Counted from the stretch's first letter, positions 1 to 64,000 are shown. The stretch: DNA of 64,000 bases from Candidatus Bathyarchaeia archaeon (GCA_035319765.1 DATHCB010000148.1:1076-65075); one strand, 5' to 3'. Program-made: numbers and translations. The notes: generated from the letters alone by a model not told the origin.

Positions 1-402
1 AGAAAGCCCGTGGCTGTCGAGCCAGGCTTGAAGGTATTTGGGGCTCCGGATGAAAACTCGCCCGTGATGTTTACGACAAACTTTGCGCTCACGTACTACA
101 CCGTGGCTTCTGACATCGAATCTGCGAAGGCAAACGTCTATCTGCTGGTTGTCGACACCGAAGGAATAGCTGTGGACAGCGCGGTCGCCGGAAGAAAACT
201 AACCGCGGAAAAAGTTGCCGAGGCCTTGAAGAATTCTGGAGTTGAAAACAAGGTCAACCACAAAAAACTTATAATCCCAGGCAAGGCAGCGCGCTTAAGC
301 GGCGAAATTGAGGAACTGAGCGGCTGGCAGGTGCTAGTCGGTCCGAGAGATTCGTCAGACATTCCAAAGTTACTGCAAGAAAAATGGTCAAAGCCCACCT
401 GA
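1..402 (+). CDS. cdhE: Acetyl-CoA decarbonylase/synthase corrinoid Fe-S protein large (gamma) subunit, C-terminal part; frame is open to the window edge so the 5' end is missing
   Basis: Frame 1 is open from nt 1. The translation PVMFTTNFALTYYTV..DIE..YLLVVDTEGIAVDSAVAGRKLTAEKVAEALK..KLIIPGKAARLSGEIEE..GWQVLVGPRD resembles, from memory, the conserved C-terminal corrinoid-binding domain of CdhE/AcsC. The ferredoxin and CooT-like neighbours fit a CODH/ACS context. Confidence 0.6.
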   Translation, partial: RKPVAVEPGLKVFGAPDENSPVMFTTNFALTYYTVASDIESAKANVYLLVVDTEGIAVDSAVAGRKLTAEKVAEALKNSGVENKVNHKKLIIPGKAARLSGEIEELSGWQVLVGPRDSSDIPKLLQEKWSKPT

Positions 403-438
403 TCGCTATCTTTCAGCTTCGAGTCCAGGTACAGATCC

Positions 439-921
439 TTAGTGTTCTTTTTTCGTTGAGTATCGGTTGAGGTAATCTTCTTGTTTGGGGAAGATGTTGC
501 GGGTTCTTTCGTGACGCCTATCCGCGTTGATGCGTTGCTGAAGTGCTGCGAAATCTTTCGATCTGCTGAAGCTTTCGACTTCTCCGTGCGTTCTTTTTCT
601 TACTATTTTGATGCAATCGTCTACGATGCAGCTTAAGACGCATGCTCCGCAGTAGATGCAGAGTTCTTCTATGATGCCCACTTCTCCTGCCTTCCAGAAC
701 AGCGCATTGGTTGGGCAAGCTTTTATGCAGAGCTTGCACTGGACGCCTTGGCAGGTTTTTTTGTTGATTGTTATACTTCCCTCAGCAAAGAACTCCCGTG
801 GTTTCGGTGGTGCTACGAGCTCGGATTTTTTCTTCTTTTTCTGTTTTTCTGTAGTTTCTGTTAGGAGTTCGAATATGTCTGCGCTAGAGGCTGTTTTGGG
901 TTTCTTGGGCATCCACTTCAT
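439..921 (-). CDS. 4Fe-4S dicluster ferredoxin-domain protein with a Lys-rich N-terminal region
   Basis: Two Cys clusters: CQGVQCKLCIKACP and CIYCGACVLSC. 160-aa ORF with no competing ORF of better quality. Confidence 0.7.
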   Translation of the reverse strand: MKWMPKKPKTASSADIFELLTETTEKQKKKKKSELVAPPKPREFFAEGSITINKKTCQGVQCKLCIKACPTNALFWKAGEVGIIEELCIYCGACVLSCIVDDCIKIVRKRTHGEVESFSRSKDFAALQQRINADRRHERTRNIFPKQEDYLNRYSTKKEH

Positions 922-1084
922 CTTTTTGGCCTATTACGTCATTAAGGTCGTATAGCCTTCGTGGATTATAACTACCTATCTTAAATGCGCAATAGTGAGA
1001 TAGAGGGCTGAACTTGAGATTATCTGGACTCTCCAGAAGAAGTTTATATTAGTTTTAGCTCTGTTAACTACTCGTGGAATAGCA

Positions 1085-1270
1085 ATGTGTGAATTTGATG
1101 TAATCGTCAACGGCAGAGTCGCGTTCAAAGATGCGGTTTATGCGAAGATGGAAAGAAACGATGTGACCGTTAAGAATGTGATTGGCGAGACTAGGAAATT
1201 TGAAAAATGCAAGATAGTCGAAGTTGACGTGAATTCGACGCGTCTAGTCCTGTCAAGCTCGAAAGATTAG
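1085..1270 (+). CDS. cooT: CooT-family small nickel-binding CODH accessory protein (putative)
   Basis: 61 aa starting MCE. Size and beta-rich pattern (V.V.NG......V......V.V..V.GE.K......I.EVD......VL) are typical of CooT-like proteins. It lies next to the cdhE fragment. Confidence 0.5.
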   Translation: MCEFDVIVNGRVAFKDAVYAKMERNDVTVKNVIGETRKFEKCKIVEVDVNSTRLVLSSSKD

Positions 1271-1319
1271 AACGCGTTGGCCTGAGTTAGATCGTCACTT
1301 CTAGAATTTGTGTTCGCAT

Positions 1320-1772
1320 TTATCTTCTGCTGTAGCGTCCCACAGTTTCTCCCTTTGCGAGTATGTGGCCTTGCATTGATTTTTCAAGGTCCTTCTTTCT
1401 CGAATTGGGGCTGAGGTTTAGTTTTGTGTCTAGCGCGTATACTTTGAAGAAGTATCTGTGTGTGCCTGAGGGCGGGCAGGGTCCACCATAGGAGTGTTTT
1501 CTGAAGTCGTTCATACCCTCGACGCCAGGGACGGTGTTTTCTTTTATTTCGTTTGAGGGCGTTATGTTCCAAACTACCCAGTGGTCCCATGTTCCCATTG
1601 GCGCGTCTGGATCGTCAACAGTTAGCGCGAGGCTTTGTGTTCCTTGGGGGATTCCTTCGATGCTCAGAGGTGGGTTTATGTCTTCTCCGTCGCAGGTGTA
1701 TTTAGGCGGGACAGGGCCGTTGTTGGGGAATGCAGAACTTTTGACTGTTAGTTCCTTCACGATGAATACCAC
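1320..1772 (-). CDS. YbhB/YbcL-family phosphatidylethanolamine-binding protein (PEBP, Raf kinase inhibitor-like)
   Basis: Motifs DDPDAP, WDHWVVWNI and YGGPCPPSGTHRYFFKVYALD are diagnostic of the PEBP family. Confidence 0.85.
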   Translation of the reverse strand: MVFIVKELTVKSSAFPNNGPVPPKYTCDGEDINPPLSIEGIPQGTQSLALTVDDPDAPMGTWDHWVVWNITPSNEIKENTVPGVEGMNDFRKHSYGGPCPPSGTHRYFFKVYALDTKLNLSPNSRKKDLEKSMQGHILAKGETVGRYSRR

Positions 1773-1990
1773 GGCGATTCATTATACAGATCTCTGCTTT
1801 TCAATTCTTCGGCTGCCTTCACTCGTGCCGGCTCCTTCAAAAGAGGCTCGCTTTGTATAATGAACAAACGACAGCAACGCGCGTTTCCGCAAACTTAACG
1901 CGCCCAATCATGGACTATCAAGATTTTGAAACAATATTGCAAGTTCCTAAACCTTTTAGGAAAAAAAGTTTCCAACTGTCATGACTTGAA

Positions 1991-4147
1991 ATGCGAGAGC
2001 GGGGCTCGATCGTTCTTTTTTTCGTCGCTGGTCTGCTTCTTCTACTTGCGCCGTTAATGGTGAGCTTTGCCACCAGCAGCCAATGCCAGCTGACGATAAA
2101 TTCAGCCATAGGAGGCACGACTGTCCCGCCTCCAAGAATTTACACGTACGCCTACGGCGCAAATGTAACTATAGACGCGATGCCAGCCTCGGGCCACATT
2201 TTCGATTACTGGACGGACGGTTCTGGGCACTTCACGGAAGGCGCAAACCCGATAATGCAGACTCTGTACTCAAACGTGACGCTTCAGCCTTTTTTTGAGA
2301 ACATGAGCACGGCCAAAAGGGTACTCACGATAAGAGCCGCGGCCAACGGCAGTACGAACCCTTCAGCTGGGAACTACACCTATTCCTACGGAGCAAACGT
2401 CACGATCACCGCGACTCCTAACTCAGGCTACATCTTTGACTTCTGGGTGGGTCAGAATGGCAACTTCATGGGATACGCAAACCCCATGATGATAAACATT
2501 GACTACAACGCGACGCTTCAGCCTGTCTTTGAGAATGCGTCAACCGCTACAAGAACACTAACGATAAACGCGTCCAGTGGGGGCACAACCAGCCCTCCTC
2601 CGGGGAACTACACTTACCCATACATGACAAACTTGGCGATCACGGCTATTCCCAATTCCGGGTACGTGTTCGACCACTGGGTGATGAATTCTGGAGGCAA
2701 CTCTGGTAACCAAAATCCCACGCAGTTCACGATTAACTGGAATACTACGATTCAGCCCATTTTTGAAAACGCCACCTCTGGTCCGCGAACACTTACGATA
2801 TTCAGTCCAAGCAACGGCACCACAAGCCCGACACCTGGAACCTACAATTACAGCTATGGAGAAAACGTCTCCATAACCGCAATTCCTCAGAACGGAGCCT
2901 ACTTCGGCGGCTGGTTCTTGGACCAAGCAAGCGCCGGCATGAGCAACCCGATCACTATAACCATGGACAGTAGTCACACGTTGATGGCCAACTTTACTCC
3001 AAAACCGCCCTCCACCGTGCAAGTGACTATAAGTCCCGCCACAGGAGGAACGACGAACCCAGCACCAGGCACGTACACCTATCCTGCTGGAAACCAAGCA
3101 AGAGTCACTGCAATTCCGAATTCCGGCTGGTGGCTTAGCTACTGGCTGCTTGACGGAAACAAGTCTGGAAACTCAACAACGATCGAGTTCAACCTGAACG
3201 GGAATCACACGGTGAGACCCGTCTTCGCTTCGAATTCGCACTCCGCCAGCTACATGCTTGCAATCAACGCAGCAGATGGAGGGACGACCAATCCGGCGTC
3301 TGGAACTTATACGTACAACTATGGAGCGAACGTGACTGTTACGGCCACACCGGAAAGTGGTCAATCCTTTGACTATTGGCTCCTCGACGGTCAAACAGAA
3401 AAAGAGAACCCTGTTACTTTGCAAATGACGCAGGACCACACTCTCCAGCCAGTGTTCACTAGCAGTCAGGGCAACTCTGGACCAGGCCACGGTCTCAGCT
3501 TCAACATCCCCTCCTTGTTCATCCTTGTTCCTGGGATGGTGGCGATAGCGTGCTGCTTCGTAGGCTACTTGGTTCCTCTGGGGCTAGCTGTAAGGAAGGG
3601 AAAGATTCCACCGAGCGTTAAGAAGCCTCGGCTGTTCCTTGCATTGGTTAGCATATTCATCATCGTAGGCCCTCTTGGCGCAACGTTGCTCGCTTACAGG
3701 GGCAACCTGAGCGGAGTGCTTACCCCTTCTAACACTAACAAGATCACTAACACGCTCTTTAGTCAGGGCGGAATCGGGATGCCCAATATAACGAGCGCAT
3801 GGTACAACCTCACCTCGCGAGAGCTCTGTTTACTGTTTAACTTCAGCAACCCAACAGCGACCAACTTGACGCTCATTGCTTATTCGGCAAACTTGACGGA
3901 TCATAGTGATGGTTATCCCCTAGGGTGGGTAAGGCTCGCTAATCCCGTTACAGCCGCCGCTAATGAAACCGTGACGTTCCAAATGACTACCATGCTTGGA
4001 GAAGAAGCAGCCGGGCATATCGCAACAGCTTATGCTGGCACGAGCAGTTTTGAGGTCGATCTTTCCAGAGAGAATCTAAACTATGCAGGATTAATGCTGC
4101 ATTTGAACGGAACGAGCACAGTTAACGATGTATCAATATGGAGTTGA
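1991..4147 (+). CDS. Secreted/membrane-associated surface protein with six tandem divergent InlB B-repeat (Flg_new-like) domains, a central TM region and a C-terminal extracellular domain
   Basis: N-terminal hydrophobic signal. Six repeats follow the pattern LTI....GGTT.P..G.YTY.YGANVTITA.PNSGY.FD.W. Hydrophobic stretches occur around aa 505-560. Many N-X-S/T sequons. Confidence 0.8.
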   Translation: MRERGSIVLFFVAGLLLLLAPLMVSFATSSQCQLTINSAIGGTTVPPPRIYTYAYGANVTIDAMPASGHIFDYWTDGSGHFTEGANPIMQTLYSNVTLQPFFENMSTAKRVLTIRAAANGSTNPSAGNYTYSYGANVTITATPNSGYIFDFWVGQNGNFMGYANPMMINIDYNATLQPVFENASTATRTLTINASSGGTTSPPPGNYTYPYMTNLAITAIPNSGYVFDHWVMNSGGNSGNQNPTQFTINWNTTIQPIFENATSGPRTLTIFSPSNGTTSPTPGTYNYSYGENVSITAIPQNGAYFGGWFLDQASAGMSNPITITMDSSHTLMANFTPKPPSTVQVTISPATGGTTNPAPGTYTYPAGNQARVTAIPNSGWWLSYWLLDGNKSGNSTTIEFNLNGNHTVRPVFASNSHSASYMLAINAADGGTTNPASGTYTYNYGANVTVTATPESGQSFDYWLLDGQTEKENPVTLQMTQDHTLQPVFTSSQGNSGPGHGLSFNIPSLFILVPGMVAIACCFVGYLVPLGLAVRKGKIPPSVKKPRLFLALVSIFIIVGPLGATLLAYRGNLSGVLTPSNTNKITNTLFSQGGIGMPNITSAWYNLTSRELCLLFNFSNPTATNLTLIAYSANLTDHSDGYPLGWVRLANPVTAAANETVTFQMTTMLGEEAAGHIATAYAGTSSFEVDLSRENLNYAGLMLHLNGTSTVNDVSIWS
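2084..3460 (+). repeat. Six tandem coding repeats of about 78 aa (about 234 nt) inside CDS 1991-4147
   Basis: Repeat starts at aa 34, 112, 190, 268, 345 and 423 (LTINSA, LTIRAA, LTINAS, LTIFSP, VTISPA, LAINAA). Confidence 0.85.
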
Positions 4148-4802
4148 CAGTGTGAAGAACTTAGGCTTGAATTTTAGAAGCTTCAACGTGAAGAGCTGGA
4201 ACTGGTTCGGGCTCGTCGGGGGAGCCCTCACTCTCGTGTTGACCGTGGCCTCCATGTTTGTTCCTTGGTGGCAGATCACTGTCGGCCGGACACTTGCGAT
4301 AATAGGTCTCTCTCCAGTTAGTCTGTCAACAAACATCGTGGGCTTCATCGTAGCTCTCCCTATTATCGCCGCTGTTAGTTGGATGTTCATGGTGTTGCTC
4401 ATCTCCGCAGGCATAATTCTCATCATCTACTCCATTGTGCCCACGAAACCTTACTCGGAACGCCTGCTTGGCTTCGCCTACAAGAAGCCGCTAGGAACGC
4501 TGATAGCGTTTGTCGTGCTGATGCTACTCCTAACGAATGCGGGGACAGTATTTGGAATGATGTCAGGGCCTAGCCTGTCGGGAGCAGACCTCAATGTTCC
4601 GTGGACTGGCGCGAAAACATTACATTTGCCCTCCTCCATGGCCCAAGGCACCTTACTCGGCATCGCAATCTCTGCCGAGATCGAGTGGACCTTCTGGCTT
4701 GCCGTCATTGTTGCTGGACTCTGCGTCGCCGCCAGATTATACCACAAGAAACTCGTCAGACCAACCGCTGACAAAAAGACTGAACAAACTTCCCAAGAAT
4801 AA
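4128..4802 (+). CDS. Multi-pass membrane protein, function unknown; overlaps the upstream gene by 20 nt
   Basis: About five hydrophobic helices. The 20-nt overlap with CDS 1991-4147 suggests co-transcription. Start codon uncertain. Confidence 0.55.
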   Translation: MYQYGVDSVKNLGLNFRSFNVKSWNWFGLVGGALTLVLTVASMFVPWWQITVGRTLAIIGLSPVSLSTNIVGFIVALPIIAAVSWMFMVLLISAGIILIIYSIVPTKPYSERLLGFAYKKPLGTLIAFVVLMLLLTNAGTVFGMMSGPSLSGADLNVPWTGAKTLHLPSSMAQGTLLGIAISAEIEWTFWLAVIVAGLCVAARLYHKKLVRPTADKKTEQTSQE

Positions 4803-5005
4803 TCTCGGGATGGGCATTATTCTTGAAAAAGCATGCTCTACTTGTAAATGCGTGTTCAGCTTTTACCCTCTCCTACGACGCTTCAAGTAAGGCTTCTCCA
4901 GCCGAGACGAGTCCGACTGAGCTCGAATTTCTGATACAGCGGTGGACTTGAAGCCATGTTCACCTGGAGACATCGAAGCAGAAATTGCATCTTCTGCAAC
5001 TCCCC

Positions 5006-5060
5006 TTTTTTCTGATAAAGCGCGCGCATTATATCACTATTTTCATCGTATCAGAAAAAA
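5006..5060. repeat. Perfect 12-bp inverted repeat (TTTTTTCTGATA / TATCAGAAAAAA) with a 31-nt spacer containing GCGCGCGC
   Basis: Arms 5006-5017 and 5049-5060 read directly. The alternating GC run is at 5020-5027. Located in the intergenic region between two plus-strand genes. Confidence 0.6.
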
Positions 5061-5130
5061 TAAGGGATGCAATTCAACATTAGAAGTGGTTAGAGTGACT
5101 GGTTCGGCAAGTCCAGCGTGAAGGCAGTTC

Positions 5131-6192
5131 ATGGTCGTTTTTCAGCATCCCGATACAAAGGTTTTTTTGGCCGCCACGAATATCCTTGTTTTGAACATGA
5201 AAATGAAAGCGATCGTAGCCGAAAGATACGGATCACCTGATGCTCTTGAGCTCAAAGATGTAGAGAAGCCTACTCCCACAGATAATGAAATATTGGTGAA
5301 AGTTCATGCGGCATCAGTAAATCCAATGGACTGGCATCTCCTTGAAGGTAAACCGTTCATAGCTCGACCGATGACTGGCGGTCTTCTCAAACCAAAAAAC
5401 ACGAGACTTGGAGTTGACATAGCCGGCAAAGTTGAAGCGGTTGGCATGAACGTGAAGGAGTTTCAGCCAGGTGGTGAAGTGTTCGGATCTGGTCGAGGCG
5501 GTTTCGCCGAGTATGTGTGTACTCGTGAAGATTCGTTGGTGTTGAAGCCGGCCGACGTATCGTTCGAGGAGGCAGCCGCGGTGCCCACTGCGGCATTCAC
5601 GGCATTGCAAGGTCTTCGCGATAAGGGACAGGTTCAGGCCGGACAGAAGGTCCTGATTGACGGGGCATCTGGAGGTGTCGGAACGTTTGCAGTGCAGATT
5701 GCCAAATCATTCGGCGCCGAAGTAACCGGCGTGTGCAGCACGAGAAATCTGGACATGGTGCGATCTATCGGCGCTGACCATGTAATTGATTACACCCAAG
5801 AGGATTTCACAAAGAAGGAACAACGTTACGACCTGATTCTTGCCACTGCGGGATATCATTCGATCTTCGATTACAGCCGCGCGTTAAGCCCCAAAGGAAT
5901 CTACGTCTTTATCGGAGGTTCACGCCTAATGCGCTCTCTCCTCCAAGCCATGCTCCTTGGACCGTTGATTTCAATGACCGGAAACAAGAAAATGACGTCC
6001 ATGATAGCGAAACGGAACAAAAAGGATCTAGTTTTTCTGAAAGACCTTCTTGAAGCTGGCAGAATAAAGCCGGTCATGGATAGAAGCTACCCCTTAAGTG
6101 AGGTCCCCGAAGCTCTCCGTTATCTTGAAGAAGGACACGCCCGGGGAAAAGTCGTAATAACTTTAGAACCTAACCTGCGCAAAGCCGATTAA
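5131..6192 (+). CDS. Medium-chain (zinc-type) dehydrogenase/reductase, NADPH:quinone oxidoreductase-like
   Basis: MKAIVAERYGSPDALELKDVEKPTP...VKVHAASVNPMDW...GASGGVGTFAVQIAK...GKVVI is the typical MDR/Qor pattern. The true start is more likely ATG 5197 or 5203 (MKMKAIV). Confidence 0.85.
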   Translation: MVVFQHPDTKVFLAATNILVLNMKMKAIVAERYGSPDALELKDVEKPTPTDNEILVKVHAASVNPMDWHLLEGKPFIARPMTGGLLKPKNTRLGVDIAGKVEAVGMNVKEFQPGGEVFGSGRGGFAEYVCTREDSLVLKPADVSFEEAAAVPTAAFTALQGLRDKGQVQAGQKVLIDGASGGVGTFAVQIAKSFGAEVTGVCSTRNLDMVRSIGADHVIDYTQEDFTKKEQRYDLILATAGYHSIFDYSRALSPKGIYVFIGGSRLMRSLLQAMLLGPLISMTGNKKMTSMIAKRNKKDLVFLKDLLEAGRIKPVMDRSYPLSEVPEALRYLEEGHARGKVVITLEPNLRKAD

Positions 6193-6481
6193 AGCGCTCT
6201 TGGAGCGCCTTGCCAAGAAAGGTTTAAGCCTGATAGGATAAAGCATTCCAGTTTGGCTCGTGCGGCTCTTCTCAGAGTAGCCGTCTTATACAACGTTCCA
6301 AACGCTTGCAACAGAGCCACAGCGGACCTGGTAATTTCGAGCCCCTTATTTAGCAATGGTGACTAAGAGCAACGAGCAAAAGTCTGTGTGCCGAGAGTGG
6401 CTCGCTTGGTTGTTCCGACTCGGTTGGGGGATTCTGGCTAGCTGGCTAGCCAAGCTCATGGCACGCGTCGTGCGCATGGGG

Positions 6482-7576
6482 CTATTCTTTTGATTGCGCG
6501 AGGCTTTGTACCCATTTTCTTTGTTCCCATAGTGCGCATCCGTGTGTTTCTTCGAGCTGTTTGTGGTTTTCTCTAATTGTCTTGAGCATCTTTGACTGCA
6601 GTGCTTCTTTGAGTGAACAGTTCTTGATGTTTATGTCTGAGTAGGGAATGAACGGGCATGGCTCCACGTTGCCTTCAGCGCTTATGTGAACAAATCCGCG
6701 TCCCGCTGAAAGGCAACCGCCGATTTCTTCCTCATCCCACGGAAGCGCAACGAACACCGCTCTGTATTTAGCGCGGAAAGCATCTCTTCTCTTAACAAGT
6801 TCCAACCTTTGCGCTTCAGTCAGGACCCAGTTTTCAGTTCCTTCTTTGACGGGAGTATACTCCACGAGCATGAAGAGCTTGCACCCGGCGTTGACGAGTT
6901 TTTCGACAAACTCGTCTTCCGTTACTTCGTCGAAGTTGTTCCTTGTAATCGTAAGTGAGGTGCCCCAGAAAATCTCTTCATGTTTAAGCATGCCAATTGA
7001 ATTCTGAAGCATTTCGTACACTCCTTTTCCCCTGCGTTCGTCGGTGTCAGTCTGATACCCTTCGAGGCTGAGCAAGGGTACAACATTTCTTTTCTCAATT
7101 ATTTTCTTGAGGACGTCATCGTTGATTAACAGACCGTTGGTAAACATGAGAAACATGATCTCCGGATATTCTGCTGGAACGTCTAGTAGTCCCTCGCGCA
7201 TTAGAGGCTCTCCCCCGCCCAGCACGATAAACGAGATGCCGAGTTCCTTTGCTTCCGCGATGGCTCTCTTGAGTCTTTCATCGCTTAGGTCGGCGTCAGC
7301 GGTCGGGCGAAGAGTTTGATGATAACAGCCCTTGCAGTGAAGGTTGCATCTGCTCGTCACGCTGAAGACAAGAATAGGCGGAACATGAATTCCCTGCTTC
7401 TCCCAGCTCTGCCTTATCCTCGCAGCACGTCTCTGCCAATTGAGAGTCTTGAGAAAGAAAACTGCCTGCGCCGGATCGCTCAACGCGCTTCTCAAGGCAT
7501 CTTTGAAGAACACTCTCAGCGAATTGCTCAGGATCTTGTTGAAATCTAACCCTGACGCCTTTGAGGTTGAAGCCAT
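6482..7576 (-). CDS. Radical SAM enzyme with a partial SPASM (twitch-like) C-terminal Cys motif
   Basis: CNLHCKGCY (CX3CX2C) at about aa 77-84. The C-terminal part has GGCLSAGRGFVHISAEGNVEPCP (C-x13-G-x4-C) but no CX2CX5CX3C. Confidence 0.85.
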   Translation of the reverse strand: MASTSKASGLDFNKILSNSLRVFFKDALRSALSDPAQAVFFLKTLNWQRRAARIRQSWEKQGIHVPPILVFSVTSRCNLHCKGCYHQTLRPTADADLSDERLKRAIAEAKELGISFIVLGGGEPLMREGLLDVPAEYPEIMFLMFTNGLLINDDVLKKIIEKRNVVPLLSLEGYQTDTDERRGKGVYEMLQNSIGMLKHEEIFWGTSLTITRNNFDEVTEDEFVEKLVNAGCKLFMLVEYTPVKEGTENWVLTEAQRLELVKRRDAFRAKYRAVFVALPWDEEEIGGCLSAGRGFVHISAEGNVEPCPFIPYSDINIKNCSLKEALQSKMLKTIRENHKQLEETHGCALWEQRKWVQSLAQSKE

Positions 7577-7706
7577 GTTTTCATCTCATCTGATGAACTC
7601 GAGTCAAAGCGCTCTTAAATAGATACTCTAGTGGTCTTTCGCTCGCGCGCGCTAAGTGTGTGTACGCGTGCTTGTGCAACGGTTAGGACAAGAGCGAGAC
7701 CTTTGT

Positions 7707-8352
7707 CGAAAAAGGTTTGAGTGCAGAGGAAAGAAGGAAGAAGAATAGCGCGGGCGCGCTAGAACTTAAGCCCTCCCTCAGCACTCTCGCCCAAGTATTA
7801 ACGTTGTGCAAGTTTGCTATACGCATTTCGGATTAAGGTTCTGTTAACTCTTAGGCGCTTGGCGAAGTCTGTTAACCGTCGGCGCTTTTCTAATGCTCTA
7901 TAAGATTGTTTCCTTCTAGTTCAGGAAGAGAAAGGTAGAGGCTGAATAGAGAAGGAGAGTTCTCAGAAAATCAGTTCCCTACATTTCCTCCCATCATCTT
8001 TACCTAGGTACTAGTGATTAGGTATATTTGTTTTTTCTGCAGACTGACCATGAATCTATATCCTAGAAACAAAAATCTAATACCTTCAATCAATTCTCTA
8101 ATTCAATCGATTCAACCATAGACCTCGTTGGGTAGCTCAGAAAAGAAGAGAGTATGGCGTAAGGACGGGTTCGCTTTAACCGTCCTTAACCATAGGTATG
8201 CAGGTAAGCGTCTTCACTATCTGCATACACTCTCCAAGTTCGCAAATATTCCGAAATGCGTATATAAAATCGCATGATGTTTAGAAATAGGTAAGAGTGC
8301 GGAGAGTTATATTATCTCCTCCTCCTCTCCTCTCTGCACTCAAACCTTTTCG
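7707..8352. repeat. Large imperfect inverted repeat (arms about 7707-7832 and 8250-8352) around a 417-bp ORF-free centre
   Basis: Perfect complementary blocks: 7710-7728 AAAAGGTTTGAGTGCAGAG vs 8332-8350, and 7818-7832 TATACGCATTTCGGA vs 8250-8264. Purine-rich and pyrimidine-rich low-complexity sequence lies between the blocks in both arms. Confidence 0.65.
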
Positions 8353-8547
8353 TTAAAACTTGGGCTTTCTCACATTAAGCGTGGACTTGCTGTTTGGAAG
8401 CTTTCTTGATTAGAGACAGCCATTCCCTCTCGCTTGATCCAGCATCTATTTTGGCTTTCTGTGCTGGCGTTTCTCCGTTCAATGCCATGTGAGGTCTCAA
8501 AAAGCTGTAGTAGACTGGCTATAGCGGCCTTTCCTCAATGGGGATCA

Positions 8548-8599
8548 TCTTTGTTTGTCTTTGTCTGTCTGTTGTGTGTGTTTGTTGTTTGTTTTTGTC
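8548..8599. repeat. A-free T/G-rich low-complexity tract (52 nt) left of 16-mer copy a
   Basis: No A between 8548 and 8599; TTTGT/TGTG-type simple sequence. Confidence 0.7.
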
Positions 8600-8644
8600 A
8601 CACGTTATTTTTGTCTTGCGTTTGTTTAATATATTACTCGCATT

Positions 8645-8666
8645 GGGTTGGGATAAAACTTTACCC
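8645..8666 (+). repeat. 16-mer family copy a: GGGTTGG-GATAAAACTTTACCC (core 8651-8666)
   Basis: Read directly. Lies 218 nt upstream of the CDS 8884 start. Confidence 0.8.
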
Positions 8667-8685
8667 TTTTTCTTCTTCTAACTAC

Positions 8686-8765
8686 GATTCTCTCTACTAC
8701 TCTCTCACTCTCTCTCTACACACATACAAACAAACAAAAACAAACAAACAAAAATAAACAAACAA
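8686..8765. repeat. G-free C/T/A low-complexity tract (80 nt): CTCT.., ACAC.., (CAAA)n
   Basis: No G between 8686 and 8765. Homologous to the reverse complement of 14250-14317. Confidence 0.7.
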
Positions 8766-8826
8766 GAATAAACAATCAACTAATTAAACAGAATAACGAA
8801 AAAACAGAAATGCGTACAGACAGAAC

Positions 8827-8847
8827 GTTTCAAAATCCTTATTTGCC
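8827..8847 (+). promoter_or_regulatory. Candidate promoter box GTTTCAAAATCCTTATTTGCC, shared with the paralog at 17461-17480
   Basis: The near-identical 20-21-mer lies about 40-60 nt upstream of both beta-helix paralog start codons. A/T-rich, TATA-like. Confidence 0.4.
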
Positions 8848-8883
8848 AATGAAGCCTCAACTATACAGCAGGAGAAGCGAGAG

Positions 8884-10656
8884 TTGAGGAGGATTGCTTC
8901 GAGCCTAATCGTAGCGTTGTTGGTTTTGAGTTTATCCATACTTGCTTTTAATGTTAAGCCAGCCAGAGCACAATCAGGAGGAGCAATCATCATCAATCCT
9001 GACGGAAGCATAAGCAGCCCTGTAACTGCAAATATCACCACTTCCGATGAGATCACGTACACTTTCACGGGCAACAACTATCTGCCCATAGTCGTGGAGA
9101 GGAGTAACATAATCATAAACGGAAATGGCAACACACTCCAAGCCTCCGGAGGATTCGGGTTCTCTCTAACGGACATGAGCAGCGTAACAATAAAAAACAC
9201 TACCATAACAAAAAGCTATTATGGCATTTTTCTAAACTCTTCCTCTAGCAACACTTTGTCCGATAACAACGCCACGGCAAATGGCATTGGCTTTTACCTC
9301 TTCGCTTCATCTAACGATAATACTTTGTCCGGAAACAACGTCAGGGCCAATAGCGTATATGGCATTTATCTTGACAATTCTTCTAGCAACGTTTTGTCTG
9401 ACAACAATATCACGGCGAACCGCCTTTTTGGCATTGACCTTTATTCTTCTTCTGACAACACTTTGTCTGGCAACGTGATGGCAAATAATACTTACAACCT
9501 TGCCGTCTATGGCTTCGTTTTGAGCGATTTCGTGAATTCTATCGATGTTTCAAACCTTGTGAATGGCAAGCCCGTCTATTACTTGATAGGTCAGTCGAAC
9601 GTCCTGATAAGCCCCCAAACCTGTCCCAAGGGCGCTGGATATCTGGGTCTAGTCAACTGCAAGAATATGACGGTGCAAGGACTGACACTCGACAAAAACT
9701 TTCCTGGGCTTCTGATAGCAAATACTAACGACTCAAGAATCGCTGACAACAACGTCACGGCAAGCAGCAATTATGGCATGCTACTTTGCTATTCATCTGG
9801 CGATGTCGCGTCTGGCAACGACATAATAGCAAACGATGCGTACGGCATTTTTGCCTCCTGTCTTAACAACAGTACCCTCTCCGGTAACAACGCCACGGCA
9901 GACTATGGCGGCGGCATTGCGCTCGACTCTTCATCTGGCGATGTCGTGTCTGGCAACAGCTTCACAGCAAACAACGGCGGTGGCGTTGTCCTCTTCTCCT
10001 CTTCAGGCAATAGCATCTTTCATAATGACTTCTGGAATAACGTACCACAAGCGCAAGCGAGTTCGAACTCTAGCAATGCTTGGGATGACGGTTATCCTAG
10101 TGGCGGTAATTACTGGAGCAATTATCAGACAAGGTATCCTAGTGCTATCGCGAATGACAGTTCGGCAATATGGAACACGCCTTATGATGTCGCTAGTAAT
10201 AACATTGACAGATATCCGCTTATGGCGCCGTTCGACAGCTTCAACGTGACTTGGAACAATCAGACATACCCTATCGAAACTGTCAGCAACTCCACGCTTA
10301 GCAACTTCAACTTCAGCGCAACCGCCAAAACACTCACCTTCAACGTGACAGGCACGAGTGGGACAGTGGGCTTCTGCAGAGTTGCTATACCCTTGTCGCT
10401 CATGTCGGGAGAATGGACTGTTACAGTGAACGGTACGCCAATCTCCTATAGCACACTATACGATTCGAACTACACGTACGTCTACTTCAAGTACATGCAG
10501 AGCACGAAAACAGTCCAGATCCAAAGCACAAACGCAGTCCCAGAATTTCAACCCTTCATGCTGCTGCCTTTGTTTATGATAGTAACGCTACTTGGAGCCA
10601 TAGCCTTCAAGAAGCGTGCCAAAAAACTAAATGCTTACGAGTCTAGGCGTCCATGA
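8884..10656 (+). CDS. Secreted NosD-like right-handed parallel beta-helix repeat surface protein with PEF-CTERM-type C-terminal anchor
   Basis: Signal peptide ...ILAFNVKPARAQS. Many SGNN(I/V)T.N repeats. C-terminal fibronectin-like part. The C-terminus AVPEFQPFMLLPLFMIVTLLGAIAFKKRAKK has PEF (10540-10548), a TM helix and a basic cluster. TTG start aligned with MLRRIASS of the paralog. Confidence 0.85.
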   Translation: MRRIASSLIVALLVLSLSILAFNVKPARAQSGGAIIINPDGSISSPVTANITTSDEITYTFTGNNYLPIVVERSNIIINGNGNTLQASGGFGFSLTDMSSVTIKNTTITKSYYGIFLNSSSSNTLSDNNATANGIGFYLFASSNDNTLSGNNVRANSVYGIYLDNSSSNVLSDNNITANRLFGIDLYSSSDNTLSGNVMANNTYNLAVYGFVLSDFVNSIDVSNLVNGKPVYYLIGQSNVLISPQTCPKGAGYLGLVNCKNMTVQGLTLDKNFPGLLIANTNDSRIADNNVTASSNYGMLLCYSSGDVASGNDIIANDAYGIFASCLNNSTLSGNNATADYGGGIALDSSSGDVVSGNSFTANNGGGVVLFSSSGNSIFHNDFWNNVPQAQASSNSSNAWDDGYPSGGNYWSNYQTRYPSAIANDSSAIWNTPYDVASNNIDRYPLMAPFDSFNVTWNNQTYPIETVSNSTLSNFNFSATAKTLTFNVTGTSGTVGFCRVAIPLSLMSGEWTVTVNGTPISYSTLYDSNYTYVYFKYMQSTKTVQIQSTNAVPEFQPFMLLPLFMIVTLLGAIAFKKRAKKLNAYESRRP

Positions 10657-10851
10657 CTGTTTCTCGTTCCTCAAATACTGAGCTAACAAATAGGCCTCTT
10701 CATTAATCAAGGTGTCAAGAGTCTGCTTACTGCCATAACGCATTCTAGGAATCTTAACAACACTTTCAAAGAGACTGTTCAACCTCTCAGCCAAATCGTT
10801 AGTCTCATACTCAACTAAATGAACCCTCTTAAACATCCTCAGCTTCATCAA
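10627..10851 (-). CDS. Small hypothetical protein (74 aa)
   Basis: Non-repetitive helical-looking sequence. Its 3' end overlaps the end of the convergent gene 8884-10656 by 30 nt. No family recognised. Confidence 0.35.
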   Translation of the reverse strand: MMKLRMFKRVHLVEYETNDLAERLNSLFESVVKIPRMRYGSKQTLDTLINEEAYLLAQYLRNEKQSWTPRLVSI

Positions 10852-10990
10852 AAAATCAGTTACGAGAACAAAATCGTTCAGCGTTCAATCAGAAGATCAT
10901 CAATCACATGGCGATACAATTCTAGAGCAGCGCGCGTCAAGAATCGGAACGACGTTGTAAGCACGTATTTAGCGCGGGCAAAAGCGAATC

Positions 10991-11821
10991 TTAGTCTTTC
11001 TTTCTTTTCTTAGTAATAATTCCTTTCAGCAGTATTGCAGCAGCCAGTAGCGAAGTCATGCTCAGCCAAGGTGCTAGAAGGCTGAACATGGGTGTTGGTG
11101 CTGCGGCTCCGCCGACTGAAGGCGTTGGTAGCGAATATGTAATTTCCAAGTATGGTTCAGCGGACCATTCGGCTCCATCGCTTAAAGGGCTTGTCTCGTT
11201 CAAGTAATCGTGGACATATTCTCTGAGGCATATTTCGGTTATTCCACCTTTACTAATGTCGCCGATTCCTTGAGAGTTGAAAGCCATCGTATAGTTTTCA
11301 CGCAGGTCGCCTCTTATTTCTACTACTCCGTAAGGATTTCCTGAAAAACTGTTCCAGTCACTTGTGGTTAACGGCGTTGCTTGCGTTCCTCTCTGTGCGG
11401 ATACGTTTACATCGCCAGAATATGGTGCAGCGTACAGATTAAGCGTGACTGAACTCATTATTGCATTCTGCGGTATTGAAGAGGTATTAAAGTATTCAAA
11501 GACTCTACTAATGGTATAAGTAAAGCCTGTGAATGAAAATGATTCAGAAACCAGATTTTTGTCTCCAATCTGCAAATTAGATCCGTTACGGCATTTGACC
11601 CAAGATGTGATGGGATTACCCGAGCTCGCGTTTGAAATTAATCCTTCTTCAGACCGTGTTGAATACACATGGACAGTTATTGGACTTGCTAGCGCTTTCG
11701 GAATGGAGAATTGGAATAGCCCAATAAGGAGGAAGGTCACAAGAAAGACTGCGGCAATCTTTATTTTGCTCGTTCTCGAACGCGCGCGAAGTACTGTTGC
11801 CTCAAGCATTGAGGTTTTCAT
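10991..11821 (-). CDS. Secreted protein of unknown function with an LAPWL...LLKGIITKK C-terminal anchor cassette
   Basis: N-terminal TM/signal IKIAAVFLVTFLLIGLFQFSIPKALA. C-terminus SLLAPWLSMTSLLAAAILLKGIITKKRKKD is shared with CDS 15539-17110. Confidence 0.75.
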   Translation of the reverse strand: MKTSMLEATVLRARSRTSKIKIAAVFLVTFLLIGLFQFSIPKALASPITVHVYSTRSEEGLISNASSGNPITSWVKCRNGSNLQIGDKNLVSESFSFTGFTYTISRVFEYFNTSSIPQNAIMSSVTLNLYAAPYSGDVNVSAQRGTQATPLTTSDWNSFSGNPYGVVEIRGDLRENYTMAFNSQGIGDISKGGITEICLREYVHDYLNETSPLSDGAEWSAEPYLEITYSLPTPSVGGAAAPTPMFSLLAPWLSMTSLLAAAILLKGIITKKRKKD

Positions 11822-11973
11822 TATTACTTTATTCCTAAATTAGCCTGTCTACGGCAGGCACTCTCAATGAAACGCTCGTTTATAATGAGGTTATTAGGCT
11901 TTGTTACCCCCTCTTCTCCATATCCTGATTTCATTCGGTTCTATCATAGGTTCTCATAGCGTGGGCTTTTTTT

Positions 11974-12004
11974 GGGTTTGGGTTTGGGGGGTAAAGTTTT
12001 ATCC
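11974..12004 (-). repeat. 16-mer family copy b (reverse-complement core GGGTAAAGTTTTATCC at 11989-12004, preceded by GGGTTTGGGTTTGGG)
   Basis: Read directly. Lies 168 nt upstream of the minus-strand start at 11821. On the gene strand it reads GGATAAAACTTTACCCCCCAAACCCAAACCC. Confidence 0.8.
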
Positions 12005-12011
12005 AACAAAA

Positions 12012-12063
12012 ACAACGGACGACCACAACGGACGACCACAACGGACGACCACACAGGACGACG
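12012..12063. repeat. Tandem 13-nt repeat ACAACGGACGACC x3 perfect plus one degenerate unit, within a T-free tract (12003-12065)
   Basis: Units at 12012-12024, 12025-12037 and 12038-12050, with a degenerate unit at 12051-12063. No T from 12003 to 12065. Confidence 0.8.
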
Positions 12064-12231
12064 ACTAACCACGACTACGACCACCGACCACGACGACGGA
12101 CGATCACGACGGACGGATGGTGTAAAAATAGTCGTAACTTCAATCTACGGTATACTCGATCGAATACACATCTGGATGCTACTGGAACAGAGTGAAGGCA
12201 GGATAGCTAGTAGTACAAGAGAGTCAAAAGT

Positions 12232-12249
12232 GGACAAAAACTTACCCCC
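12232..12249 (+). repeat. 16-mer family copy c, degenerate (GGACAAAAACTTACCCCC)
   Basis: Read directly, in an intergenic region. Confidence 0.5.
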
Positions 12250-12281
12250 TTATAGCAGCGCGCTATCGTGGCACATGCTAA

Positions 12282-12647
12282 TCATGCTACTTGGCCGTAC
12301 TTTTCCTTGCATTTGAGAAAATCTTTTGCCATATCAAAAGGCCTTGTTAACATGCTTATCTTAATGTGTTCCTTCCTTCCATTTTCCCACAAGACAGTTT
12401 TATGCATCCAGACGCCCACAGGGAGTGGGAAGGTATAATGAATGTTCTTTATGCTCTTTAACTTGTATTCGGGGGTGAAAACGAGCTGATTCTTGTTTCG
12501 GACCATCTTCCATTTGATGCCAGGGGTGTATTTCATATTCCCGCGCGAAGATAGAATGAACCAATTTCTTGTAGTCAACGGGACACGCGCGCTAAATACT
12601 GAGCCAACGATCAAGCACTTGCTCCAAGACCGAAAACAGTAGTACAA
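12282..12647 (-). CDS. Hypothetical protein; probable true start at ATG 12536 (MKYTPGIKW...)
   Basis: The ORF-track N-terminus overlaps CDS 12592-12789. The shorter version removes the overlap. No family recognised. Confidence 0.35.
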   Translation of the reverse strand: MYYCFRSWSKCLIVGSVFSARVPLTTRNWFILSSRGNMKYTPGIKWKMVRNKNQLVFTPEYKLKSIKNIHYTFPLPVGVWMHKTVLWENGRKEHIKISMLTRPFDMAKDFLKCKEKYGQVA

Positions 12648-12789
12648 AAGCGACTATTACAACACAGAGAACGAAAAGAACGGCTAACGGTAGTGACACG
12701 ATGGCAAAAATAGCGTACCCTGCATATCCTACGAGAAGCAGGATCAACAAGGCTATGATTACAACAAGTATCTTACGAATATCGGTCAT
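12592..12789 (-). CDS. Small two-helix membrane protein (65 aa)
   Basis: Strongly hydrophobic. The ATGA start/stop overlap with the upstream gene (12786-12789) suggests translational coupling. Confidence 0.45.
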   Translation of the reverse strand: MTDIRKILVVIIALLILLLVGYAGYAIFAIVSLPLAVLFVLCVVIVAFVLLFSVLEQVLDRWLSI

Positions 12790-13466
12790 TTTACGTCACA
12801 TCCACAATTCTCGGAATCCATAACTGCTTCGCGCGCGCTGTGCAGAAGTGACAATTGAGGATTTTGTGTGCCTGCTGAATGTTGTGTAACTTCCTTTCTT
12901 GCTCTCTGAAATGAGAAGAGCGCACGCGTCTTCAGTGGTGAAGTTCTGATTAGCAGAACGCCTGTGCCTATCCCGAAGGTTCCCTTAGCGTCCCACATCC
13001 CAAACGCCACGAAGTCCCAGATCGTGAGTGCCCTCGCCCCCGGCATAATGCTTTGATCAATTGCATGCCTCAGGAGCGCCGTAGCAACAAGACACGTAAA
13101 CGCTCCCCATAGAATGACAAGGAGGCTTAGAGAGATTACTTCTGCTCTAGAGGGTTGTGCCTCTCGTCTCTGATGCCCATAGACGTACATGGTTATGCCA
13201 ATTATCAAGAGAGCCATTATAGAAACGTTCAGCCCATAGAACATCGTATAGAACAGACTATAATTTAGCACGGGCGGTGATGCGATGGCTAAGAAGAAAG
13301 AAATGCCGAAAAACCAGAAGGTAGAGAACACGGATACTAATGGCGCGAACAAAATCAGAACGTAGCCAACATGAATATATCGAATGATCCCTGCCTCAAG
13401 TTCTGCTTTTCTCTCGTCAGGCTTAAGCCTTTCTAACTCAATATTTGCGAAACGAAAAACAGTCAT
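12786..13466 (-). CDS. Multi-pass membrane protein, function unknown
   Basis: Four to five hydrophobic helices. Divergent from the Lrp-type regulator gene. Confidence 0.6.
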   Translation of the reverse strand: MTVFRFANIELERLKPDERKAELEAGIIRYIHVGYVLILFAPLVSVFSTFWFFGISFFLAIASPPVLNYSLFYTMFYGLNVSIMALLIIGITMYVYGHQRREAQPSRAEVISLSLLVILWGAFTCLVATALLRHAIDQSIMPGARALTIWDFVAFGMWDAKGTFGIGTGVLLIRTSPLKTRALFSFQRARKEVTQHSAGTQNPQLSLLHSAREAVMDSENCGCDVK

Positions 13467-13600
13467 GGACGCCTAGACTCGTAGCTGTTTAGCTTAAGAT
13501 TTGGCGGTCGAGCCACTTCTCATGTTTTTCAGGATCTCTATTATGCCGTTAACCCTGCTGTGACGCAAGAACATATAAGAATGAATTGTAAGAAAACGAA

Positions 13601-14173
13601 TTGTGGTTGATTAGCGAATTGAGTGAAAACGAGAAGGCTCAAATCAGAGATATCGAACTCAAAGTGCTCGCCGAGTTGATGAGGGATAGTCATAAGAGCG
13701 ACAGAGAACTCGCCAAAATAATAGGCGTTTCTCAGCCTACCGTAACGAGAGTTAGAACCAAGCTGGAAAGGGAAGGAATAATCAAAGAGTACACTCTCAT
13801 TCCTGATTTCAGGAAACTTGGCTATCAACTAATGGCTTTCCTGTTTATGGGAAAGCCAGAAACCACGGAAAACGAGAAGAGCGAAGAACTGAGGAAAGCA
13901 GTGGCCGAAATGGAAGATAGGACTCCTATTGCGACACTGACAGTTGCGGATGGGGAAGGCCTAGGGAAAGGAAGAGTGGTCGTCATCCTGCTTAAAGACT
14001 ATTCAAGCTACCTAGAAAAACTTGACATGGTAAGAAACCTTCCTAACGTTGAAGCCGAAAACATGGAAGGTTTCTTGGTTGATCTGTGTAATGAACGCAA
14101 CTTCCGCATTCTTTCGATGAAACAACTAGCTCACCATATCGAAGCCTTTCGGAAACCCGCAGAGAAAGACTAG
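13601..14173 (+). CDS. HTH-type transcriptional regulator (Lrp/AsnC-like N-terminal winged helix)
   Basis: DRELAKIIGVSQPTVTRVRTKLEREGIIKEYTLIPDFRKLGY is the typical Lrp/AsnC HTH plus linker. TTG start uncertain. Confidence 0.7.
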   Translation: MWLISELSENEKAQIRDIELKVLAELMRDSHKSDRELAKIIGVSQPTVTRVRTKLEREGIIKEYTLIPDFRKLGYQLMAFLFMGKPETTENEKSEELRKAVAEMEDRTPIATLTVADGEGLGKGRVVVILLKDYSSYLEKLDMVRNLPNVEAENMEGFLVDLCNERNFRILSMKQLAHHIEAFRKPAEKD

Positions 14174-14317
14174 ACCTTTCTCACTTCTTTTCTCTGTCTT
14201 CTACTTCCTAATATTCTATTCAAGAAAATGAATAAGGCACACTTGTTTGTATTTTTTTGTTTGTATGTGTGTAGAGAGAGAGGGTGAGAGAGTAAGAAGC
14301 AGTTAGAAGAAGAAAAA

Positions 14318-14333
14318 GGATAAAACTTTACCC
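14318..14333 (+). repeat. 16-mer family copy d (GGATAAAACTTTACCC), flanked by AGAAGAAGAAAAA / TTTTTCTTATTC
   Basis: Read directly. Lies between convergent genes. The left flank 14250-14317 is the reverse complement of the right flank of copy a. Confidence 0.8.
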
Positions 14334-14383
14334 TTTTTCTTATTCATTAGCGCTTCTTCTCTAGTTGGGTAATTCAACGCGCG

Positions 14384-15223
14384 CTAGGCTTTCTCGAATT
14401 CTATTATGTAAAAGGGCCATGATGTGTTAACGATGGCAGAGTATACAATGTCCCATGATACCCTCAGGTTTCTCACGTTTGTTGGTAACAAGGCGGTAGG
14501 CGGTCCACTCTTATTTAGAGCGTTGGTTTTGATCAGGAATTTTCCAAAAAAGGTTTTTTGTTTTTCTGATGAGAGTCCTTCGTCAACTATTGCTATCTTG
14601 GAGTCGTATTTTGCGACGCGCACTATTTCATCGAGAGCTTTGCTTTTGTCTCCAAAGGTGTTAATGCCGCCTACGTGTATCACCGCATCGAAGGAGTTTT
14701 CTTTATATGGGAGGTATGAAGCAGTTGCTCTTTGCAGCTCAACATTTTTCCACTTCTTCCTCTCTGTTTTCATTTTTGCATAAGCCAGCATCCCGTTGGA
14801 AATATCCATCGCGAGGAGTTTTCCTTGCGAACCAATTTGGCTCTTGATGAAAGAAAGGTTTCTTCCCGTCCCTGTTGAGATGTCCAGAACACTTGCACCC
14901 CTCCTTATTCGCAATCGCTTCACCCATGAGTACCTTTCAAATGGCTCAAGTCCAACGCTGAACAAGGGCTCAAGGTAACTCATGATAATATCATAACTTA
15001 ATGCCATTCTGTCGTACGTGAACATCCATTTTCTATCCTGCTCATTCAACATTTTAGGCAAAAGAAAATCCGGAATTCCATTCTTGATTTTATATATTTG
15101 ACCGCACGATTCACACTCAAGTAATCCAGACGAAACTACATCGTCAGAATCATCATGAGTTTCTAACTCCAAATCACCATGGCACATTGGGCAGCAAAGA
15201 AATCGAAGTACATCTTTCCTCAT
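14384..15223 (-). CDS. Class I SAM-dependent methyltransferase with N-terminal Trm112-like zinc ribbon
   Basis: CCPMCHG...CESCGQIYKIKNGIPDF zinc ribbon. SAM motif I VLDISTGTGRN. Confidence 0.85.
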   Translation of the reverse strand: MRKDVLRFLCCPMCHGDLELETHDDSDDVVSSGLLECESCGQIYKIKNGIPDFLLPKMLNEQDRKWMFTYDRMALSYDIIMSYLEPLFSVGLEPFERYSWVKRLRIRRGASVLDISTGTGRNLSFIKSQIGSQGKLLAMDISNGMLAYAKMKTERKKWKNVELQRATASYLPYKENSFDAVIHVGGINTFGDKSKALDEIVRVAKYDSKIAIVDEGLSSEKQKTFFGKFLIKTNALNKSGPPTALLPTNVRNLRVSWDIVYSAIVNTSWPFYIIEFEKA

Positions 15224-15329
15224 GGCTCTCTAATTTTCTCCCCAGTAGTATATTTTTCTTAAAGACAAAAATCATCGCATCGAAAATGAAAGCAATCACT
15301 AACATTCACAACATTAGCAATCCGATTTT

Positions 15330-15368
15330 GGGTTGGGTTTGGGATAAAACTTTACCCCCAACCCAACC
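15330..15368 (+). repeat. 16-mer family copy e with full hairpin arms: GGGTTGGGTTTGGG-ATAAAACTTTA-CCCCCAACCCAACC
   Basis: Core at 15342-15357. About a 12-bp stem with one bulge. Lies 182 nt upstream of the CDS 15539 start and 119 nt upstream of the divergent start at 15223. Confidence 0.85.
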
Positions 15369-15376
15369 ACGTATAC

Positions 15377-15393
15377 GAGAGAGACAGAGAGAG
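15377..15393. repeat. Perfect polypurine mirror repeat GAGAGAGACAGAGAGAG
   Basis: Mirror-symmetric about C15385. Immediately follows copy e. Confidence 0.7.
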
Positions 15394-15538
15394 GGCGCAT
15401 AAGCGTATACGCTAGATAAAACCGTAGCATTCACGAGCACAGCATTACAATTATGCAAACACCTTATTGTGCGCATAGAACTTTGTTCCAAAAGCGTTAT
15501 TTCTCAGTAGCCTGAGGATACTCACTGAGGGAGAATAG

Positions 15539-17110
15539 TTGAATTCGAAGTTTTCTTCGTTGTTAGTTCTATCACTGCTGGTTAGCATGTGCACGGTGTG
15601 TTTTAACTTTCGGCCAGCGAAGGCTGGCACAAGCTCTCAATCAGGACTCGTACAAGCTGCGAATACCGATTGGTGGTCCATGTTCCACCACGACCCAGCG
15701 CACTCTGGATACTCAACCTCAAGAGCTACATACACAAACCAAACCTTATGGACCTACATGACTGGTGGTGGTGTGTATACTTCTCCCGCCGTTGCATATG
15801 GAACGGTCTTCGTAGGTTCATACGATGGCAACATTTATGCTTTGAATGCTTCTACAGGCGCCTTCATGTGGCGCTACACGACTGATGGCGGTCCCGCTGA
15901 TCCCGCCGTCTCCGATGGCGTAGTGTTCGTCGGTTCGGGTGAGGGTTATGTTTACGCTTTGAACGCTTCCACTGGAAGCCTCATATGGATATTCGCAACT
16001 AGCGGTGCTGGTGGTGTCAACGTTGTTCTAACTGCACCTACCGTTACTGGCGGTCTGGTCTATCTTGGCTCAATGAACGGTTACCTATACGCTTTGAACG
16101 CTTCCACTGGCACGTTAGTTTGGAGCTACGAATATGGAGAAACGGGAAACTGGGAGGGATCGTCTCCGGCTGTTGAGGGTGGAGTGGTTTACGTCGGTTC
16201 AAACGATTATTACGTCTATGCTCTAAACGCTTCCACGGGGGAACTCGTGTGGCGCTCGGGAAAGTTTCCTTTCGGCTTAACCATGTCTTCTTCTCCTGCC
16301 GTTGTTGGTGGCATGGTCTATGTGAACATGGGCAGCGATTACAATTATTTTTATGCATTGAACGCTTCGACCGGTGCAGTCGTGTGGTGGTACGTGACGC
16401 ACGGTGCATACAGTGCTCCATTGCTTTCTTCTCCAGCCGTTGTTAACGGCGTGGTTTACGTGGGCTCAGATGATTATCACGTTTACGCTCTGAACGCTTC
16501 TACGGGCGCATTCCTGTGGACTTTCGCGACTGGTGGTATTGTGGAGTCTTCTCCTGCCGTTGCTGGTGGCATTGTTTATGTGGGGTCATGGGATGGTAGG
16601 GTTTACGCCTTGGATGCTTTGACTGGCGCATTGCTTTGGAGCTACAAGACTGGCGGTATTGAGTCTTCTCCCGCAGTTGTCAATGGCGTCGTTTACGTGG
16701 GCTCAGACGACGACGAGGTTTATGCTTTTAGCTCGCAAACTTATTCTGTGTCTTTCTCCGAGTCAGGTCTCCCTAGTGGAACTGTCTGGTCTGTAACTTT
16801 TAACGGGATGACATCCAGAGGCAGCCATAGCATCGTAACCTTCTCTGGAGTAAAGAATGGCAGTTACTCATACACAGTTGGCAGCGTTCCAGACTACACG
16901 GCTTCTTCATCGACGGGATCAGTGACAGTAAACGGCGCAAACGCAAGCGTACTTGTAACATTCACAAAAGCAGCACCAGTCGGTGGAGTCTCGGTATCAG
17001 TGACTACGTTAAGCTTCTTAGCACCTTGGCTAACCATAATCACGCTACTAGCTACTTCAGTTCTACTAAAAGGGATTATTACGAAGAAAAATAGAAGGGC
17101 AGGATTCTAA
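15539..17110 (+). CDS. Secreted PQQ-like (BamB-type) beta-propeller repeat protein with C-terminal Ig-like domain and LAPWL...LLKGIITKK anchor cassette
   Basis: Eight repeats of the V(Y/F)VGS.DG.(V/I)YALNASTG...W type. Signal peptide ...FNFRPAKA. C-terminus SFLAPWLTIITLLATSVLLKGIITKKNRR, with LAPWL at 17018-17032. Confidence 0.85.
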   Translation: MNSKFSSLLVLSLLVSMCTVCFNFRPAKAGTSSQSGLVQAANTDWWSMFHHDPAHSGYSTSRATYTNQTLWTYMTGGGVYTSPAVAYGTVFVGSYDGNIYALNASTGAFMWRYTTDGGPADPAVSDGVVFVGSGEGYVYALNASTGSLIWIFATSGAGGVNVVLTAPTVTGGLVYLGSMNGYLYALNASTGTLVWSYEYGETGNWEGSSPAVEGGVVYVGSNDYYVYALNASTGELVWRSGKFPFGLTMSSSPAVVGGMVYVNMGSDYNYFYALNASTGAVVWWYVTHGAYSAPLLSSPAVVNGVVYVGSDDYHVYALNASTGAFLWTFATGGIVESSPAVAGGIVYVGSWDGRVYALDALTGALLWSYKTGGIESSPAVVNGVVYVGSDDDEVYAFSSQTYSVSFSESGLPSGTVWSVTFNGMTSRGSHSIVTFSGVKNGSYSYTVGSVPDYTASSSTGSVTVNGANASVLVTFTKAAPVGGVSVSVTTLSFLAPWLTIITLLATSVLLKGIITKKNRRAGF

Positions 17111-17141
17111 AAGCACGCGGTTTTTACAGAGCATTCTACTT

Positions 17142-17171
17142 GGGTTTGGGTTTGGGACAAAACTTTACCCC
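17142..17171 (+). repeat. 16-mer family copy f (GGGTTTGGGTTTGGG-ACAAAACTTTACCCC), followed by a G-free tract 17157-17198
   Basis: Read directly. Lies 32 nt after the stop of CDS 15539-17110 and 336 nt upstream of the CDS 17507 start. Confidence 0.75.
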
Positions 17172-17460
17172 AATCAACCACCAACCAATCAACCAATTGA
17201 CAACTGACTACTGATTCTGGCATTCAGGAAAAGGCATATTGAAGAGCAGGAAACATGGTTCAGAACGCACAGTGCTTCTGATGTTGATAGCTCAAGGGGC
17301 ATAGTAGTAAAAATCAAGACCATAATAGGGTGCGGTATAGGGGTAATCGGAATCGAGGTTACGGTCATTCTGTAAAGAAGGGGCTTAAACCCTTAAGGAA
17401 GATTGACTCCGTCGATCTACACGTGTTATCTCTTCTCTGATAGAATCGGCGTAGAACCTT

Positions 17461-17480
17461 GTTTCAAAAATCTTATTTCC
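17461..17480 (+). promoter_or_regulatory. Candidate promoter box GTTTCAAAAATCTTATTTCC (paralog of 8827-8847)
   Basis: Conserved with the region upstream of CDS 8884. Lies about 30-45 nt before the start codon. Confidence 0.4.
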
Positions 17481-17506
17481 AGCCAAGTGTTGATTAAATT
17501 AGGGAC

Positions 17507-20500
17507 ATGGGAATGTTGAGGAGAATTGCTTCAAGCGTTATTATTGCTTTATTGTTTTTGAGTTTGTGTGCGTTCGCTTTTGATGTTCGAAGTGCAAAGG
17601 CGCAGTCTGGAACCATTTACATCAACCCAGATGGAAGCATAACCCCCTCTACAGCAAATATCACTACTCATAACGATGTCACGTACGCTTTCACGGGCAA
17701 CAACTACCTTCCTATAATCGTGAACAGAAGCAACATAATCATAGACGGCAGAGGTCACACACTCCAGGCCTCGGGAGAAACTGGACTTCTTCTGACTCAC
17801 ATGAGTAACGTTACTATAAAGAACATCACGATAACCGACAGCTCTTATGCCATTGATCTCTACTATTCTTCCGGCAATACTTTGTCAGACAATACCATAA
17901 CAGCAAATAGCGGGGTAGGGATTTACCTCGTCCAATCTTCAAACAATACCTTGTCTGCCAACGACGTCACAAGGAACGGTCTATCTGGCATTTTCCTCTT
18001 ATCTTCTTCTGATAATGTGTTATCGGGCAACAATATAACCGCAAACAGCGAAGATGGTATCCAGCTTGTCTCCTTGTCTGACAACAATATCTTGTACCAT
18101 AACGATATCGAAGCAAACACCAACTGGGGCATCGCCCTTAGCAATTCTTCTAGCAACGTTTTGTCCGACAACAACATTGGAGAAAACCTGTTGGATGGCA
18201 TTTTCATTCACTCTTCTTCTAACTGCATGATCGATGGCAACAATGTAACGGCAAACGCCTTCGATGGTATTGATCTGGAGCCCTCTTCTAACTGCACGAT
18301 CTCTGGCAACAACATAACAAGCAACAGCTATTACGGCGTTTATCTCGACTCCTCTTCTGGCAATACTTTGTCTGGCAATAACATTACAGCAAACGGCTGG
18401 GGTATTGATCTCGAATCTTCTGATGGCAACACTTTTTCTGGCAACAATGTCGCAGGAAACAGCTATGGTATTTTTCTCGACTATTCTTCTGGCAACACTT
18501 TTTCTGGCAACAACATCACACGAAACACAGGCTATTATGGCCTTTTTCTCTGGTCTTCTTCTGGTAATGTTTTGTCTGGCAACAACGTAGTAAACAACAC
18601 GGGGGGTGATGGTATTTTTCTCGACTATTCTTCTGGCAATGTTCTGTCTGGCAACGTGATGGCAGGTAACTTTGCGAACTTTGGTGTCTATGGTGTTGCT
18701 TTGAGCGATTTTGTGAATTATGTTGATGCTTCAAACCTCGTGGATGGCAAGCCCGTCTGCTACCTTGTGAATCAGTCGAACACGATGATAAGCCCCCAGA
18801 CTTACCCCGAGGGCGTTGGCTACGTGGGCCTAGTCAACTGCAAAAACGTGACAGTGCAAGGCTTGACGCTCACAAAAAATGGTCAGGGGCTCCTGCTGGC
18901 AAACGCGACCGATTCAAAAATCACCGGTAACGACGTCACTGCAAACGGCGGTGATGGTGTCGACCTCTGGTATTCTTCTGGTAACGTTTTATCCGGCAAC
19001 GACATAACAAACAACGGCGAAGAGGGTGTCTATCTCAATTCTTCGTCCAATTGCAGTGTCTCTGGAAACAACATAACCAACAACGATGATTGCGGCATCT
19101 CCATCGATTCTTCCAATTATAACACTATTTCGAGAAACAACGTAACAGCAAACAGCGATGATGGTATAGATCTCTTTTCTTTTGACAACAATAACACTTT
19201 GTCCAGTAACGATGTCACGGCAAACAGCATTCATGGCATTTTGCTTTCCTATTCTTCGGGTAACGTTTTGTCTGGCAACGTGATGGCAAATAACACGTAC
19301 AACTTTGGGGTCATTGTCGGCATTGGCTGTGTTTTGAGCGATTTTGTGAATTATGTTGATGCTTCGAACCTCGTGAATGGCAAGCCCATTTGCTACCTGA
19401 TTAATCAGTCTAATGTCGTGATAGGCCCACAGACCTATCCCAAGAGCGTTGGATACCTTGGCCTCGTCAACTGCAATAACGTCACAGTGCAAGGCTTAAC
19501 CCTCACAAGAAATGGCCAAGGAGTCCTGTTAGCAAACACAACCGATTCAAAAATCACCGACAACAATCTTAATGCAAACAGCAATGATGGTGTTGACCTC
19601 TGGCATTCTTCTGGTAACGTTTTATCCGACAACAACATGACAAACAACGGCGCATACGGCGTCTATCTCCAGTCTTCCTCTAATTGCAGTGTCTCTGAAA
19701 ACAACATAACCAACAACTTTTATTGCGGCGTCTCTATCGATTCTTCCAATTATACTACCGTTTCGGGAAACAACGTAACAAATAGCAGTGATTGTATCAC
19801 TCTCGCTTCTTCTGACAACAATACCCTGTCGGGCAACAACGTCACGGCAAACAGCGGTTTTGGTATTACTTTCTTTTTTTCCGACAACAATACGCTGTCG
19901 GGCAACAACATCATGGCAAGCAGCTGGTATGGCATCTATTTCGACGCTTCTTCTGGTAATGTTTTGTCCGGCAACAACGCAACAGCGAACGGCATTGGTG
20001 TTTGCTTCTACCTTTCTGACAATAATACTCTATCTGATAACAACGTAGCAAACAACGAGCAGGGCGTTTATCTCGGCGCTTCTTCTGACAACACGTTTTT
20101 CCATAACAACTTCATAAACAACACTCAGCATGTGCAGAGCGACGGCTCACCGAACACTTGGGACAACGGCTATCCTTCCGGCGGAAACTACTGGAGCGAC
20201 TATCAAACGGCGTATCCTAGCGCTGCGGAGAATGACAGCTCGGGCATCTGGAACATGCCGTACAACGTTAGCAGCGGCAACGTCGACAGGTATCCGCTTA
20301 TGGCGCCTTTCAAGAGCTTCAACGTCGCATGGAACAATCAAGCATACTCTGTCGACACTGACAGCAACTCCACGCTGAGCAACTTCATCTTCAACGCAAC
20401 CACTAAAACACTTAGCTTCGACGCGACGGGCACGAGAGGCACCGTAGGCTTGTGCAGAGTCGCTATACCCTTGTCGCTCATGTCAGGATTATGGGCTGTT

Positions 20501-20740
20501 ACCGTGAACGGAACGTCAATCTCCTATAGCACGATCACAGTTTCGAACTACACCTACATCTACTTCACGTATCATCAAAGCACAGAAATGGTCAAGATAA
20601 CGAGCACAAGCGCAGTCCCAGAATTCCAGCCCTATATGCTGCTGCCCCTGTTCATGATAATAACATTGCTCGGCGCCATGATCTTCAAGAGGAAGCAAAA
20701 CGTGAAAAAGCTCACTATCGCGCGTGGGCAAAATCCTTGA
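17507..20740 (+). CDS. Large secreted NosD-like parallel beta-helix surface protein (1077 aa) with an internally duplicated 208-aa module and PEF-CTERM-type anchor
   Basis: Paralog of CDS 8884-10656 at the N-terminus, C-terminal domain and anchor (AVPEFQPYMLLPLFMIITLLGAMIFKRKQ; PEF at 20618-20626). The module starting GNVMA..N...FGV is present twice, starting near 18650 and 19274. Confidence 0.9.
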   Translation: MGMLRRIASSVIIALLFLSLCAFAFDVRSAKAQSGTIYINPDGSITPSTANITTHNDVTYAFTGNNYLPIIVNRSNIIIDGRGHTLQASGETGLLLTHMSNVTIKNITITDSSYAIDLYYSSGNTLSDNTITANSGVGIYLVQSSNNTLSANDVTRNGLSGIFLLSSSDNVLSGNNITANSEDGIQLVSLSDNNILYHNDIEANTNWGIALSNSSSNVLSDNNIGENLLDGIFIHSSSNCMIDGNNVTANAFDGIDLEPSSNCTISGNNITSNSYYGVYLDSSSGNTLSGNNITANGWGIDLESSDGNTFSGNNVAGNSYGIFLDYSSGNTFSGNNITRNTGYYGLFLWSSSGNVLSGNNVVNNTGGDGIFLDYSSGNVLSGNVMAGNFANFGVYGVALSDFVNYVDASNLVDGKPVCYLVNQSNTMISPQTYPEGVGYVGLVNCKNVTVQGLTLTKNGQGLLLANATDSKITGNDVTANGGDGVDLWYSSGNVLSGNDITNNGEEGVYLNSSSNCSVSGNNITNNDDCGISIDSSNYNTISRNNVTANSDDGIDLFSFDNNNTLSSNDVTANSIHGILLSYSSGNVLSGNVMANNTYNFGVIVGIGCVLSDFVNYVDASNLVNGKPICYLINQSNVVIGPQTYPKSVGYLGLVNCNNVTVQGLTLTRNGQGVLLANTTDSKITDNNLNANSNDGVDLWHSSGNVLSDNNMTNNGAYGVYLQSSSNCSVSENNITNNFYCGVSIDSSNYTTVSGNNVTNSSDCITLASSDNNTLSGNNVTANSGFGITFFFSDNNTLSGNNIMASSWYGIYFDASSGNVLSGNNATANGIGVCFYLSDNNTLSDNNVANNEQGVYLGASSDNTFFHNNFINNTQHVQSDGSPNTWDNGYPSGGNYWSDYQTAYPSAAENDSSGIWNMPYNVSSGNVDRYPLMAPFKSFNVAWNNQAYSVDTDSNSTLSNFIFNATTKTLSFDATGTRGTVGLCRVAIPLSLMSGLWAVTVNGTSISYSTITVSNYTYIYFTYHQSTEMVKITSTSAVPEFQPYMLLPLFMIITLLGAMIFKRKQNVKKLTIARGQNP

Positions 20741-20891
20741 ACCCGTAAAAGCATAAATCTTAACTCTAACGACACCGCACTTCTCCAAGGGGCCACGAAA
20801 CTGCCGAGAAGAGATGTTGTGAAGTACATATCGTTCTCATTGCTAGCACAAAATGAGTACGCGACGCTCCTTACACATGTTGATTGCCTAC

Positions 20892-20928
20892 GGTTGGGTT
20901 GGGATAAAACTTTACCCCCAACCTAACC
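20892..20928 (+). repeat. 16-mer family copy g with hairpin arms: GGTTGGGTTGGG-ATAAAACTTTA-CCCCCAACCTAACC
   Basis: Core at 20902-20917. 12-bp stem including one G-T pair. Lies 102 nt upstream of the CDS 21019 start. Confidence 0.85.
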
Positions 20929-21018
20929 TTTCATCTGAATTCTGTATTCATAATCTATTTTGCGGACATCAACTTCTGAAGTAATTAGAATGGGACTGGC
21001 GAACGCAGAGGAAATGAC

Positions 21019-21468
21019 TTGCAGAAAGCAGAGACTAACAAGCATGCTATTTCGCCAAAACTATTCGCTATTCTGTATCTTGTCGTGGTTTGCGGAGTAT
21101 TCGTGGGCTGGTGGGCTGTCGGCATGTGGTGGATAAACCTGAACCAACCCAATTTTGGGCCAGCTAAAATAGATCAATTCCAAGTGAAATCGGTGACGTT
21201 CTTCGGCACCGCTCCCAATTACACAGCGATCAACATGACGATTCAAAATACGAGAAGCCCGTCGTGGACGATTGCCACTCCAGCTTATGTTAACTCACTC
21301 ACAAATGTACCTCTAATTTCTATAGGCAACAAAGGCAATCTCAACTGTACTAGCGGCAAAACCATCCGTATCTCTCTCACAACTCCATGCACGAGCGGAA
21401 ACCAGTACAGCGTAACCCTCTTTGTGACAGATGGCAACAAGATAACCTACGTTGCCTATGCACCGTAG
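21019..21468 (+). CDS. Small N-terminally anchored extracellular protein, function unknown
   Basis: One N-terminal TM helix (LFAILYLVVVCGVFVGWWAVGMWW) followed by a beta-rich domain with sequons. TTG start uncertain. Confidence 0.5.
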   Translation: MQKAETNKHAISPKLFAILYLVVVCGVFVGWWAVGMWWINLNQPNFGPAKIDQFQVKSVTFFGTAPNYTAINMTIQNTRSPSWTIATPAYVNSLTNVPLISIGNKGNLNCTSGKTIRISLTTPCTSGNQYSVTLFVTDGNKITYVAYAP

Positions 21469-21925
21469 TCGCGCGTGCTATCTTGGGCATTCTCCAAAAA
21501 ACTTGGAACAAGTGCACGCTAACCGCAAGACTCCTTAAATATCCTCGTGTCGTGTGCGCGAGGTCAATCGTTTCTTCGTCCTGATGCCGCGCGCGCGACT
21601 GGTCAGGTTAGGAAACAAGAATTGTGGAATTGTGAACTCTCTTGACTGTTTTGGCGCTCCATGAAAATATTAGCCTGTTGATTTAACTTAAATGCAAAAT
21701 TGATTAGAAAAACGTAAACTCTAATAAGCTGGATTTCGAACAGAGTATATAAGGGGATGAAAGCAAGGTTGAATTGGTTTAGAATTTCTCCTATCTCTAA
21801 TCCGAGGTAAACTTTGCTCTCATCCCCGTGAGACCTGCTTGTTATTTAGTTCATGGTTACGTAAAAGGCTTGTGAAATGATCTTCTAGAACATCTGTCTG
21901 CATCATGTGTGCCCATGTTCTGGTG

Positions 21926-22984
21926 TTAGTTTCCTCGTTCTATTAGGAGCCTCTCGAGTTTTGATCGGACTTCTTCCTTGTTCTTCGTTGCGAAGTACCA
22001 TTTGATCGTTTTCTCGAAGCCTTCTTTGTAGTCGATTTTTGGTCTCCATCCTAGGAGCTTTTCAGATTTCTCCAAGCTGGCTGCTCTGGAGGCCGCTCCT
22101 TGTGGCTTGTCGAGATCGTGCAATATAGTCTTGGGTCTCCATCCCACTACCTTGAATATCAGTTCAGCGGCTTGGTCTATGGTGATCCTGTCGTCCCTGC
22201 CGGCGTTGATTGGAGTGCCGTCCTCTATTTTCTCTGAGGCCAGTATGAGCGCGTCCACTATGTCTTGGACATAGGTGAAGTTTCTGTCTTGTTTGCCCGT
22301 TCCCCAGATGACGAACGGATCAGCCCTGATGAACGCCCTCGCGATCAGCGATATGATCGCATGCGTCTCGTTTTCCCTAGGACCATAAGCCGTGAATATT
22401 CTTACCGCCGACGTCTTCACGCTGTGCTCCCTGTGGTACGCTTTCAAGGCGGTCTCTCCCATCAGTTTAGCCCAGCCGTACTCTAGATCGGCAAGGGCTT
22501 TGTCCCTGACGAACGCGTCAGCATCCTCCTCTCGCAACAGGTAAGAAGATCCGACTTCATCCTGCAAAAAAGTCGGATACACACAAGCAGAACTGGCGAA
22601 GCAAATTCTTTCTACCCCAGCCCTGAACGCCTCCTCGAACACCAGCTGATCCAGAATCATATTCGTGCAGCACTCAGCCGGATGAAGATCAATGTACCCT
22701 CTTCCTCCGTGCAAGGCGGCCAAATGAAAAACAGTGTCAACATCCTTCATCACAGAACACGCGAAGCATTTGTCCTTGAGGTCGCCTTGCCGAACCTTCA
22801 GGTTGTCCGCTGTCCAAGTAGTCGAATCCGCTTGCTTCAATGAATACTCGAGATTAGCGAGCCTTCCACTTGAAAAATCATCAGCAACCGTCACGACAGC
22901 CCCATTCTTCAGCAACGTATCAATTAGGTGACTCCCTATGAAAGATGCCCCACCTGTAACGAGGATTTTAGCGCTAGACATCAA
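21926..22984 (-). CDS. NAD-dependent sugar-nucleotide epimerase/dehydratase (extended SDR)
   Basis: ILVTGGASFIGSHL Rossmann motif and catalytic YGWAK (YxxxK). Confidence 0.85.
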   Translation of the reverse strand: MMSSAKILVTGGASFIGSHLIDTLLKNGAVVTVADDFSSGRLANLEYSLKQADSTTWTADNLKVRQGDLKDKCFACSVMKDVDTVFHLAALHGGRGYIDLHPAECCTNMILDQLVFEEAFRAGVERICFASSACVYPTFLQDEVGSSYLLREEDADAFVRDKALADLEYGWAKLMGETALKAYHREHSVKTSAVRIFTAYGPRENETHAIISLIARAFIRADPFVIWGTGKQDRNFTYVQDIVDALILASEKIEDGTPINAGRDDRITIDQAAELIFKVVGWRPKTILHDLDKPQGAASRAASLEKSEKLLGWRPKIDYKEGFEKTIKWYFATKNKEEVRSKLERLLIERGN

Positions 22985-23251
22985 GTCTCAGGATTGAACT
23001 ATCTAGTGTCGTTTTAATATGTCTGCTGGATGTTTGTTATAGAAGATTAATGAGCTTGCTTCGACCCGTTTTCGCCTAGAAGCCTATGAGCTTTTTGAGC
23101 AGTGCACGCGGTTACTGAAAACTCAGTCTGGCGCGCGTGAGACCCAACTGCCGATAAAACCTGTACCGCTTATGACTAACGACCTTTTTTTGCCGCGTAA
23201 ACGTGCCGCTATAGAAGATTCTCTCTTTCTTTAATATTTTCAAGAATTAGG

Positions 23252-23455
23252 TCATATATCGTTTGCTGGTCTATCCTGAAAACGTTGGTGCGACAGCGAA
23301 AGAGCGCTCCAGTATCTTTCAAGATTGCCTATGTCTAGACGTTTGTGGTCCTTTCTCAACTTGACAGCGTACACCCTCAAACCCCAATCGACAAGCATTT
23401 GGATGGCGTCGGTAAGCTGGATCTCCCCGCTCCTTCCTGGTTGAGTCTGCTCCAA
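23252..23455 (-). pseudogene. C-terminal remnant of a sugar-1-phosphate nucleotidyltransferase (GalU/RmlA-like)
   Basis: GEIQLTDAIQMLVD..L.VYAV.L....R.DIGN...Y matches only the last roughly 60 aa of this family. No upstream coding continuation, and only a TTG start. Confidence 0.5.
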
Positions 23456-23555
23456 GCGCGCGCTTAATGAGGCGGAGTGGGAAATAGAACAATAAGTTTA
23501 TGCACGCTAAAAACTAGTGAGATTGAGGTGATGAATTACGGAGACTAAGACTATT

Positions 23556-24542
23556 TTGGTCACTGGCGGAGCAGGGTTTTTGGGATCTTGGTTAGTCGAT
23601 GAGCTAATCAAGAGAGGGCATAATGTAATCAGCGTTGATAGTTTACTGGGTGGCTACAGTAGGAATGTCAATAAGGACTGCGTTTTTTTGAAGATTGACC
23701 TCAGGAACAAGACTAAGGTTGATGTTGTCGTCAAGAAAGTTGACATAATTTTCCATCTTGCAGCTTATGCGGCAGAGGGTCAATCCTTTTTTTCCCCAAT
23801 TGCAATTAATGACATAAACATCACGCCCATGAACAACTTGCTTGTTGCAGGGGCTAACAGAAATTTAGAAAGATTTGTATTCACTTCTTCCATGGCCGTT
23901 TATGGCAGGCAATCTATACCATTCAATGAAGAGATGTCTAGAAAACCCGTGGATCCTTATGGGGTAGGCAAAACCTATTGTGAAATGATGCTAGAAATAT
24001 TTGCAAGAACTTATGGGTTTGAGCATGTCATAATTCGACCTCACAATGTATACGGTCCGAGGCAGAATATTGCGGATGCTTACAGAAATGTTTTAGGCAT
24101 ATGGATGAACAGGATTCTTCGGGCCAAGCCACCAATAATCTTTGGAGACGGCGAACAGACGCGTGCCTTCTCGTACATAGAAGATGTTAACCCAGCAATG
24201 GCTAATGCCGCTTCCTTCAAAGAGGCGGTTGGTCAAATAATTAATGTTGGAAGCGATGAAGTGGTTTCGATAAATAAAGCATGTTCGATAGTTTTGGAAG
24301 CAATGGGCAGCAACTTGAAACCAATTTTTATGGAAGAGAGACCAGGTGAAGTCAAACATGCCTATTGTACGGTCGAGAAATCCATGAAACTCTTGCATTA
24401 CGAGACTAAACATTCATTAAAGGAAGGAGTGACAAAAATGGTAGAATGGGCAAAACAGTTTGGTCCACAGGAACCTACATATACGCTTCCTTTGGAAATT
24501 AACAAGAATGCTCCAGTAGTCTGGACAGGAAGGCTAATGTAG
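23556..24542 (+). CDS. NAD-dependent sugar-nucleotide epimerase/dehydratase (extended SDR)
   Basis: VTGGAGFLGSWL and YGVGK (YxxxK). The only in-frame canonical start is TTG 23556, because a TGA lies at 23532. Confidence 0.85.
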   Translation: MVTGGAGFLGSWLVDELIKRGHNVISVDSLLGGYSRNVNKDCVFLKIDLRNKTKVDVVVKKVDIIFHLAAYAAEGQSFFSPIAINDINITPMNNLLVAGANRNLERFVFTSSMAVYGRQSIPFNEEMSRKPVDPYGVGKTYCEMMLEIFARTYGFEHVIIRPHNVYGPRQNIADAYRNVLGIWMNRILRAKPPIIFGDGEQTRAFSYIEDVNPAMANAASFKEAVGQIINVGSDEVVSINKACSIVLEAMGSNLKPIFMEERPGEVKHAYCTVEKSMKLLHYETKHSLKEGVTKMVEWAKQFGPQEPTYTLPLEINKNAPVVWTGRLM

Positions 24543-24576
24543 CCTACATACTTGCGCGTTAGAATTTTGGGCGGGC

Positions 24577-24793
24577 ATGAGCGCCAAGTTTAGAGACCTG
24601 AGCAAAGTCAATGAGGATCAGCATAACCGAGTCATCTTCAAGAAGAAGGAGAGTTTTGAGAGATTTCTGGGAAGGACCTGAACCTTTTGCTTAGCAAGAA
24701 CTTTTGAGAAAGATTAGGAAAGGGGTTATTCTTGACTTCGGCTGTGGCAGAGGAATTGGCATAAGGCGTTTTAGCGCGCTACCTACCTTGTAG
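24577..24793 (+). pseudogene. Disrupted remnant of a class I SAM-dependent methyltransferase
   Basis: ATG 24577 gives 34 aa then TGA at 24679. A second frame (24695-24793) encodes ..KGVILDFGCGRGIGIRRF (SAM motif I) and runs into the 3' end of the convergent gene. Confidence 0.4.
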
Positions 24794-26917
24794 TATGACT
24801 GGGTTTCCCCAGTATGCCCAATCGTGGTAGGCGTTCCCATTAGGTCCTGAATTGTCAGCAAAACATATGGTGACGTTCTGGCCGGCGTACTGATTCAAGT
24901 TTATTTCATAGTTGAGCCAATTTCTATCCTCAATATTCTCTCGCGGATTAATTAGTTTAGAGAATATCAAATTAGAGCTTTGATTGTCTATTATGAATAT
25001 TTCAAACTGAACTCCCTCTTCGTTACTTGTTTCCCAGACAGAAGGGTCAATCGCTATACTGAATTTGAGTGTCGAATTTTGAGGTATATTAACATTAGAA
25101 TAGCTGATGTAGGAGTTGGGAATAAACGACCCATTACCCGGAAGAGGCTGCTGGAAAATAGACACTTGCGTTTCGTTATTCACTGTTAAAGAAGCAACGT
25201 AAGGCATGAATATCGATTCATTTCCAAAAGTCTGCTCTGTACTTCCTTTTCCCCCGCTTTGTAAATCATATTCCAATGTCGCATTAGAGAATTGTTGAAC
25301 AAAACTATAGAAAGCCCATTCTCCCTGTGTGTTATACTTACTAAATATGTTAGCTCCGTCGATGCTTTCAACATATGAATATTTGTTCAAAGTGATATCA
25401 ACGATGGAGTCATTTACTCCTTGAAGGCCAGTAAGATTTGGCCAGAAGAGAACAATATAATCAAAGTCGCCGTCATTAACCATATTCACTATTCTTTGGT
25501 ACTCTTCACTTGGGATATTTTCATTAACCGGATTTCGCACTGAGACATACTCGCTAGTGAAGTTGTGACCTGACAGCCAATAAATAGTTGCAGCTCCCCA
25601 ATTTGACCAGACCAGAATTTCATTGCCTTTTGGCGTGTTAGCATTAAGAAAGTTAGCAACTTTTAGTTGCTGATTGTAATTCGTCATGGCTATATCGCCT
25701 GAGGCGGACCAACTAATAAACTCCCAATTCATATTTGAATCAGGATACTGATAGGCTGACAGAAAGAAGGCAGGTACAAAAGATATTATCAATAGAGCAA
25801 TGAGTAGAACGCCAGCGATATTTTTCGTATTTCCCTTTGGAAACGTTGAGATAGAACACACTGCGACACTTGCAAGAATTGAAGCTGGTGCGATCAAGAT
25901 TGCATAATGATGACTGAAGTTCGGAGGTATGCTGGCGGCAAGAAAAAGCAGAAGCGTCAAAGTCAAGGCAAAGATGCCAGACTTGGCATAGTATTTCTTT
26001 TGATATAGGCATACTATGGCTCCGAAAATGGCAAAAAGCCATAATGGTAGACCCTCAAAAATTGTCAAAAACTGAATGCCAAAAAGCTGAATGCCAGAGA
26101 GCGCATTAGCAGTTGATAAATAAAGGTTTCCCGGAAGGTAAAAAAGAAAATAATTTCGAATGAACGAAGAGAGGATACCTTGGTTCCAGAAGTAAATAAA
26201 GAACACTGCAAAAAGCAAAATTGCGCCTGCGACCAATGACAACATGTTAATTACCAAGCCTTTAACGAAATGAAGCCTAGTTTCTAAGCTCCTTTTGGAG
26301 GGATCACGGGAAAAAATGAGCATAATTAGAAGAAAGACGATAATTATGAATTGGCTTTGCATTATGAAGAAAGCAGCCGATGCCATAAATCCAGAAATGA
26401 ACAATGCAATTCGTCTTTTGCTTTTTAGAAACTTGTTGCAAAAATAGATAGAAAATATGACGAAAGGTATGGAAGCAGACTCAACCATTACCATTTGAGC
26501 TTCGAAAGCGGGTGCATTCATAAATACCCCATAAAACAGGGCTGAAATGAGCCCCACTTTTCTACCGAACCAGTCCTTAACGAAGAGATACAAGACTACA
26601 ATCGACAACAAAAATAATACATCATTCATCAGCCGAATAGGTATTATAGTATTGCCAAAAACAGAGATGGGTATCCTCTCCAAAAATGATAAAAGTAATC
26701 CTTTGGTAATGATGATATTAGAAAATGGTTTGTACCCTAGATTCCACAACCAAGCGGCGTAAGCGGAATACCCCTCGTCTCCCTCAATCGTGGTTTGAAG
26801 CCACAGCAGCCTAAGAATAAAGGAAAAAACCACTACGCCAATCAAAATTCTGTGTTCTCTGAAAAATAGAAGGATAGAATCTTTGTACCCTTTTCTTTCA
26901 ACCGTGCATACACTCAT
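24779..26917 (-). CDS. GT-C fold membrane glycosyltransferase (ArnT/PMT_2-like or divergent STT3/AglB-like) with large C-terminal soluble domain
   Basis: About 12 N-terminal TM helices. First-loop acidic motif EGDEGYSAY (aa 45-53). After the last TM, FLNANTPKGNEILVWSNWGAATIYW sits where STT3/AglB/PglB carry ..NTP....V.SWWDYG. Confidence 0.8.
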   Translation of the reverse strand: MSVCTVERKGYKDSILLFFREHRILIGVVVFSFILRLLWLQTTIEGDEGYSAYAAWLWNLGYKPFSNIIITKGLLLSFLERIPISVFGNTIIPIRLMNDVLFLLSIVVLYLFVKDWFGRKVGLISALFYGVFMNAPAFEAQMVMVESASIPFVIFSIYFCNKFLKSKRRIALFISGFMASAAFFIMQSQFIIIVFLLIMLIFSRDPSKRSLETRLHFVKGLVINMLSLVAGAILLFAVFFIYFWNQGILSSFIRNYFLFYLPGNLYLSTANALSGIQLFGIQFLTIFEGLPLWLFAIFGAIVCLYQKKYYAKSGIFALTLTLLLFLAASIPPNFSHHYAILIAPASILASVAVCSISTFPKGNTKNIAGVLLIALLIISFVPAFFLSAYQYPDSNMNWEFISWSASGDIAMTNYNQQLKVANFLNANTPKGNEILVWSNWGAATIYWLSGHNFTSEYVSVRNPVNENIPSEEYQRIVNMVNDGDFDYIVLFWPNLTGLQGVNDSIVDITLNKYSYVESIDGANIFSKYNTQGEWAFYSFVQQFSNATLEYDLQSGGKGSTEQTFGNESIFMPYVASLTVNNETQVSIFQQPLPGNGSFIPNSYISYSNVNIPQNSTLKFSIAIDPSVWETSNEEGVQFEIFIIDNQSSNLIFSKLINPRENIEDRNWLNYEINLNQYAGQNVTICFADNSGPNGNAYHDWAYWGNPVILQGR

Positions 26918-26918
26918 C

Positions 26919-27119
26919 TTATACTCTTACTCCCAAGAAGTAGATACCTGCGGCAAGCGCGCGCTTTGGGAGTGTGAGACGCCTGTCACTTCCACCGACA
27001 CGTAGTATCCTTGCCTTCAAACCAACTTTTGATAATAACTCTAAAGATGTTGGCTTGAATCTATGGAAACTCCCATAATGAGCTTCGATTTTTATTCCTT
27101 TTATCATTCGCCTGTTCAT
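26919..27119 (-). CDS. Small hypothetical ORF (66 aa) wedged between the GT4 and GT-C genes
   Basis: ATGA overlap with the GT4 stop (27116-27119), and its stop is 1 nt from the GT-C start. This may instead be a gene remnant. Confidence 0.35.
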   Translation of the reverse strand: MNRRMIKGIKIEAHYGSFHRFKPTSLELLSKVGLKARILRVGGSDRRLTLPKRALAAGIYFLGVRV

Positions 27120-28357
27120 GATCTTGTTTCCATGCAGAAAGCAACTTCGTATGCTTCTTCCACGACTGAAACCAGTTTGTTCCAGTTAAAGAAATGCCAT
27201 ACCCTCTTTTGTGCATTATTCCCAAGTTTTCTTCTTAATTCAGTGTCTTCAAGCACTCTTATTACGCTCTGAGCGAACGTTTCGAGATCTTCTGGTTCCA
27301 CCAATATACCTGATTTTCCATCCTGAATGTATTCTGCGATCTGTCCGACTTTATCAGCTACAATAGCTTTGCCCAAGCTCATGAGTTCCACAAGTTTTCC
27401 AGGACACTTGGCCCTGTTCAAAAGCGTATCCTTTAACGGGTAAATTGCTACATCGCCAATCGTCAAATATGAGGGCAGTTTGTCGACTCCAATCCATCCC
27501 ACTAGGACAAGGCATTCTCTTAGTCCCTTCTCTTCAGCCAGTCGCCGAAACTCGTCATCTGCACGAAGCTCACCTTTGCCTACGACAAAAACAGTCAAAT
27601 TTCCCAATTTGTCTTTTGCAATCTTCAATATATTAATAACTTTTCTGACATTGAGCTCAGAAAATTTCGTCCACAACAGGATTACACGTTTGTCTTTCAA
27701 GCCATATGCCTCGCTTATAGCTTCGACAAGAGACCTGTCACCGGGCGGTTCAAATCGATGAGGCCCGTTTGGCAGATAGAAGACCCTACCCTGAGAAACA
27801 CCTAAACTCCAGACCAGACTTTGAAGAGTTTTGCTAGCAGTCGTAATGACGTTGACATGCTTTAGAAGCCAGTCTTGCTGACGTTTCACAAGCTTGTAAC
27901 GAATTCCGCTTTTTTGCGTTAGGAATTCATCATAGAAACCTCCGTACCCAAACCAATCATCAACATCTAGCACTATTGGAATCTTTATTAATTTGAGTCG
28001 CTTGCGCGCCGATAGAAGCATAGCGCAAAGCCCACTAATCCCAACTGGAACAAATACATGTATCAGGTCAGGGTTAAGTTCAAGCGCTTTCTTAACGACA
28101 CTGTTTGCGATCGACACATGCTTTACCAGAGGCGATCTTCTGATATTAAATCCCTTAGGAATATGGACATTGTAAATCTTGACGCCTCTCAAACTATATT
28201 CTTTACCGGACTCAGATATGTTATCATACGGAGGCAAGACTATACTAACCGAATGACCTCTTGAAAGCAACGCTTCTGCCAACGGCACCATTCTCACTGG
28301 TACCGTGCCGTTTGGATAGATAGCGTAAGGTCCAACCATGACAACTTTTCTTGCCAA
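27116..28357 (-). CDS. Glycosyltransferase family 4 (GT-B, retaining)
   Basis: Typical size. C-terminal EX7E-type region PGKLVELMSLGKAIVA....I.E.I.DGKSG.LV. Confidence 0.85.
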   Translation of the reverse strand: MARKVVMVGPYAIYPNGTVPVRMVPLAEALLSRGHSVSIVLPPYDNISESGKEYSLRGVKIYNVHIPKGFNIRRSPLVKHVSIANSVVKKALELNPDLIHVFVPVGISGLCAMLLSARKRLKLIKIPIVLDVDDWFGYGGFYDEFLTQKSGIRYKLVKRQQDWLLKHVNVITTASKTLQSLVWSLGVSQGRVFYLPNGPHRFEPPGDRSLVEAISEAYGLKDKRVILLWTKFSELNVRKVINILKIAKDKLGNLTVFVVGKGELRADDEFRRLAEEKGLRECLVLVGWIGVDKLPSYLTIGDVAIYPLKDTLLNRAKCPGKLVELMSLGKAIVADKVGQIAEYIQDGKSGILVEPEDLETFAQSVIRVLEDTELRRKLGNNAQKRVWHFFNWNKLVSVVEEAYEVAFCMETRS

Positions 28358-28545
28358 TGTCTAGCACCATATGAAACAAGCATATTCCTATGTGATCGCT
28401 TGTATAAAATCATGACCGCAACAGTATTTCTTCGGCTTGCAACTGGCGAGCACTATTCATCAATGCAGTTTATTGGCAGATGAGGCTGCCATAATGGCCA
28501 ATACGGCAACGCATAATCCAGAAGCGCGCGCACACTTTGGATTTA

Positions 28546-29664
28546 TCATCGTGGGCTAGTTCTAAAGTATCTTATGTCCTTAATCGGTTCGGCATTTAGG
28601 ACAAGTTTGATATAAAGATTGTTGATTGAAAGAAACAATTTGATCAATTTCTCATAGCGTTTGGCTTCTTCATAAATCACCAAAGACTGACTAAACTTGT
28701 TTAAGATCTCTTTGTCTTTCTTTTTTGCCGCCCCAACTCTTCTTCCAGAATAGACCCGCAGGTCAAAAAGGAAGTCTTTAACACCTCTCAGAACTGATGG
28801 CACTGCGTGGCTCTTTTTGTGGAATGAAAGCAGGTAGAGTGCTTGAGCGAATTGAGTTTCAATCATGATTGGAAACAATCGAATAAAAGTCGGCAAGTCA
28901 AAAATCTCAAAGATCATTGCCAACGTGTTCTTCGTGTATAAGTACAGGTTGTGCTCATTCAGTCCGCCGAGCATTGGGCTCCTAGCATGATAAACTGAAC
29001 AGTTTGGATCATATAGGACTCTGTACCCATATTTCCAACATCTGAGGCCAAAGTCAACGTCCTCCATCAATATGAAGAAATCTGGGTTGAGAAGGAAACC
29101 AAAAATATCCATTATCTTCTTTCTAGTCAAGAATATCGCGCCTGAAGGATGCGTTACTTCAGCAAGATCCGAATACTGGCCGATATCGATCTCGCTTTCG
29201 CCCCTATCCCATCCTTGGCCTAAAATGTTGATCGTTCCGCCGCATCCGTCTAGAACCTCATTCATTAGAAGAGATATCTTTCTAGGGCATACAGCACCGA
29301 CACTTTCGTCTCGTTCCAGAATGCCCGCAAGGTCTCTTAGCCAGTTGGGACTAACGATGACATCATTGTTTAGGACGGCTATATACTCTCCTTTACAGCA
29401 TTCTGCGCCTATGTTGACGGCTTTTGGATAGCCGACATTTTTTCCAAGTTTAACTATTCTAACTCCAGCGAATGTTTTCTCTATCGATTCAAGATCGTCG
29501 CCTGAGGCGTTGTCGACAACGATTACTTCAAACTTTGAGCACGGGTATAGTGTTGCAGTTATCGATTGTATGCATCTGGAGAGCCAGCCCTTGTTGCCGT
29601 TGACGATGATTATGCTCACGTAACGAGGCGGGCTGTTATTATAATCAGTTGTCAATATTCTCAT
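28546..29664 (-). CDS. Glycosyltransferase family 2
   Basis: VSIIIVNGN...VVDNASGDD...LNNDVIV (GT-A DXD region). Confidence 0.85.
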   Translation of the reverse strand: MRILTTDYNNSPPRYVSIIIVNGNKGWLSRCIQSITATLYPCSKFEVIVVDNASGDDLESIEKTFAGVRIVKLGKNVGYPKAVNIGAECCKGEYIAVLNNDVIVSPNWLRDLAGILERDESVGAVCPRKISLLMNEVLDGCGGTINILGQGWDRGESEIDIGQYSDLAEVTHPSGAIFLTRKKIMDIFGFLLNPDFFILMEDVDFGLRCWKYGYRVLYDPNCSVYHARSPMLGGLNEHNLYLYTKNTLAMIFEIFDLPTFIRLFPIMIETQFAQALYLLSFHKKSHAVPSVLRGVKDFLFDLRVYSGRRVGAAKKKDKEILNKFSQSLVIYEEAKRYEKLIKLFLSINNLYIKLVLNAEPIKDIRYFRTSPR

Positions 29665-30146
29665 CGAGAATGAACTTCCGACGATATATTAGCGTTTCGC
29701 GGAAAATTAGACGTGCTCCAATTAGAAAATCGGCAACTCTCTCTATTTCTGCAGATTGTTCGGCGTTAAGAGCAAAATCCGCTCAACTTCAAAAATCGGT
29801 CAGATTGCCCATATGAAGGGTTTGAAGCAGAGACCGCCAATGATTATTTTTTTAGGGATGCCCTTTCTGTAATGTAATCATGACAGTTAGACCGTGGGTT
29901 ACTCAGGCGTGCGAATCGCAACTTTCTGGCGTCAACGGAATCGCCGCGCACATAGATGCAAACAGTGATAAGCTCAATGCTACTAATGGATTTGACGGAA
30001 TTCTCTAAAGACTTTATTTGTCAAGAGTCATCTCATTAGTGGATCAGACGAGTCCAGCAGGATGTCTTGATTGATCTGAAGAAAAGGCAAATATCGAGCC
30101 GACCTCAGATATACCGAAAAGTGACTTAATTCAGAAGAAAAAGCGG

Positions 30147-30503
30147 TTGGTGTCGAAAACGAAATTTGAAAAAGTTCAAGAGGACAAGAGAGGCTCGATT
30201 CACAGGTTCTTGTTCAAAGGCAAAGAATTCATAATATTATTTACCAAAAAAGGGTATCTAAGAGGAGGGGATTATCATAAGAGCAAACAACACGATGTCA
30301 TATTAGTGGGCGAAATGGAGTTTCAATACAGAGAAAATGGCAAAGAGTATAGCAAAACATTAAAGGCTGGGGAGGTGACCTGTTTTGAACCGGATGTTCC
30401 TCATTTGTTTTGCGCAAGAGAGGATACCCTGATCTTGGAATGGCTGGATGGAGAGTTTGAAAAGTCATATTACCCACCGTATAGAAAATTGGTGGAAAAA
30501 TGA
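30147..30503 (+). CDS. Small cupin-fold protein, sugar-nucleotide epimerase/isomerase-like (RmlC/FdtA/WxcM-related)
   Basis: 118 aa. EDKRGSI..F and a HK..QHDV.LVGE..F beta-barrel pattern. ATGA overlap with the downstream rfbB-like gene. TTG start. Confidence 0.55.
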   Translation: MVSKTKFEKVQEDKRGSIHRFLFKGKEFIILFTKKGYLRGGDYHKSKQHDVILVGEMEFQYRENGKEYSKTLKAGEVTCFEPDVPHLFCAREDTLILEWLDGEFEKSYYPPYRKLVEK

Positions 30504-31462
30504 GAAGAATTCTGGTAACTGGCGGCTCGGGTTTTATTGGATCAAATTTTGTCGATTATGTGATGGAAAAAACAGACTGGCATATCACAAACCTTAGCCG
30601 CCAAACGTATGCAATGAACCCTAGAGTTCTAGAACATCTAGAAAAGAGTGAAAGATACAGGTTTGTAGCCGGGGACGTCAACGATGCTATCCTCCTAGTT
30701 AACCTCTTAAAAGAGGTGGATTCGGTGGTTCATTTTGCCGCTGAAACCCATGTGGACAGAAGCTTCATTTACCCTAGGGACTTCTTAACATCGAATCTTA
30801 TGGGAACGTTCATGGTTCTTGAAGCTTTGAGGTACAGTCAGAATAAGCCAAAGTTAATATACATGTCTACAGACGAAGTTTTCGGCGATGTCTCTGAAGG
30901 ATACTCTGTCGAGAATAATCGTATCCAACCAAGAAATCCTTATTCCGCAAGTAAAGCCTCAGCAGAAATGTATTGCAACGCTTATTTCTACAGCTTCAAA
31001 GTTCCTGCAATTGTCACCAGAAGCATGAACAATTTTGGTCCGCGTCAACATCCGGAGAAGCTTGTTGGTAAGATAATAACAAGATGCTTGAGCAACACGC
31101 CTTTCACCTTGTTCGAAGGAGGTTCCGTTAGAGGTTGGATATATGTTAAGGATACCTGCGACGCCATAATGACAATTATAGAAAAAGGCGAACCAGGGGA
31201 AATATACCACATTCCACCAGATGCTTACCTAACTGTTCCAGAAGTTGCAGAGACCATTTTGAAGCTAACCGATAAACAACATCTCTTTCAAGGTTACAAG
31301 GGGGCAAGGATCAAAGACGATGAGAGGTACGCACTAGATGGAACCAAGATGACATACGATCTGAAGTGGAGACCAAGAACCTCCTTCGTCGACGGAATTA
31401 AACAGACTATTGATTGGTTCCGCCAGAATGAATGGTTCTGGAAAGGAATATACGCCCCATAA
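30500..31462 (+). CDS. rfbB: dTDP-glucose 4,6-dehydratase
   Basis: ILVTGGSGFIGSNFV, HFAAETHVDRS and YSASKASAEMY are typical RfbB/RmlB motifs. Confidence 0.85.
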   Translation: MRRILVTGGSGFIGSNFVDYVMEKTDWHITNLSRQTYAMNPRVLEHLEKSERYRFVAGDVNDAILLVNLLKEVDSVVHFAAETHVDRSFIYPRDFLTSNLMGTFMVLEALRYSQNKPKLIYMSTDEVFGDVSEGYSVENNRIQPRNPYSASKASAEMYCNAYFYSFKVPAIVTRSMNNFGPRQHPEKLVGKIITRCLSNTPFTLFEGGSVRGWIYVKDTCDAIMTIIEKGEPGEIYHIPPDAYLTVPEVAETILKLTDKQHLFQGYKGARIKDDERYALDGTKMTYDLKWRPRTSFVDGIKQTIDWFRQNEWFWKGIYAP

Positions 31463-31666
31463 ATGGGCCTTGAGTGTCTGAGATGCTGCTCAAATACCGG
31501 AAGAAATTGCTTTGAGAACTGTTTCAAAGGGCCATCCAATGGCGCCCGTGCCAAAAAATCTGGAGTGAATCAGGCTGGAATAGGTTAGTGTAGGAAGTGG
31601 AAAGAGCCTACGGACAAGCCCAAAGATGTCACTGATCAAGCGCGCTCTCGGCTATTCCTCCAGAGC

Positions 31667-32776
31667 ATGGAGCATCAACAAAGGCAACCTTCGGTGTGTG
31701 TCATAATACTTCAACGCGCCCGCGCGCTTCACTATCAAGGATTGGATATTCTCAGCAAATGTTTAGAATCAGTTTTCGCCACGGGCTATCAGAATTACAA
31801 GGTAGTGTTGATGGATAATGGCTCAAGGGACGGTCTGCCTGAGTATGTCAAGTCTTACGGAGACAAAATTAAGGTCATAAGAAGCGACGTTAACTTAGGC
31901 TTCGTTGCACGCAATAACCTCGCGTTGAGGCACATAGTAGCTGATTATATTGTGCTATTGAATGATGACGTAATCGTAGACTCGAATTGGCTGGTCGAAT
32001 TAGTTGATGAAGCGGAGAAGGACCATACGGTAGGAGCTTGTCAACCCAAGTTGAGATCATTGCGAGATCCAAAGTACTTTGAATACAATGGAGCGTGCGG
32101 GGGTATGCTTGACATCTATGGTGTTCCCTTGACTCGTGGCAGAATATTCGACTTAAGCGAAGAAGACCAGGGACAATATGACAAGACTGCCGAGGTGTTC
32201 TGGGCAAGTGGGGCTGCGCTCTTTCTGAGAGGCAATATACTAAGTGAAATAGGGCTTTTGGATGAGATGTTCCACGCCCACATGGAGGAAATAGACCTTT
32301 GCTGGAGAATGAGGTTAGCGGGGTATCGAGTTTTAAGCGTCCCAAAATCTGTAGTTTATCATCTCGGCGGAGGAACACCACTGCCCGATAAATTTTTTCT
32401 CAAACAAAGGAACAACCTGATCATGATCCTCAAGAATTACGGCAGAGGGAGTCTGCTACGGTTTCTTCCGCTAAGAGTAGTGCAAGATTCCTTCTCTCTC
32501 GCGTACTACCTAGTTAAGAAAGAAAAAGCAAGAGCTACTTCTATGCTTCCAGCTTACCTTTGGATATTGAGAAACCTTCGCCGGATTCTTATCAGCAGGT
32601 ATAGTGTTCAGGAACGAAGGAAAGTAAAGGACAAGGAAATAGCAGACGCAATGGTGCGAAAGAGCGTTGCCATTCAGCATTACGTTTTAGGGAGGAAATA
32701 CTTCAGTCAACTGGGCGGTTTGCCCCACGGTTTGAGGTATTACTTGGCTGAACCCTCAAAAAAAGGTCGCATGTGA
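31667..32776 (+). CDS. Glycosyltransferase family 2 (rhamnosyltransferase-like)
   Basis: VCVIIL......LMDNGSRDG...LLNDDVIVD....FWASGAALFLR. Confidence 0.85.
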   Translation: MEHQQRQPSVCVIILQRARALHYQGLDILSKCLESVFATGYQNYKVVLMDNGSRDGLPEYVKSYGDKIKVIRSDVNLGFVARNNLALRHIVADYIVLLNDDVIVDSNWLVELVDEAEKDHTVGACQPKLRSLRDPKYFEYNGACGGMLDIYGVPLTRGRIFDLSEEDQGQYDKTAEVFWASGAALFLRGNILSEIGLLDEMFHAHMEEIDLCWRMRLAGYRVLSVPKSVVYHLGGGTPLPDKFFLKQRNNLIMILKNYGRGSLLRFLPLRVVQDSFSLAYYLVKKEKARATSMLPAYLWILRNLRRILISRYSVQERRKVKDKEIADAMVRKSVAIQHYVLGRKYFSQLGGLPHGLRYYLAEPSKKGRM

Positions 32777-32907
32777 CTGCATAAGCAAAGAGGCGCTCTG
32801 TAAAGGCTCTTATAGAAAATAGTTCTATAGAAGCGATACCGTTACTTATATAAGAGTCCATGAGGAAGAACATTACGGAAATAAAATAAGAGATAGGAGA
32901 AATTCGA

Positions 32908-35001
32908 ATGAAGAAAAAAGCGTTACTACTACTGTTGTTAATGGCGCTATCGATAGCAACACCAATGATACTAACCAGAACCACCAATGCAGAGCCCATT
33001 CCTAGTGTATCCCCAGCGGGGTACCCAACTAGCGTTCAGTGGGCTACTGGGGGACAGGCCGTCAACGCTTCTCTTTGGACCGTCCCTGAATACCTAATGC
33101 TCTACGTCCCGGAGAGCAGTACACCCATCGTTACTTGTACAACAATCACCATACAAGGCAAAGATGCAACGGGCGCAGCCATAGAAGCGTCAGTCACATT
33201 GGACGGAAGCACAAGTCCAGGCGTTTACAACTCATTCTATCAAAGTTACTACCTGTTCGTCGATCCAGATTCCGGTTGCCCAGTGGCCTTCAGCAGCGTA
33301 ACTAGCATATTCCAGCAGAACGGCAGCGAAGGTAACCAATTCCAAATATGGACAGCTCCGCACGGCATGCCAGAATTCGCAGCACCGTGGCCACAATACC
33401 TTGGTCAGTATGGTGCGGCGACAGGTTGGCAACCCGGCATAGACTACCCGACATACAAAACGGGACCGTACCTATATTCAGCAGGTCCTGGACTAGGGAT
33501 TGTGTTGGTTTCTCCGTTCCAGATTGAACCGACTCCCGCGGCCCCGCTCCAGGTGTTGATCAACTGGAACGACAAAGCGCTCGCGAACTCAGGCGACCAC
33601 GACTTGATACCAGAGACTGGAGAATATGGCAACGCTACAGCAAGTGACACCCTCTACATAACAGGCCTGAATCAAAAGGGCAATCCGCAAACAGCAAGTG
33701 TCAGCATTTCTGTAGGCAACTGGGACGACCTCGTAACAGCCCCTGGTGCATGGTCTACGGTCTGCAATGTGTGGGACACGAGCAGTTCGCCGAACACTTT
33801 CTACATCTTCACGGCCCCTCAACCAAGTGCAGAGCTGTTTAGTTACACATTGCTTATCGATCATTTGGTGATTCACCCCACTGCCTATGACATCTTGGCT
33901 AACCCGTACGTGCCAGCTGGGATGACGTGCGTATACGTTTCGCTGGCCGATCAAGACGGTAACTTGATTCACGAAGCTTACACACCATGGAACACGGGCA
34001 CATACATCGACGTTAACTTCGCAACAACCGCAGGAACTGTGACACCCTCTTGTAACGTTTGGATACCACAGGGCGGTTACTATAACTACACACTTCTATG
34101 CGCAGACACTAACCCACGGACATTCAACGTTACCGCATTTGCGATTGTACCAACGCTGAAGCTCGCATCAGGAGAAGTGGTGCGTCCCGCACTGGAGTTG
34201 TTCGTCTGGACTGAAATGGTCGAAGACGGAGTCAACTCAGTCTTCTCATATAACGGTTGGCCGTTGACCCCGCTGACCTGGGGCTATACGACCTGGGCCT
34301 CTGATCCGAGCACCGGTGCGTATGACATCACTATCGCGTGTTTCACCGGATGTGATCCACCACAGCCTTACTTGCCACCGCCAGTTGGACCAGAACCAAC
34401 CGGAATAAAACTGAACGGACCAATATACGAAGTCCACATTCCGCTGTACACAGGATGCAACCTAATCTCAACTCCAGTCAGCCTCATACTCGACAACCTT
34501 ACCTACTCAAACTACCCGACCACTAGCTATCTAACCGGCATACCGATGTATCTTCTGTTCGGCAAGACTGGGGCGGGCTGCATAGAAGCTGTATGGTGGT
34601 ACGTCGATGGGAACTGGAATGTATACGTGCCAGGCGTTACAGCTCCTTCCAACACTTCGTTGTTCCAAGACGGATTAGGCTACTGGATCAAAGCTGAGAA
34701 GCCATGCACACTGGAACTCAGCGGCGTTTGGCTTGAAAACGGTCCATTCACGCCGCCAACATACGAGCTATACGCACAATCGTGGAACCTGATAGGCGTG
34801 ACGACGACCACCGGAATAAGCATCGCTGACTACTTAGCCAGTACTGCGAGCGGCTTCACTAGCGGAGCGTGCGCCGGCCCAGTTTGGGTATACTACGCAT
34901 ACATGAACGCGTGGGTCAGAAACCCGTCTTGGGGTCTTTACCCTGGCGAAGCGTTCTGGGTCTACAACAGCGCAGTTTGCCCAGTTTACATAGCGCCATA
35001 G
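32908..35001 (+). CDS. Large secreted protein (697 aa), no membrane anchor; candidate major surface (S-layer-type) protein
   Basis: Signal peptide MKKKALLLLLLMALSIATPMILTRTTNA. Beta-rich, Trp/Tyr/Pro-rich composition with several sequons. No family recognised. Confidence 0.8.
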   Translation: MKKKALLLLLLMALSIATPMILTRTTNAEPIPSVSPAGYPTSVQWATGGQAVNASLWTVPEYLMLYVPESSTPIVTCTTITIQGKDATGAAIEASVTLDGSTSPGVYNSFYQSYYLFVDPDSGCPVAFSSVTSIFQQNGSEGNQFQIWTAPHGMPEFAAPWPQYLGQYGAATGWQPGIDYPTYKTGPYLYSAGPGLGIVLVSPFQIEPTPAAPLQVLINWNDKALANSGDHDLIPETGEYGNATASDTLYITGLNQKGNPQTASVSISVGNWDDLVTAPGAWSTVCNVWDTSSSPNTFYIFTAPQPSAELFSYTLLIDHLVIHPTAYDILANPYVPAGMTCVYVSLADQDGNLIHEAYTPWNTGTYIDVNFATTAGTVTPSCNVWIPQGGYYNYTLLCADTNPRTFNVTAFAIVPTLKLASGEVVRPALELFVWTEMVEDGVNSVFSYNGWPLTPLTWGYTTWASDPSTGAYDITIACFTGCDPPQPYLPPPVGPEPTGIKLNGPIYEVHIPLYTGCNLISTPVSLILDNLTYSNYPTTSYLTGIPMYLLFGKTGAGCIEAVWWYVDGNWNVYVPGVTAPSNTSLFQDGLGYWIKAEKPCTLELSGVWLENGPFTPPTYELYAQSWNLIGVTTTTGISIADYLASTASGFTSGACAGPVWVYYAYMNAWVRNPSWGLYPGEAFWVYNSAVCPVYIAP

Positions 35002-35051
35002 TAACCCTGTGGAGGTCTATGTCTCTCCCCTCCTTTTTTTTGTGATTCATT

Positions 35052-36218
35052 ATGAAAAAAATAACAACCCTCAAGTTCGTGATAGCGCTTTCGATATGCG
35101 CATTCATGATAACGCCCATAGTAAGGGCTCAGGCTACTCCGCAGCCCCCATGCCTGTTCTACGGGAACGTGACAGTTGATGGTCTTCCGGCCAAAGATGG
35201 CCTGACCGTTATGGCAATGATATCGGGAACAACGCTCAATTGGACGACACAAACGGCAAACGGAACCTACGGCTGGGGGGCGATGGGAAGCAGCCAGTTC
35301 ATGATACCCTCCAATAGTCCTAACTCAACGCAGATAGACGGAGGCGTGACCGGGGACGAAATCATATTCTATGTGAACGGAACCGAAACAAGTCAAACAG
35401 CAGCCTTCGATTCTGGATCTGCCGTGAGATTAGACCTATCGATCGGCAGTGGAACCGGTTTAGAGCAGTCTGCGCTCACGGAATCTTTAAACTGCTCAAC
35501 AGCCTACGTGGGCTACAGCGTCGGAATCAGCGGCAGACTAGTCTACCCCGACCATACGGGAATCTCGCAGGCGTACCTTCTGGCAGAATACAGCGTGCCT
35601 GGCAATGCAACTTGGATTCCAATAACATCGTTCAACACGACGGGCACCGGGAATTACTACGCCGAATGGACGCCAAACGCTGCAGGAGTATACGCCATAA
35701 AAGTTAGCTGGGCGGGGAACACAAACGTCGCAGGAGCAGAAGCTACTGTGAACCTGGCGATAACCTCCACCCAAGACAAATACGTCTTCTCAGTCATCTC
35801 CAACTCAACTATCTCAGGATTATCCTACGATTCATCTGGCAAAGTACTCGACTTCACCGTGAGTGGCCCCTTGGGAACAATGGGCTACGCCAACATAACA
35901 ATCCCAAGAGACCTCATCAGCAACATCGCTCAACTGACTGCACATCTCGACGGCGACCAAATTCTTTACACAACCACCAGCGCGAACGATTCTTGGACGA
36001 TCTGCATTAATTATCTGCACAGCACACACACGGTTACGGTAAACCTAAGCCCAGCCAGCCCACCCTTCCTCGCAACGACACTCGGAACGGTAACCATAAT
36101 CGCAATGACAATAGCCATAATGATAGCGATGTTCACGGCATACACAAGGCTCTCGCAGCGAAGGAAGTCAAGAAACTACCATGGTATGCACTTTAGGCCG
36201 CGGACAAAATCGGATTAA
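35052..36218 (+). CDS. Secreted protein (388 aa) with Ig/CarboxypepD_reg-like domains and a C-terminal TM anchor
   Basis: Signal peptide ...MITPIVRAQA. At least a dozen N-X-S/T sequons. C-terminus SPASPPFLATTLGTVTIIAMTIAIMIAMFTAYTRLSQRRKSR. Confidence 0.8.
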   Translation: MKKITTLKFVIALSICAFMITPIVRAQATPQPPCLFYGNVTVDGLPAKDGLTVMAMISGTTLNWTTQTANGTYGWGAMGSSQFMIPSNSPNSTQIDGGVTGDEIIFYVNGTETSQTAAFDSGSAVRLDLSIGSGTGLEQSALTESLNCSTAYVGYSVGISGRLVYPDHTGISQAYLLAEYSVPGNATWIPITSFNTTGTGNYYAEWTPNAAGVYAIKVSWAGNTNVAGAEATVNLAITSTQDKYVFSVISNSTISGLSYDSSGKVLDFTVSGPLGTMGYANITIPRDLISNIAQLTAHLDGDQILYTTTSANDSWTICINYLHSTHTVTVNLSPASPPFLATTLGTVTIIAMTIAIMIAMFTAYTRLSQRRKSRNYHGMHFRPRTKSD

Positions 36219-36345
36219 GAGTTAAGCGGCTTAAAACTGCCTCGACATGCCAAGACGACGTCGCTATTGATCACTTGTTAGAGATTTAACGCAAGTTGAT
36301 TCCCTATTCTTTGAACGATTCGGACACGCATAGCAAACTGCGTGA

Positions 36346-37116
36346 CTACGGCTCCCTGAGCTCCCACCACAGCTTAAGTAAGCCGCTGAACTGCGACAGG
36401 ACGATTCTCGGTATCTTCGACAACTTATACACGCGCGTGGCGCCATTCTTTCTAATCATGTGATTAACTGGAATCTCCGTGATGCTGTAGTCTCTTTCAA
36501 CTGCTCTTACGGTGAACTCTGTCCAGAAGCTCTCGTTCATGTACCTGAACCCATCTGCTATGAGTCTTGCCACTTCGGTTTTCATCAATTTGTACGGAGA
36601 GGTAACATCTCGAAACTTTGGCAATCCGATAAGTGATCTGTTCATCCTCTGAAAGGCGTCGGACATGAATTTCCTAAAAGGCGAATCGGCCCTGTTAATC
36701 CTGCATCCGCTGACAATATCGAACTTCGCCCTCAAATCCCAAAGATTCCAAAAATCCAAGGCTCCCAGTTGCCCATCAGAATCCGTGATGAGAACATAAT
36801 CAGCGCTTACGAGTTCCAAGCCGTACTTTATTCCGCGCGCGTAGCCCTTTCGTGCTGGTGAAAGCGTAGCCTTGAGGGGCATCTGCTTGGCGAGATGACC
36901 TATAACTTCTCTGGTTCCGTCAGTGCTCCCGTCTTCACTGAGAACAATTTCAACAGGCACCCTGACACTTATAGTCTTGTAGAAGTCCAGTGCAACTTCT
37001 TCAATAATGTCCGCCTCATTGTGAACGGGCATCAAAACGGAGACCTGAGCCCTCTGCCTCGTAGCCGTAAAGGTGTCTATCAAAAGAGACCCATCTGACA
37101 CCGATATTTCTCCCAT
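36346..37116 (-). CDS. Glycosyltransferase family 2, dolichyl-phosphate hexose synthase-like
   Basis: VSVLMPVHNEADIIEEV...SEDGSTDGT...ITDSDGQ. Confidence 0.8.
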   Translation of the reverse strand: MGEISVSDGSLLIDTFTATRQRAQVSVLMPVHNEADIIEEVALDFYKTISVRVPVEIVLSEDGSTDGTREVIGHLAKQMPLKATLSPARKGYARGIKYGLELVSADYVLITDSDGQLGALDFWNLWDLRAKFDIVSGCRINRADSPFRKFMSDAFQRMNRSLIGLPKFRDVTSPYKLMKTEVARLIADGFRYMNESFWTEFTVRAVERDYSITEIPVNHMIRKNGATRVYKLSKIPRIVLSQFSGLLKLWWELREP

Positions 37117-37351
37117 TTCATTGCTCCCAGAGTGCCCTTCCTAGAGATAACTAAACCGACCGTTTCTCGGCTATTTAAGCTTAATAGGAACAAAAAACCT
37201 AGAAAACAATTCTAGAACGTAATATCATCGCCCTTCAGCAAAATCGAACAATTCGCACTCGCCATCGCACAAGTAAACTGGACGCTTCCTCAAAGGACTA
37301 AACTAATATACAGTCGAAAAGACTTTCCTCTCTGATCAAGAGGTCATCATC

Positions 37352-37882
37352 GTGAAAAAAGAAATTGCCGTCTCAGAAGGTCTAAGGCATCTGCCCATAA
37401 GACCGGTATATCTTGTGACCGCGGAGCATGAAGGAAAAAGAAGCATCATAACCATAGGCATGTTCGCCTATTTCTCTGGAAAACCAACTTTGGTAGGTGT
37501 GGGCATAGCGCCCTCGCGATACTCTTTCGGCTTGATCAAGAAGAGCGGCGAGTTTGCAGTCAATGTAGTCGATGAAAAACTCTCAAACGCTGTTAGAATC
37601 TGCGGAGAGAACTCCGGTGCAAATGTTGACAAGTTCGAGCGGGCTCATTTGACACCTAAGAGGGGAGTCAAAGTGAACGCTCCTCTGATTGAAGAGAGCC
37701 CTCTGTCAATCGAGTGCAAGGTGATTAAAGAGGTAGAAACTGGCGACCACGTCTGGTTCATAGGCGAAGTGCTTGCGACAAGCGTTCGCGAAGGTTATGA
37801 TTGGAAGGACGGTTTACTGTTCAAATGGGTGGGCAAACGTGGATTTTACCACAAAGTGGGAATGGAAATAGGCGAATACTAA
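37352..37882 (+). CDS. Flavin reductase-like (FMN-binding split-barrel) protein
   Basis: PVYLVTAEHEGKRSIITIGMFAYFSGKPTLVGVGIAPSRYSFGLIKKSGEFAVNV is the typical flavin reductase domain pattern. GTG start. Confidence 0.8.
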   Translation: MKKEIAVSEGLRHLPIRPVYLVTAEHEGKRSIITIGMFAYFSGKPTLVGVGIAPSRYSFGLIKKSGEFAVNVVDEKLSNAVRICGENSGANVDKFERAHLTPKRGVKVNAPLIEESPLSIECKVIKEVETGDHVWFIGEVLATSVREGYDWKDGLLFKWVGKRGFYHKVGMEIGEY

Positions 37883-38146
37883 CTCGCCATAAGCCAAAAC
37901 AAAAGAATAAGAGCCAATATTCCAGTAATCAGCCAGGATGCGGTCACAGTCGAGAAGGAAGGCGTTGCCGTCATGGTCTCGAAAATTACGAAAATGCCCA
38001 CACTGCGCGTGGTCATGAGAGAGGTCCTTGAAAAACATAAGAAAAATCAACGTCTTATCTACCTCCGTAGAAAGCATTAAAGAAAAAACCTAAGCGGAAA
38101 GTGATGATCCGTATTCCATCCAAGGGTTAAAGGCGCATACTATGAT

Positions 38147-39139
38147 ATGGGCTACGCTTACGGAACCGTTTTGTACAGACATGGTTTCAGAGTTCCAGAC
38201 CAGTCAACTCAAAGACTCGATTTTGGACACAAATGCGAAAAAGAAGTCAGACTATTCTTTCCAGAAATCTTAGAAGAGATTCGTGGATTCACCGATGCAT
38301 GTAACGCTTCATACGAAAATCTGGCAGCTCTCATATTAGGCATCGGAGCCTTTTCGCCCAAGGCGGCTTGCAGCATCTTTGCGGCGTTTAATGGCTCTCA
38401 CGTAGTGTTCGGACGCAACTACGACTTTTACTATAGCCTCAAAGACAAGACCGAGAGCTACCTCACGTGCCCAAAGGACGGCTACCGGAGCGTGGGGCAA
38501 TCCGACATTTTCGTTGGAAGAGAAGACGGTATAAACGAGAAAGGGCTAGCAATTGGAATGACAGCCGTCGCAGCAAAGAATCTTAAACCAGGCGTAAGCT
38601 TCGCGCTTGCCACAAGATACATTCTTGACAAGCACGCCACAGTGGATGAAGCCGTCGAAACTCTTTCGCACGCGCATTTCTTGACCACGAACAATTACCT
38701 GCTGGCAGACAGGAATGGCAACATGGCTGTCGTTGAAGCAAGTCCAGACAAGATAAGGATACGAAGACCCGAAAGGGGCGAGAACTTCATAGTGTGCACA
38801 AACCATTTCTTGAACTCTGAAATGCTGGAAATGGAGGATCAAAAAGAAAGACCGCCCTACTCAATGGAAAGGTACGCCACTGTCCATAACACACTAAGAC
38901 AGCGCGATGGAAAGATTGACACAAAAGCAGCGCAGAGGCTTTTATCAAACCACAGCGGCCACGTGTGCTCTCATGTCAATAGCATTAAGCTCGGCACATT
39001 GTGGTCGATAGTTGCTAGGCTAAATGATCTCAAAGTGTTCAGGGCAGAAGGGGCACCGTGCAGAACGAAGTATAGACAAGACGAACGTCTCAATAGAGCA
39101 ATTCAAACCCGACAAAAAGGAGCCAAGCCAACTGAATGA
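38147..39139 (+). CDS. Peptidase C45 / acyl-CoA:6-aminopenicillanic acid acyltransferase-family Ntn hydrolase
   Basis: Candidate nucleophile context AACSIFAAF....VFGRNYDF. Size and pattern are typical of C45 or choloylglycine hydrolase-like proteins. Confidence 0.65.
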   Translation: MGYAYGTVLYRHGFRVPDQSTQRLDFGHKCEKEVRLFFPEILEEIRGFTDACNASYENLAALILGIGAFSPKAACSIFAAFNGSHVVFGRNYDFYYSLKDKTESYLTCPKDGYRSVGQSDIFVGREDGINEKGLAIGMTAVAAKNLKPGVSFALATRYILDKHATVDEAVETLSHAHFLTTNNYLLADRNGNMAVVEASPDKIRIRRPERGENFIVCTNHFLNSEMLEMEDQKERPPYSMERYATVHNTLRQRDGKIDTKAAQRLLSNHSGHVCSHVNSIKLGTLWSIVARLNDLKVFRAEGAPCRTKYRQDERLNRAIQTRQKGAKPTE

Positions 39140-39157
39140 CTTGTCCCTTCTTAGCAG

Positions 39158-39562
39158 CTATTGCTGCTCTCTCTCGTGGCGTTCCACCATGATGCACTTT
39201 TCGAATATTACGGCGATATTATTGTCTTTACAGAATTTTATCGCGGTCTCAGATTCGGAGCCCGGTTGCATCCACACTCGCTTGATGCCAAGTCTATTGC
39301 AGTCCTTGACAACTTCCTCAGTAACCTTCGGAGGCACCACGACATCGACGACGTCTGGCTTCTCCGGCAAAGTCTCCAGGCTTGGGTAGCACTTGTCGCC
39401 CAAGATCTCCTCTGCGTTCGGGTTTACTGGATACACTTTGTAGCCTCCGCTTTTCAGGTCTCTGTAGACACGATGGCCGTATTTTTCAGGATCTTTGCTA
39501 GCGCCCACGACGGCGATCAAGTTTTTCTTGTTGAGAAATTCCTCGATCAACTGCTCATCCAA
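39158..39562 (-). CDS. CoA-binding domain protein (YccU/YneT-like)
   Basis: IAVVGASKDPEKYGHRVYRDLKSGGYKVYPVNP....G.KCYPSL. Confidence 0.85.
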   Translation of the reverse strand: MDEQLIEEFLNKKNLIAVVGASKDPEKYGHRVYRDLKSGGYKVYPVNPNAEEILGDKCYPSLETLPEKPDVVDVVVPPKVTEEVVKDCNRLGIKRVWMQPGSESETAIKFCKDNNIAVIFEKCIMVERHEREQQ

Positions 39563-39586
39563 ACGCCGAATCTCCTGCAGGGGCGT

Positions 39587-40000
39587 CTAGATGCAGCGTG
39601 TTATTCTTTGTTCCAGCATTGGTCTCGGCATGGCGCCTACGATTCTATCCACGAGTTTGCCGTCCTTGAACACCAGCAGAGTTGGGATGCTCATAACTTG
39701 ATACTCCGTTGAGACTTCACAGTTTTCATCGACGTTCAATTTGCCGAACAAGATTTTTCCGCAATAATCCTTTGCTAGTTCCTCCACAATTGGACCGATC
39801 ATCCGACACGGACCACACCACGGCGCCCAGCAGTCAACCACAACAGCGGCGTTATTCTGAACCGTCTCCTTGAAAGTCGCGTCAGTTACCGTGATAGGTT
39901 TGTCAAAGTATTGCTTCTCCTCTTTTTCAATTACCTTTCGCGTCATTTCCTTCATTTTCGCCTGCTCGATCTTCTTCACTTCTTCATCATCGTCTTCCAT
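39587..40000 (-). CDS. trxA: Thioredoxin with an acidic/Lys-rich N-terminal extension
   Basis: VVVDCWAPWCGPCRMIGP active site and thioredoxin fold pattern. Confidence 0.9.
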   Translation of the reverse strand: MEDDDEEVKKIEQAKMKEMTRKVIEKEEKQYFDKPITVTDATFKETVQNNAAVVVDCWAPWCGPCRMIGPIVEELAKDYCGKILFGKLNVDENCEVSTEYQVMSIPTLLVFKDGKLVDRIVGAMPRPMLEQRITRCI

Positions 40001-40211
40001 CGGAACACCTTTCGTATGGAGAACTTTCTATCTGCTAGTTAATTAGGATTCTTTCTTTGCGCGCGCTCTTCGCGTGTTGCGAGTGCTCTGAATCTGACCT
40101 GCAAGCATTCTCTCACAGAACCATGGCATTGCATTGGGCGCGAAATTTGCTGTGGTTGCGTAGTTGGTGGTGCTACATGAATCGAAGGCTCTCACCTTCG
40201 ACCGATCGAAC

Positions 40212-40244
40212 GTGAATTCTGAGTACGAATTTTGTCTTCATAAT
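40212..40244 (+). repeat. Direct repeat block (29/33 identity) shared with 45151-45183; left end of the segmental duplication
   Basis: GTGAATTCTGAGTACGAATTTTGTCTTCATAAT vs GTGAATTCTGAGTATGAACCTTGTGTTCATAAT. Confidence 0.7.
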
Positions 40245-40257
40245 CAAAATATCTATA

Positions 40258-40623
40258 TTGCTGAAAGCTGTCTTCATGCAATCCGAAACCGAGAACTTCT
40301 CTGTCGAGCTTGGATTACCAGTCCCTTTGAAGCATCGCAGCAGGAGTTTTGAATTGTTCGAAGAGTACAGTGGCAAAGGCATTGCTGAAACGGTTAAAGA
40401 TCGCAAAGAGTCCTATGCAAAAGCCGATTCACGAACTAAGATGGAAATCGAAACAAGAACAAACGATGAGATCTCGAACTTCCAAAACTGGCTTGAATCA
40501 GTAAAGAAACTCACACCTCAAACAGCTTATTTCTATTCGATCAGTCTCAAGAGCCTATTCATCGGTCTACCGACAGGCCCTCAAATCGCTCAACTATTCA
40601 GCTCCATACTGGAGAACTTCTAG
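40258..40623 (+). CDS. Hypothetical protein (probable start ATG 40273)
   Basis: Non-repetitive ORF upstream of the SpoIIM-like gene. No family recognised. Confidence 0.4.
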   Translation: MLKAVFMQSETENFSVELGLPVPLKHRSRSFELFEEYSGKGIAETVKDRKESYAKADSRTKMEIETRTNDEISNFQNWLESVKKLTPQTAYFYSISLKSLFIGLPTGPQIAQLFSSILENF

Positions 40624-40817
40624 AAGCAGCAACACACAATATCTGTGGTGCACAGCATCGCGTCTTTTCCTGAATACGGAGCCCGACGGTCTATTTTCGT
40701 GACGCACTCAGGTGCAGTTTGTCAGATTTCATATTCCTAATGCTAATTCATAACAGATACCAACTGGACCCGCAGGCGTTTTAAGGAGGATCCACAACCA
40801 GAAGTAGTGATGCGGCA

Positions 40818-41357
40818 ATGATTACTGAGAAAAAAACGCGGTACTTCTCCAGTGGCTTCAAGATTGCGATCGTCATTTCATTAATCGTCCTACTAGCTAG
40901 TGCCCTACTCTGGGCCAACTATGCAGCCCTTACTGCTACGCCCACACAAGCACAACACGCAACGCAAACGATAACGTCCGAACGGCAAACCGCCACGTGG
41001 CAAGGCATATTCCTGAACAACCTTCGGGCAAGCTGGTTTCTGATCGTTCCAGTCCTCGGTTTGGCCGTCTTCTTTTTCATCTGGTACAACACAGCGACCA
41101 TCCTAGGCCTTGAAAGCGCCTATTACAACGTCAACGCTTCACTCGTTGTTCTACTTACACTAGGTGTAGGAGCCCTAGAAATCGCAGCATATATCATAGC
41201 CTTCGCAGAAAACCTCTACATCATTTATCTGGCGGTGGCCAACCTCGGAGCCATAAAAAGGATTAAGACGCAGTCATGGAAAACTTGGATAACATACGCC
41301 CTGCTGCTACTCATCGCTGCCATAGTTGAAGCAGGGCTAATCAGCAGAGGGTTATAG
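40818..41357 (+). CDS. SpoIIM-like (DUF95) integral membrane protein
   Basis: GIFLNNLRASWFLIVPVLG......YNT..ILG pattern and four to five TM helices. Confidence 0.65.
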   Translation: MITEKKTRYFSSGFKIAIVISLIVLLASALLWANYAALTATPTQAQHATQTITSERQTATWQGIFLNNLRASWFLIVPVLGLAVFFFIWYNTATILGLESAYYNVNASLVVLLTLGVGALEIAAYIIAFAENLYIIYLAVANLGAIKRIKTQSWKTWITYALLLLIAAIVEAGLISRGL

Positions 41358-41525
41358 CTTCGACTGAGCGCGCGCGAAACCTAAGACTTGGCTTCTTTTA
41401 AGACCTGTGAAGAAGCATACAATGATAAAATAGGGAGGTAAGTGAAAGCAAATATGAATGCAGAGCAGACCTAGCGCGCCAAGAAAGAAAGAGGGGGTTT
41501 AGTGCGTTTATTTTGTGCCATGTAT

Positions 41526-44500
41526 TCACTCGATGCCACGGAGAGTAACGTTGTAGTCCGCTATCAGGCTCATGTTTTGTCCTAGCGTTATCGTTATCGT
41601 AGCATCTGTGCTGAAAATGCTACTACCATTCGACCACCCAACGAAGGAGATCGTGGCGCCAAGCTTGCCGGTGCCTGTTTTATAAATTGTCGGGCTTACT
41701 GTTATAGTGTAGTTTCCTGGCAGAAGCACCACGCTCCCCGATCCATATGTACCTACAGTCTGACCTTGACTGTTCACGATTTTGAAGGCTAGGTTTGGTA
41801 CGGTTGTGTTTGCTGATAGCGTTAGGACGTAGCCAACGGTGACAGTTGCAGTGCTGGACGTTGCATGAGATCCTAAACCATCGGTAACATTGAGGAAGAC
41901 GGTGTAAGAACCCGTGGAAGACGGAGTGAAAGTCCAAGAAGCACCAGTAGCACCAGAAACAGCAACACCGTTCGAGTACCACTGATACGAATACGGAGAA
42001 GTACCGCCCGAGACTGTTGAGTTAAAGGTCTGGGACTGTCCAACAACCAAACTAGCAGAAATAGGCGAGATAGAAACAGAAGGCGCAGCGTTCACAACAA
42101 CTGAGATAGAAGCAGATGTCGCAGTCACTGGAGTGGTAGCGCTGTCGGTAATCTGTTCGTAAATAGTGTGTGAACCAGCCGAGGACGGGGAATAAGTCCA
42201 AATGGAGGCGGTAGCTCCCGAGACGGCTTTACCATCAAGATACCATTGAAAAGAATAAGGCTGAGTGCCGCCCCCTGTGTCACCAAGAGTAATGAAGGTT
42301 ACAGATTGGCCTGCATCCATGGTGAAAGGCACGGGCTGGGGCACGGTAAATGGTAATGTAAATGATTGGCTCGCATTTACACCGCTGAAATAAACAATCG
42401 CGCGCGCGCCGCTTGTGTAGTTAATTGTGATACTACCAGAGTAACCTGGGTCACCTGGCACCACCTGTTGCAGTGAAACGCCGAAGACTAGGTAGTCAGG
42501 GTAATTCGAAGGGAGCGGCAAATTAACAGTGATAGTGGCACCGCTATGTGTGAGTGCGTTGTAGTAAGCACCCACATAACCCAGACCAGGCTTTAACGGC
42601 GGCAGTGATTGATCAAACGTTAGTCCCCAATAGCACGGAACACTGATATCATCAGGGTCCATTGCAGTTATCATTACTGTCACCGGCACGGGCGCTTGTG
42701 AAATTATACCGATCCATAACGCTGAATTAACGGTCACAGTCGCGGCGTTGGATTTTGCTGATACATCTAGCGAGTCCGTGACTACCACGTAGACGGTATA
42801 AGAACCCGCAGTGGAGGGCATCAAAGTCCAACTTGAGCTGGTTGCGCCTGAGACCGCTGTTCCATTCTGGTACCACTTATAGGAGTACGGGGATTTGCCT
42901 CTCGAGGCGCTAGACGTGAAAGTCTGACTCTGACCAACATCCAAAGTTACGGAAGTGGGCGAGATAGACACAGAGGGACCATCCCACAACGTTGTTCCAT
43001 ATGTTGGTTGGGCCATTCCGTAGCCAAGGATGAGAGATTCTGGATGTTGACCCGTTGTCGGATAGTAGTAATAACCCTTTTCTCCAAACCATGTTGGAGC
43101 GAAATAGTTGCCAACGCCGAATATAACGCTCGTCAATGAGCCGCCAAGGTATGCATAGGCTGTCGGCACGGAATCTGTTAGCGATACGGGGTGCCAAGCA
43201 CTGTTGAAATAATACTCTATTGCTCCAAGATACGTGCTGCTAGCGCTATTGAAGAACCCGATCTGGAATGGCGTTCCACCACTAAAGTCAGATGAACTCA
43301 GGTCGTTTGTTTCAACGGCAACGCTGGATTGATTTCCTTTCATGATGGTTGAGCGTTCGTCACTGACGGGCAGACCCGAAATTGAATTGCCATTCAAGAT
43401 TCGTTTGCCAAAATTGAATTGCCATGCGTTAGTCGTGCTGTTGTACGTAATCGACATGTTGTAAGGCGTGCCCAATTGAACATTTGACGCTTGCCATGTT
43501 GGCCATACCCCAGATTGCGGATAAACGGCTTTATTGTTGCTGAGGTCCCAGCATTCTATCTGAACATAGTACGATTGTCCAATCTGCATTTCGACTATCT
43601 GCCATCCGTACGAGCCGTCACTCATCGTCAAAACATCGTCCCCTAAGTAGTAGGTCGCACTTGAACTTTGCCAGGACCCCCACGAACCATACGAAAGGAT
43701 CCCTGACACAGGGGAATTGCCAGAGATCTGCCCTGGATCAGCATACGCTCCCAAAGCCCATGTCCCATTATAATAGAATGTTGCGATGCAGCCCGACCAT
43801 GGCTCTGATGCGGTTAAGGTCGTACCTGAATCAGCGGGTCCGGCCGTGTTGCTGATGTTCCAAAGATAGGCTTCCGAAATGCCATTCGTTAAAGCTCCAT
43901 CATACATCAAAAACCCGTTTCTTGGATTGGTTTGGGCGGAAGCAGCCGCTAGTGTTGACCCTATCCACAACTCTTGAGCGTCGTTTGTGCTAGCTATAGT
44001 CCCGGTGTCAGTGGAAGCGCTGGTTCCGCTGTTCGTAGCGGTTTTGTCCACGAGGGCTAAACGGTAAGGGAAAAACCATGGGTGGTCGGCAATCGCAGAA
44101 GTAGGAAGGTTGTTGAAGTAGATCGTAATTCCTCCTGAATAGCTGCTGCCCTCGGTGACGTTGCCATACCAAATCTCATTGTCATAATAGTTGCTGCCTT
44201 GGGAAGTAGACTTGGAGACAGCTTTGCTCCACATGATGCCTGTTTGGCTTATGCTGGCAATCGTATCCGAGCTTGAAGTACCTATACTGCCGAGAGTAAG
44301 CACCAAGATACCAATGCTTGATACCGGGTCGCTCGTATTAGATGAGACCGCGCCCGAAGTTGTGTCCTTTTTTTCCCCACTGTTTTGTGCCTTGGCAAAG
44401 CTCAGCGAGGAGGCAACTGCCAGCGGCGTCGTTTTGCCAGAGTTTAATGCAGTCGCTGACGATCCCAATTGCTTCGACAAATCCAAACTGGATGGAACTC

Positions 44501-44642
44501 TGATACCCGCAGTGGGAGTTAAGGTTGGATAGCAGGACCCGAGGACTGATTTTGGTTCAGCTCGAGCTTGCAAACAGAAGCTAGGCGAAAGCGATGCGAA
44601 AATGATGAAAAGCACAGATACAAATATTAATTCCTTTTTCAT
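41526..44642 (-). CDS. Very large secreted protein (1038 aa) with three Ig-like repeats (SPYSY(K/Q)WY..G.AVSGAT...W) and a C-terminal beta domain; no C-terminal anchor
   Basis: Signal peptide MKKELIFVSVLFIIFASLSPSFCLQARA. Three repeats of about 85 aa at roughly aa 556-640, 770-850 and 852-935. Confidence 0.9.
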   Translation of the reverse strand: MKKELIFVSVLFIIFASLSPSFCLQARAEPKSVLGSCYPTLTPTAGIRVPSSLDLSKQLGSSATALNSGKTTPLAVASSLSFAKAQNSGEKKDTTSGAVSSNTSDPVSSIGILVLTLGSIGTSSSDTIASISQTGIMWSKAVSKSTSQGSNYYDNEIWYGNVTEGSSYSGGITIYFNNLPTSAIADHPWFFPYRLALVDKTATNSGTSASTDTGTIASTNDAQELWIGSTLAAASAQTNPRNGFLMYDGALTNGISEAYLWNISNTAGPADSGTTLTASEPWSGCIATFYYNGTWALGAYADPGQISGNSPVSGILSYGSWGSWQSSSATYYLGDDVLTMSDGSYGWQIVEMQIGQSYYVQIECWDLSNNKAVYPQSGVWPTWQASNVQLGTPYNMSITYNSTTNAWQFNFGKRILNGNSISGLPVSDERSTIMKGNQSSVAVETNDLSSSDFSGGTPFQIGFFNSASSTYLGAIEYYFNSAWHPVSLTDSVPTAYAYLGGSLTSVIFGVGNYFAPTWFGEKGYYYYPTTGQHPESLILGYGMAQPTYGTTLWDGPSVSISPTSVTLDVGQSQTFTSSASRGKSPYSYKWYQNGTAVSGATSSSWTLMPSTAGSYTVYVVVTDSLDVSAKSNAATVTVNSALWIGIISQAPVPVTVMITAMDPDDISVPCYWGLTFDQSLPPLKPGLGYVGAYYNALTHSGATITVNLPLPSNYPDYLVFGVSLQQVVPGDPGYSGSITINYTSGARAIVYFSGVNASQSFTLPFTVPQPVPFTMDAGQSVTFITLGDTGGGTQPYSFQWYLDGKAVSGATASIWTYSPSSAGSHTIYEQITDSATTPVTATSASISVVVNAAPSVSISPISASLVVGQSQTFNSTVSGGTSPYSYQWYSNGVAVSGATGASWTFTPSSTGSYTVFLNVTDGLGSHATSSTATVTVGYVLTLSANTTVPNLAFKIVNSQGQTVGTYGSGSVVLLPGNYTITVSPTIYKTGTGKLGATISFVGWSNGSSIFSTDATITITLGQNMSLIADYNVTLRGIE

Positions 44643-45150
44643 TTTCCTTTTTCTCCTTTGATTAAGAAGTCCAGTGTTATCTCACGTTCACTTATTCCGT
44701 TTTTGCACAAGTTCATTTCAAAAGCTTTTGTTATTATTGCGTTTTTTGCTTTTATGACGAAAAAAAGAAAAAAAGAAGGAATCAGCGCGCGTCCTTTCCC
44801 TCATTGGAAGCGGTTGCTACACTTGTGTTGCTATACTGCTCCGCACGAGAAGCATCCTGCGCGTCAGGAGCCTATTCGGCTTTACTGCATCTTAAGGTGA
44901 CTTGCTGTTTTCAGTGATCGCTTTATGTGTCAGCACTTTATTGAGATGTTCTAAAGCGTTAGGCTTCTCGACTAGCCCGGAGGCTAGTGCTAGGGCGTAG
45001 AGTAGCTCTTCTTGTTTTGTTGCGGTACTTGGAACTTGAGGAAGCGTTCTACCGGTTATGCGTTCTACTGCGATGGATGTGAAGTGTATCGTGGTTGTGG
45101 TTAACGATCATTATTGTGCATCGAAAACTTGCGCTTCAAACTGCCCTGAA

Positions 45151-45183
45151 GTGAATTCTGAGTATGAACCTTGTGTTCATAAT
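45151..45183 (+). repeat. Second copy of the 33-nt block of 40212-40244
   Basis: See 40212-40244. Confidence 0.7.
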
Positions 45184-45430
45184 AGCGCGCGCGTACAAAC
45201 ATGTCAATGCTTTGATTATCGTTCTAGTCACGTTCGCTCTCTTTCCGCTTGAAATTTTAGCCTATATTTTTGCTTTCGCAGAAAGCCTTTGCGTCACTTA
45301 CCTAGCGGTGCCCAAGCTCGGCGCCTGGGAGAGAATTAGGAAGCAATCATGGAGAACCGTGATAATCTTCGTTCTGCTACTGCTCGGTAGCGCCATAGCC
45401 GAGGCGATTCTTATCAGCATAGGGTTGTAA
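45164..45430 (+). pseudogene. Truncated paralog of the SpoIIM-like gene (only the last roughly 75 codons retained)
   Basis: VNALIIVLVTFALFPLEILAYIFAFAESLCVTYLAVPKLGAWERIRKQSWRTVIIFVLLLLGSAIAEAILISIGL aligns with the C-terminus of CDS 40818-41357. About 900 bp is missing relative to copy A. Confidence 0.55.
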
Positions 45431-45759
45431 ATCTGACCCAGGTCACGATGCTCGATGGATCAATGCCACTATTGCATGCGTATGGGCGTTCATCCGTAAA
45501 ACACTTCACGTAACTTTGCGTTGGTCTGCTTTATTGGCTCCTAGCCCTCTGGAATATGATTTGGGGTCACTCGTTTAGTTAGCGAGTGTATAGAAAGGGC
45601 TTATCTATTCACTTGTCGATACATCATAAAGACATTTTGGCTCTTGATTTCTCCGTCGACTTATCAAGACATTTGTCCAAGCATGTTTTCTGGAGATTCT
45701 CCACCAAACCGAGGAAGAAAGCTGGAATCGCCAGTTTCACGAATAAAAAAAGGATGGGT

Positions 45760-47088
45760 TTATTGTGTTTCTTTGACAGTTCTCTTCTTGACGAAAACTA
45801 GCGCTACTGTTGCCGCCGCCATCGTAAGGAATAGTAAGGCTGGAGTCGCGAATTCAGGCACCGCGTTAGGGGAGCCCGTCACAGTTCCCGATATACTTCC
45901 AGATTGCGCTGGCGGAATCGGAGTCAACTGGAAGTTGACGTTGGACGTCGTTTGGTTAACCGTCACACTTACGCCTGTAATAGTCGTCGAGTTGTAGCCA
46001 GTAGCTGACGCCGTGACATTGTACGTCCCTGTGCCCATGCCGTCCGAGATGACATAGTTGCCACTAGCATCAGTAACGGCACTTCCAAAGCCAGCCAAGC
46101 CGCCATCTGCATCTACGAAAGCGCCTTCGATCGGGTTGCCATTGCTCATGTCAGTAACTTTACCAGTTATAATGCCCGACGGAGTAGGCGGGGTAACAGT
46201 GATTTCCATGTTCACGTTAGACGTTTCTTGCCCTGCTGTGACACTGACGCCTGTGGTTTCATTAAAGCCGAAACTGCCATGTTCGCTGTAATCCGCAAAG
46301 ACGGTGTAGGTGCCATTACCTAAGCCACTCACTATGTTATAATATCCAGTCGCGTTAGAAGTCGCGCTTCCAAAATACGAACCGTATGTCGCCTCCACGC
46401 TCGCGTTTGCCAACGGGGCACCACTAGGATAAGCAGTTATTCTTCCAGAAATTGTGCCCGACCTCGCAAGCGCCAGATTAACTCCTGATGTAGTAGCGCC
46501 CGCAGTCACTGAGACTCCGCTGACTGTGCCCGTAACGTAGCCTGTCGGAAATAGTACGGTAACATTGTACGTGCCTGTAGCCAAGTTAGTTGCAATCGTG
46601 TAGTCGCCGTTTGAATCGGTTACTGCGAACCAGCCAAAGCTTCCCCCGCTACTCGAGGAGGCGTAGACGTCCACACCCTGCAAAGGAGCCGACGAAACCG
46701 CATCTGTCACTTTGCCAGTGATAGCGCCAGAAAGGTTGAGGTAAAGGTTCGTGCCTGAAGTCGTGTGTCCCACCGTGACCTGAGCAGTGGCGTTACTAAT
46801 CATGTATCCAGTCGCGATTGCCTCTACAGTGTAATTGCCTGATCCAAGCCCGCTATTAATCAAGTAGGCTCCAGATGAATCCGTTACAGCATATCCCGAA
46901 CCATTTGCGCCCGACGCGCTGACTATGGCGTTGACAACCGGTATTCCTGAAGCAGCATAAACGACACCTGAAAAGCGCACGTTCGAAGCCTGCGAAACCA
47001 GCACTAGAGACCAATTGCCTATCAAACTGAGAACTAACAGCGAAATCAAAATTTCCGAGAGAATCCCTCGTTTGAAAACCAACTCCAT
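45760..47088 (-). CDS. Secreted protein with about five carboxypeptidase-regulatory-like (CarboxypepD_reg) domains and PEF-CTERM-type anchor
   Basis: Repeats of the G.V.D..G.P..GA.V......G....TD..G.Y.I..L..G.Y.V.A...GY type. C-terminus NAVPEFATPALLFLTMAAATVALVFVKKRT, with PEF at 45850-45858. Confidence 0.9.
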   Translation of the reverse strand: MELVFKRGILSEILISLLVLSLIGNWSLVLVSQASNVRFSGVVYAASGIPVVNAIVSASGANGSGYAVTDSSGAYLINSGLGSGNYTVEAIATGYMISNATAQVTVGHTTSGTNLYLNLSGAITGKVTDAVSSAPLQGVDVYASSSSGGSFGWFAVTDSNGDYTIATNLATGTYNVTVLFPTGYVTGTVSGVSVTAGATTSGVNLALARSGTISGRITAYPSGAPLANASVEATYGSYFGSATSNATGYYNIVSGLGNGTYTVFADYSEHGSFGFNETTGVSVTAGQETSNVNMEITVTPPTPSGIITGKVTDMSNGNPIEGAFVDADGGLAGFGSAVTDASGNYVISDGMGTGTYNVTASATGYNSTTITGVSVTVNQTTSNVNFQLTPIPPAQSGSISGTVTGSPNAVPEFATPALLFLTMAAATVALVFVKKRTVKETQ

Positions 47089-47261
47089 ACAAACACACCT
47101 AACTATTAGGTCAAGGAGTTCATATTAAAGACTTACGCCCATGCATGCGCAATTTTTTCAGCCTTATTTTCCATTATCTTAACGTTTATAGTTTTTGTTT
47201 CATTCACTGGCAAGTTCGCGATCTATGTTCTATTAGTTTTTCCATAAGAATTCGCGGTCGT

Positions 47262-47486
47262 CTACTGCATTCTCTGCTTGTTTAGTGTTCTGAAGATCAA
47301 GTTGGCGATCGATGTGACCAATATTTCTGCCACGATCCACTCTATGAAGGAAAGAATCCCAATAGTGAATAGGACTGTGAACACAATTACCAAAGCTATG
47401 GCAATTAAGCCGACGATTCTCTTGCTTCCACCTCTCTTGACGGGGTTGGCACTTCTAGCCACGATCATAAGCATCACACTGTGCAC
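47262..47486 (-). CDS. Small membrane protein (74 aa)
   Basis: Two hydrophobic helices. No family recognised. Confidence 0.35.
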   Translation of the reverse strand: MHSVMLMIVARSANPVKRGGSKRIVGLIAIALVIVFTVLFTIGILSFIEWIVAEILVTSIANLIFRTLNKQRMQ

Positions 47487-47577
47487 AGCTCATAGAAGCA
47501 TCGTAAATGATGTATATAATCACACTTAAACGACAAAATTACCCTGAACCAAGAGCGTACCGCGTGTTCCTCTTAAA

Positions 47578-48195
47578 ATGAGGAACCGATACATCACTTG
47601 GCTGAAGCGCAAAACTCACAAACATCAGATCGCGTCACGCGCAAATTTTAAGACGCAAGGTTGCGGAATATACGGCATTGGAGGAGTTGGGAATACGAAG
47701 ATCGGTGACCTGCTCTCTGAAAGACGAAGAAAACACTGCTACATCATGCACATGAGCTATAATGGAACCAGGGAGCAAGAGCTCTGGGAGTATGCCAAGA
47801 ATAACAGTGTCGTAGGACTCGACTTTCCAAGATATGTGAAGGACGACTGGTCAAGAGTGAGGGAATGGGCAACGCGGTTTGTTGGAAAAACTTGGACCAG
47901 ACAGTTCGATGTCTTCTGCAACGAAATGAGGATTCACGACATAGTTCTAGTGCTCAAAGGATGGGACTCTCTCCTCGGAGTCGGTGAGATACTAGACCCC
48001 GACCATGCGTACGACAGAAACCTTTCAAAAACTGAGGAGTTCTTCGATCATACGAGAGCGGTAGAATGGATCAGAGCCTACGAATTCGAAGAAGCCCAGA
48101 TCCTAGCGAAACCACTTAGAGGCTTTAACAACGCACTTTCCAAAGTCCTGCCTCAGTCCAAACGTTGGAAAACACTAATCAACACCAACATCTGA
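47578..48195 (+). CDS. Hypothetical protein; probable true start ATG 47746 (MHMSYNGT...)
   Basis: The C-terminal roughly 150 aa are non-repetitive and globular-looking. The N-terminal 56 aa of the ORF track look like read-through of non-coding sequence. Confidence 0.45.
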   Translation: MRNRYITWLKRKTHKHQIASRANFKTQGCGIYGIGGVGNTKIGDLLSERRRKHCYIMHMSYNGTREQELWEYAKNNSVVGLDFPRYVKDDWSRVREWATRFVGKTWTRQFDVFCNEMRIHDIVLVLKGWDSLLGVGEILDPDHAYDRNLSKTEEFFDHTRAVEWIRAYEFEEAQILAKPLRGFNNALSKVLPQSKRWKTLINTNI

Positions 48196-48280
48196 ACACA
48201 TGCTATCCTGCTTCTCTTCAGATAGTCCCGGACGCACAATTTATGCTTGTATCTTTCCGGTTTTCATGACTTGAGTCCAA

Positions 48281-48958
48281 TTAGACTCGAAGCTTTACAT
48301 CCGTGACGTATTTCTTCATAACGCCAGCGTAGTCATTGATGACTTCTGGAGAATACGGTTTGACTTTGCTTAGGCTCTTGTCCAGACTGTCGTCTGGGAT
48401 GAATTGTTGTAACGCAAAGTGTTTCGCGTCTCTGACGAGTTCGCCTATTTTCGGGATATCCTCTGCATCAACGAAGCCTGGGACAACCGTGGTTCTGAAC
48501 TCGTAATCCACAGAGCCCTGTTTTAAGATATTCCTTGTGACCAAAAAGTTACTTGAGTCATCTGCTCCTAGGCGGCAATATTTTTCAAGAGAGGTTTTCA
48601 CGTCCAAAGCGATGTAGTCCGTATACGGAAGGCTCTTCTCGAGGACGTCTGGAAAGAATCCGTTGGTGTCCAGTTTGACGTGGAATCCTCTTTCTTTCAG
48701 TTCCGTCATGAATTTTGGCAAATCGGCTTGCATGGTGGGCTCTCCGCCAGTAATAACTACCGCGTCCACGTGCCGCTTTCTCGATTCAAGAATCTCCATC
48801 ACGCTCTTTTCGTCTAAGAAGGGTCCCTTGGGCTCCAGAATCAGCCTCCAGTTGTGGCAGAAGGGGCAGCGCAGGTTGCATCCGGGTGTGAACAGCACGG
48901 TGGCTATTCTGTCTGGAAAGTCTATGAGGCTGGTTTTTTGTAGGCCGCCGAAGATCAA
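48281..48958 (-). CDS. nrdG: Anaerobic ribonucleoside-triphosphate reductase activating protein (radical SAM)
   Basis: GCNLRCPFCHNW cluster motif, with size and position directly downstream of nrdD. Confidence 0.9.
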   Translation of the reverse strand: MIFGGLQKTSLIDFPDRIATVLFTPGCNLRCPFCHNWRLILEPKGPFLDEKSVMEILESRKRHVDAVVITGGEPTMQADLPKFMTELKERGFHVKLDTNGFFPDVLEKSLPYTDYIALDVKTSLEKYCRLGADDSSNFLVTRNILKQGSVDYEFRTTVVPGFVDAEDIPKIGELVRDAKHFALQQFIPDDSLDKSLSKVKPYSPEVINDYAGVMKKYVTDVKLRV

Positions 48959-48973
48959 GGCATAGTCACTCTG

Positions 48974-51085
48974 TTATGCGGCTGTGAGAATCACGGATCG
49001 GTCGAACGTTTTTCTGATGTTGAACTCTGCCTGTTTGCCGTCGTTCCACTGGTCGACGGGTCGGAGGTAGCCTACGACTCTGGAGTAAACTTCGCAGTTG
49101 GCTTCGCAGGTTGGGCATTTTCGGTGTTCGCCGCTCAGGTACCCGTGCGTTGGGCATATGCTGAACGTCGGGGTCAGCGTGAAGTAGGGCAGGCGACAGT
49201 TCTTGGCCACCTGCCTCACTAGGCTGGCCGTGGCTTTCCAGGAGGAGACTCTTTCGCCGAGGAAGATGTGAAAGACTGTGCCTCCCGTGTAGAGTGTCTG
49301 GAGGTTGTCTTGGTGTTCCAACGCTTCGAAAACGTCACCTGAATAGTCAACTGGCAACTGAGTGGAGTTGGTGTAGAACGGTTCGGCGCCTCCTGAGAGG
49401 TACCTCTCGTTCGCTGCCTTGATGTTTGGGTGTGTCCTCTTGTCTATTCGGGCTAAGCGGTATGAGGTGCCTTCTGCTGGCGTTGCTTCTAGGTTGTATA
49501 TGTTTTCTGTTTCTCTTTGATAGTCTGTCAGTTTGCCTCGCATAAACGTCAACGTTTTGACTGCAAAGTCGAGTCCTTCTTTTGTCGTGATGTCGTGACC
49601 AAACATGTTAACAAGGGCTTCGTTCATCCCGACTAGTCCTATGGTGGAGAAGTGGTTCTTCCAGTAGCTGCCGTACTCATCCTTAACGACGCTCAAGTAG
49701 TGCTTGGAGTACGGGTACAGCCCGGCTTCTGTGAAGTGTTCCAGAACTTTTCTTTTTATCTCTAGGCTGTCTCTTGCGATGTCCATGATGTCACTCAGTC
49801 GCTCGAAGAATTTGTCCTCATCTTTTGAGAGGAATCCTATACGGGGAAGATTGATTGTAACGACGCCGATGGAGCCGGTCAGTGGGTTGGCTCCGAAGAA
49901 GCCGCCGCCTCGTTTGCGGAGTTCTCTGTTGTCTATTCTCAGGCGGCAGCACATGCTTCTTACGTCTTCGGGTTTCATGTCGCTGTTTATGAAGTTGGAG
50001 AAATATGGCACGCCGTACTTGGCGGTCATTTCAAAGATTTTTTCTGCGACGGGTGAGTCCCAGCTAAAGGTTGACGTTATATTGTAGGTTGGAATTGGGA
50101 AAGTGAACACTCTGCTCTTAGAATCGCCATGACACATTACCTCGGCAAATGCTTTGTTGAATATATCCATCTCGGCTTGGAAGTCGCTTTGAGGATCGTT
50201 TGTTACTTTTCCTCCGACTTGTGCGGGTTCGTCTTTCATAAAGTCCGGTACTGTCAGGTCTAGGGTTACGTTGGTGAACGGAGTTTGAAAGCCGACTCTC
50301 GTGGGAACGTTCATGTTGAAAAAGAATTCCTGCAGTGACTGTTCGACTTCTTTCTGGTTCAGTCCGTCGTAGCGTATGAACGGTGCGAGGTACGTGTCGA
50401 AGTTGCTGAACGCTTGTGCGCCTGCAGCTTCGCCCTGTAGCGTGTAGAAGAAGTTTACGATATGGCCAAGGGCCGTTCTGAAGTGCTTTGCTGGTTTGCT
50501 CTCTATCTTGCCGGATACTCCTCCGAAGCCTGAGAGCAGGAGGTGACTGAGGTCCCAGCCTACGCAGTATGCGCCTAGGACGCCGAGGTCGTGGATGTGT
50601 ATGTCGCCTGAGAAGTGGGCGTCTCCGATGTTTGGCGGGTAGATTCTCGAGATCCAATACTTGGCTATTACTGTTGAGGAGAGGTAGTTGTTCAAGCCCT
50701 GCAGCGAGTAGCTCATGTTGGAGTTTTCTTTGACGCGCCAGTCTTCGACTTCAAGATACTTGTCGACCAGGTCTGCTTCGCTCAGGATTGAGGCTAATTC
50801 TCTCAGGTCTTGGTGCTGTTTCCTGTACAGAATGTATGCCTTGGCCGTTTTGGCGTGTCCGTCTTCTATGATTGTCTTTTCCACTATGTCTTGAATCTCT
50901 TCTACGGTGGGTACGCCTTCGTCTCCGAAGCGTTTTTGCAGTTCTGCTACGACTTGGTCGCTGAGTCTTTTGGCGAGTTCTTTGTCTTTGCCGCCGACTG
51001 CCTTGGCGGCTTTCCATATGGCGCTCGTTATTCTCTCGCTTTCGAACTCGGCGAGTTTGCCGTCGCGTTTTCTTACGTACTTCAT
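48974..51085 (-). CDS. nrdD: Anaerobic ribonucleoside-triphosphate reductase (class III), with N-terminal ATP-cone
   Basis: ATP-cone MKYVRKRDGKLAEFESERI. C-terminal Zn ribbon CPTHG....CPTCEANC. Glycyl radical motif YSRVVGYLRPV. Confidence 0.95.
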   Translation of the reverse strand: MKYVRKRDGKLAEFESERITSAIWKAAKAVGGKDKELAKRLSDQVVAELQKRFGDEGVPTVEEIQDIVEKTIIEDGHAKTAKAYILYRKQHQDLRELASILSEADLVDKYLEVEDWRVKENSNMSYSLQGLNNYLSSTVIAKYWISRIYPPNIGDAHFSGDIHIHDLGVLGAYCVGWDLSHLLLSGFGGVSGKIESKPAKHFRTALGHIVNFFYTLQGEAAGAQAFSNFDTYLAPFIRYDGLNQKEVEQSLQEFFFNMNVPTRVGFQTPFTNVTLDLTVPDFMKDEPAQVGGKVTNDPQSDFQAEMDIFNKAFAEVMCHGDSKSRVFTFPIPTYNITSTFSWDSPVAEKIFEMTAKYGVPYFSNFINSDMKPEDVRSMCCRLRIDNRELRKRGGGFFGANPLTGSIGVVTINLPRIGFLSKDEDKFFERLSDIMDIARDSLEIKRKVLEHFTEAGLYPYSKHYLSVVKDEYGSYWKNHFSTIGLVGMNEALVNMFGHDITTKEGLDFAVKTLTFMRGKLTDYQRETENIYNLEATPAEGTSYRLARIDKRTHPNIKAANERYLSGGAEPFYTNSTQLPVDYSGDVFEALEHQDNLQTLYTGGTVFHIFLGERVSSWKATASLVRQVAKNCRLPYFTLTPTFSICPTHGYLSGEHRKCPTCEANCEVYSRVVGYLRPVDQWNDGKQAEFNIRKTFDRSVILTAA

Positions 51086-51528
51086 TTTCTTACCTCTTTG
51101 AGTACTGTTTGGAAGTCTTCTGGCTCTTCGAAGCGCCTGTAGACTGAGGCGAAACGGACGTATGCGACGCGGTCTAGTTTTTTGAGGTGTTTTATCACCT
51201 TGTCTCCGATTTCCTGTGTGGTGATTTCCTCTTTTCCTTCTGCCATCACGTCCTGTCGCACTTGTTCTGCGAGTTCTCGGATCTGTTCAAGCGTTACTGG
51301 TCTTTTTTCGCAGGCTTTCTGGAGTCCGAGTATGATCTTGTCCATGTTGAAGCGCTCTGTCCTTCCGTCTTTTTTGCGCACCATCAGCTCGTATTTTTCT
51401 ATGTACTCGTAGGTGGTGAATCGTCTCTCGCACTTGGCGCACTCTTTTCTTCGTCTCACTGCGTTGTCTTGTGAGTCTCTGGTTTCGAGCGTTTTGAGGT
51501 CCTCTGAACTGCAGTAGGGGCACTTCAT
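51082..51528 (-). CDS. nrdR: NrdR-type transcriptional repressor (zinc ribbon plus ATP-cone)
   Basis: MKCPYCSS...RRRKECAKCERRFTTYE followed by an ATP-cone. ATGA overlap with the nrdD start. Confidence 0.9.
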   Translation of the reverse strand: MKCPYCSSEDLKTLETRDSQDNAVRRRKECAKCERRFTTYEYIEKYELMVRKKDGRTERFNMDKIILGLQKACEKRPVTLEQIRELAEQVRQDVMAEGKEEITTQEIGDKVIKHLKKLDRVAYVRFASVYRRFEEPEDFQTVLKEVRK

Positions 51529-51567
51529 TCTTGCTTCAGTCTCATAGCGTTTTCTAATATGCCGACG

Positions 51568-51583
51568 ACGCTATATGCAGCGT
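51568..51583 (-). promoter_or_regulatory. Candidate NrdR box (minus strand ACGCTGCATATAGCGT), 40-55 nt upstream of the nrdR ATG
   Basis: 16-nt near-palindrome matching about 12/16 positions of the bacterial NrdR-box consensus acaCwAtATaTwGtgt as I remember it. No convincing second box found. Confidence 0.25.
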
Positions 51584-51753
51584 TTGTTTATAAGGCTTCT
51601 TGACAACTGTATCACAATAACAGAAAAACGGCTTGCACAAACAATGCAAAGAATAGACACGAACAGGACAAAAATTCGAGCCACCCTTTTTGGGAATGTT
51701 TAGAATACTTAAATTAACAGCGTTTCTACTCTTTGAATTGAGGTTGTCGCAGA

Positions 51754-52785
51754 TTGTCTTTTGATGCGGACGCGTTTTACAGCAGGCAAGTAACTCTTGC
51801 AGAACTCGGACGGAGAGGACAACGAAAACTAAGCCGTTCCAAAGTAGCCGTAGTCGGGCTGGGCGGGCTGGGCAGCGCTTCTTCAATCTACCTTGCACTG
51901 GCGGGTGTTGGCAAACTGCGCCTAGTCGATCAAGACACTGTGGAGTTGAGCAATCTGCACCGGCAGTTGTTGTACACGCTTGCTGATTTGAGGTACCCGA
52001 AAACGGAGACGGCGGCCAGAAGGATCCGTGAGATGAACCCGCAGGTGACTGTTGAGCCGATCGCTGAAAACGCGGATAGAAGTAATGTTGAAAGAATAGT
52101 CCAAGGCGTGGACTGCGTCGTCGACGGCCTTGATAACATGAAAACACGTTACCTTCTCAACAAAGCCTGCGTGAAACTCGGGGTTCCTTATGTTTACGGT
52201 GCAGCGATAGGCGTGGAGGGTGCTATATCGGTTTTTCATCCCCCAGAGACCGCATGCTTGGAGTGTGTGTTCCCGAGTGTTGATGACCGTTACTTGCAGA
52301 CTTGCGAAACTAGAGGCGTGCTAGGAGCAACTGCGGGAATTATAGGCGTTATGCAGGCGATGGAGACGATCAAGCTCTTAGCCGGCATGGGCGAACCACT
52401 CAAGGGTAAGCTTATGATATGCGACTTCAGCGACATGCACATCATGACGATACCAGTCTACGAGAGACCCGACTGCCCCATCTGCAAGCGAGAAATCAAG
52501 CTTAAGAAAGAAACCGGGCGCCTGACTTGGCTGTGCGGTCAAGATACCGTTAACATCAATCCGTCGAGATTAATCGAAACGGGCATGGACGAGCTGTTAG
52601 CAAAGCTTCAGAGCTTTTATAAGATTCTCATAAAATCTCCCATCGTTATCGTGTTCCAGTACGGCGATGACGTTGAGGTCAGCTTGTTTCAGGGTGGAAG
52701 AATGCTGATAAAAAACGTAAAGAACGAAGACACGGCGCTAAAGGTACACGCCGACGTGTGGAAAAAAATTGGCATAAAGCCATAG
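51754..52785 (+). CDS. ThiF/MoeB/HesA-family E1-like adenylyltransferase with an extra roughly 95-aa C-terminal domain
   Basis: YSRQV.L...G..GQ.KL..SKVAVVGLGGLGS..S.YLA.AGVG.L.LVD.D.VE.SNLHRQ. Two CxxC pairs (CLEC, CPIC). TTG start. Confidence 0.85.
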   Translation: MSFDADAFYSRQVTLAELGRRGQRKLSRSKVAVVGLGGLGSASSIYLALAGVGKLRLVDQDTVELSNLHRQLLYTLADLRYPKTETAARRIREMNPQVTVEPIAENADRSNVERIVQGVDCVVDGLDNMKTRYLLNKACVKLGVPYVYGAAIGVEGAISVFHPPETACLECVFPSVDDRYLQTCETRGVLGATAGIIGVMQAMETIKLLAGMGEPLKGKLMICDFSDMHIMTIPVYERPDCPICKREIKLKKETGRLTWLCGQDTVNINPSRLIETGMDELLAKLQSFYKILIKSPIVIVFQYGDDVEVSLFQGGRMLIKNVKNEDTALKVHADVWKKIGIKP

Positions 52786-53004
52786 GGAATCACTCCGGGA
52801 GCCATTATCACGTAAAGACTTGCGATTCTTTGCGCGTTTCTCTTTTTTGGACATTGAGCAAAGCGTTTTCGTTGTTAGGCATTCGAGCGCGCCAAAGCTC
52901 AGCATCTTGGCATTGCCGGCGGAAACGGCCTAACAACCAGCTTGAGAACGATCAAGCCGTTCGCATAGTTATCGCGGGGAATCAGAAAACGGTTTCCCGG
53001 TCGA

Positions 53005-53496
53005 TCATGCTGGCGGCGGTGGTGGAGGCGGCGGTGGCGGAGGTGCTGCAACGGATGAGAATGCTGGTTTAATCGAGACAACGGTTGTTCCTGCAATGCG
53101 ATCAGTGTACTTCTGACGTGGGTCGCGGCCTGGGATAGCGACTCCCAGTATCCAGTCTATTAGTAAGAGAAGCCAAAAGATCTTGCTTATGTCTCGGATG
53201 AAGGCTTTGTCATATGTAATTCTGCTCCCGTCGACCGTCTGTACCTGCAATCCCAGAACTTTCTTGCCAATGGTTGATCCTGAGGAGACTTCCATAAACA
53301 CGAAATAAAGTACCTCAAGTATACCCAACAGGAAGGGAAGCAGTAGGATGAATCCCCAGCTTAAGGGCACGGCTAGTATGATTATGAAGTATATGATGTA
53401 CGTTGGAATGAGGATTATTATACTGTCGATAATGAAGGCGATTAGGCGTAGTATCCAGTGGTTTAAGTCGAACTGTGAACCGCTTTGTGTCGACAT
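53005..53496 (-). CDS. RDD-family membrane protein with a C-terminal run of 11 prolines
   Basis: RLIAFIIDSIIILIP RDD-type core with three TM helices. The Pro run is encoded at 53011-53043. Confidence 0.8.
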   Translation of the reverse strand: MSTQSGSQFDLNHWILRLIAFIIDSIIILIPTYIIYFIIILAVPLSWGFILLLPFLLGILEVLYFVFMEVSSGSTIGKKVLGLQVQTVDGSRITYDKAFIRDISKIFWLLLLIDWILGVAIPGRDPRQKYTDRIAGTTVVSIKPAFSSVAAPPPPPPPPPPPA

Positions 53497-53612
53497 TTTC
53501 TTATCTCACGCGCCTTATTTTTCATCTGATACAGTATTAACACTTTCTCTTGATATGGCGCGCGCTTTTTTCTTAATGAGTGCTAGTGGCTAATAATCAT
53601 GAAAACGTGTTC

Positions 53613-53852
53613 TCATTCAGCGGGTGTCCTCAAACCTGAGGACCGATCTTGGCGCATCTGTCTATTTCTTCTTAGAATGGCGATGATGATGATGAAAACG
53701 ATAAGTAATAAGAGTCCAACGGATAGCAGCGTGAGGCCGTAACTTTTGTTGGATAGTAAACGGATTAAGCCTGAGAGAACGAAGATCACTGATAGTATGG
53801 CAAGAACGTCTAGGACAACGTCTTCTGCTTTGGGAATTTTCATCGAATCCAC
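53613..53852 (-). CDS. Small two-helix membrane protein (79 aa)
   Basis: Hydrophobic helices followed by a basic tail. No family recognised. Confidence 0.4.
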   Translation of the reverse strand: MDSMKIPKAEDVVLDVLAILSVIFVLSGLIRLLSNKSYGLTLLSVGLLLLIVFIIIIAILRRNRQMRQDRSSGLRTPAE

Positions 53853-54290
53853 ATTTAGGGTTCAAATATAAAACACTTGACATAATGCTACAATTCCTTA
53901 GGAAAACACACGCGTCTAAAAACGTTCGAGTAACATTCAATGCTGGTGGCAAGTAGCCAACATTGTTGGTGGCACTTTGAATAAGCCCAAAACAAAGCCT
54001 AAACACAAAAAACAGCCCGTTCCAGACGTTGACAGACACCTAAAAAAAGAATTATTCTTTGTACAAAATGCTTACTGCGCACGCTAGAATTGCCTTTTGA
54101 GGTCCGTTGGATCAGCGGTGTTCTTGTTGCTTATATTGAATTCTCGTTCGACGCCGGGTGCGTGCGAAGGTCAAGAACGACAGTAAGGCGACATTCGGCT
54201 GAGAAGACTTTGCAGCACGAAAAATAGAGAAATCGCTGCGTCCGATAATTCAGAACCCGTACTTCAAACTGACCGCAGCGAGTGCGTCTT

Positions 54291-54479
54291 CTAGCTCTCC
54301 CTGAGATACAAAAAGATGAATATTACGCTTAAGACAAATGAAATAATCCCAAGTTTGGCAAACGTCAAGTACGGCACAGAATTAAGGAACAAACTATCTA
54401 CATCAGCATTATCGAAAATTATTCTGGCAACCACGTACAACCAAAGAAGAAAACTAGCATACCAAAGCGTTAAGAACAC
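54291..54479 (-). CDS. Small membrane protein (62 aa)
   Basis: Two hydrophobic helices. Weak call. Confidence 0.3.
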   Translation of the reverse strand: MFLTLWYASFLLWLYVVARIIFDNADVDSLFLNSVPYLTFAKLGIISFVLSVIFIFLYLRES

Positions 54480-55226
54480 CGCCTTCCTCGTCTTAATATT
54501 CTTACCTCCATGAGTTCACGATCAAAGGCATCGGGTACAATTAGCCGTACTTCCCAAAATCTTTAGTGGTGCGGCTTAGGGCGGGGCGAGGGGTCCCTCC
54601 TCTCAAATAAGTCGAGAAATGACGCGATAGTTTTATTTCTTAAAATATTCTTTCTCAGCACCAAAATAAAAAATAGCCAATAACAATCTTCCATAAGAGT
54701 GTTCTATCGGAATCTTCTATAACAACATATTATGGACGCGGTACGGAAAAGTCGCTACTTTGACCAAAATGACGATGGAGTAGAGAGCGTGCGAGCAACT
54801 TCGACTTTCTACGCCTTAGCGACTTATTGAGGCCTAGAAAGACAGACTCAATAGAGAACATCAAGACAAAAAAAGGGTTTCATAAGAAACGGCATGAAAT
54901 ATTTAGATTTCTCGTGGTAGCGATTCCGACTCTGCGCTTCTGACATGGTTCTAGTAATTGTGTTAGGCGTTTGAACACCAAGGAATTTGTCTTCGTTTGT
55001 CATTCCGCTTACACGAACGGAGAGATGCAAGCCCGATGGCACGCGCTTCCATGTTATATATCTCCTATCTCCGGAGCGTGTGCCTCTCTCTCTGTCATTG
55101 AACGCTTTATACGACGGAGAAGACTCGCCTGTTCCTAGCGCGCGCACATTAACTGTTAAATAAAATATACTGGCATATGCTAGGGACAGAAGCCTGTGCC
55201 AAGCAAAAAATATGCGAGGTTCTTGA

Positions 55227-55934
55227 ATGATCGGAAAAGCTGATATGAAGAAATACGTTGCCGAACTTCTCGGCACTTTCGTGTTAGTCTTCGCGGGTTG
55301 TGGAAGCGTAGTAGGGGCAAAGTTGTTGATGGGACCGCAAGCATGGATGGGAATATGGGTGGGAGTAGCTTTTGCTTTTGGCCTTTCCTTGTTGGTAATG
55401 GTATACGCGATAGGAAACATTTCTGGTTGCCACATAAACCCTGCAGTATCCATTTCGATGCTTGCGGCTGGTAAGATGAAGGCGAGAGACACAGTGGCCT
55501 ATATTGTCGCTCAATGCGTAGGGGCAACTGTCGCAGCGGCGGTCTTGTATGTGATTGCGAGTGGAAATTCCCGGTATAGTCTGACCGCTTATGGTCTAGG
55601 CCAGAATGGTTACGGCAGTGCCTCTCCTGCGGGATTCTCAGTCACGTCTGCGTTCATTGCTGAATTAGTCTTGACCTTCATATTTCTTCTCGTTATCCAT
55701 GGCTCAACGAGCGAAAAGGCTCCCAAATACTTCGCAGGCATATCTATCGGGTTTAGCTTGGTTCTGATACATCTCGTCGGAATACCGATAACGGGCACAT
55801 CCGTGAACCCGGCTAGAAGCCTTGGACCAGCCGTGATAGTCGGCGGCACTGCTATCAGTCAGCTCTGGCTGTTTTGGGTAGCCCCGATAATCGGAGCCCT
55901 TCTGGCTGCAGCAGTCTATCGATTTCTGGACTAA
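55227..55934 (+). CDS. aqpM: Aquaporin (MIP family, AqpM/AqpZ-like)
   Basis: Two NPA boxes, HINPAVS and SVNPARS, and six TM helices. The likely true start is ATG 55245 (MKKYVAELLGTF). Confidence 0.95.
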   Translation: MIGKADMKKYVAELLGTFVLVFAGCGSVVGAKLLMGPQAWMGIWVGVAFAFGLSLLVMVYAIGNISGCHINPAVSISMLAAGKMKARDTVAYIVAQCVGATVAAAVLYVIASGNSRYSLTAYGLGQNGYGSASPAGFSVTSAFIAELVLTFIFLLVIHGSTSEKAPKYFAGISIGFSLVLIHLVGIPITGTSVNPARSLGPAVIVGGTAISQLWLFWVAPIIGALLAAAVYRFLD

Positions 55935-55964
55935 GTGAGCGCTTAGCGCGCTACGAGTCTATCT

Positions 55965-56489
55965 TCACTTCAATTCAAATTGGTAGGTGACAAGTGATAA
56001 TCTAGTGCCCCATGGCGTATCTACTACTGATTCCTTCAACTGTTCGAAGCCGTTCTTCTCATAGAATCGTCTGGCATGAGTTTCATCTCTGCCCGCGTTT
56101 ACTGTAATTGTTTTAGTTCCTTTGCGTCGTTCATCGCTCAGGACACGAGCCAAAAGCCGAGTGCCTATGCCCTTGCGAGCGTACTCTGGGAAAACTACGA
56201 TTCGATCTAGTTCCACGATGGATTTATCGTGTTTCACTGTCTGGGCAAATCCTAGAATCTCGCGTCCGTTTTCCAATGCAAGATAGATAACAGACTCTCC
56301 AGATTTCACAGCGTTCTGGACGGTCTCCTCCGAAAGAACCTTCTTTACGTAAGCTTCAGGAATGCCGAATTTTGTAATGTTCTCCAAATAGAACTGACCG
56401 CTAGTATCCTCTAGGAGTTCCTGAAACTTCTTAGTTAAAGCCTGCACGCCCCGCACTGTGGCTTTTCTTATGGTAATCCTGCTTGACAC
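55965..56489 (-). CDS. GNAT-family N-acetyltransferase
   Basis: VFPEYARKGIGTRLL acetyl-CoA binding motif and typical size. Confidence 0.85.
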   Translation of the reverse strand: MSSRITIRKATVRGVQALTKKFQELLEDTSGQFYLENITKFGIPEAYVKKVLSEETVQNAVKSGESVIYLALENGREILGFAQTVKHDKSIVELDRIVVFPEYARKGIGTRLLARVLSDERRKGTKTITVNAGRDETHARRFYEKNGFEQLKESVVDTPWGTRLSLVTYQFELK

Positions 56490-56597
56490 AAGAAAAAATC
56501 AGTTCTGAGTTCACATTTATGCTTTTCTCAGGGATTGAGTTTGTTCCTTCGGGCTAATTTTGCCACACCTGTGGCATGCATTACCTGAGAGTGTGGT

Positions 56598-56639
56598 GGA
56601 TAAAACTTTGCCCTCTCTCTGCACCAAAACCTTTTTCGG
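56598..56639 (+). repeat. 16-mer family copy h (GGATAAAACTTTGCCC, 56598-56613) fused to a third copy of the CTCTGCAC.AAACCTTTT block (56617-56639)
   Basis: Read directly. Lies in a divergent intergenic region, 83 nt upstream of the CDS 56696 start. Confidence 0.7.
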
Positions 56640-56695
56640 TTTACATTGTCATGTTAGCGCGCGCGAGAGCTGGTTAGACCGAAAGGTGGCATGCA

Positions 56696-57085
56696 TTGAG
56701 TCAAACGGATATTAGCGGAGTCGCAGACGAGAAATATATCTATTTAACGACCCGGGGCAGAAAGACTGGAAATTCGCATACAGTTGAACTGTGGTTTGCG
56801 ATGGCTGGAAAGAAAATTTATCTTAGCCATGAAGGAGCGTACACCGACTGGATGAAAAATATTCTTAAGGATAGTCGAGTCGAGTTCAGGATCGGAAAGA
56901 TCCCGTTCAAGGGCAACGCTCGAATTACCGAAAGTGGGGAGATCTTCGAACTGGGAAAAAATGCCCTCTACCTCAAGTATTATGGCGAGGCAGACAAAGA
57001 CACCATTGACGATTGGTTCTCAGAATCAACAATAATAGAGATTTCAATGATTGGTACGATGTTGAACGCGTCCCATGATCGTTGA
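56696..57085 (+). CDS. DUF385-type (deazaflavin-dependent nitroreductase-family / PNPOx-like) protein
   Basis: IYLTTRGRKTGNSHTVELWFA..G.KIYL......TDWMKNIL.DSRVEFRIG matches the split-barrel DUF385 pattern. TTG start. Confidence 0.6.
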   Translation: MSQTDISGVADEKYIYLTTRGRKTGNSHTVELWFAMAGKKIYLSHEGAYTDWMKNILKDSRVEFRIGKIPFKGNARITESGEIFELGKNALYLKYYGEADKDTIDDWFSESTIIEISMIGTMLNASHDR

Positions 57086-57688
57086 AATGAGATCACTCCG
57101 GAAAGCACGTGCTCCTTTTCAAACGAAAATATGCTCGCGCACGCCGATTGCTCTGTTTCGACCATGGAACTGGCTCTGCATGGGAGGCGATTTGCATCAG
57201 GCAAGAGTCTGGCATCCCGTAATACCGGGCTAACGTCGCGCCATACTTTTCAGAGACGAAAAACATGTAGCGCGTGCGAAAACACAAGAGGAAATCACCC
57301 AACCACTGGAAACAGGCCTCGAATACGTGCTACAAAAATACAACATGGCCTTCATCAGAAAACGCAAGCGCGTGCGCTGACGATTTGCAAAAGCAACTAA
57401 GAGTCTATGCTGAAAAAAAGAAAACTTCGTAAACGGAGCGAGTTAAACAACTGATTAAAACTTCTCAATTTTCGACTTAGTTTAATGTATAACATTCTGA
57501 TACGTGAAAATCGGTAAAACGCGGAGACTATTCCCGCAATTCCCTCTTTCTTGTCAGTTAGGCATATCCTTGAGGATTTTTTTGCCATGTTTAAAAATCA
57601 GTTGTTATTGCTCATACAATTATGCAGGGTCATCGTGATCCACGTTTGCTTATACAGTTCGTCTTGGATGATTTGAGCTCAGGGTCGT

Positions 57689-58087
57689 CTAGATCCACGT
57701 GGATTTTGTTTCTTTGATTGTTTTGTAGTGGGGGTCGTCTGTGAGTATGCGAGCTTGGTTGGTAATGGCTGTTGCGGCTATGATGCAGTCGCCCATTGGA
57801 ATGTTCTTGTGCTGGCACTTTATTATGCCTGCTTGTCTAGCGATCGTGGGTGTAAGAGTTTCAATTTGAAGTCCACTTTCTATCAGTGCGTGGTAACGGG
57901 CTTCTGCCAGTTCCCTTCCTCTTTTTTCACAGGTCACTTGGACCACTTCTGAGATGACTATGGTGGGCAAAATCCCTTCATTCCTGTGAACTAGTTCTCT
58001 CAGTCTTCTTGTCGTTTTCTGTTGTGTTTCAACTCTTCCTGAGTAGAAATGTTCAGTGAAAAACCTCGTGTCCAGGATTTCTTTCAC
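57689..58087 (-). CDS. vapC: PIN-domain toxin (VapC family)
   Basis: ILDTRFF near the N-terminus (Asp), an internal Glu, and ILTDDPHY near the C-terminus. Directly downstream of an AbrB-type antitoxin gene. Confidence 0.8.
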   Translation of the reverse strand: MKEILDTRFFTEHFYSGRVETQQKTTRRLRELVHRNEGILPTIVISEVVQVTCEKRGRELAEARYHALIESGLQIETLTPTIARQAGIIKCQHKNIPMGDCIIAATAITNQARILTDDPHYKTIKETKSTWI

Positions 58088-58089
58088 GC

Positions 58090-58317
58090 CTAGTATTCCT
58101 CTCGCAACTTATCTATCCTCTTCTTGACGTTTTCTGCGTTGTCGTACTTTGCGTCTACCCCAGCCATTTCTTCAAGCCTCGGGATTGGTTTGAACAGCAC
58201 TCCCCTCTCGACTGTCTCCACCCAGAGCTGGTCTCCTTCTCTTATTCTCAGCTTTTTTCTGATATCCGCGGGGATGGTGGTCTGTCCTCTTCGCGTAACC
58301 TTAACAACGCTCCGCAA
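58090..58317 (-). CDS. vapB: AbrB/MazE/SpoVT-family antitoxin (VapB)
   Basis: VTRRGQTTIPADIRKKLRIREGDQL swapped-hairpin motif. 2-nt gap to vapC. Confidence 0.8.
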   Translation of the reverse strand: MRSVVKVTRRGQTTIPADIRKKLRIREGDQLWVETVERGVLFKPIPRLEEMAGVDAKYDNAENVKKRIDKLREEY

Positions 58318-58406
58318 GTATCATCACTCTTGTTATAAATGTATGCTAGTACTACCTTAAAAAGAGTTTCCTATCCAATTATAAGAGTAGGATTTTGCTG
58401 CCCCCT

Positions 58407-58571
58407 ATGAAATCTGCATACACATCGAACGAGAACTCTTTCTCGACGCGCCGACAGATGAGTATCGTCAAACTCTCCAAAACGCAGGAAGAGATAACCC
58501 GATTACTTGAAATCGGCTTCGAACACATACCTCGAATGGACGATCTTGCCTTCTTCAGAAAGCGCAAATGA
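58407..58571 (+). CDS. Small ORF (54 aa) ending ...EEITRLLEIGFEHIPRMDDLAFFRKRK, not in the ORF track
   Basis: My own translation of ATG 58407 to TGA 58571. The C-terminal ..GFE.......FRKRK pattern resembles small archaeal proteins I recall. It competes with the antisense 65-aa ORF 58379-58576, which looks less protein-like. Confidence 0.3.
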   Translation: MKSAYTSNENSFSTRRQMSIVKLSKTQEEITRLLEIGFEHIPRMDDLAFFRKRK

Positions 58572-58599
58572 CCCAAAAAATAACGGATGCTAAAAAAAC

Positions 58600-59718
58600 C
58601 TATGGGATTATTTCGCAGCCGTTGTATTTGAGGTAGTCGAAGTCTGATTTGTTGATTTTTCCTTTTTTGATGAGTTGTCTGATTCTGGGTTCAGTGTCTT
58701 TCAGTGTTTTGACTAGGTTTTTTACGGTGTCGCACACCAGGGCGTATTGGCTGTCGTTCCATTGCTTGGTGATGTTCGCGTAGAGGCAGCGTCCGCCGCA
58801 CAGGTCGATTGTGGAGCATTCAGTGCATGGTTTTGAGACGAAGATTTTCTTGAGCTTCAGCGGGTGGGCAGTTCTTATGTGTCCGAGTGTGAAGTCTTTC
58901 ATTCCGGCCATGACGGGGCAGGGCGCTATGCTTCCGTCGGTCTGTATGGTGTAGTTTGTCCAGCCTGAGCCGCATCTGAGGAGGCTCTTTTCATCGTTCA
59001 GCATTGAATTCATCAGCGCTAAGAACGGGTAGAGTCGGAGTACTTTCCCATTTTTTTCCATATGATCAACCCAGTGGTGTATGAGTTTTCGAATGCCAGG
59101 GTTGTAGCTTTGCTCGGTCCATTCTTTGAAGCGTCTGTTGGCGAAGTCGCTTCTCCAGAAGCCTGCGTCCAGCTGCCAGTGTACTAAAGGGAACTGGTAC
59201 TCCTTGTTGTTGAGTAGCCATGTCACCTGTTTGTAGATGTCGGTTTCTTCGGTTACGGTCATTCTGGCTATTATTTCGCCTTTGAATCCGTTGTTTACTA
59301 TTCTTCTGATGTTCTCTATGACCCTGCCCTGGACGCCTTCACCGCGGTTGAGGTCGGTTAGTTTCTTGTCTCCATCTATGGACACGAGTATAGTGTGTAG
59401 TCTGTTCACGTATACGGGCTCAAGTTTGTCCAGCAGCAGACCGTTTGTTTGAATGAGAAAATGCCTAGCCGGCACGACGTCTATTATTTCGCGTATCTTC
59501 TCCAGGCTCAGCGTTGGTTCGCCGCCGTAGAACGTTAAAATGCAGTCAGGGTCTTTGGCGCAAAACTCTTTCAACCAACTGATTGGATAATCAAGTCTGC
59601 TGGGCAACGAGTAGTCGATTTGGTAGTCAAAGTCTGTGTCGATGTCATCGCATGACTTTCCGTAACAGTACCTGCATTGCAAGTTGCATCTTGTCGTCAG
59701 TATTAGGTGAAAGTACAC
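58600..59718 (-). CDS. Radical SAM/SPASM-domain enzyme (peptide-maturase-like)
   Basis: N-terminal CNLQCRYCY at aa 11-19. Full SPASM signature: CGSGWTNYTIQTDGSIAPCP (C-x12-G-x4-C) and CTECSTIDLCGGRC (CX2CX5CX3C). Confidence 0.85.
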   Translation of the reverse strand: MYFHLILTTRCNLQCRYCYGKSCDDIDTDFDYQIDYSLPSRLDYPISWLKEFCAKDPDCILTFYGGEPTLSLEKIREIIDVVPARHFLIQTNGLLLDKLEPVYVNRLHTILVSIDGDKKLTDLNRGEGVQGRVIENIRRIVNNGFKGEIIARMTVTEETDIYKQVTWLLNNKEYQFPLVHWQLDAGFWRSDFANRRFKEWTEQSYNPGIRKLIHHWVDHMEKNGKVLRLYPFLALMNSMLNDEKSLLRCGSGWTNYTIQTDGSIAPCPVMAGMKDFTLGHIRTAHPLKLKKIFVSKPCTECSTIDLCGGRCLYANITKQWNDSQYALVCDTVKNLVKTLKDTEPRIRQLIKKGKINKSDFDYLKYNGCEIIP

Positions 59719-60038
59719 AGACGGACTCTCTTGACTCTTGTGAGTAGCGTTCGCATGTTCTTTTAGTGGTCGATCGGGAGTTCATAAGGGTATTTGCCTT
59801 ACGTAGCACTCATGAAAAAAGCATGAGCGCGCGCGTCGCGATTTGTCGTGTATTGAATCCATTAACCGAGGCCCCGGCCAACACGCGATCTGCCTGCAAT
59901 CTCCAAAGCCACTTCAAGATGTCAACAGTCATGCTGTCGCAAGTCAGTTGAGCGTCATTCAAATCTTTTGGGTTTCGATAGTATTAGGAAGGTGTATATT
60001 GTTTGATGTTATAAAATCTTAAATATCGACGCGTAGAT

Positions 60039-60386
60039 GTGTTGAACGCGTATACTCATTGTGTGGAGCATTTAAGCTCTCAGGCAGAGTGTTCTCATTT
60101 GGTGCAAGCGGAGAAAGAGACTGAATTCGCCGTTCGCGGAAGGATAGACATAATAGCTGATATACTGCGGCAAGCGAAGCATGGGGCAAAGAAGACGAGA
60201 ATCATGTACCTGTGCAACCTGAGCTTCAGGCAGCTTCGTGTGTACCTAAATTTCTCGGTCAAGAAGGGTTTCTTGAGGTTTGGTTCTGTTGCTGAGAGTC
60301 CGGGGTCGGTGATGTTTGTAACTACCGAGAAGGGCTTGGATTTCTTGGAGGCTTATGATAGCCTTCAGGCTGTTATTTCCTCGTAG
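60039..60386 (+). CDS. Small winged-helix DNA-binding protein (archaeal HTH_45-like)
   Basis: RIDIIADILRQAKHGAKKTRIMYLCNLSFRQLRVYLNFSVKKGFL. Paralog of CDS 61322-61690. The true start is probably downstream of the TTG. Confidence 0.6.
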   Translation: MLNAYTHCVEHLSSQAECSHLVQAEKETEFAVRGRIDIIADILRQAKHGAKKTRIMYLCNLSFRQLRVYLNFSVKKGFLRFGSVAESPGSVMFVTTEKGLDFLEAYDSLQAVISS

Positions 60387-60685
60387 GACTCTCTAGGGTC
60401 CGATTCGTTCAGTTTTTTGAGAAACTGTTTCGTCAAGCGGCTTAGGCGGACTTGGTTCACTTTCTTGTCTGTTTCGATGAGGTTGAATTCATTCATGAAT
60501 GACAGCATGAGTTTCATTTTTTTGGCATCCAACCCCGTCATGTGCTGAACATCTTCAGCCTTGTGCCACCTTCCGTCTTTGAGTGCATAGAGCAGTTTGT
60601 CGGCGCATTGCATTTGCATAGGGTGCCGTCTCATGTAGCCTCTCTTAGAAAAAGCAGATAAATGGTTTGTGAGCTCCCGTTTCAT
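60365..60685 (-). CDS. Hypothetical small protein, possible winged helix
   Basis: LLYALKDGRWHKAEDVQHMTGLDAKKMKLMLSFMNEFNLIE looks wHTH-like. Its 3' end overlaps the convergent gene by 22 nt. Confidence 0.5.
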   Translation of the reverse strand: MKRELTNHLSAFSKRGYMRRHPMQMQCADKLLYALKDGRWHKAEDVQHMTGLDAKKMKLMLSFMNEFNLIETDKKVNQVRLSRLTKQFLKKLNESDPRESYEEITA

Positions 60686-60837
60686 ACGAAAGTAATTGAT
60701 ATTCTAGACAAAATAGAGCAGTGTTCTAGACTAGAGCACCTTATGTTCTTAAATAACGCAGCCCATGTTCTGTAATAGAGCCACAGGGAATCGTAAGAAA
60801 AGCGAACGGTTACGTTGAAAACGAAAAGAAACGATCT

Positions 60838-61272
60838 TTGAAAAGTTTCATTCCGCTCCGGGCACGGAGGGACTTGACAGTGGCAAACAGCGAATGGAAA
60901 GAAAGGAAAGAATTCATCGAAGAGCTGAAACGCCAATGGAAGCTCATGTGGATCGAGCGCATAGATGACAGGCTAAAGGCAGAAGGAATTGCCGACAAGG
61001 ACTTTTCTCTCCTCTTCGTGGACCGAGGAACCATAATCATGGCAACAAGGGACTACAAGCCCCTCGACTTTGCACAAGTCCTTGAGGAGCACAAGTTGAC
61101 GCGCCAAGGAAGCGAAATCGCTCCAAACTCGACCGTTGGCGGCTGGGGCAAGTTTGCCCGCGAGACCTATCAAAAACGTGCAAGTGCGAGAAGACAGTCG
61201 TACGTTCAGCCTAAATGCGTTGGCTCTGCCTTGAAGAAAGGTGGAAAGGGCTGGCTTCACGCCAGATTGTGA
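60838..61272 (+). CDS. Hypothetical protein (144 aa)
   Basis: Charged, helical N-terminal half. No family recognised. Start uncertain. Confidence 0.4.
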   Translation: MKSFIPLRARRDLTVANSEWKERKEFIEELKRQWKLMWIERIDDRLKAEGIADKDFSLLFVDRGTIIMATRDYKPLDFAQVLEEHKLTRQGSEIAPNSTVGGWGKFARETYQKRASARRQSYVQPKCVGSALKKGGKGWLHARL

Positions 61273-61321
61273 GTTAAAGCTCGTTTTTTTGACGTGTTTG
61301 AAAATTCATTCCAGGTGAGGT

Positions 61322-61690
61322 TTGTTGTCCAAGTATAGAAATCGAGTGGAGATCATAGCCGATATCTTGAACATCGTCGGCGACGGTGCTCGGAAGACGC
61401 AGATAATGTACAAGGGAAACCTTAGCTACAAGCTTCTCACGCGGTACCTTCGTGAAGTCATCGGCGCCGGCTTAGTTTGCGCTGGAGAGACAGCAAATAT
61501 CTATCAGTTGACAGAGAAAGGAAAGATGTTCTTGAAGGATTTCGAGGATTACTCGTTGAACCGTGACGAAGTGGTAGAGCACATGACGGCTATGAATGGC
61601 TTAAGAAACAAGCTTGAAGGGATGTGCACACCAAAGACCATGCGCAAGGGATTCAAGTCCGAGCCTGAAGAGCGGTATAAAGCGAATTAA
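61322..61690 (+). CDS. Small winged-helix DNA-binding protein (archaeal HTH_45-like)
   Basis: RVEIIADILNIVGDGARKTQIMYKGNLSYKLLTRYLREVIGAGLV. Confidence 0.7.
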   Translation: MLSKYRNRVEIIADILNIVGDGARKTQIMYKGNLSYKLLTRYLREVIGAGLVCAGETANIYQLTEKGKMFLKDFEDYSLNRDEVVEHMTAMNGLRNKLEGMCTPKTMRKGFKSEPEERYKAN

Positions 61691-61701
61691 GCCCATATCG
61701 G

Positions 61702-62649
61702 TTGGCGGTATGCTACAAAAAAACTTTGCTAGGGAGTGACTTTTCTACGCCTAAGAGAACAGCAACTCACAAAGCAGGCTTTTTCACGATCGTCATCCTC
61801 TTCTTTCTAGTCGCATTTCTCGCAGGCCAGTCATTTGTGCCTAGGGTTCAAGCAGACGCGTCCGGGCCCTCGCTAACTCCTTTGGCTCCTGTTCCATGCA
61901 CGTCGCCACAGACTGGATTGGTTATGGGAGGCTATTTGAACAGCGCAGGTGCTCCTTCGGTGTGGATCGTCTCAGTTTCTGGTGTGAGTGAGAACAGGTC
62001 GCATTGGCCCAGTTTTTTTGACGCGAACTCGAGCATGTGGTACTGGCTAAAGCTTGTCGTCGGCACCATTTACAACGGCGTGTGGACGTATGACGGAAAC
62101 GTTTCAGTCTCCTACACTCCGCCAGGACATCCAAACGGCGCATCATTCGCTCCCATAGTGTGGGACGGAAACGCGGTTGGCTACCACCAGATCATGTTCG
62201 GCTGCCAAGACCTCACGGGAAACCAATCGTGGGTAAGCGTAGGATATCGCATCACATTTGCGCACGCCATCGCCGAGGCTCAGCAGGAACTCACGGTGTG
62301 TTACCAAGCCGTTGCAAACGCGAGCAGCGCAGGCGCGAATGTTGCAGGTCTGCTTCGAGTGCTCGATCAAGCTGGCGAAAATTTGTCTCAAGCTGATTTG
62401 GCGTACGGGATAGGCGACAATGCTTCTGCATTGATCTACGCCAATCAGTGTTTGAACCTGCTTATTCAGAATAATGTTCAGACTCGGGCAAATGCTTTGG
62501 AGAGTTCGGCGTCTCAGGCGCGTTTCTGGGGTTTTATGATCAACGTCGTTGGCTCTTCTGCGGGTGCTGTTGCCGTGGTCATTTGCGGTTTTGTGGTGTG
62601 GACTTTTCTTAAGCGGAGATATCTGAGACGAGGAGGCGTTGCTCGATGA
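61702..62649 (+). CDS. Secreted protein with an N-terminal beta domain, helical (coiled-coil-like) stalk and C-terminal TM anchor
   Basis: Signal peptide ...FVPRVQADAS. Helical segment AIAEAQQELTVCYQAVANASSAGANVAGLLRVLDQAGENLSQADL... C-terminal TM plus RRYLRRGG. TTG start. Confidence 0.6.
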   Translation: MAVCYKKTLLGSDFSTPKRTATHKAGFFTIVILFFLVAFLAGQSFVPRVQADASGPSLTPLAPVPCTSPQTGLVMGGYLNSAGAPSVWIVSVSGVSENRSHWPSFFDANSSMWYWLKLVVGTIYNGVWTYDGNVSVSYTPPGHPNGASFAPIVWDGNAVGYHQIMFGCQDLTGNQSWVSVGYRITFAHAIAEAQQELTVCYQAVANASSAGANVAGLLRVLDQAGENLSQADLAYGIGDNASALIYANQCLNLLIQNNVQTRANALESSASQARFWGFMINVVGSSAGAVAVVICGFVVWTFLKRRYLRRGGVAR

Positions 62650-63254
62650 ATGTTCGGGAGTATGCGATACTTTTCTGGACGGTTGTGGGAATCATAACGC
62701 TTCTTGTGGCCTCTCCTGCGTTGAGTAGGCTTTTGGTTTATCCGCAGACTGAGTTTTTCACCGAGATGTGGCTACTGGGTCCTCATCATATGGCTGAGAA
62801 TTATCCCTTTAACATCACGCGCGGGCAGACTTACAGCATTTACCTAGACCTTGCGAATCACCTGGGCTATTCTGCGTATTATGTTGTCGAGGTGAAGTTT
62901 CGTAACAGTACGCAGTCGGCGCCTAGTAGTTTTGGTCCGGTTTCGAATCAGACTCCGAGCAGTTTGCCTTCGCTTTACAATGTTTCGGCTTTTGTGGCTG
63001 ATGAAGGTTCGTGGGAGTTGCCGCTGTCTTTCTCCTTTGACTTCTTTAATACAACGCTTTTGACGGTTCAAATGCGCGGTCTAACGTTGAACGGTGCTGG
63101 CTTGAATCTAACCGGTTGTAGCATAGCTTATAGTCCCCAAGGAGTCATGTATGCAGGGAACCTGTTCTTCGAGCTTTGGATTTACAACAGAACTACGAGC
63201 GTTTTCGAGTACAATGACCGTTGGGTTGGATTGGTACTCAACATGACGGTTTAG
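62646..63254 (+). CDS. DUF1616-like membrane-anchored extracellular protein
   Basis: N-terminal TM, then PQTEFFTEMWLLGP.....NYPFNIT.GQ.YSIYL.L.NHLG....Y.V.VKF is typical of archaeal DUF1616. ATGA overlap with the upstream gene. Confidence 0.6.
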   Translation: MNVREYAILFWTVVGIITLLVASPALSRLLVYPQTEFFTEMWLLGPHHMAENYPFNITRGQTYSIYLDLANHLGYSAYYVVEVKFRNSTQSAPSSFGPVSNQTPSSLPSLYNVSAFVADEGSWELPLSFSFDFFNTTLLTVQMRGLTLNGAGLNLTGCSIAYSPQGVMYAGNLFFELWIYNRTTSVFEYNDRWVGLVLNMTV

Positions 63255-63265
63255 AAGGGTCGCGA

Positions 63266-64000
63266 ATGAGCAGTTATTCAGTGAGGACTTTTAGGGCTGG
63301 CGACGAAGAGGACATTATTGAGCTTTTCAACCGTGTTTATGGTGAGTATGGCGGTTTCGTTCCCAGAACCGTAGATTACTGGCGTTGGTGCTGCCTAGAG
63401 AGGCCCGACGTTAAGAAAGGTGGAGTTTTTCTTGCTTTTGCCAGCGACAGGCTCTGCGGCTACATTGTTGCAGGTTCTTCTGGAAACCTTTGGGAATTCT
63501 GTGTCGATGAAGATGATAGAGAGGTTGCCAAGGTTCTTTTGGATCAGGCTTTAAAATATCTTGAGAGCCTTGAGGTTTCTTCAGTTAACATTAATGTTCC
63601 GCGCGATGCGGAGATCGTTGCAAGTCTGCGAGAGGCAGGGTTCGGTGAACTTCCTGCTGAGAGAATGTTTGTATCTGCTTTGAATCCTGCAGCACTGGTT
63701 CGCGCTTTGGTTTCTCCTTCGCAAGGAAGGATTGTGAGCGAAGATTATCAACTGAGCTTCAAGCTGCGCGAAGTGCCTTATGGCGTCGACACAGGGTTTT
63801 CCGTGAAGGCCGATGGACGGAAAGTGGAGGTTTCGGAGGGTTTTCCAACTGTGCCTGCCGTCGTCGTTGAGTTGGAATTTATGGATCTGCTTTCAATCCT
63901 GTTCGAGGGTGCAAGTCCTCGTAAGCTTTTTCTTGCTCGTAGAATGAAGGTTAGGCCGTTCTGGAAGTTTAACGTGGTTCTCGGTTTCTTGTCTGCGGTT
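63266..64000 (+). CDS. GNAT-family N-acetyltransferase (Eis-like, with C-terminal extension), 3' end beyond the window
   Basis: My own translation from ATG 63266: MSSYSVRTFRAGDEEDIIELFNRVYGEYGGFVPRTVDYWRWCCLERPDV... The frame is open to nt 64000. It is absent from the ORF track because no stop lies in the window. Confidence 0.7.
   Translation, partial: MSSYSVRTFRAGDEEDIIELFNRVYGEYGGFVPRTVDYWRWCCLERPDVKKGGVFLAFASDRLCGYIVAGSSGNLWEFCVDEDDREVAKVLLDQALKYLESLEVSSVNINVPRDAEIVASLREAGFGELPAERMFVSALNPAALVRALVSPSQGRIVSEDYQLSFKLREVPYGVDTGFSVKADGRKVEVSEGFPTVPAVVVELEFMDLLSILFEGASPRKLFLARRMKVRPFWKFNVVLGFLSAV

Follow-up and report, generated by a model that had tools for sequence, protein, structure and literature searches.

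A 16-bp core repeat, possibly a module-boundary recombination site, in Bathyarchaeia and their head-tail viruses

Why does a short near-palindromic sequence, GGATAAAACTTTACCC, recur between the genes of a 64,000-nt stretch of Bathyarchaeia DNA (the window)? Bathyarchaeia, which abound in peat, soils and sediments, have for the most part not been cultured, and almost nothing is known of their accessory gene exchange or their interactions with viruses. The first-pass annotation of the window presented the 16-mer as an element placed in constant orientation before genes of surface proteins. From the comparison of the window with other Bathyarchaeia genomes, we propose that the repeat acts in recombination or marks a boundary, and is less likely to be a surface-protein gene switch.

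The window harbors seven intergenic copies of GGATAAAACTTTACCC (five exact and two with one mismatch; Table 1), all of which are located between credible ORFs. When up to three mismatches were allowed, 12 matches were found, for 0.55 expected, and 0 of 100 shuffles gave as many as 12. The minus-strand matches at 18979, 19258, 19612 and 19954, which sit within the beta-helix ORF 17507-20740, were excluded from the family because they are part of the 66-69-nt coding repeat of this ORF. Eight copies had been claimed; seven are good, whereas the match at 12232 is doubtful and may be a decayed copy or a chance occurrence. The core is near-palindromic (12 of 16 positions) and constitutes the invariant part of a ~40-base intergenic repeat, which comprises a ~11-nt G/T-rich 5′ arm, GGATAAAACTTTACCC plus C, and a ~11-nt C/A-rich 3′ arm. 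Tracts of the GGGTT(T)GGG type were found 5′ of the core, as previously described, at 8651, 15342, 17155 and 20902, and at 11989 the tract lies on the opposite side. The repeat family is confirmed as genuine, non-coding and undescribed.

Table 1. Coordinates of the repeat units and associated features in the window.
Feature	Position	Strand	Description
Repeat unit 1	8641-8678	+	arm cattgggttg; exact core 8651-8666; pyrimidine arm tttttcttcttc
Left arm of ~85-nt inverted repeat	8667-8751		just inside core 1; pairs with 14243-14317
Repeat unit 2	11971-12015	-	exact core 11989-12004; (TTTGGG)3 at 11971-11988; arm aacaaaaacaa 12005-12015
Tandem array	12012-12117		T-poor; 13-nt unit ACAACGGACGACC, 7.8 copies; begins 8 nt from core 2
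Doubtful degenerate copy	12232-12247	+	GGACAAAAACTTACCC; 3 mismatches; without G/T or C/A arms
Right arm of ~85-nt inverted repeat	14243-14317		just inside core 3
Repeat unit 3	14306-14345	+	purine arm gaagaagaaaaa; exact core 14318-14333; pyrimidine arm tttttcttattc
One-gene module	14334-15341	-	SAM methyltransferase 14384-15223; bracketed by cores 3 and 4
Repeat unit 4	15328-15369	+	arm ttgggttgggtttg; exact core 15342-15357; arm ccaacccaacca; arms complementary
Repeat unit 5	17140-17197	+	(TTGGGT) tract; one-mismatch core GGACAAAACTTTACCC 17155-17170; (CCAATCAA) tract
Repeat unit 6	20890-20929	+	arm acggttgggttg; exact core 20902-20917; arm ccaacctaacct
Repeat unit 7, solitary	56587-56625	+	one-mismatch core GGATAAAACTTTGCCC 56598-56613

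Both arms nearly always flank the core, and the two compositional arms occurred together in 63 of 99 Bathyarchaeia copies, as compared to 1 of 46 chance matches in other taxa. The sequence logo showed no conservation past ±12 nt from the core. Some 3′ arms open with T5 (for example ACCC-TTTTTCTTCTTC), and the forward strand of the core is devoid of oligo-T runs. Arm lengths vary between near-identical sequences, and the 13-nt tandem array has one unit less in a 99.87%-identical contig (L001); the arms are unstable microsatellites, which grow and shrink beside the core.

The genome scan identified the exact 16-mer in at least 71 DNA stretches from at least 32 Bathyarchaeia MAGs, the motif-bearing stretches often holding 2-5 copies per 8 kb. 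The repeat is restricted to a subclade of Bathyarchaeia and their head-tail viruses, where some copies lie in structural and accessory regions. In L128, copies separate a tail-tube gene from an Ig-like gene, and in L125 and L148 they surround Shedu, TIR and RM genes that adjoin the terminase. The repeat is missing around the same genes in close relatives (L120, L155 and L237).

The distances previously given from the cores to the downstream starts (218, 168, 182, 336, 102 and 83 nt) are all correct, but the orientation rule derived from them fails outside the window. The flanking genes of 82 classifiable copies are convergent in 22 cases, divergent in 16 and tandem in 44, the tandem copies being split 22:22 by core orientation, so that the orientation of the core relative to its flanking genes is random. 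It is worth noting that the earlier orientation table omitted the core at 14318, which lies between the convergent gene ends 13601-14173(+) and 14384-15223(-), and that three of its six copies occur between divergent genes, a setting in which either orientation points at a downstream gene; unit 7, for instance, is flanked by the divergent genes 55965-56489(-) and 56696-57085(+). As to the surface-protein link, the five window neighbors starting at 8884, 11821(-), 15539, 17507 and 21019 do encode secreted or anchored proteins with a hydrophobic N-terminal segment (and, except for 21019, a C-terminal anchor), whereas in 50 loci the genes adjoining cores specify mostly cytosolic accessory enzymes and defence proteins, along with some housekeeping proteins (LeuRS, Rad50 and Lhr). 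Genes ending towards a core often leave a gap of just 6-60 nt, and genes starting away from it usually leave 57-120 nt, i.e., room for a promoter. The 16-mer had been judged unlikely to serve the beta-helix genes as core promoter, and this was borne out, as these genes possess their own box (GAAC..TTGTTTCAAAA..CTTATTT) ~50 nt before the start, and the PQQ genes likewise have separate boxes at ~50 nt from their starts. More generally, an archaeal BRE/TATA core promoter, an oriented element ~25-30 nt upstream of the transcription start of its gene, is disfavored by the random orientation and the copies between convergent genes.

In arrays, the cores have a median spacing of 1.1 kb and bracket one- or two-gene modules, neighboring cores sharing the same orientation in a 39:23 ratio. 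The modules carry genes of the sort typical for exchangeable accessory DNA, namely those of methyltransferases, GNATs, glyoxalase, NUDIX, type I RM, Shedu and TIR. In the window, the direct cores at 8651 and 14318 bracket a 5.65-kb segment, of which unit 1 is the left boundary, and the segment ends form a ~85-nt inverted repeat (inverted-repeat arm pairs are 78-92% complementary). The methyltransferase module of the window occurs in another context in L235, where it is 96% identical in amino acids and 97.5% in nucleotides up to both cores, with unrelated DNA beyond. An insertion was observed between L044, organized as X-core-Y, and the contiguous L061 and L033, organized as X-core-[2.27 kb]-core-Y, the ends of the 2.27-kb insert (ccaaacacacac/gtgtgtgtttgg) being complementary. 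A replacement was seen between L139 and L146, where flanks that are 96-98% identical enclose, between cores, 325 bp in one case and 2.6 kb of unrelated DNA in the other. Over 70 adjacent pairs, the arms bounding a module were no more complementary than random pairs, and att-like matching arms therefore occur only in individual cases. Recent synteny breakpoints coincide with the core: in inter-genome alignments (≥85% identical, ≥300 bp), 8 of 21 internal alignment ends stop 6-31 nt from the core centre in both genomes, the 13 others being away from cores, and no high-identity alignment between different genomes crosses a core. Furthermore, contig ends fell within 300 nt of cores in 14 of 100 cases, as compared to 3.6 expected (~4-fold enrichment). 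The orthologous modules L021 and L025 have cores in opposite orientation and at different gene distances. No recombinase, integrase or transposase was seen in the window, the 113 core-adjacent ORFs or the viral contigs, the arrays being covered as 8-kb pieces, nor was a RAYT found in the pieces examined.

The two regulatory roles initially considered for the 16-mer account poorly for these data. In one of them, it would be the palindromic operator through which the Lrp/AsnC-like regulator encoded at 13601-14173 controls a surface-protein regulon. The near-palindromy and the secreted or anchored products of the five window neighbors agree with this model, as do the regulator homologues (40-48% identical) found in four motif-bearing loci, the three loci (the window, L040 and L066) in which a core follows the regulator stop codon by 110-145 nt, and the about six regulator-selected loci with a degenerate core ≤260 nt from the gene. 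However, no exact copy was present in the 505 kb that cover the 80 regulator-homologue loci, where matches at ≤2 mismatches numbered only 8; the loci of the four closest homologues (L155-L158, 74-94% identity) are without a copy, and in the 94%-identical orthologous locus L155 the homology to the window is lost 15 nt past the regulator stop. Copies are also equally found in convergent, divergent and tandem gaps, with no fixed promoter distance, and the genes beside them in the 50 loci are mostly of the cytosolic, defence or housekeeping types, all of which makes an operator very unlikely. The other role, in which the arms would pair into the stem of a structured 5′ leader or small RNA and the 16-mer would form its loop, is barely credible and largely refuted. 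The complementary arms at 15342 and 20902 are real, and the former unit (15325-15375) folds as a stable hairpin (−20.9 kcal/mol on the plus strand and −24.6 on the minus strand). The reverse-strand core can also form a 6-bp hairpin via G·U/G·T pairs (−3.3 kcal/mol; z = −4.1), the forward strand being unfolded. Yet many copies have non-pairing arms, no arm stem formed in the folded copies 8651 (both strands) and 56598 (minus strand), and the arms did not covary (z = 0.06 when in register, and −0.6 for the best among five registers). In 118 copies, the arms formed 4.54 of 12 pairs in cis and 4.53 in trans; same-copy arms pair no better than different-copy arms, and there is therefore no conserved hairpin. 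Moreover, there was no match to Rfam (Rfam 15, gathering score) or tRNA, and no conserved downstream RNA body, and the orientation is random.

Two further explanations connect the repeat with mobility or gene boundaries. MITEs comprise terminal inverted repeats, a target-site duplication and a homogeneous 100-500-bp body. The suggestion that the 16-mer is the core of a decayed MITE came nearest among the initial ones, because the repeat is tied to genome rearrangement, and a REP- or MITE-like selfish element, copied by a transposase encoded elsewhere (such as a RAYT-like HUH enzyme acting on the hairpin) and then serving as a passive substrate for rearrangement, would agree with the intergenic, clade-specific and patchy occurrence of the repeat, the turnover of its position and orientation around orthologous genes, the reverse-strand hairpin and the long perfect palindromes that some units constitute. 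We nevertheless consider it improbable, as there are no terminal inverted repeats, no target-site duplication, no body beyond ~40 bp and nothing conserved past the arms, the cis complementarity of which is at chance level; no transposase was seen, and the ~40-bp unit shows no clean presence/absence polymorphism within otherwise aligned DNA. The serious rival, though still unlikely, is a bidirectional transcription-boundary element: behind a gene it would operate as a roadblock or terminator, and ahead of a promoter it would be an upstream or alternative BRE/TATA-like element. The core would then be read, in host and viruses, by the host transcription machinery or a host DNA-binding protein, and rearrangements would cluster there only because a repeated sequence sits at module edges. 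This is consistent with the 11 of 16 positions at which the reverse complement GGGTAAAGTTTTATCC agrees with the BRE/TATA-like P box of the clade, GCGGAAAAGTTATAGCT (manual alignment), with the 13 occurrences of the core 16-42 nt upstream of a P box, and with the gap lengths at gene ends and starts, the T5-starting 3′ arms and the copies within viral structural and accessory regions. By contrast, copies are as common between convergent genes, which need no promoter, as between divergent genes, which need no terminator; there is no orientation bias, the forward core lacks oligo-T, and alignments never run on through the core. Finally, the element is missing around the same genes in L120, L155 and L237, and from the 505 kb of regulator-homologue loci in its exact form; a general transcription signal is disfavored because such patchiness is not expected.

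The reading that we favor, tentatively and at somewhat less than an even chance, is that the repeat is a module-boundary recombination site recognized in trans, with Acinetobacter dif modules and integron attC arrays as its nearest counterparts. The core is exact in at least 32 species, and we therefore propose that it is read by a conserved protein. A DNA-binding or recombination protein encoded in trans would recognize it, and the repeat would mark the borders of one- or two-gene modules, the core being the crossover point for their insertion, replacement or loss, in a manner akin to pdif sites flanking dif modules or attC sites between integron cassettes. The exchange would be carried out by a dedicated recombinase, and not by general recombination at a repeat, and the asymmetric positions 3, 8, 9 and 14 would confer polarity on the site. 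It is possible, if on balance doubtful, that this Bathyarchaeia subclade and its tailed viruses share an unrecognized module exchange system, functionally similar to integrons or dif modules but with its own 16-bp polar core and a putative trans-acting recombinase, which would move defence, surface and small-enzyme genes between chromosomes and viruses. Several points are contrary to the recombination-site reading. The opposite core orientations in L021 and L025 ill suit a strictly polar site, and a conserved stretch of 16-17 bp is on the short side for a tyrosine recombinase. The same comparative footprint would be left by general recombination, or by fork-stalling, if the repeat had another primary function. 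The unmatched arms of most module pairs, the cores beside housekeeping genes, the 13 of 21 breakpoints off cores and the lack of a visible recombinase also belong here.

The bracketed modules carry restriction-modification, Shedu, TIR, surface-protein and small-enzyme genes. If the repeat is a recombination site, it would represent a new archaeal route for cassette traffic between host and virus, provide a simple tag by which variable islands and virus-host links could be recognized in metagenomes, and help explain the fragmentation of MAGs at cores. In the transcription-boundary case, no other boundary signal of a non-oligo-T type would have been strongly defined before it in the class Bathyarchaeia.

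Among known systems, tailed phage genomes have short conserved boundary or 'linker' sequences at their mosaic joints, between exchangeable modules; unlike them, the present sequence is common to virus and host chromosome across many species, and forms long arrays. The REP/BIME elements of bacteria, which form a conserved stem-loop and whose units flank the gene of a RAYT (Y1 HUH) transposase, resemble the repeat in being ~35-40-bp intergenic units with a palindromic component, found in either orientation, often right after stop codons, and known as hot spots for rearrangement and protein binding. They differ in that the hairpin is unconserved here, the conserved part being the centre and not the stem, no RAYT was seen, and copies are also common between divergent genes and in viruses. 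In integrons, the tyrosine integrase IntI, attI and Pc stand at the array head, the cassettes are co-oriented and mostly promoterless, and attC, an imperfect palindrome (R''-L''...L'-R') with GTTRRRY at the crossover, folds in its single-stranded form. Integron cassette arrays (e.g., Vibrio VCRs) share with the present arrays clade-specific repeats between ~1-kb single-gene cassettes, a content of GNATs, methyltransferases, glyoxalase, defence genes and unknowns, and hypervariability between strains. Here, however, there is no attC-type folded palindrome, no GTTRRRY conserved in the logo, and neither an integrase nor attI was seen beside the arrays in the 8-kb pieces; genes occur in both directions, with P-box promoters inside modules, and single copies also lie beside housekeeping genes. 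In a dif site, inverted arms of 11 bp each enclose an asymmetric 6-bp spacer, and recombination is carried out by Xer (XerA in archaea). Dif modules flanked by pdif (XerC/XerD) sites occur on Acinetobacter plasmids and chromosomes (PMC13141974, PMC6449649, PMC12907356). They differ from the present modules by the 28 conserved bp (11-6-11) instead of 16-17, by the alternation of their sites, whereas neighboring sites here tend to share orientation, by the flanks, which are compositional microsatellites here, and by the host, which is archaeal here, the repeat lying on chromosomes and viruses. The core can be parsed as GGATA-AAACTT-TACCC, with outer arms that are rich in G/T and C/A but not conserved in sequence. 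As in dif modules, the sites are short, nearly palindromic and asymmetric at the centre, and they separate small modules of accessory genes that have their own promoters and either orientation; no recombinase gene is linked to the modules, the dif enzyme acting in trans; modules are heavily shuffled among close relatives; and one and the same module is met in differing contexts, with the junctions at the sites.

The 16-mer core GGATAAAACTTTACCC of the window is best understood as belonging to a repeat at module boundaries, where genes are exchanged in Bathyarchaeia and their viruses. The window holds five exact and two one-mismatch copies, all intergenic. With up to three mismatches allowed, 12 matches were counted versus 0.55 expected, a number reached in none of 100 shuffles; the repeat family proposed in the first-pass annotation is therefore real. 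The positions of its members, their distances to start codons, the G-tract and C-tract arms and the two hairpin-capable copies were all verified; the copy at 12232 is doubtful. Four extra core matches inside a beta-helix ORF (17507-20740) belong to a 66-69-nt coding repeat, outside the family. The window locus, from an anaerobic archaeon (NrdD, AF0577-type radical SAM enzyme), is present in two public assemblies at 99.87-100% identity, and strain variants of its proteins occur in the same context only.

Positions of the features discussed (window coordinates, unless preceded by an L-number, which denotes another DNA stretch compared with the window)
Feature	Position	Remark
Cores, named by start	8651, 11989(-), 14318, 15342, 17155, 20902, 56598
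Hairpin-capable cores	15342, 20902
Cores with variant arms	8651, 14318	pyrimidine 3' arm; both arms
Doubtful copy	12232	three mismatches, no arms
Low-complexity tracts	8540-8600, 8667-8800, 12005-12117	flank cores
Segment between direct cores	8667-14317	ends 8667-8751 / 14243-14317
62-nt inverted repeat	10624-10685 / 13434-13495	84% complementary
Surface-protein genes	8884-10656, 10991-11821(-), 15539-17110, 17507-20740
Paralogous C-terminal parts	11005-11118 / 16977-17090	inverted repeat; 10991-11821 and 15539-17110
Lrp/AsnC-like regulator gene	13601-14173(+)
Methyltransferase gene	14384-15223(-)	module 14334-15341
Glycosylation and cell-surface cluster	21926-37116
AGCGCGCGC motif	e.g. 5019, 7645, 23455, 26956, 28523, 41367, 53558, 55137, 56656, 59826
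Box GAAC..TTGTTTCAAAA..CTTATTT	8826-8850, 15470-15497, 17440-17466
P box TTTTGCGGAAAAGTTATAGCTGAACC	e.g. L017:3737-3753, L026:3670-3686, L083:3370-3386	relatives only
Armed copy in Thermoplasmatales bin	L073:88-103
Anti-phage-type genes beside cores	L125:8192-10681, L148:2205-7285

The repeat is confirmed well beyond the window. When one genome per prokaryotic species was scanned for exact matches, at least 117 stretches were found; among the matches listed, 71 stretches come from 32 MAGs labelled Bathyarchaeota or Bathyarchaeia, often with 2-5 copies per 8 kb, and the remaining 46 are single matches in unrelated taxa. In Bathyarchaeia the core is preceded by about 11 nt of G/T-rich sequence (ttggttggtt, gggtttggg, tgtgtgtg) and followed by a C in 86% of the copies, then by a C/A-rich stretch of about 11 nt (caaccaacc, ccaaaccc, cacacac), with no conservation past 12 nt on either side. 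Compositional purity reaches 80% or more in both arms for 63 of 99 Bathyarchaeia copies versus 1 of 46 other matches, among the matches listed. A minority of copies, including two of the seven in the window, carry a variant purine (gaagaagaaaaa) or pyrimidine (tttttcttcttc) arm. The only armed copy outside Bathyarchaeia-labelled genomes, among the matches listed, is on a contig of 2.6 kb in a Thermoplasmatales bin; this contig is probably mis-binned, because the same study produced several Bathyarchaeia MAGs.

Judging from near-identical sequences, the arms act as microsatellites. Compared with the 99.87%-identical L001, the window shows a single indel, which involves one 13-nt unit in the array beside core 11989; between the viral contigs L139 and L146 the difference is one GGTT unit, and between the window and L235 it consists of single-base arm indels. 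Long strand-asymmetric low-complexity tracts flank some window cores, among them an A-poor G/T/C tract, a G-poor tract of about 130 nt and a T-poor tandem array of about 110 nt; reading outward from the core, they are A/C-rich on both sides. Similar (ACG/GAC)n tracts, e.g. cgacgacggacgacgaccacgacgg, adjoin cores in many other species. The presence of the element is patchy: around methyltransferase homologues on four related contigs, 83 kb contain no copy. Conserved synteny around the methyltransferase was rejected, since the relatives L120-L124 and L237/L238 have neither synteny nor motif. A metagenome-locus scan for another core with the same arm architecture gave only degenerate forms of the same core, no match to the 16-mer was found in the literature searched, and nothing fitting the repeat in that on Bathyarchaeia promoters or integrons.

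Comparison of sequences that are otherwise 88-98% identical shows the core to be a preferred junction, both in chromosomes and in viruses, at which small gene modules are inserted, replaced or re-contexted. Regarding insertion, L044 reads X-core-Y and the contiguous L061+L033 read X-core-(2.27 kb)-core-Y, with both cores in direct orientation and the ends of the insert complementary (ccaaacacacac / gtgtgtgtttgg). Replacement is seen between L139 and L146, the flanks of which are 98% and 96% identical, with 325 bp between cores in one and 2.6 kb (two modules and one extra core) in the other. As for re-contexting, the window methyltransferase module is 97.5% identical to L235 up to both cores, beyond which the DNA is unrelated. 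One-sided breaks also occur: in L047/L055, L047/L083 and L072/L075, homology extends only 9-23 nt beyond the core at one side. In the window, the direct cores 8651 and 14318 enclose 5.65 kb with ends that form an inverted repeat of about 85 nt, the layout expected after recombination between a chromosomal core and a segment that brought a palindromic site of its own; before such an insertion, the empty site would have the form TACTCGCATTGGGTTG-core-TTTTTCTTATTC. A 62-nt inverted repeat joins the end of the beta-helix gene region with the start region of a membrane-protein gene (12786-13466(-)), and both its arms are matched by L155, the locus of a 94%-identical regulator orthologue; a gene-start fragment may have been duplicated here, or an inversion may have taken place in the past.

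Cores form arrays, spaced at a median of 1.1 kb, which enclose modules of one or two genes. Neighbouring cores are in the same orientation 39:23 (p = 0.056), and the cores of orthologous modules can be opposite in orientation. In alignments of 300 bp or more with an identity of at least 85%, 8 of the 21 internal ends fall 6-31 nt from the core centre in both genomes and 13 elsewhere; the positions no more than 45 nt away from a core centre represent 2.4% of the sequence and, by a rough estimate, 10% of the intergenic DNA. At an identity of 70% or more, no alignment spans a core together with the 40 nt to its left and right. Contig ends lie within 300 nt of cores in 14 cases out of 100 versus 3.6 expected, an approximately four-fold enrichment that fits population heterogeneity or assembly trouble at cores. 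The arms of adjacent copies are no more complementary than random pairs; the proposal that every module has matching ends was thus rejected, matching being found only in individual cases.

The IMG/VR scan gave 30 matches, roughly chance level by our estimate, and about seven contigs carry genuine armed copies. Both L125 and L139 encode capsid proteins, L125 also a portal and a terminase, and L128 encodes a tail-tube protein. In L125, a core lies beside the terminase, between a Shedu-like gene (SduA_C) and a TIR-domain gene of the CAP12/Pycsar type; in L148, cores adjoin type I restriction-modification (RM) subunit genes. L125 and L148 are predicted Bathyarchaeia tailed-virus contigs with anti-phage-type genes beside cores, and such places are accessory hot-spot regions of tailed viruses.

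The link to surface proteins noted in the first-pass annotation holds for the window, where the neighbours are secreted or anchored, but fails across 113 core-adjacent ORFs. These encode mainly methyltransferases, GNAT acetyltransferases, ferredoxin-type, ArsR/MarR, glyoxalase, NUDIX and KaiC-like proteins, and include LeuRS, Rad50 and Lhr; a surface-protein signal was therefore rejected. The four window surface proteins begin with a signal or TM segment and end in a hydrophobic anchor with a basic tail, e.g. VPEFQPFMLLPLFMIVTLLGAIAFKKR; this C-terminal part resembles a sorting signal of the PEF-CTERM type. Directly after the motif cluster comes a large set of glycosylation and cell-surface genes (several NAD-dependent epimerases, GT1/GT2/GT4 glycosyltransferases and a PMT_2-family transferase), and the motif array borders what is probably a variable surface island.

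The other roles first suggested for the repeat are not supported. Using crude but uniform ORF calls on 71 loci, we found 109 of 125 copies outside ORFs; the 82 classifiable copies comprise 22 in convergent, 16 in divergent and 44 in tandem configurations, close to the random intergenic expectation. Tandem copies split 22:22 by core orientation, which argues against an oriented promoter or operator of the adjacent gene; the orientation rule had been based on three tandem cases and leaves out core 14318, located between convergent gene ends. That the core is the operator of the Lrp-like regulator is highly improbable and largely excluded. Regulator homologues do occur in four motif-bearing loci, but the 80 loci (505 kb) found by a metagenome search with an alignment of five homologues contain no exact core and only eight at up to two mismatches, and L155 has no core and diverges from the window 15 nt past the stop codon. 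A structured leader or sRNA, for which the two hairpin-capable copies might speak, is largely excluded as well and extremely improbable, because arms over 118 copies pair no better in cis than in trans (4.54 versus 4.53 of 12 positions, z = 0.06) and Rfam and tRNA scans were empty. Strong stems form only where a copy's arms happen to match, those at the two copies being a by-product of the compositional arm rule, and in the core only the reverse strand makes a 6-bp hairpin, via G.U pairs. Nor is the core that of a decayed MITE, as it has no terminal inverted repeats, target-site duplication or conserved body.

Another motif of the intergenic DNA, AGCGCGCGC (often T/A-AGCGCGCGC), has 15 exact matches in the window versus 0.54 expected, mostly 45-110 nt upstream of start codons. 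It was the top shared motif of an EM search on 37 upstream regions, in which the 16-mer scored below background and was rejected as a shared promoter consensus; it adjoins 16-mer copies in the relatives L236 and L033. Two beta-helix genes and a PQQ-propeller gene share a box about 50 nt before the start, the separate promoter-like box of the first-pass annotation. In related Bathyarchaeia, the P box, absent from the window, is highly conserved about 45-60 nt before the ATGs of many different genes, and looks like an unusually invariant BRE/TATA promoter.

We tentatively favour the reading that the cores are the crossover sites of a trans-acting site-specific recombination system. The 16-mer is letter-perfect in at least 32 species, the proteins of which are often only 45-80% identical, from which we infer recognition by a conserved protein. 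One way to divide the near-palindrome is into a pair of inner half-sites with an asymmetric centre between them (GGATA-AAACTT-TACCC). Its positions 3, 8, 9 and 14, which are asymmetric, could confer polarity, and the surplus of neighbours in the same orientation agrees with this. A recombinase would act in trans on the cores, where modules would be inserted, replaced or moved. This reading is weakened by the 13/21 breakpoints located elsewhere, the generally unmatched module arms, the opposite orientations, the conservation of only 16-17 bp, and the enzyme, as Pfam scans of the window ORFs, the core-adjacent ORFs and the viral contigs revealed no recombinase.

A serious, though rather unlikely, rival reading takes the core as a bidirectional transcription-boundary element. 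In its favour, the reverse complement of the core resembles the BRE/TATA-like P box at 11 of 16 positions, a core precedes a P box by 16-42 nt in 13 instances and in both orientations, cores hug stop codons, and some arms begin with T5. A DNA-bound roadblock protein could stall replication forks, which would account for both the breakpoints and the arm instability; however, cores are indifferent to gene arrangement and patchy among close relatives, and synteny across them is wholly absent. A REP-like selfish repeat would fit this patchiness and the turnover of cores, but we saw neither unit-sized insertion polymorphism nor a transposase, and regard it as improbable.

We class the repeat among the interspersed recombination or boundary repeats, none of which has, to our knowledge, been described before in the archaeal class Bathyarchaeia. 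It falls outside the definitions of REP and MITE. The core does not clearly fit the Xer sites, as its conserved length is different and neighbouring cores do not alternate in orientation; unlike integron attC, it has no folded palindrome and no GTTRRRY, and the genes are not co-oriented. If divided as above, its half-sites and centre would follow the general plan on which core sites of tyrosine recombinases are built, among them dif with its 11-6-11 arrangement (PMC2958812). By analogy, the functionally closest known system would be the Acinetobacter dif modules, followed by integron cassette arrays; dif modules are small, have their own promoters and short Xer-site flanks, and are shuffled among replicons by a recombinase encoded elsewhere (PMC13141974, PMC6449649, PMC12907356).
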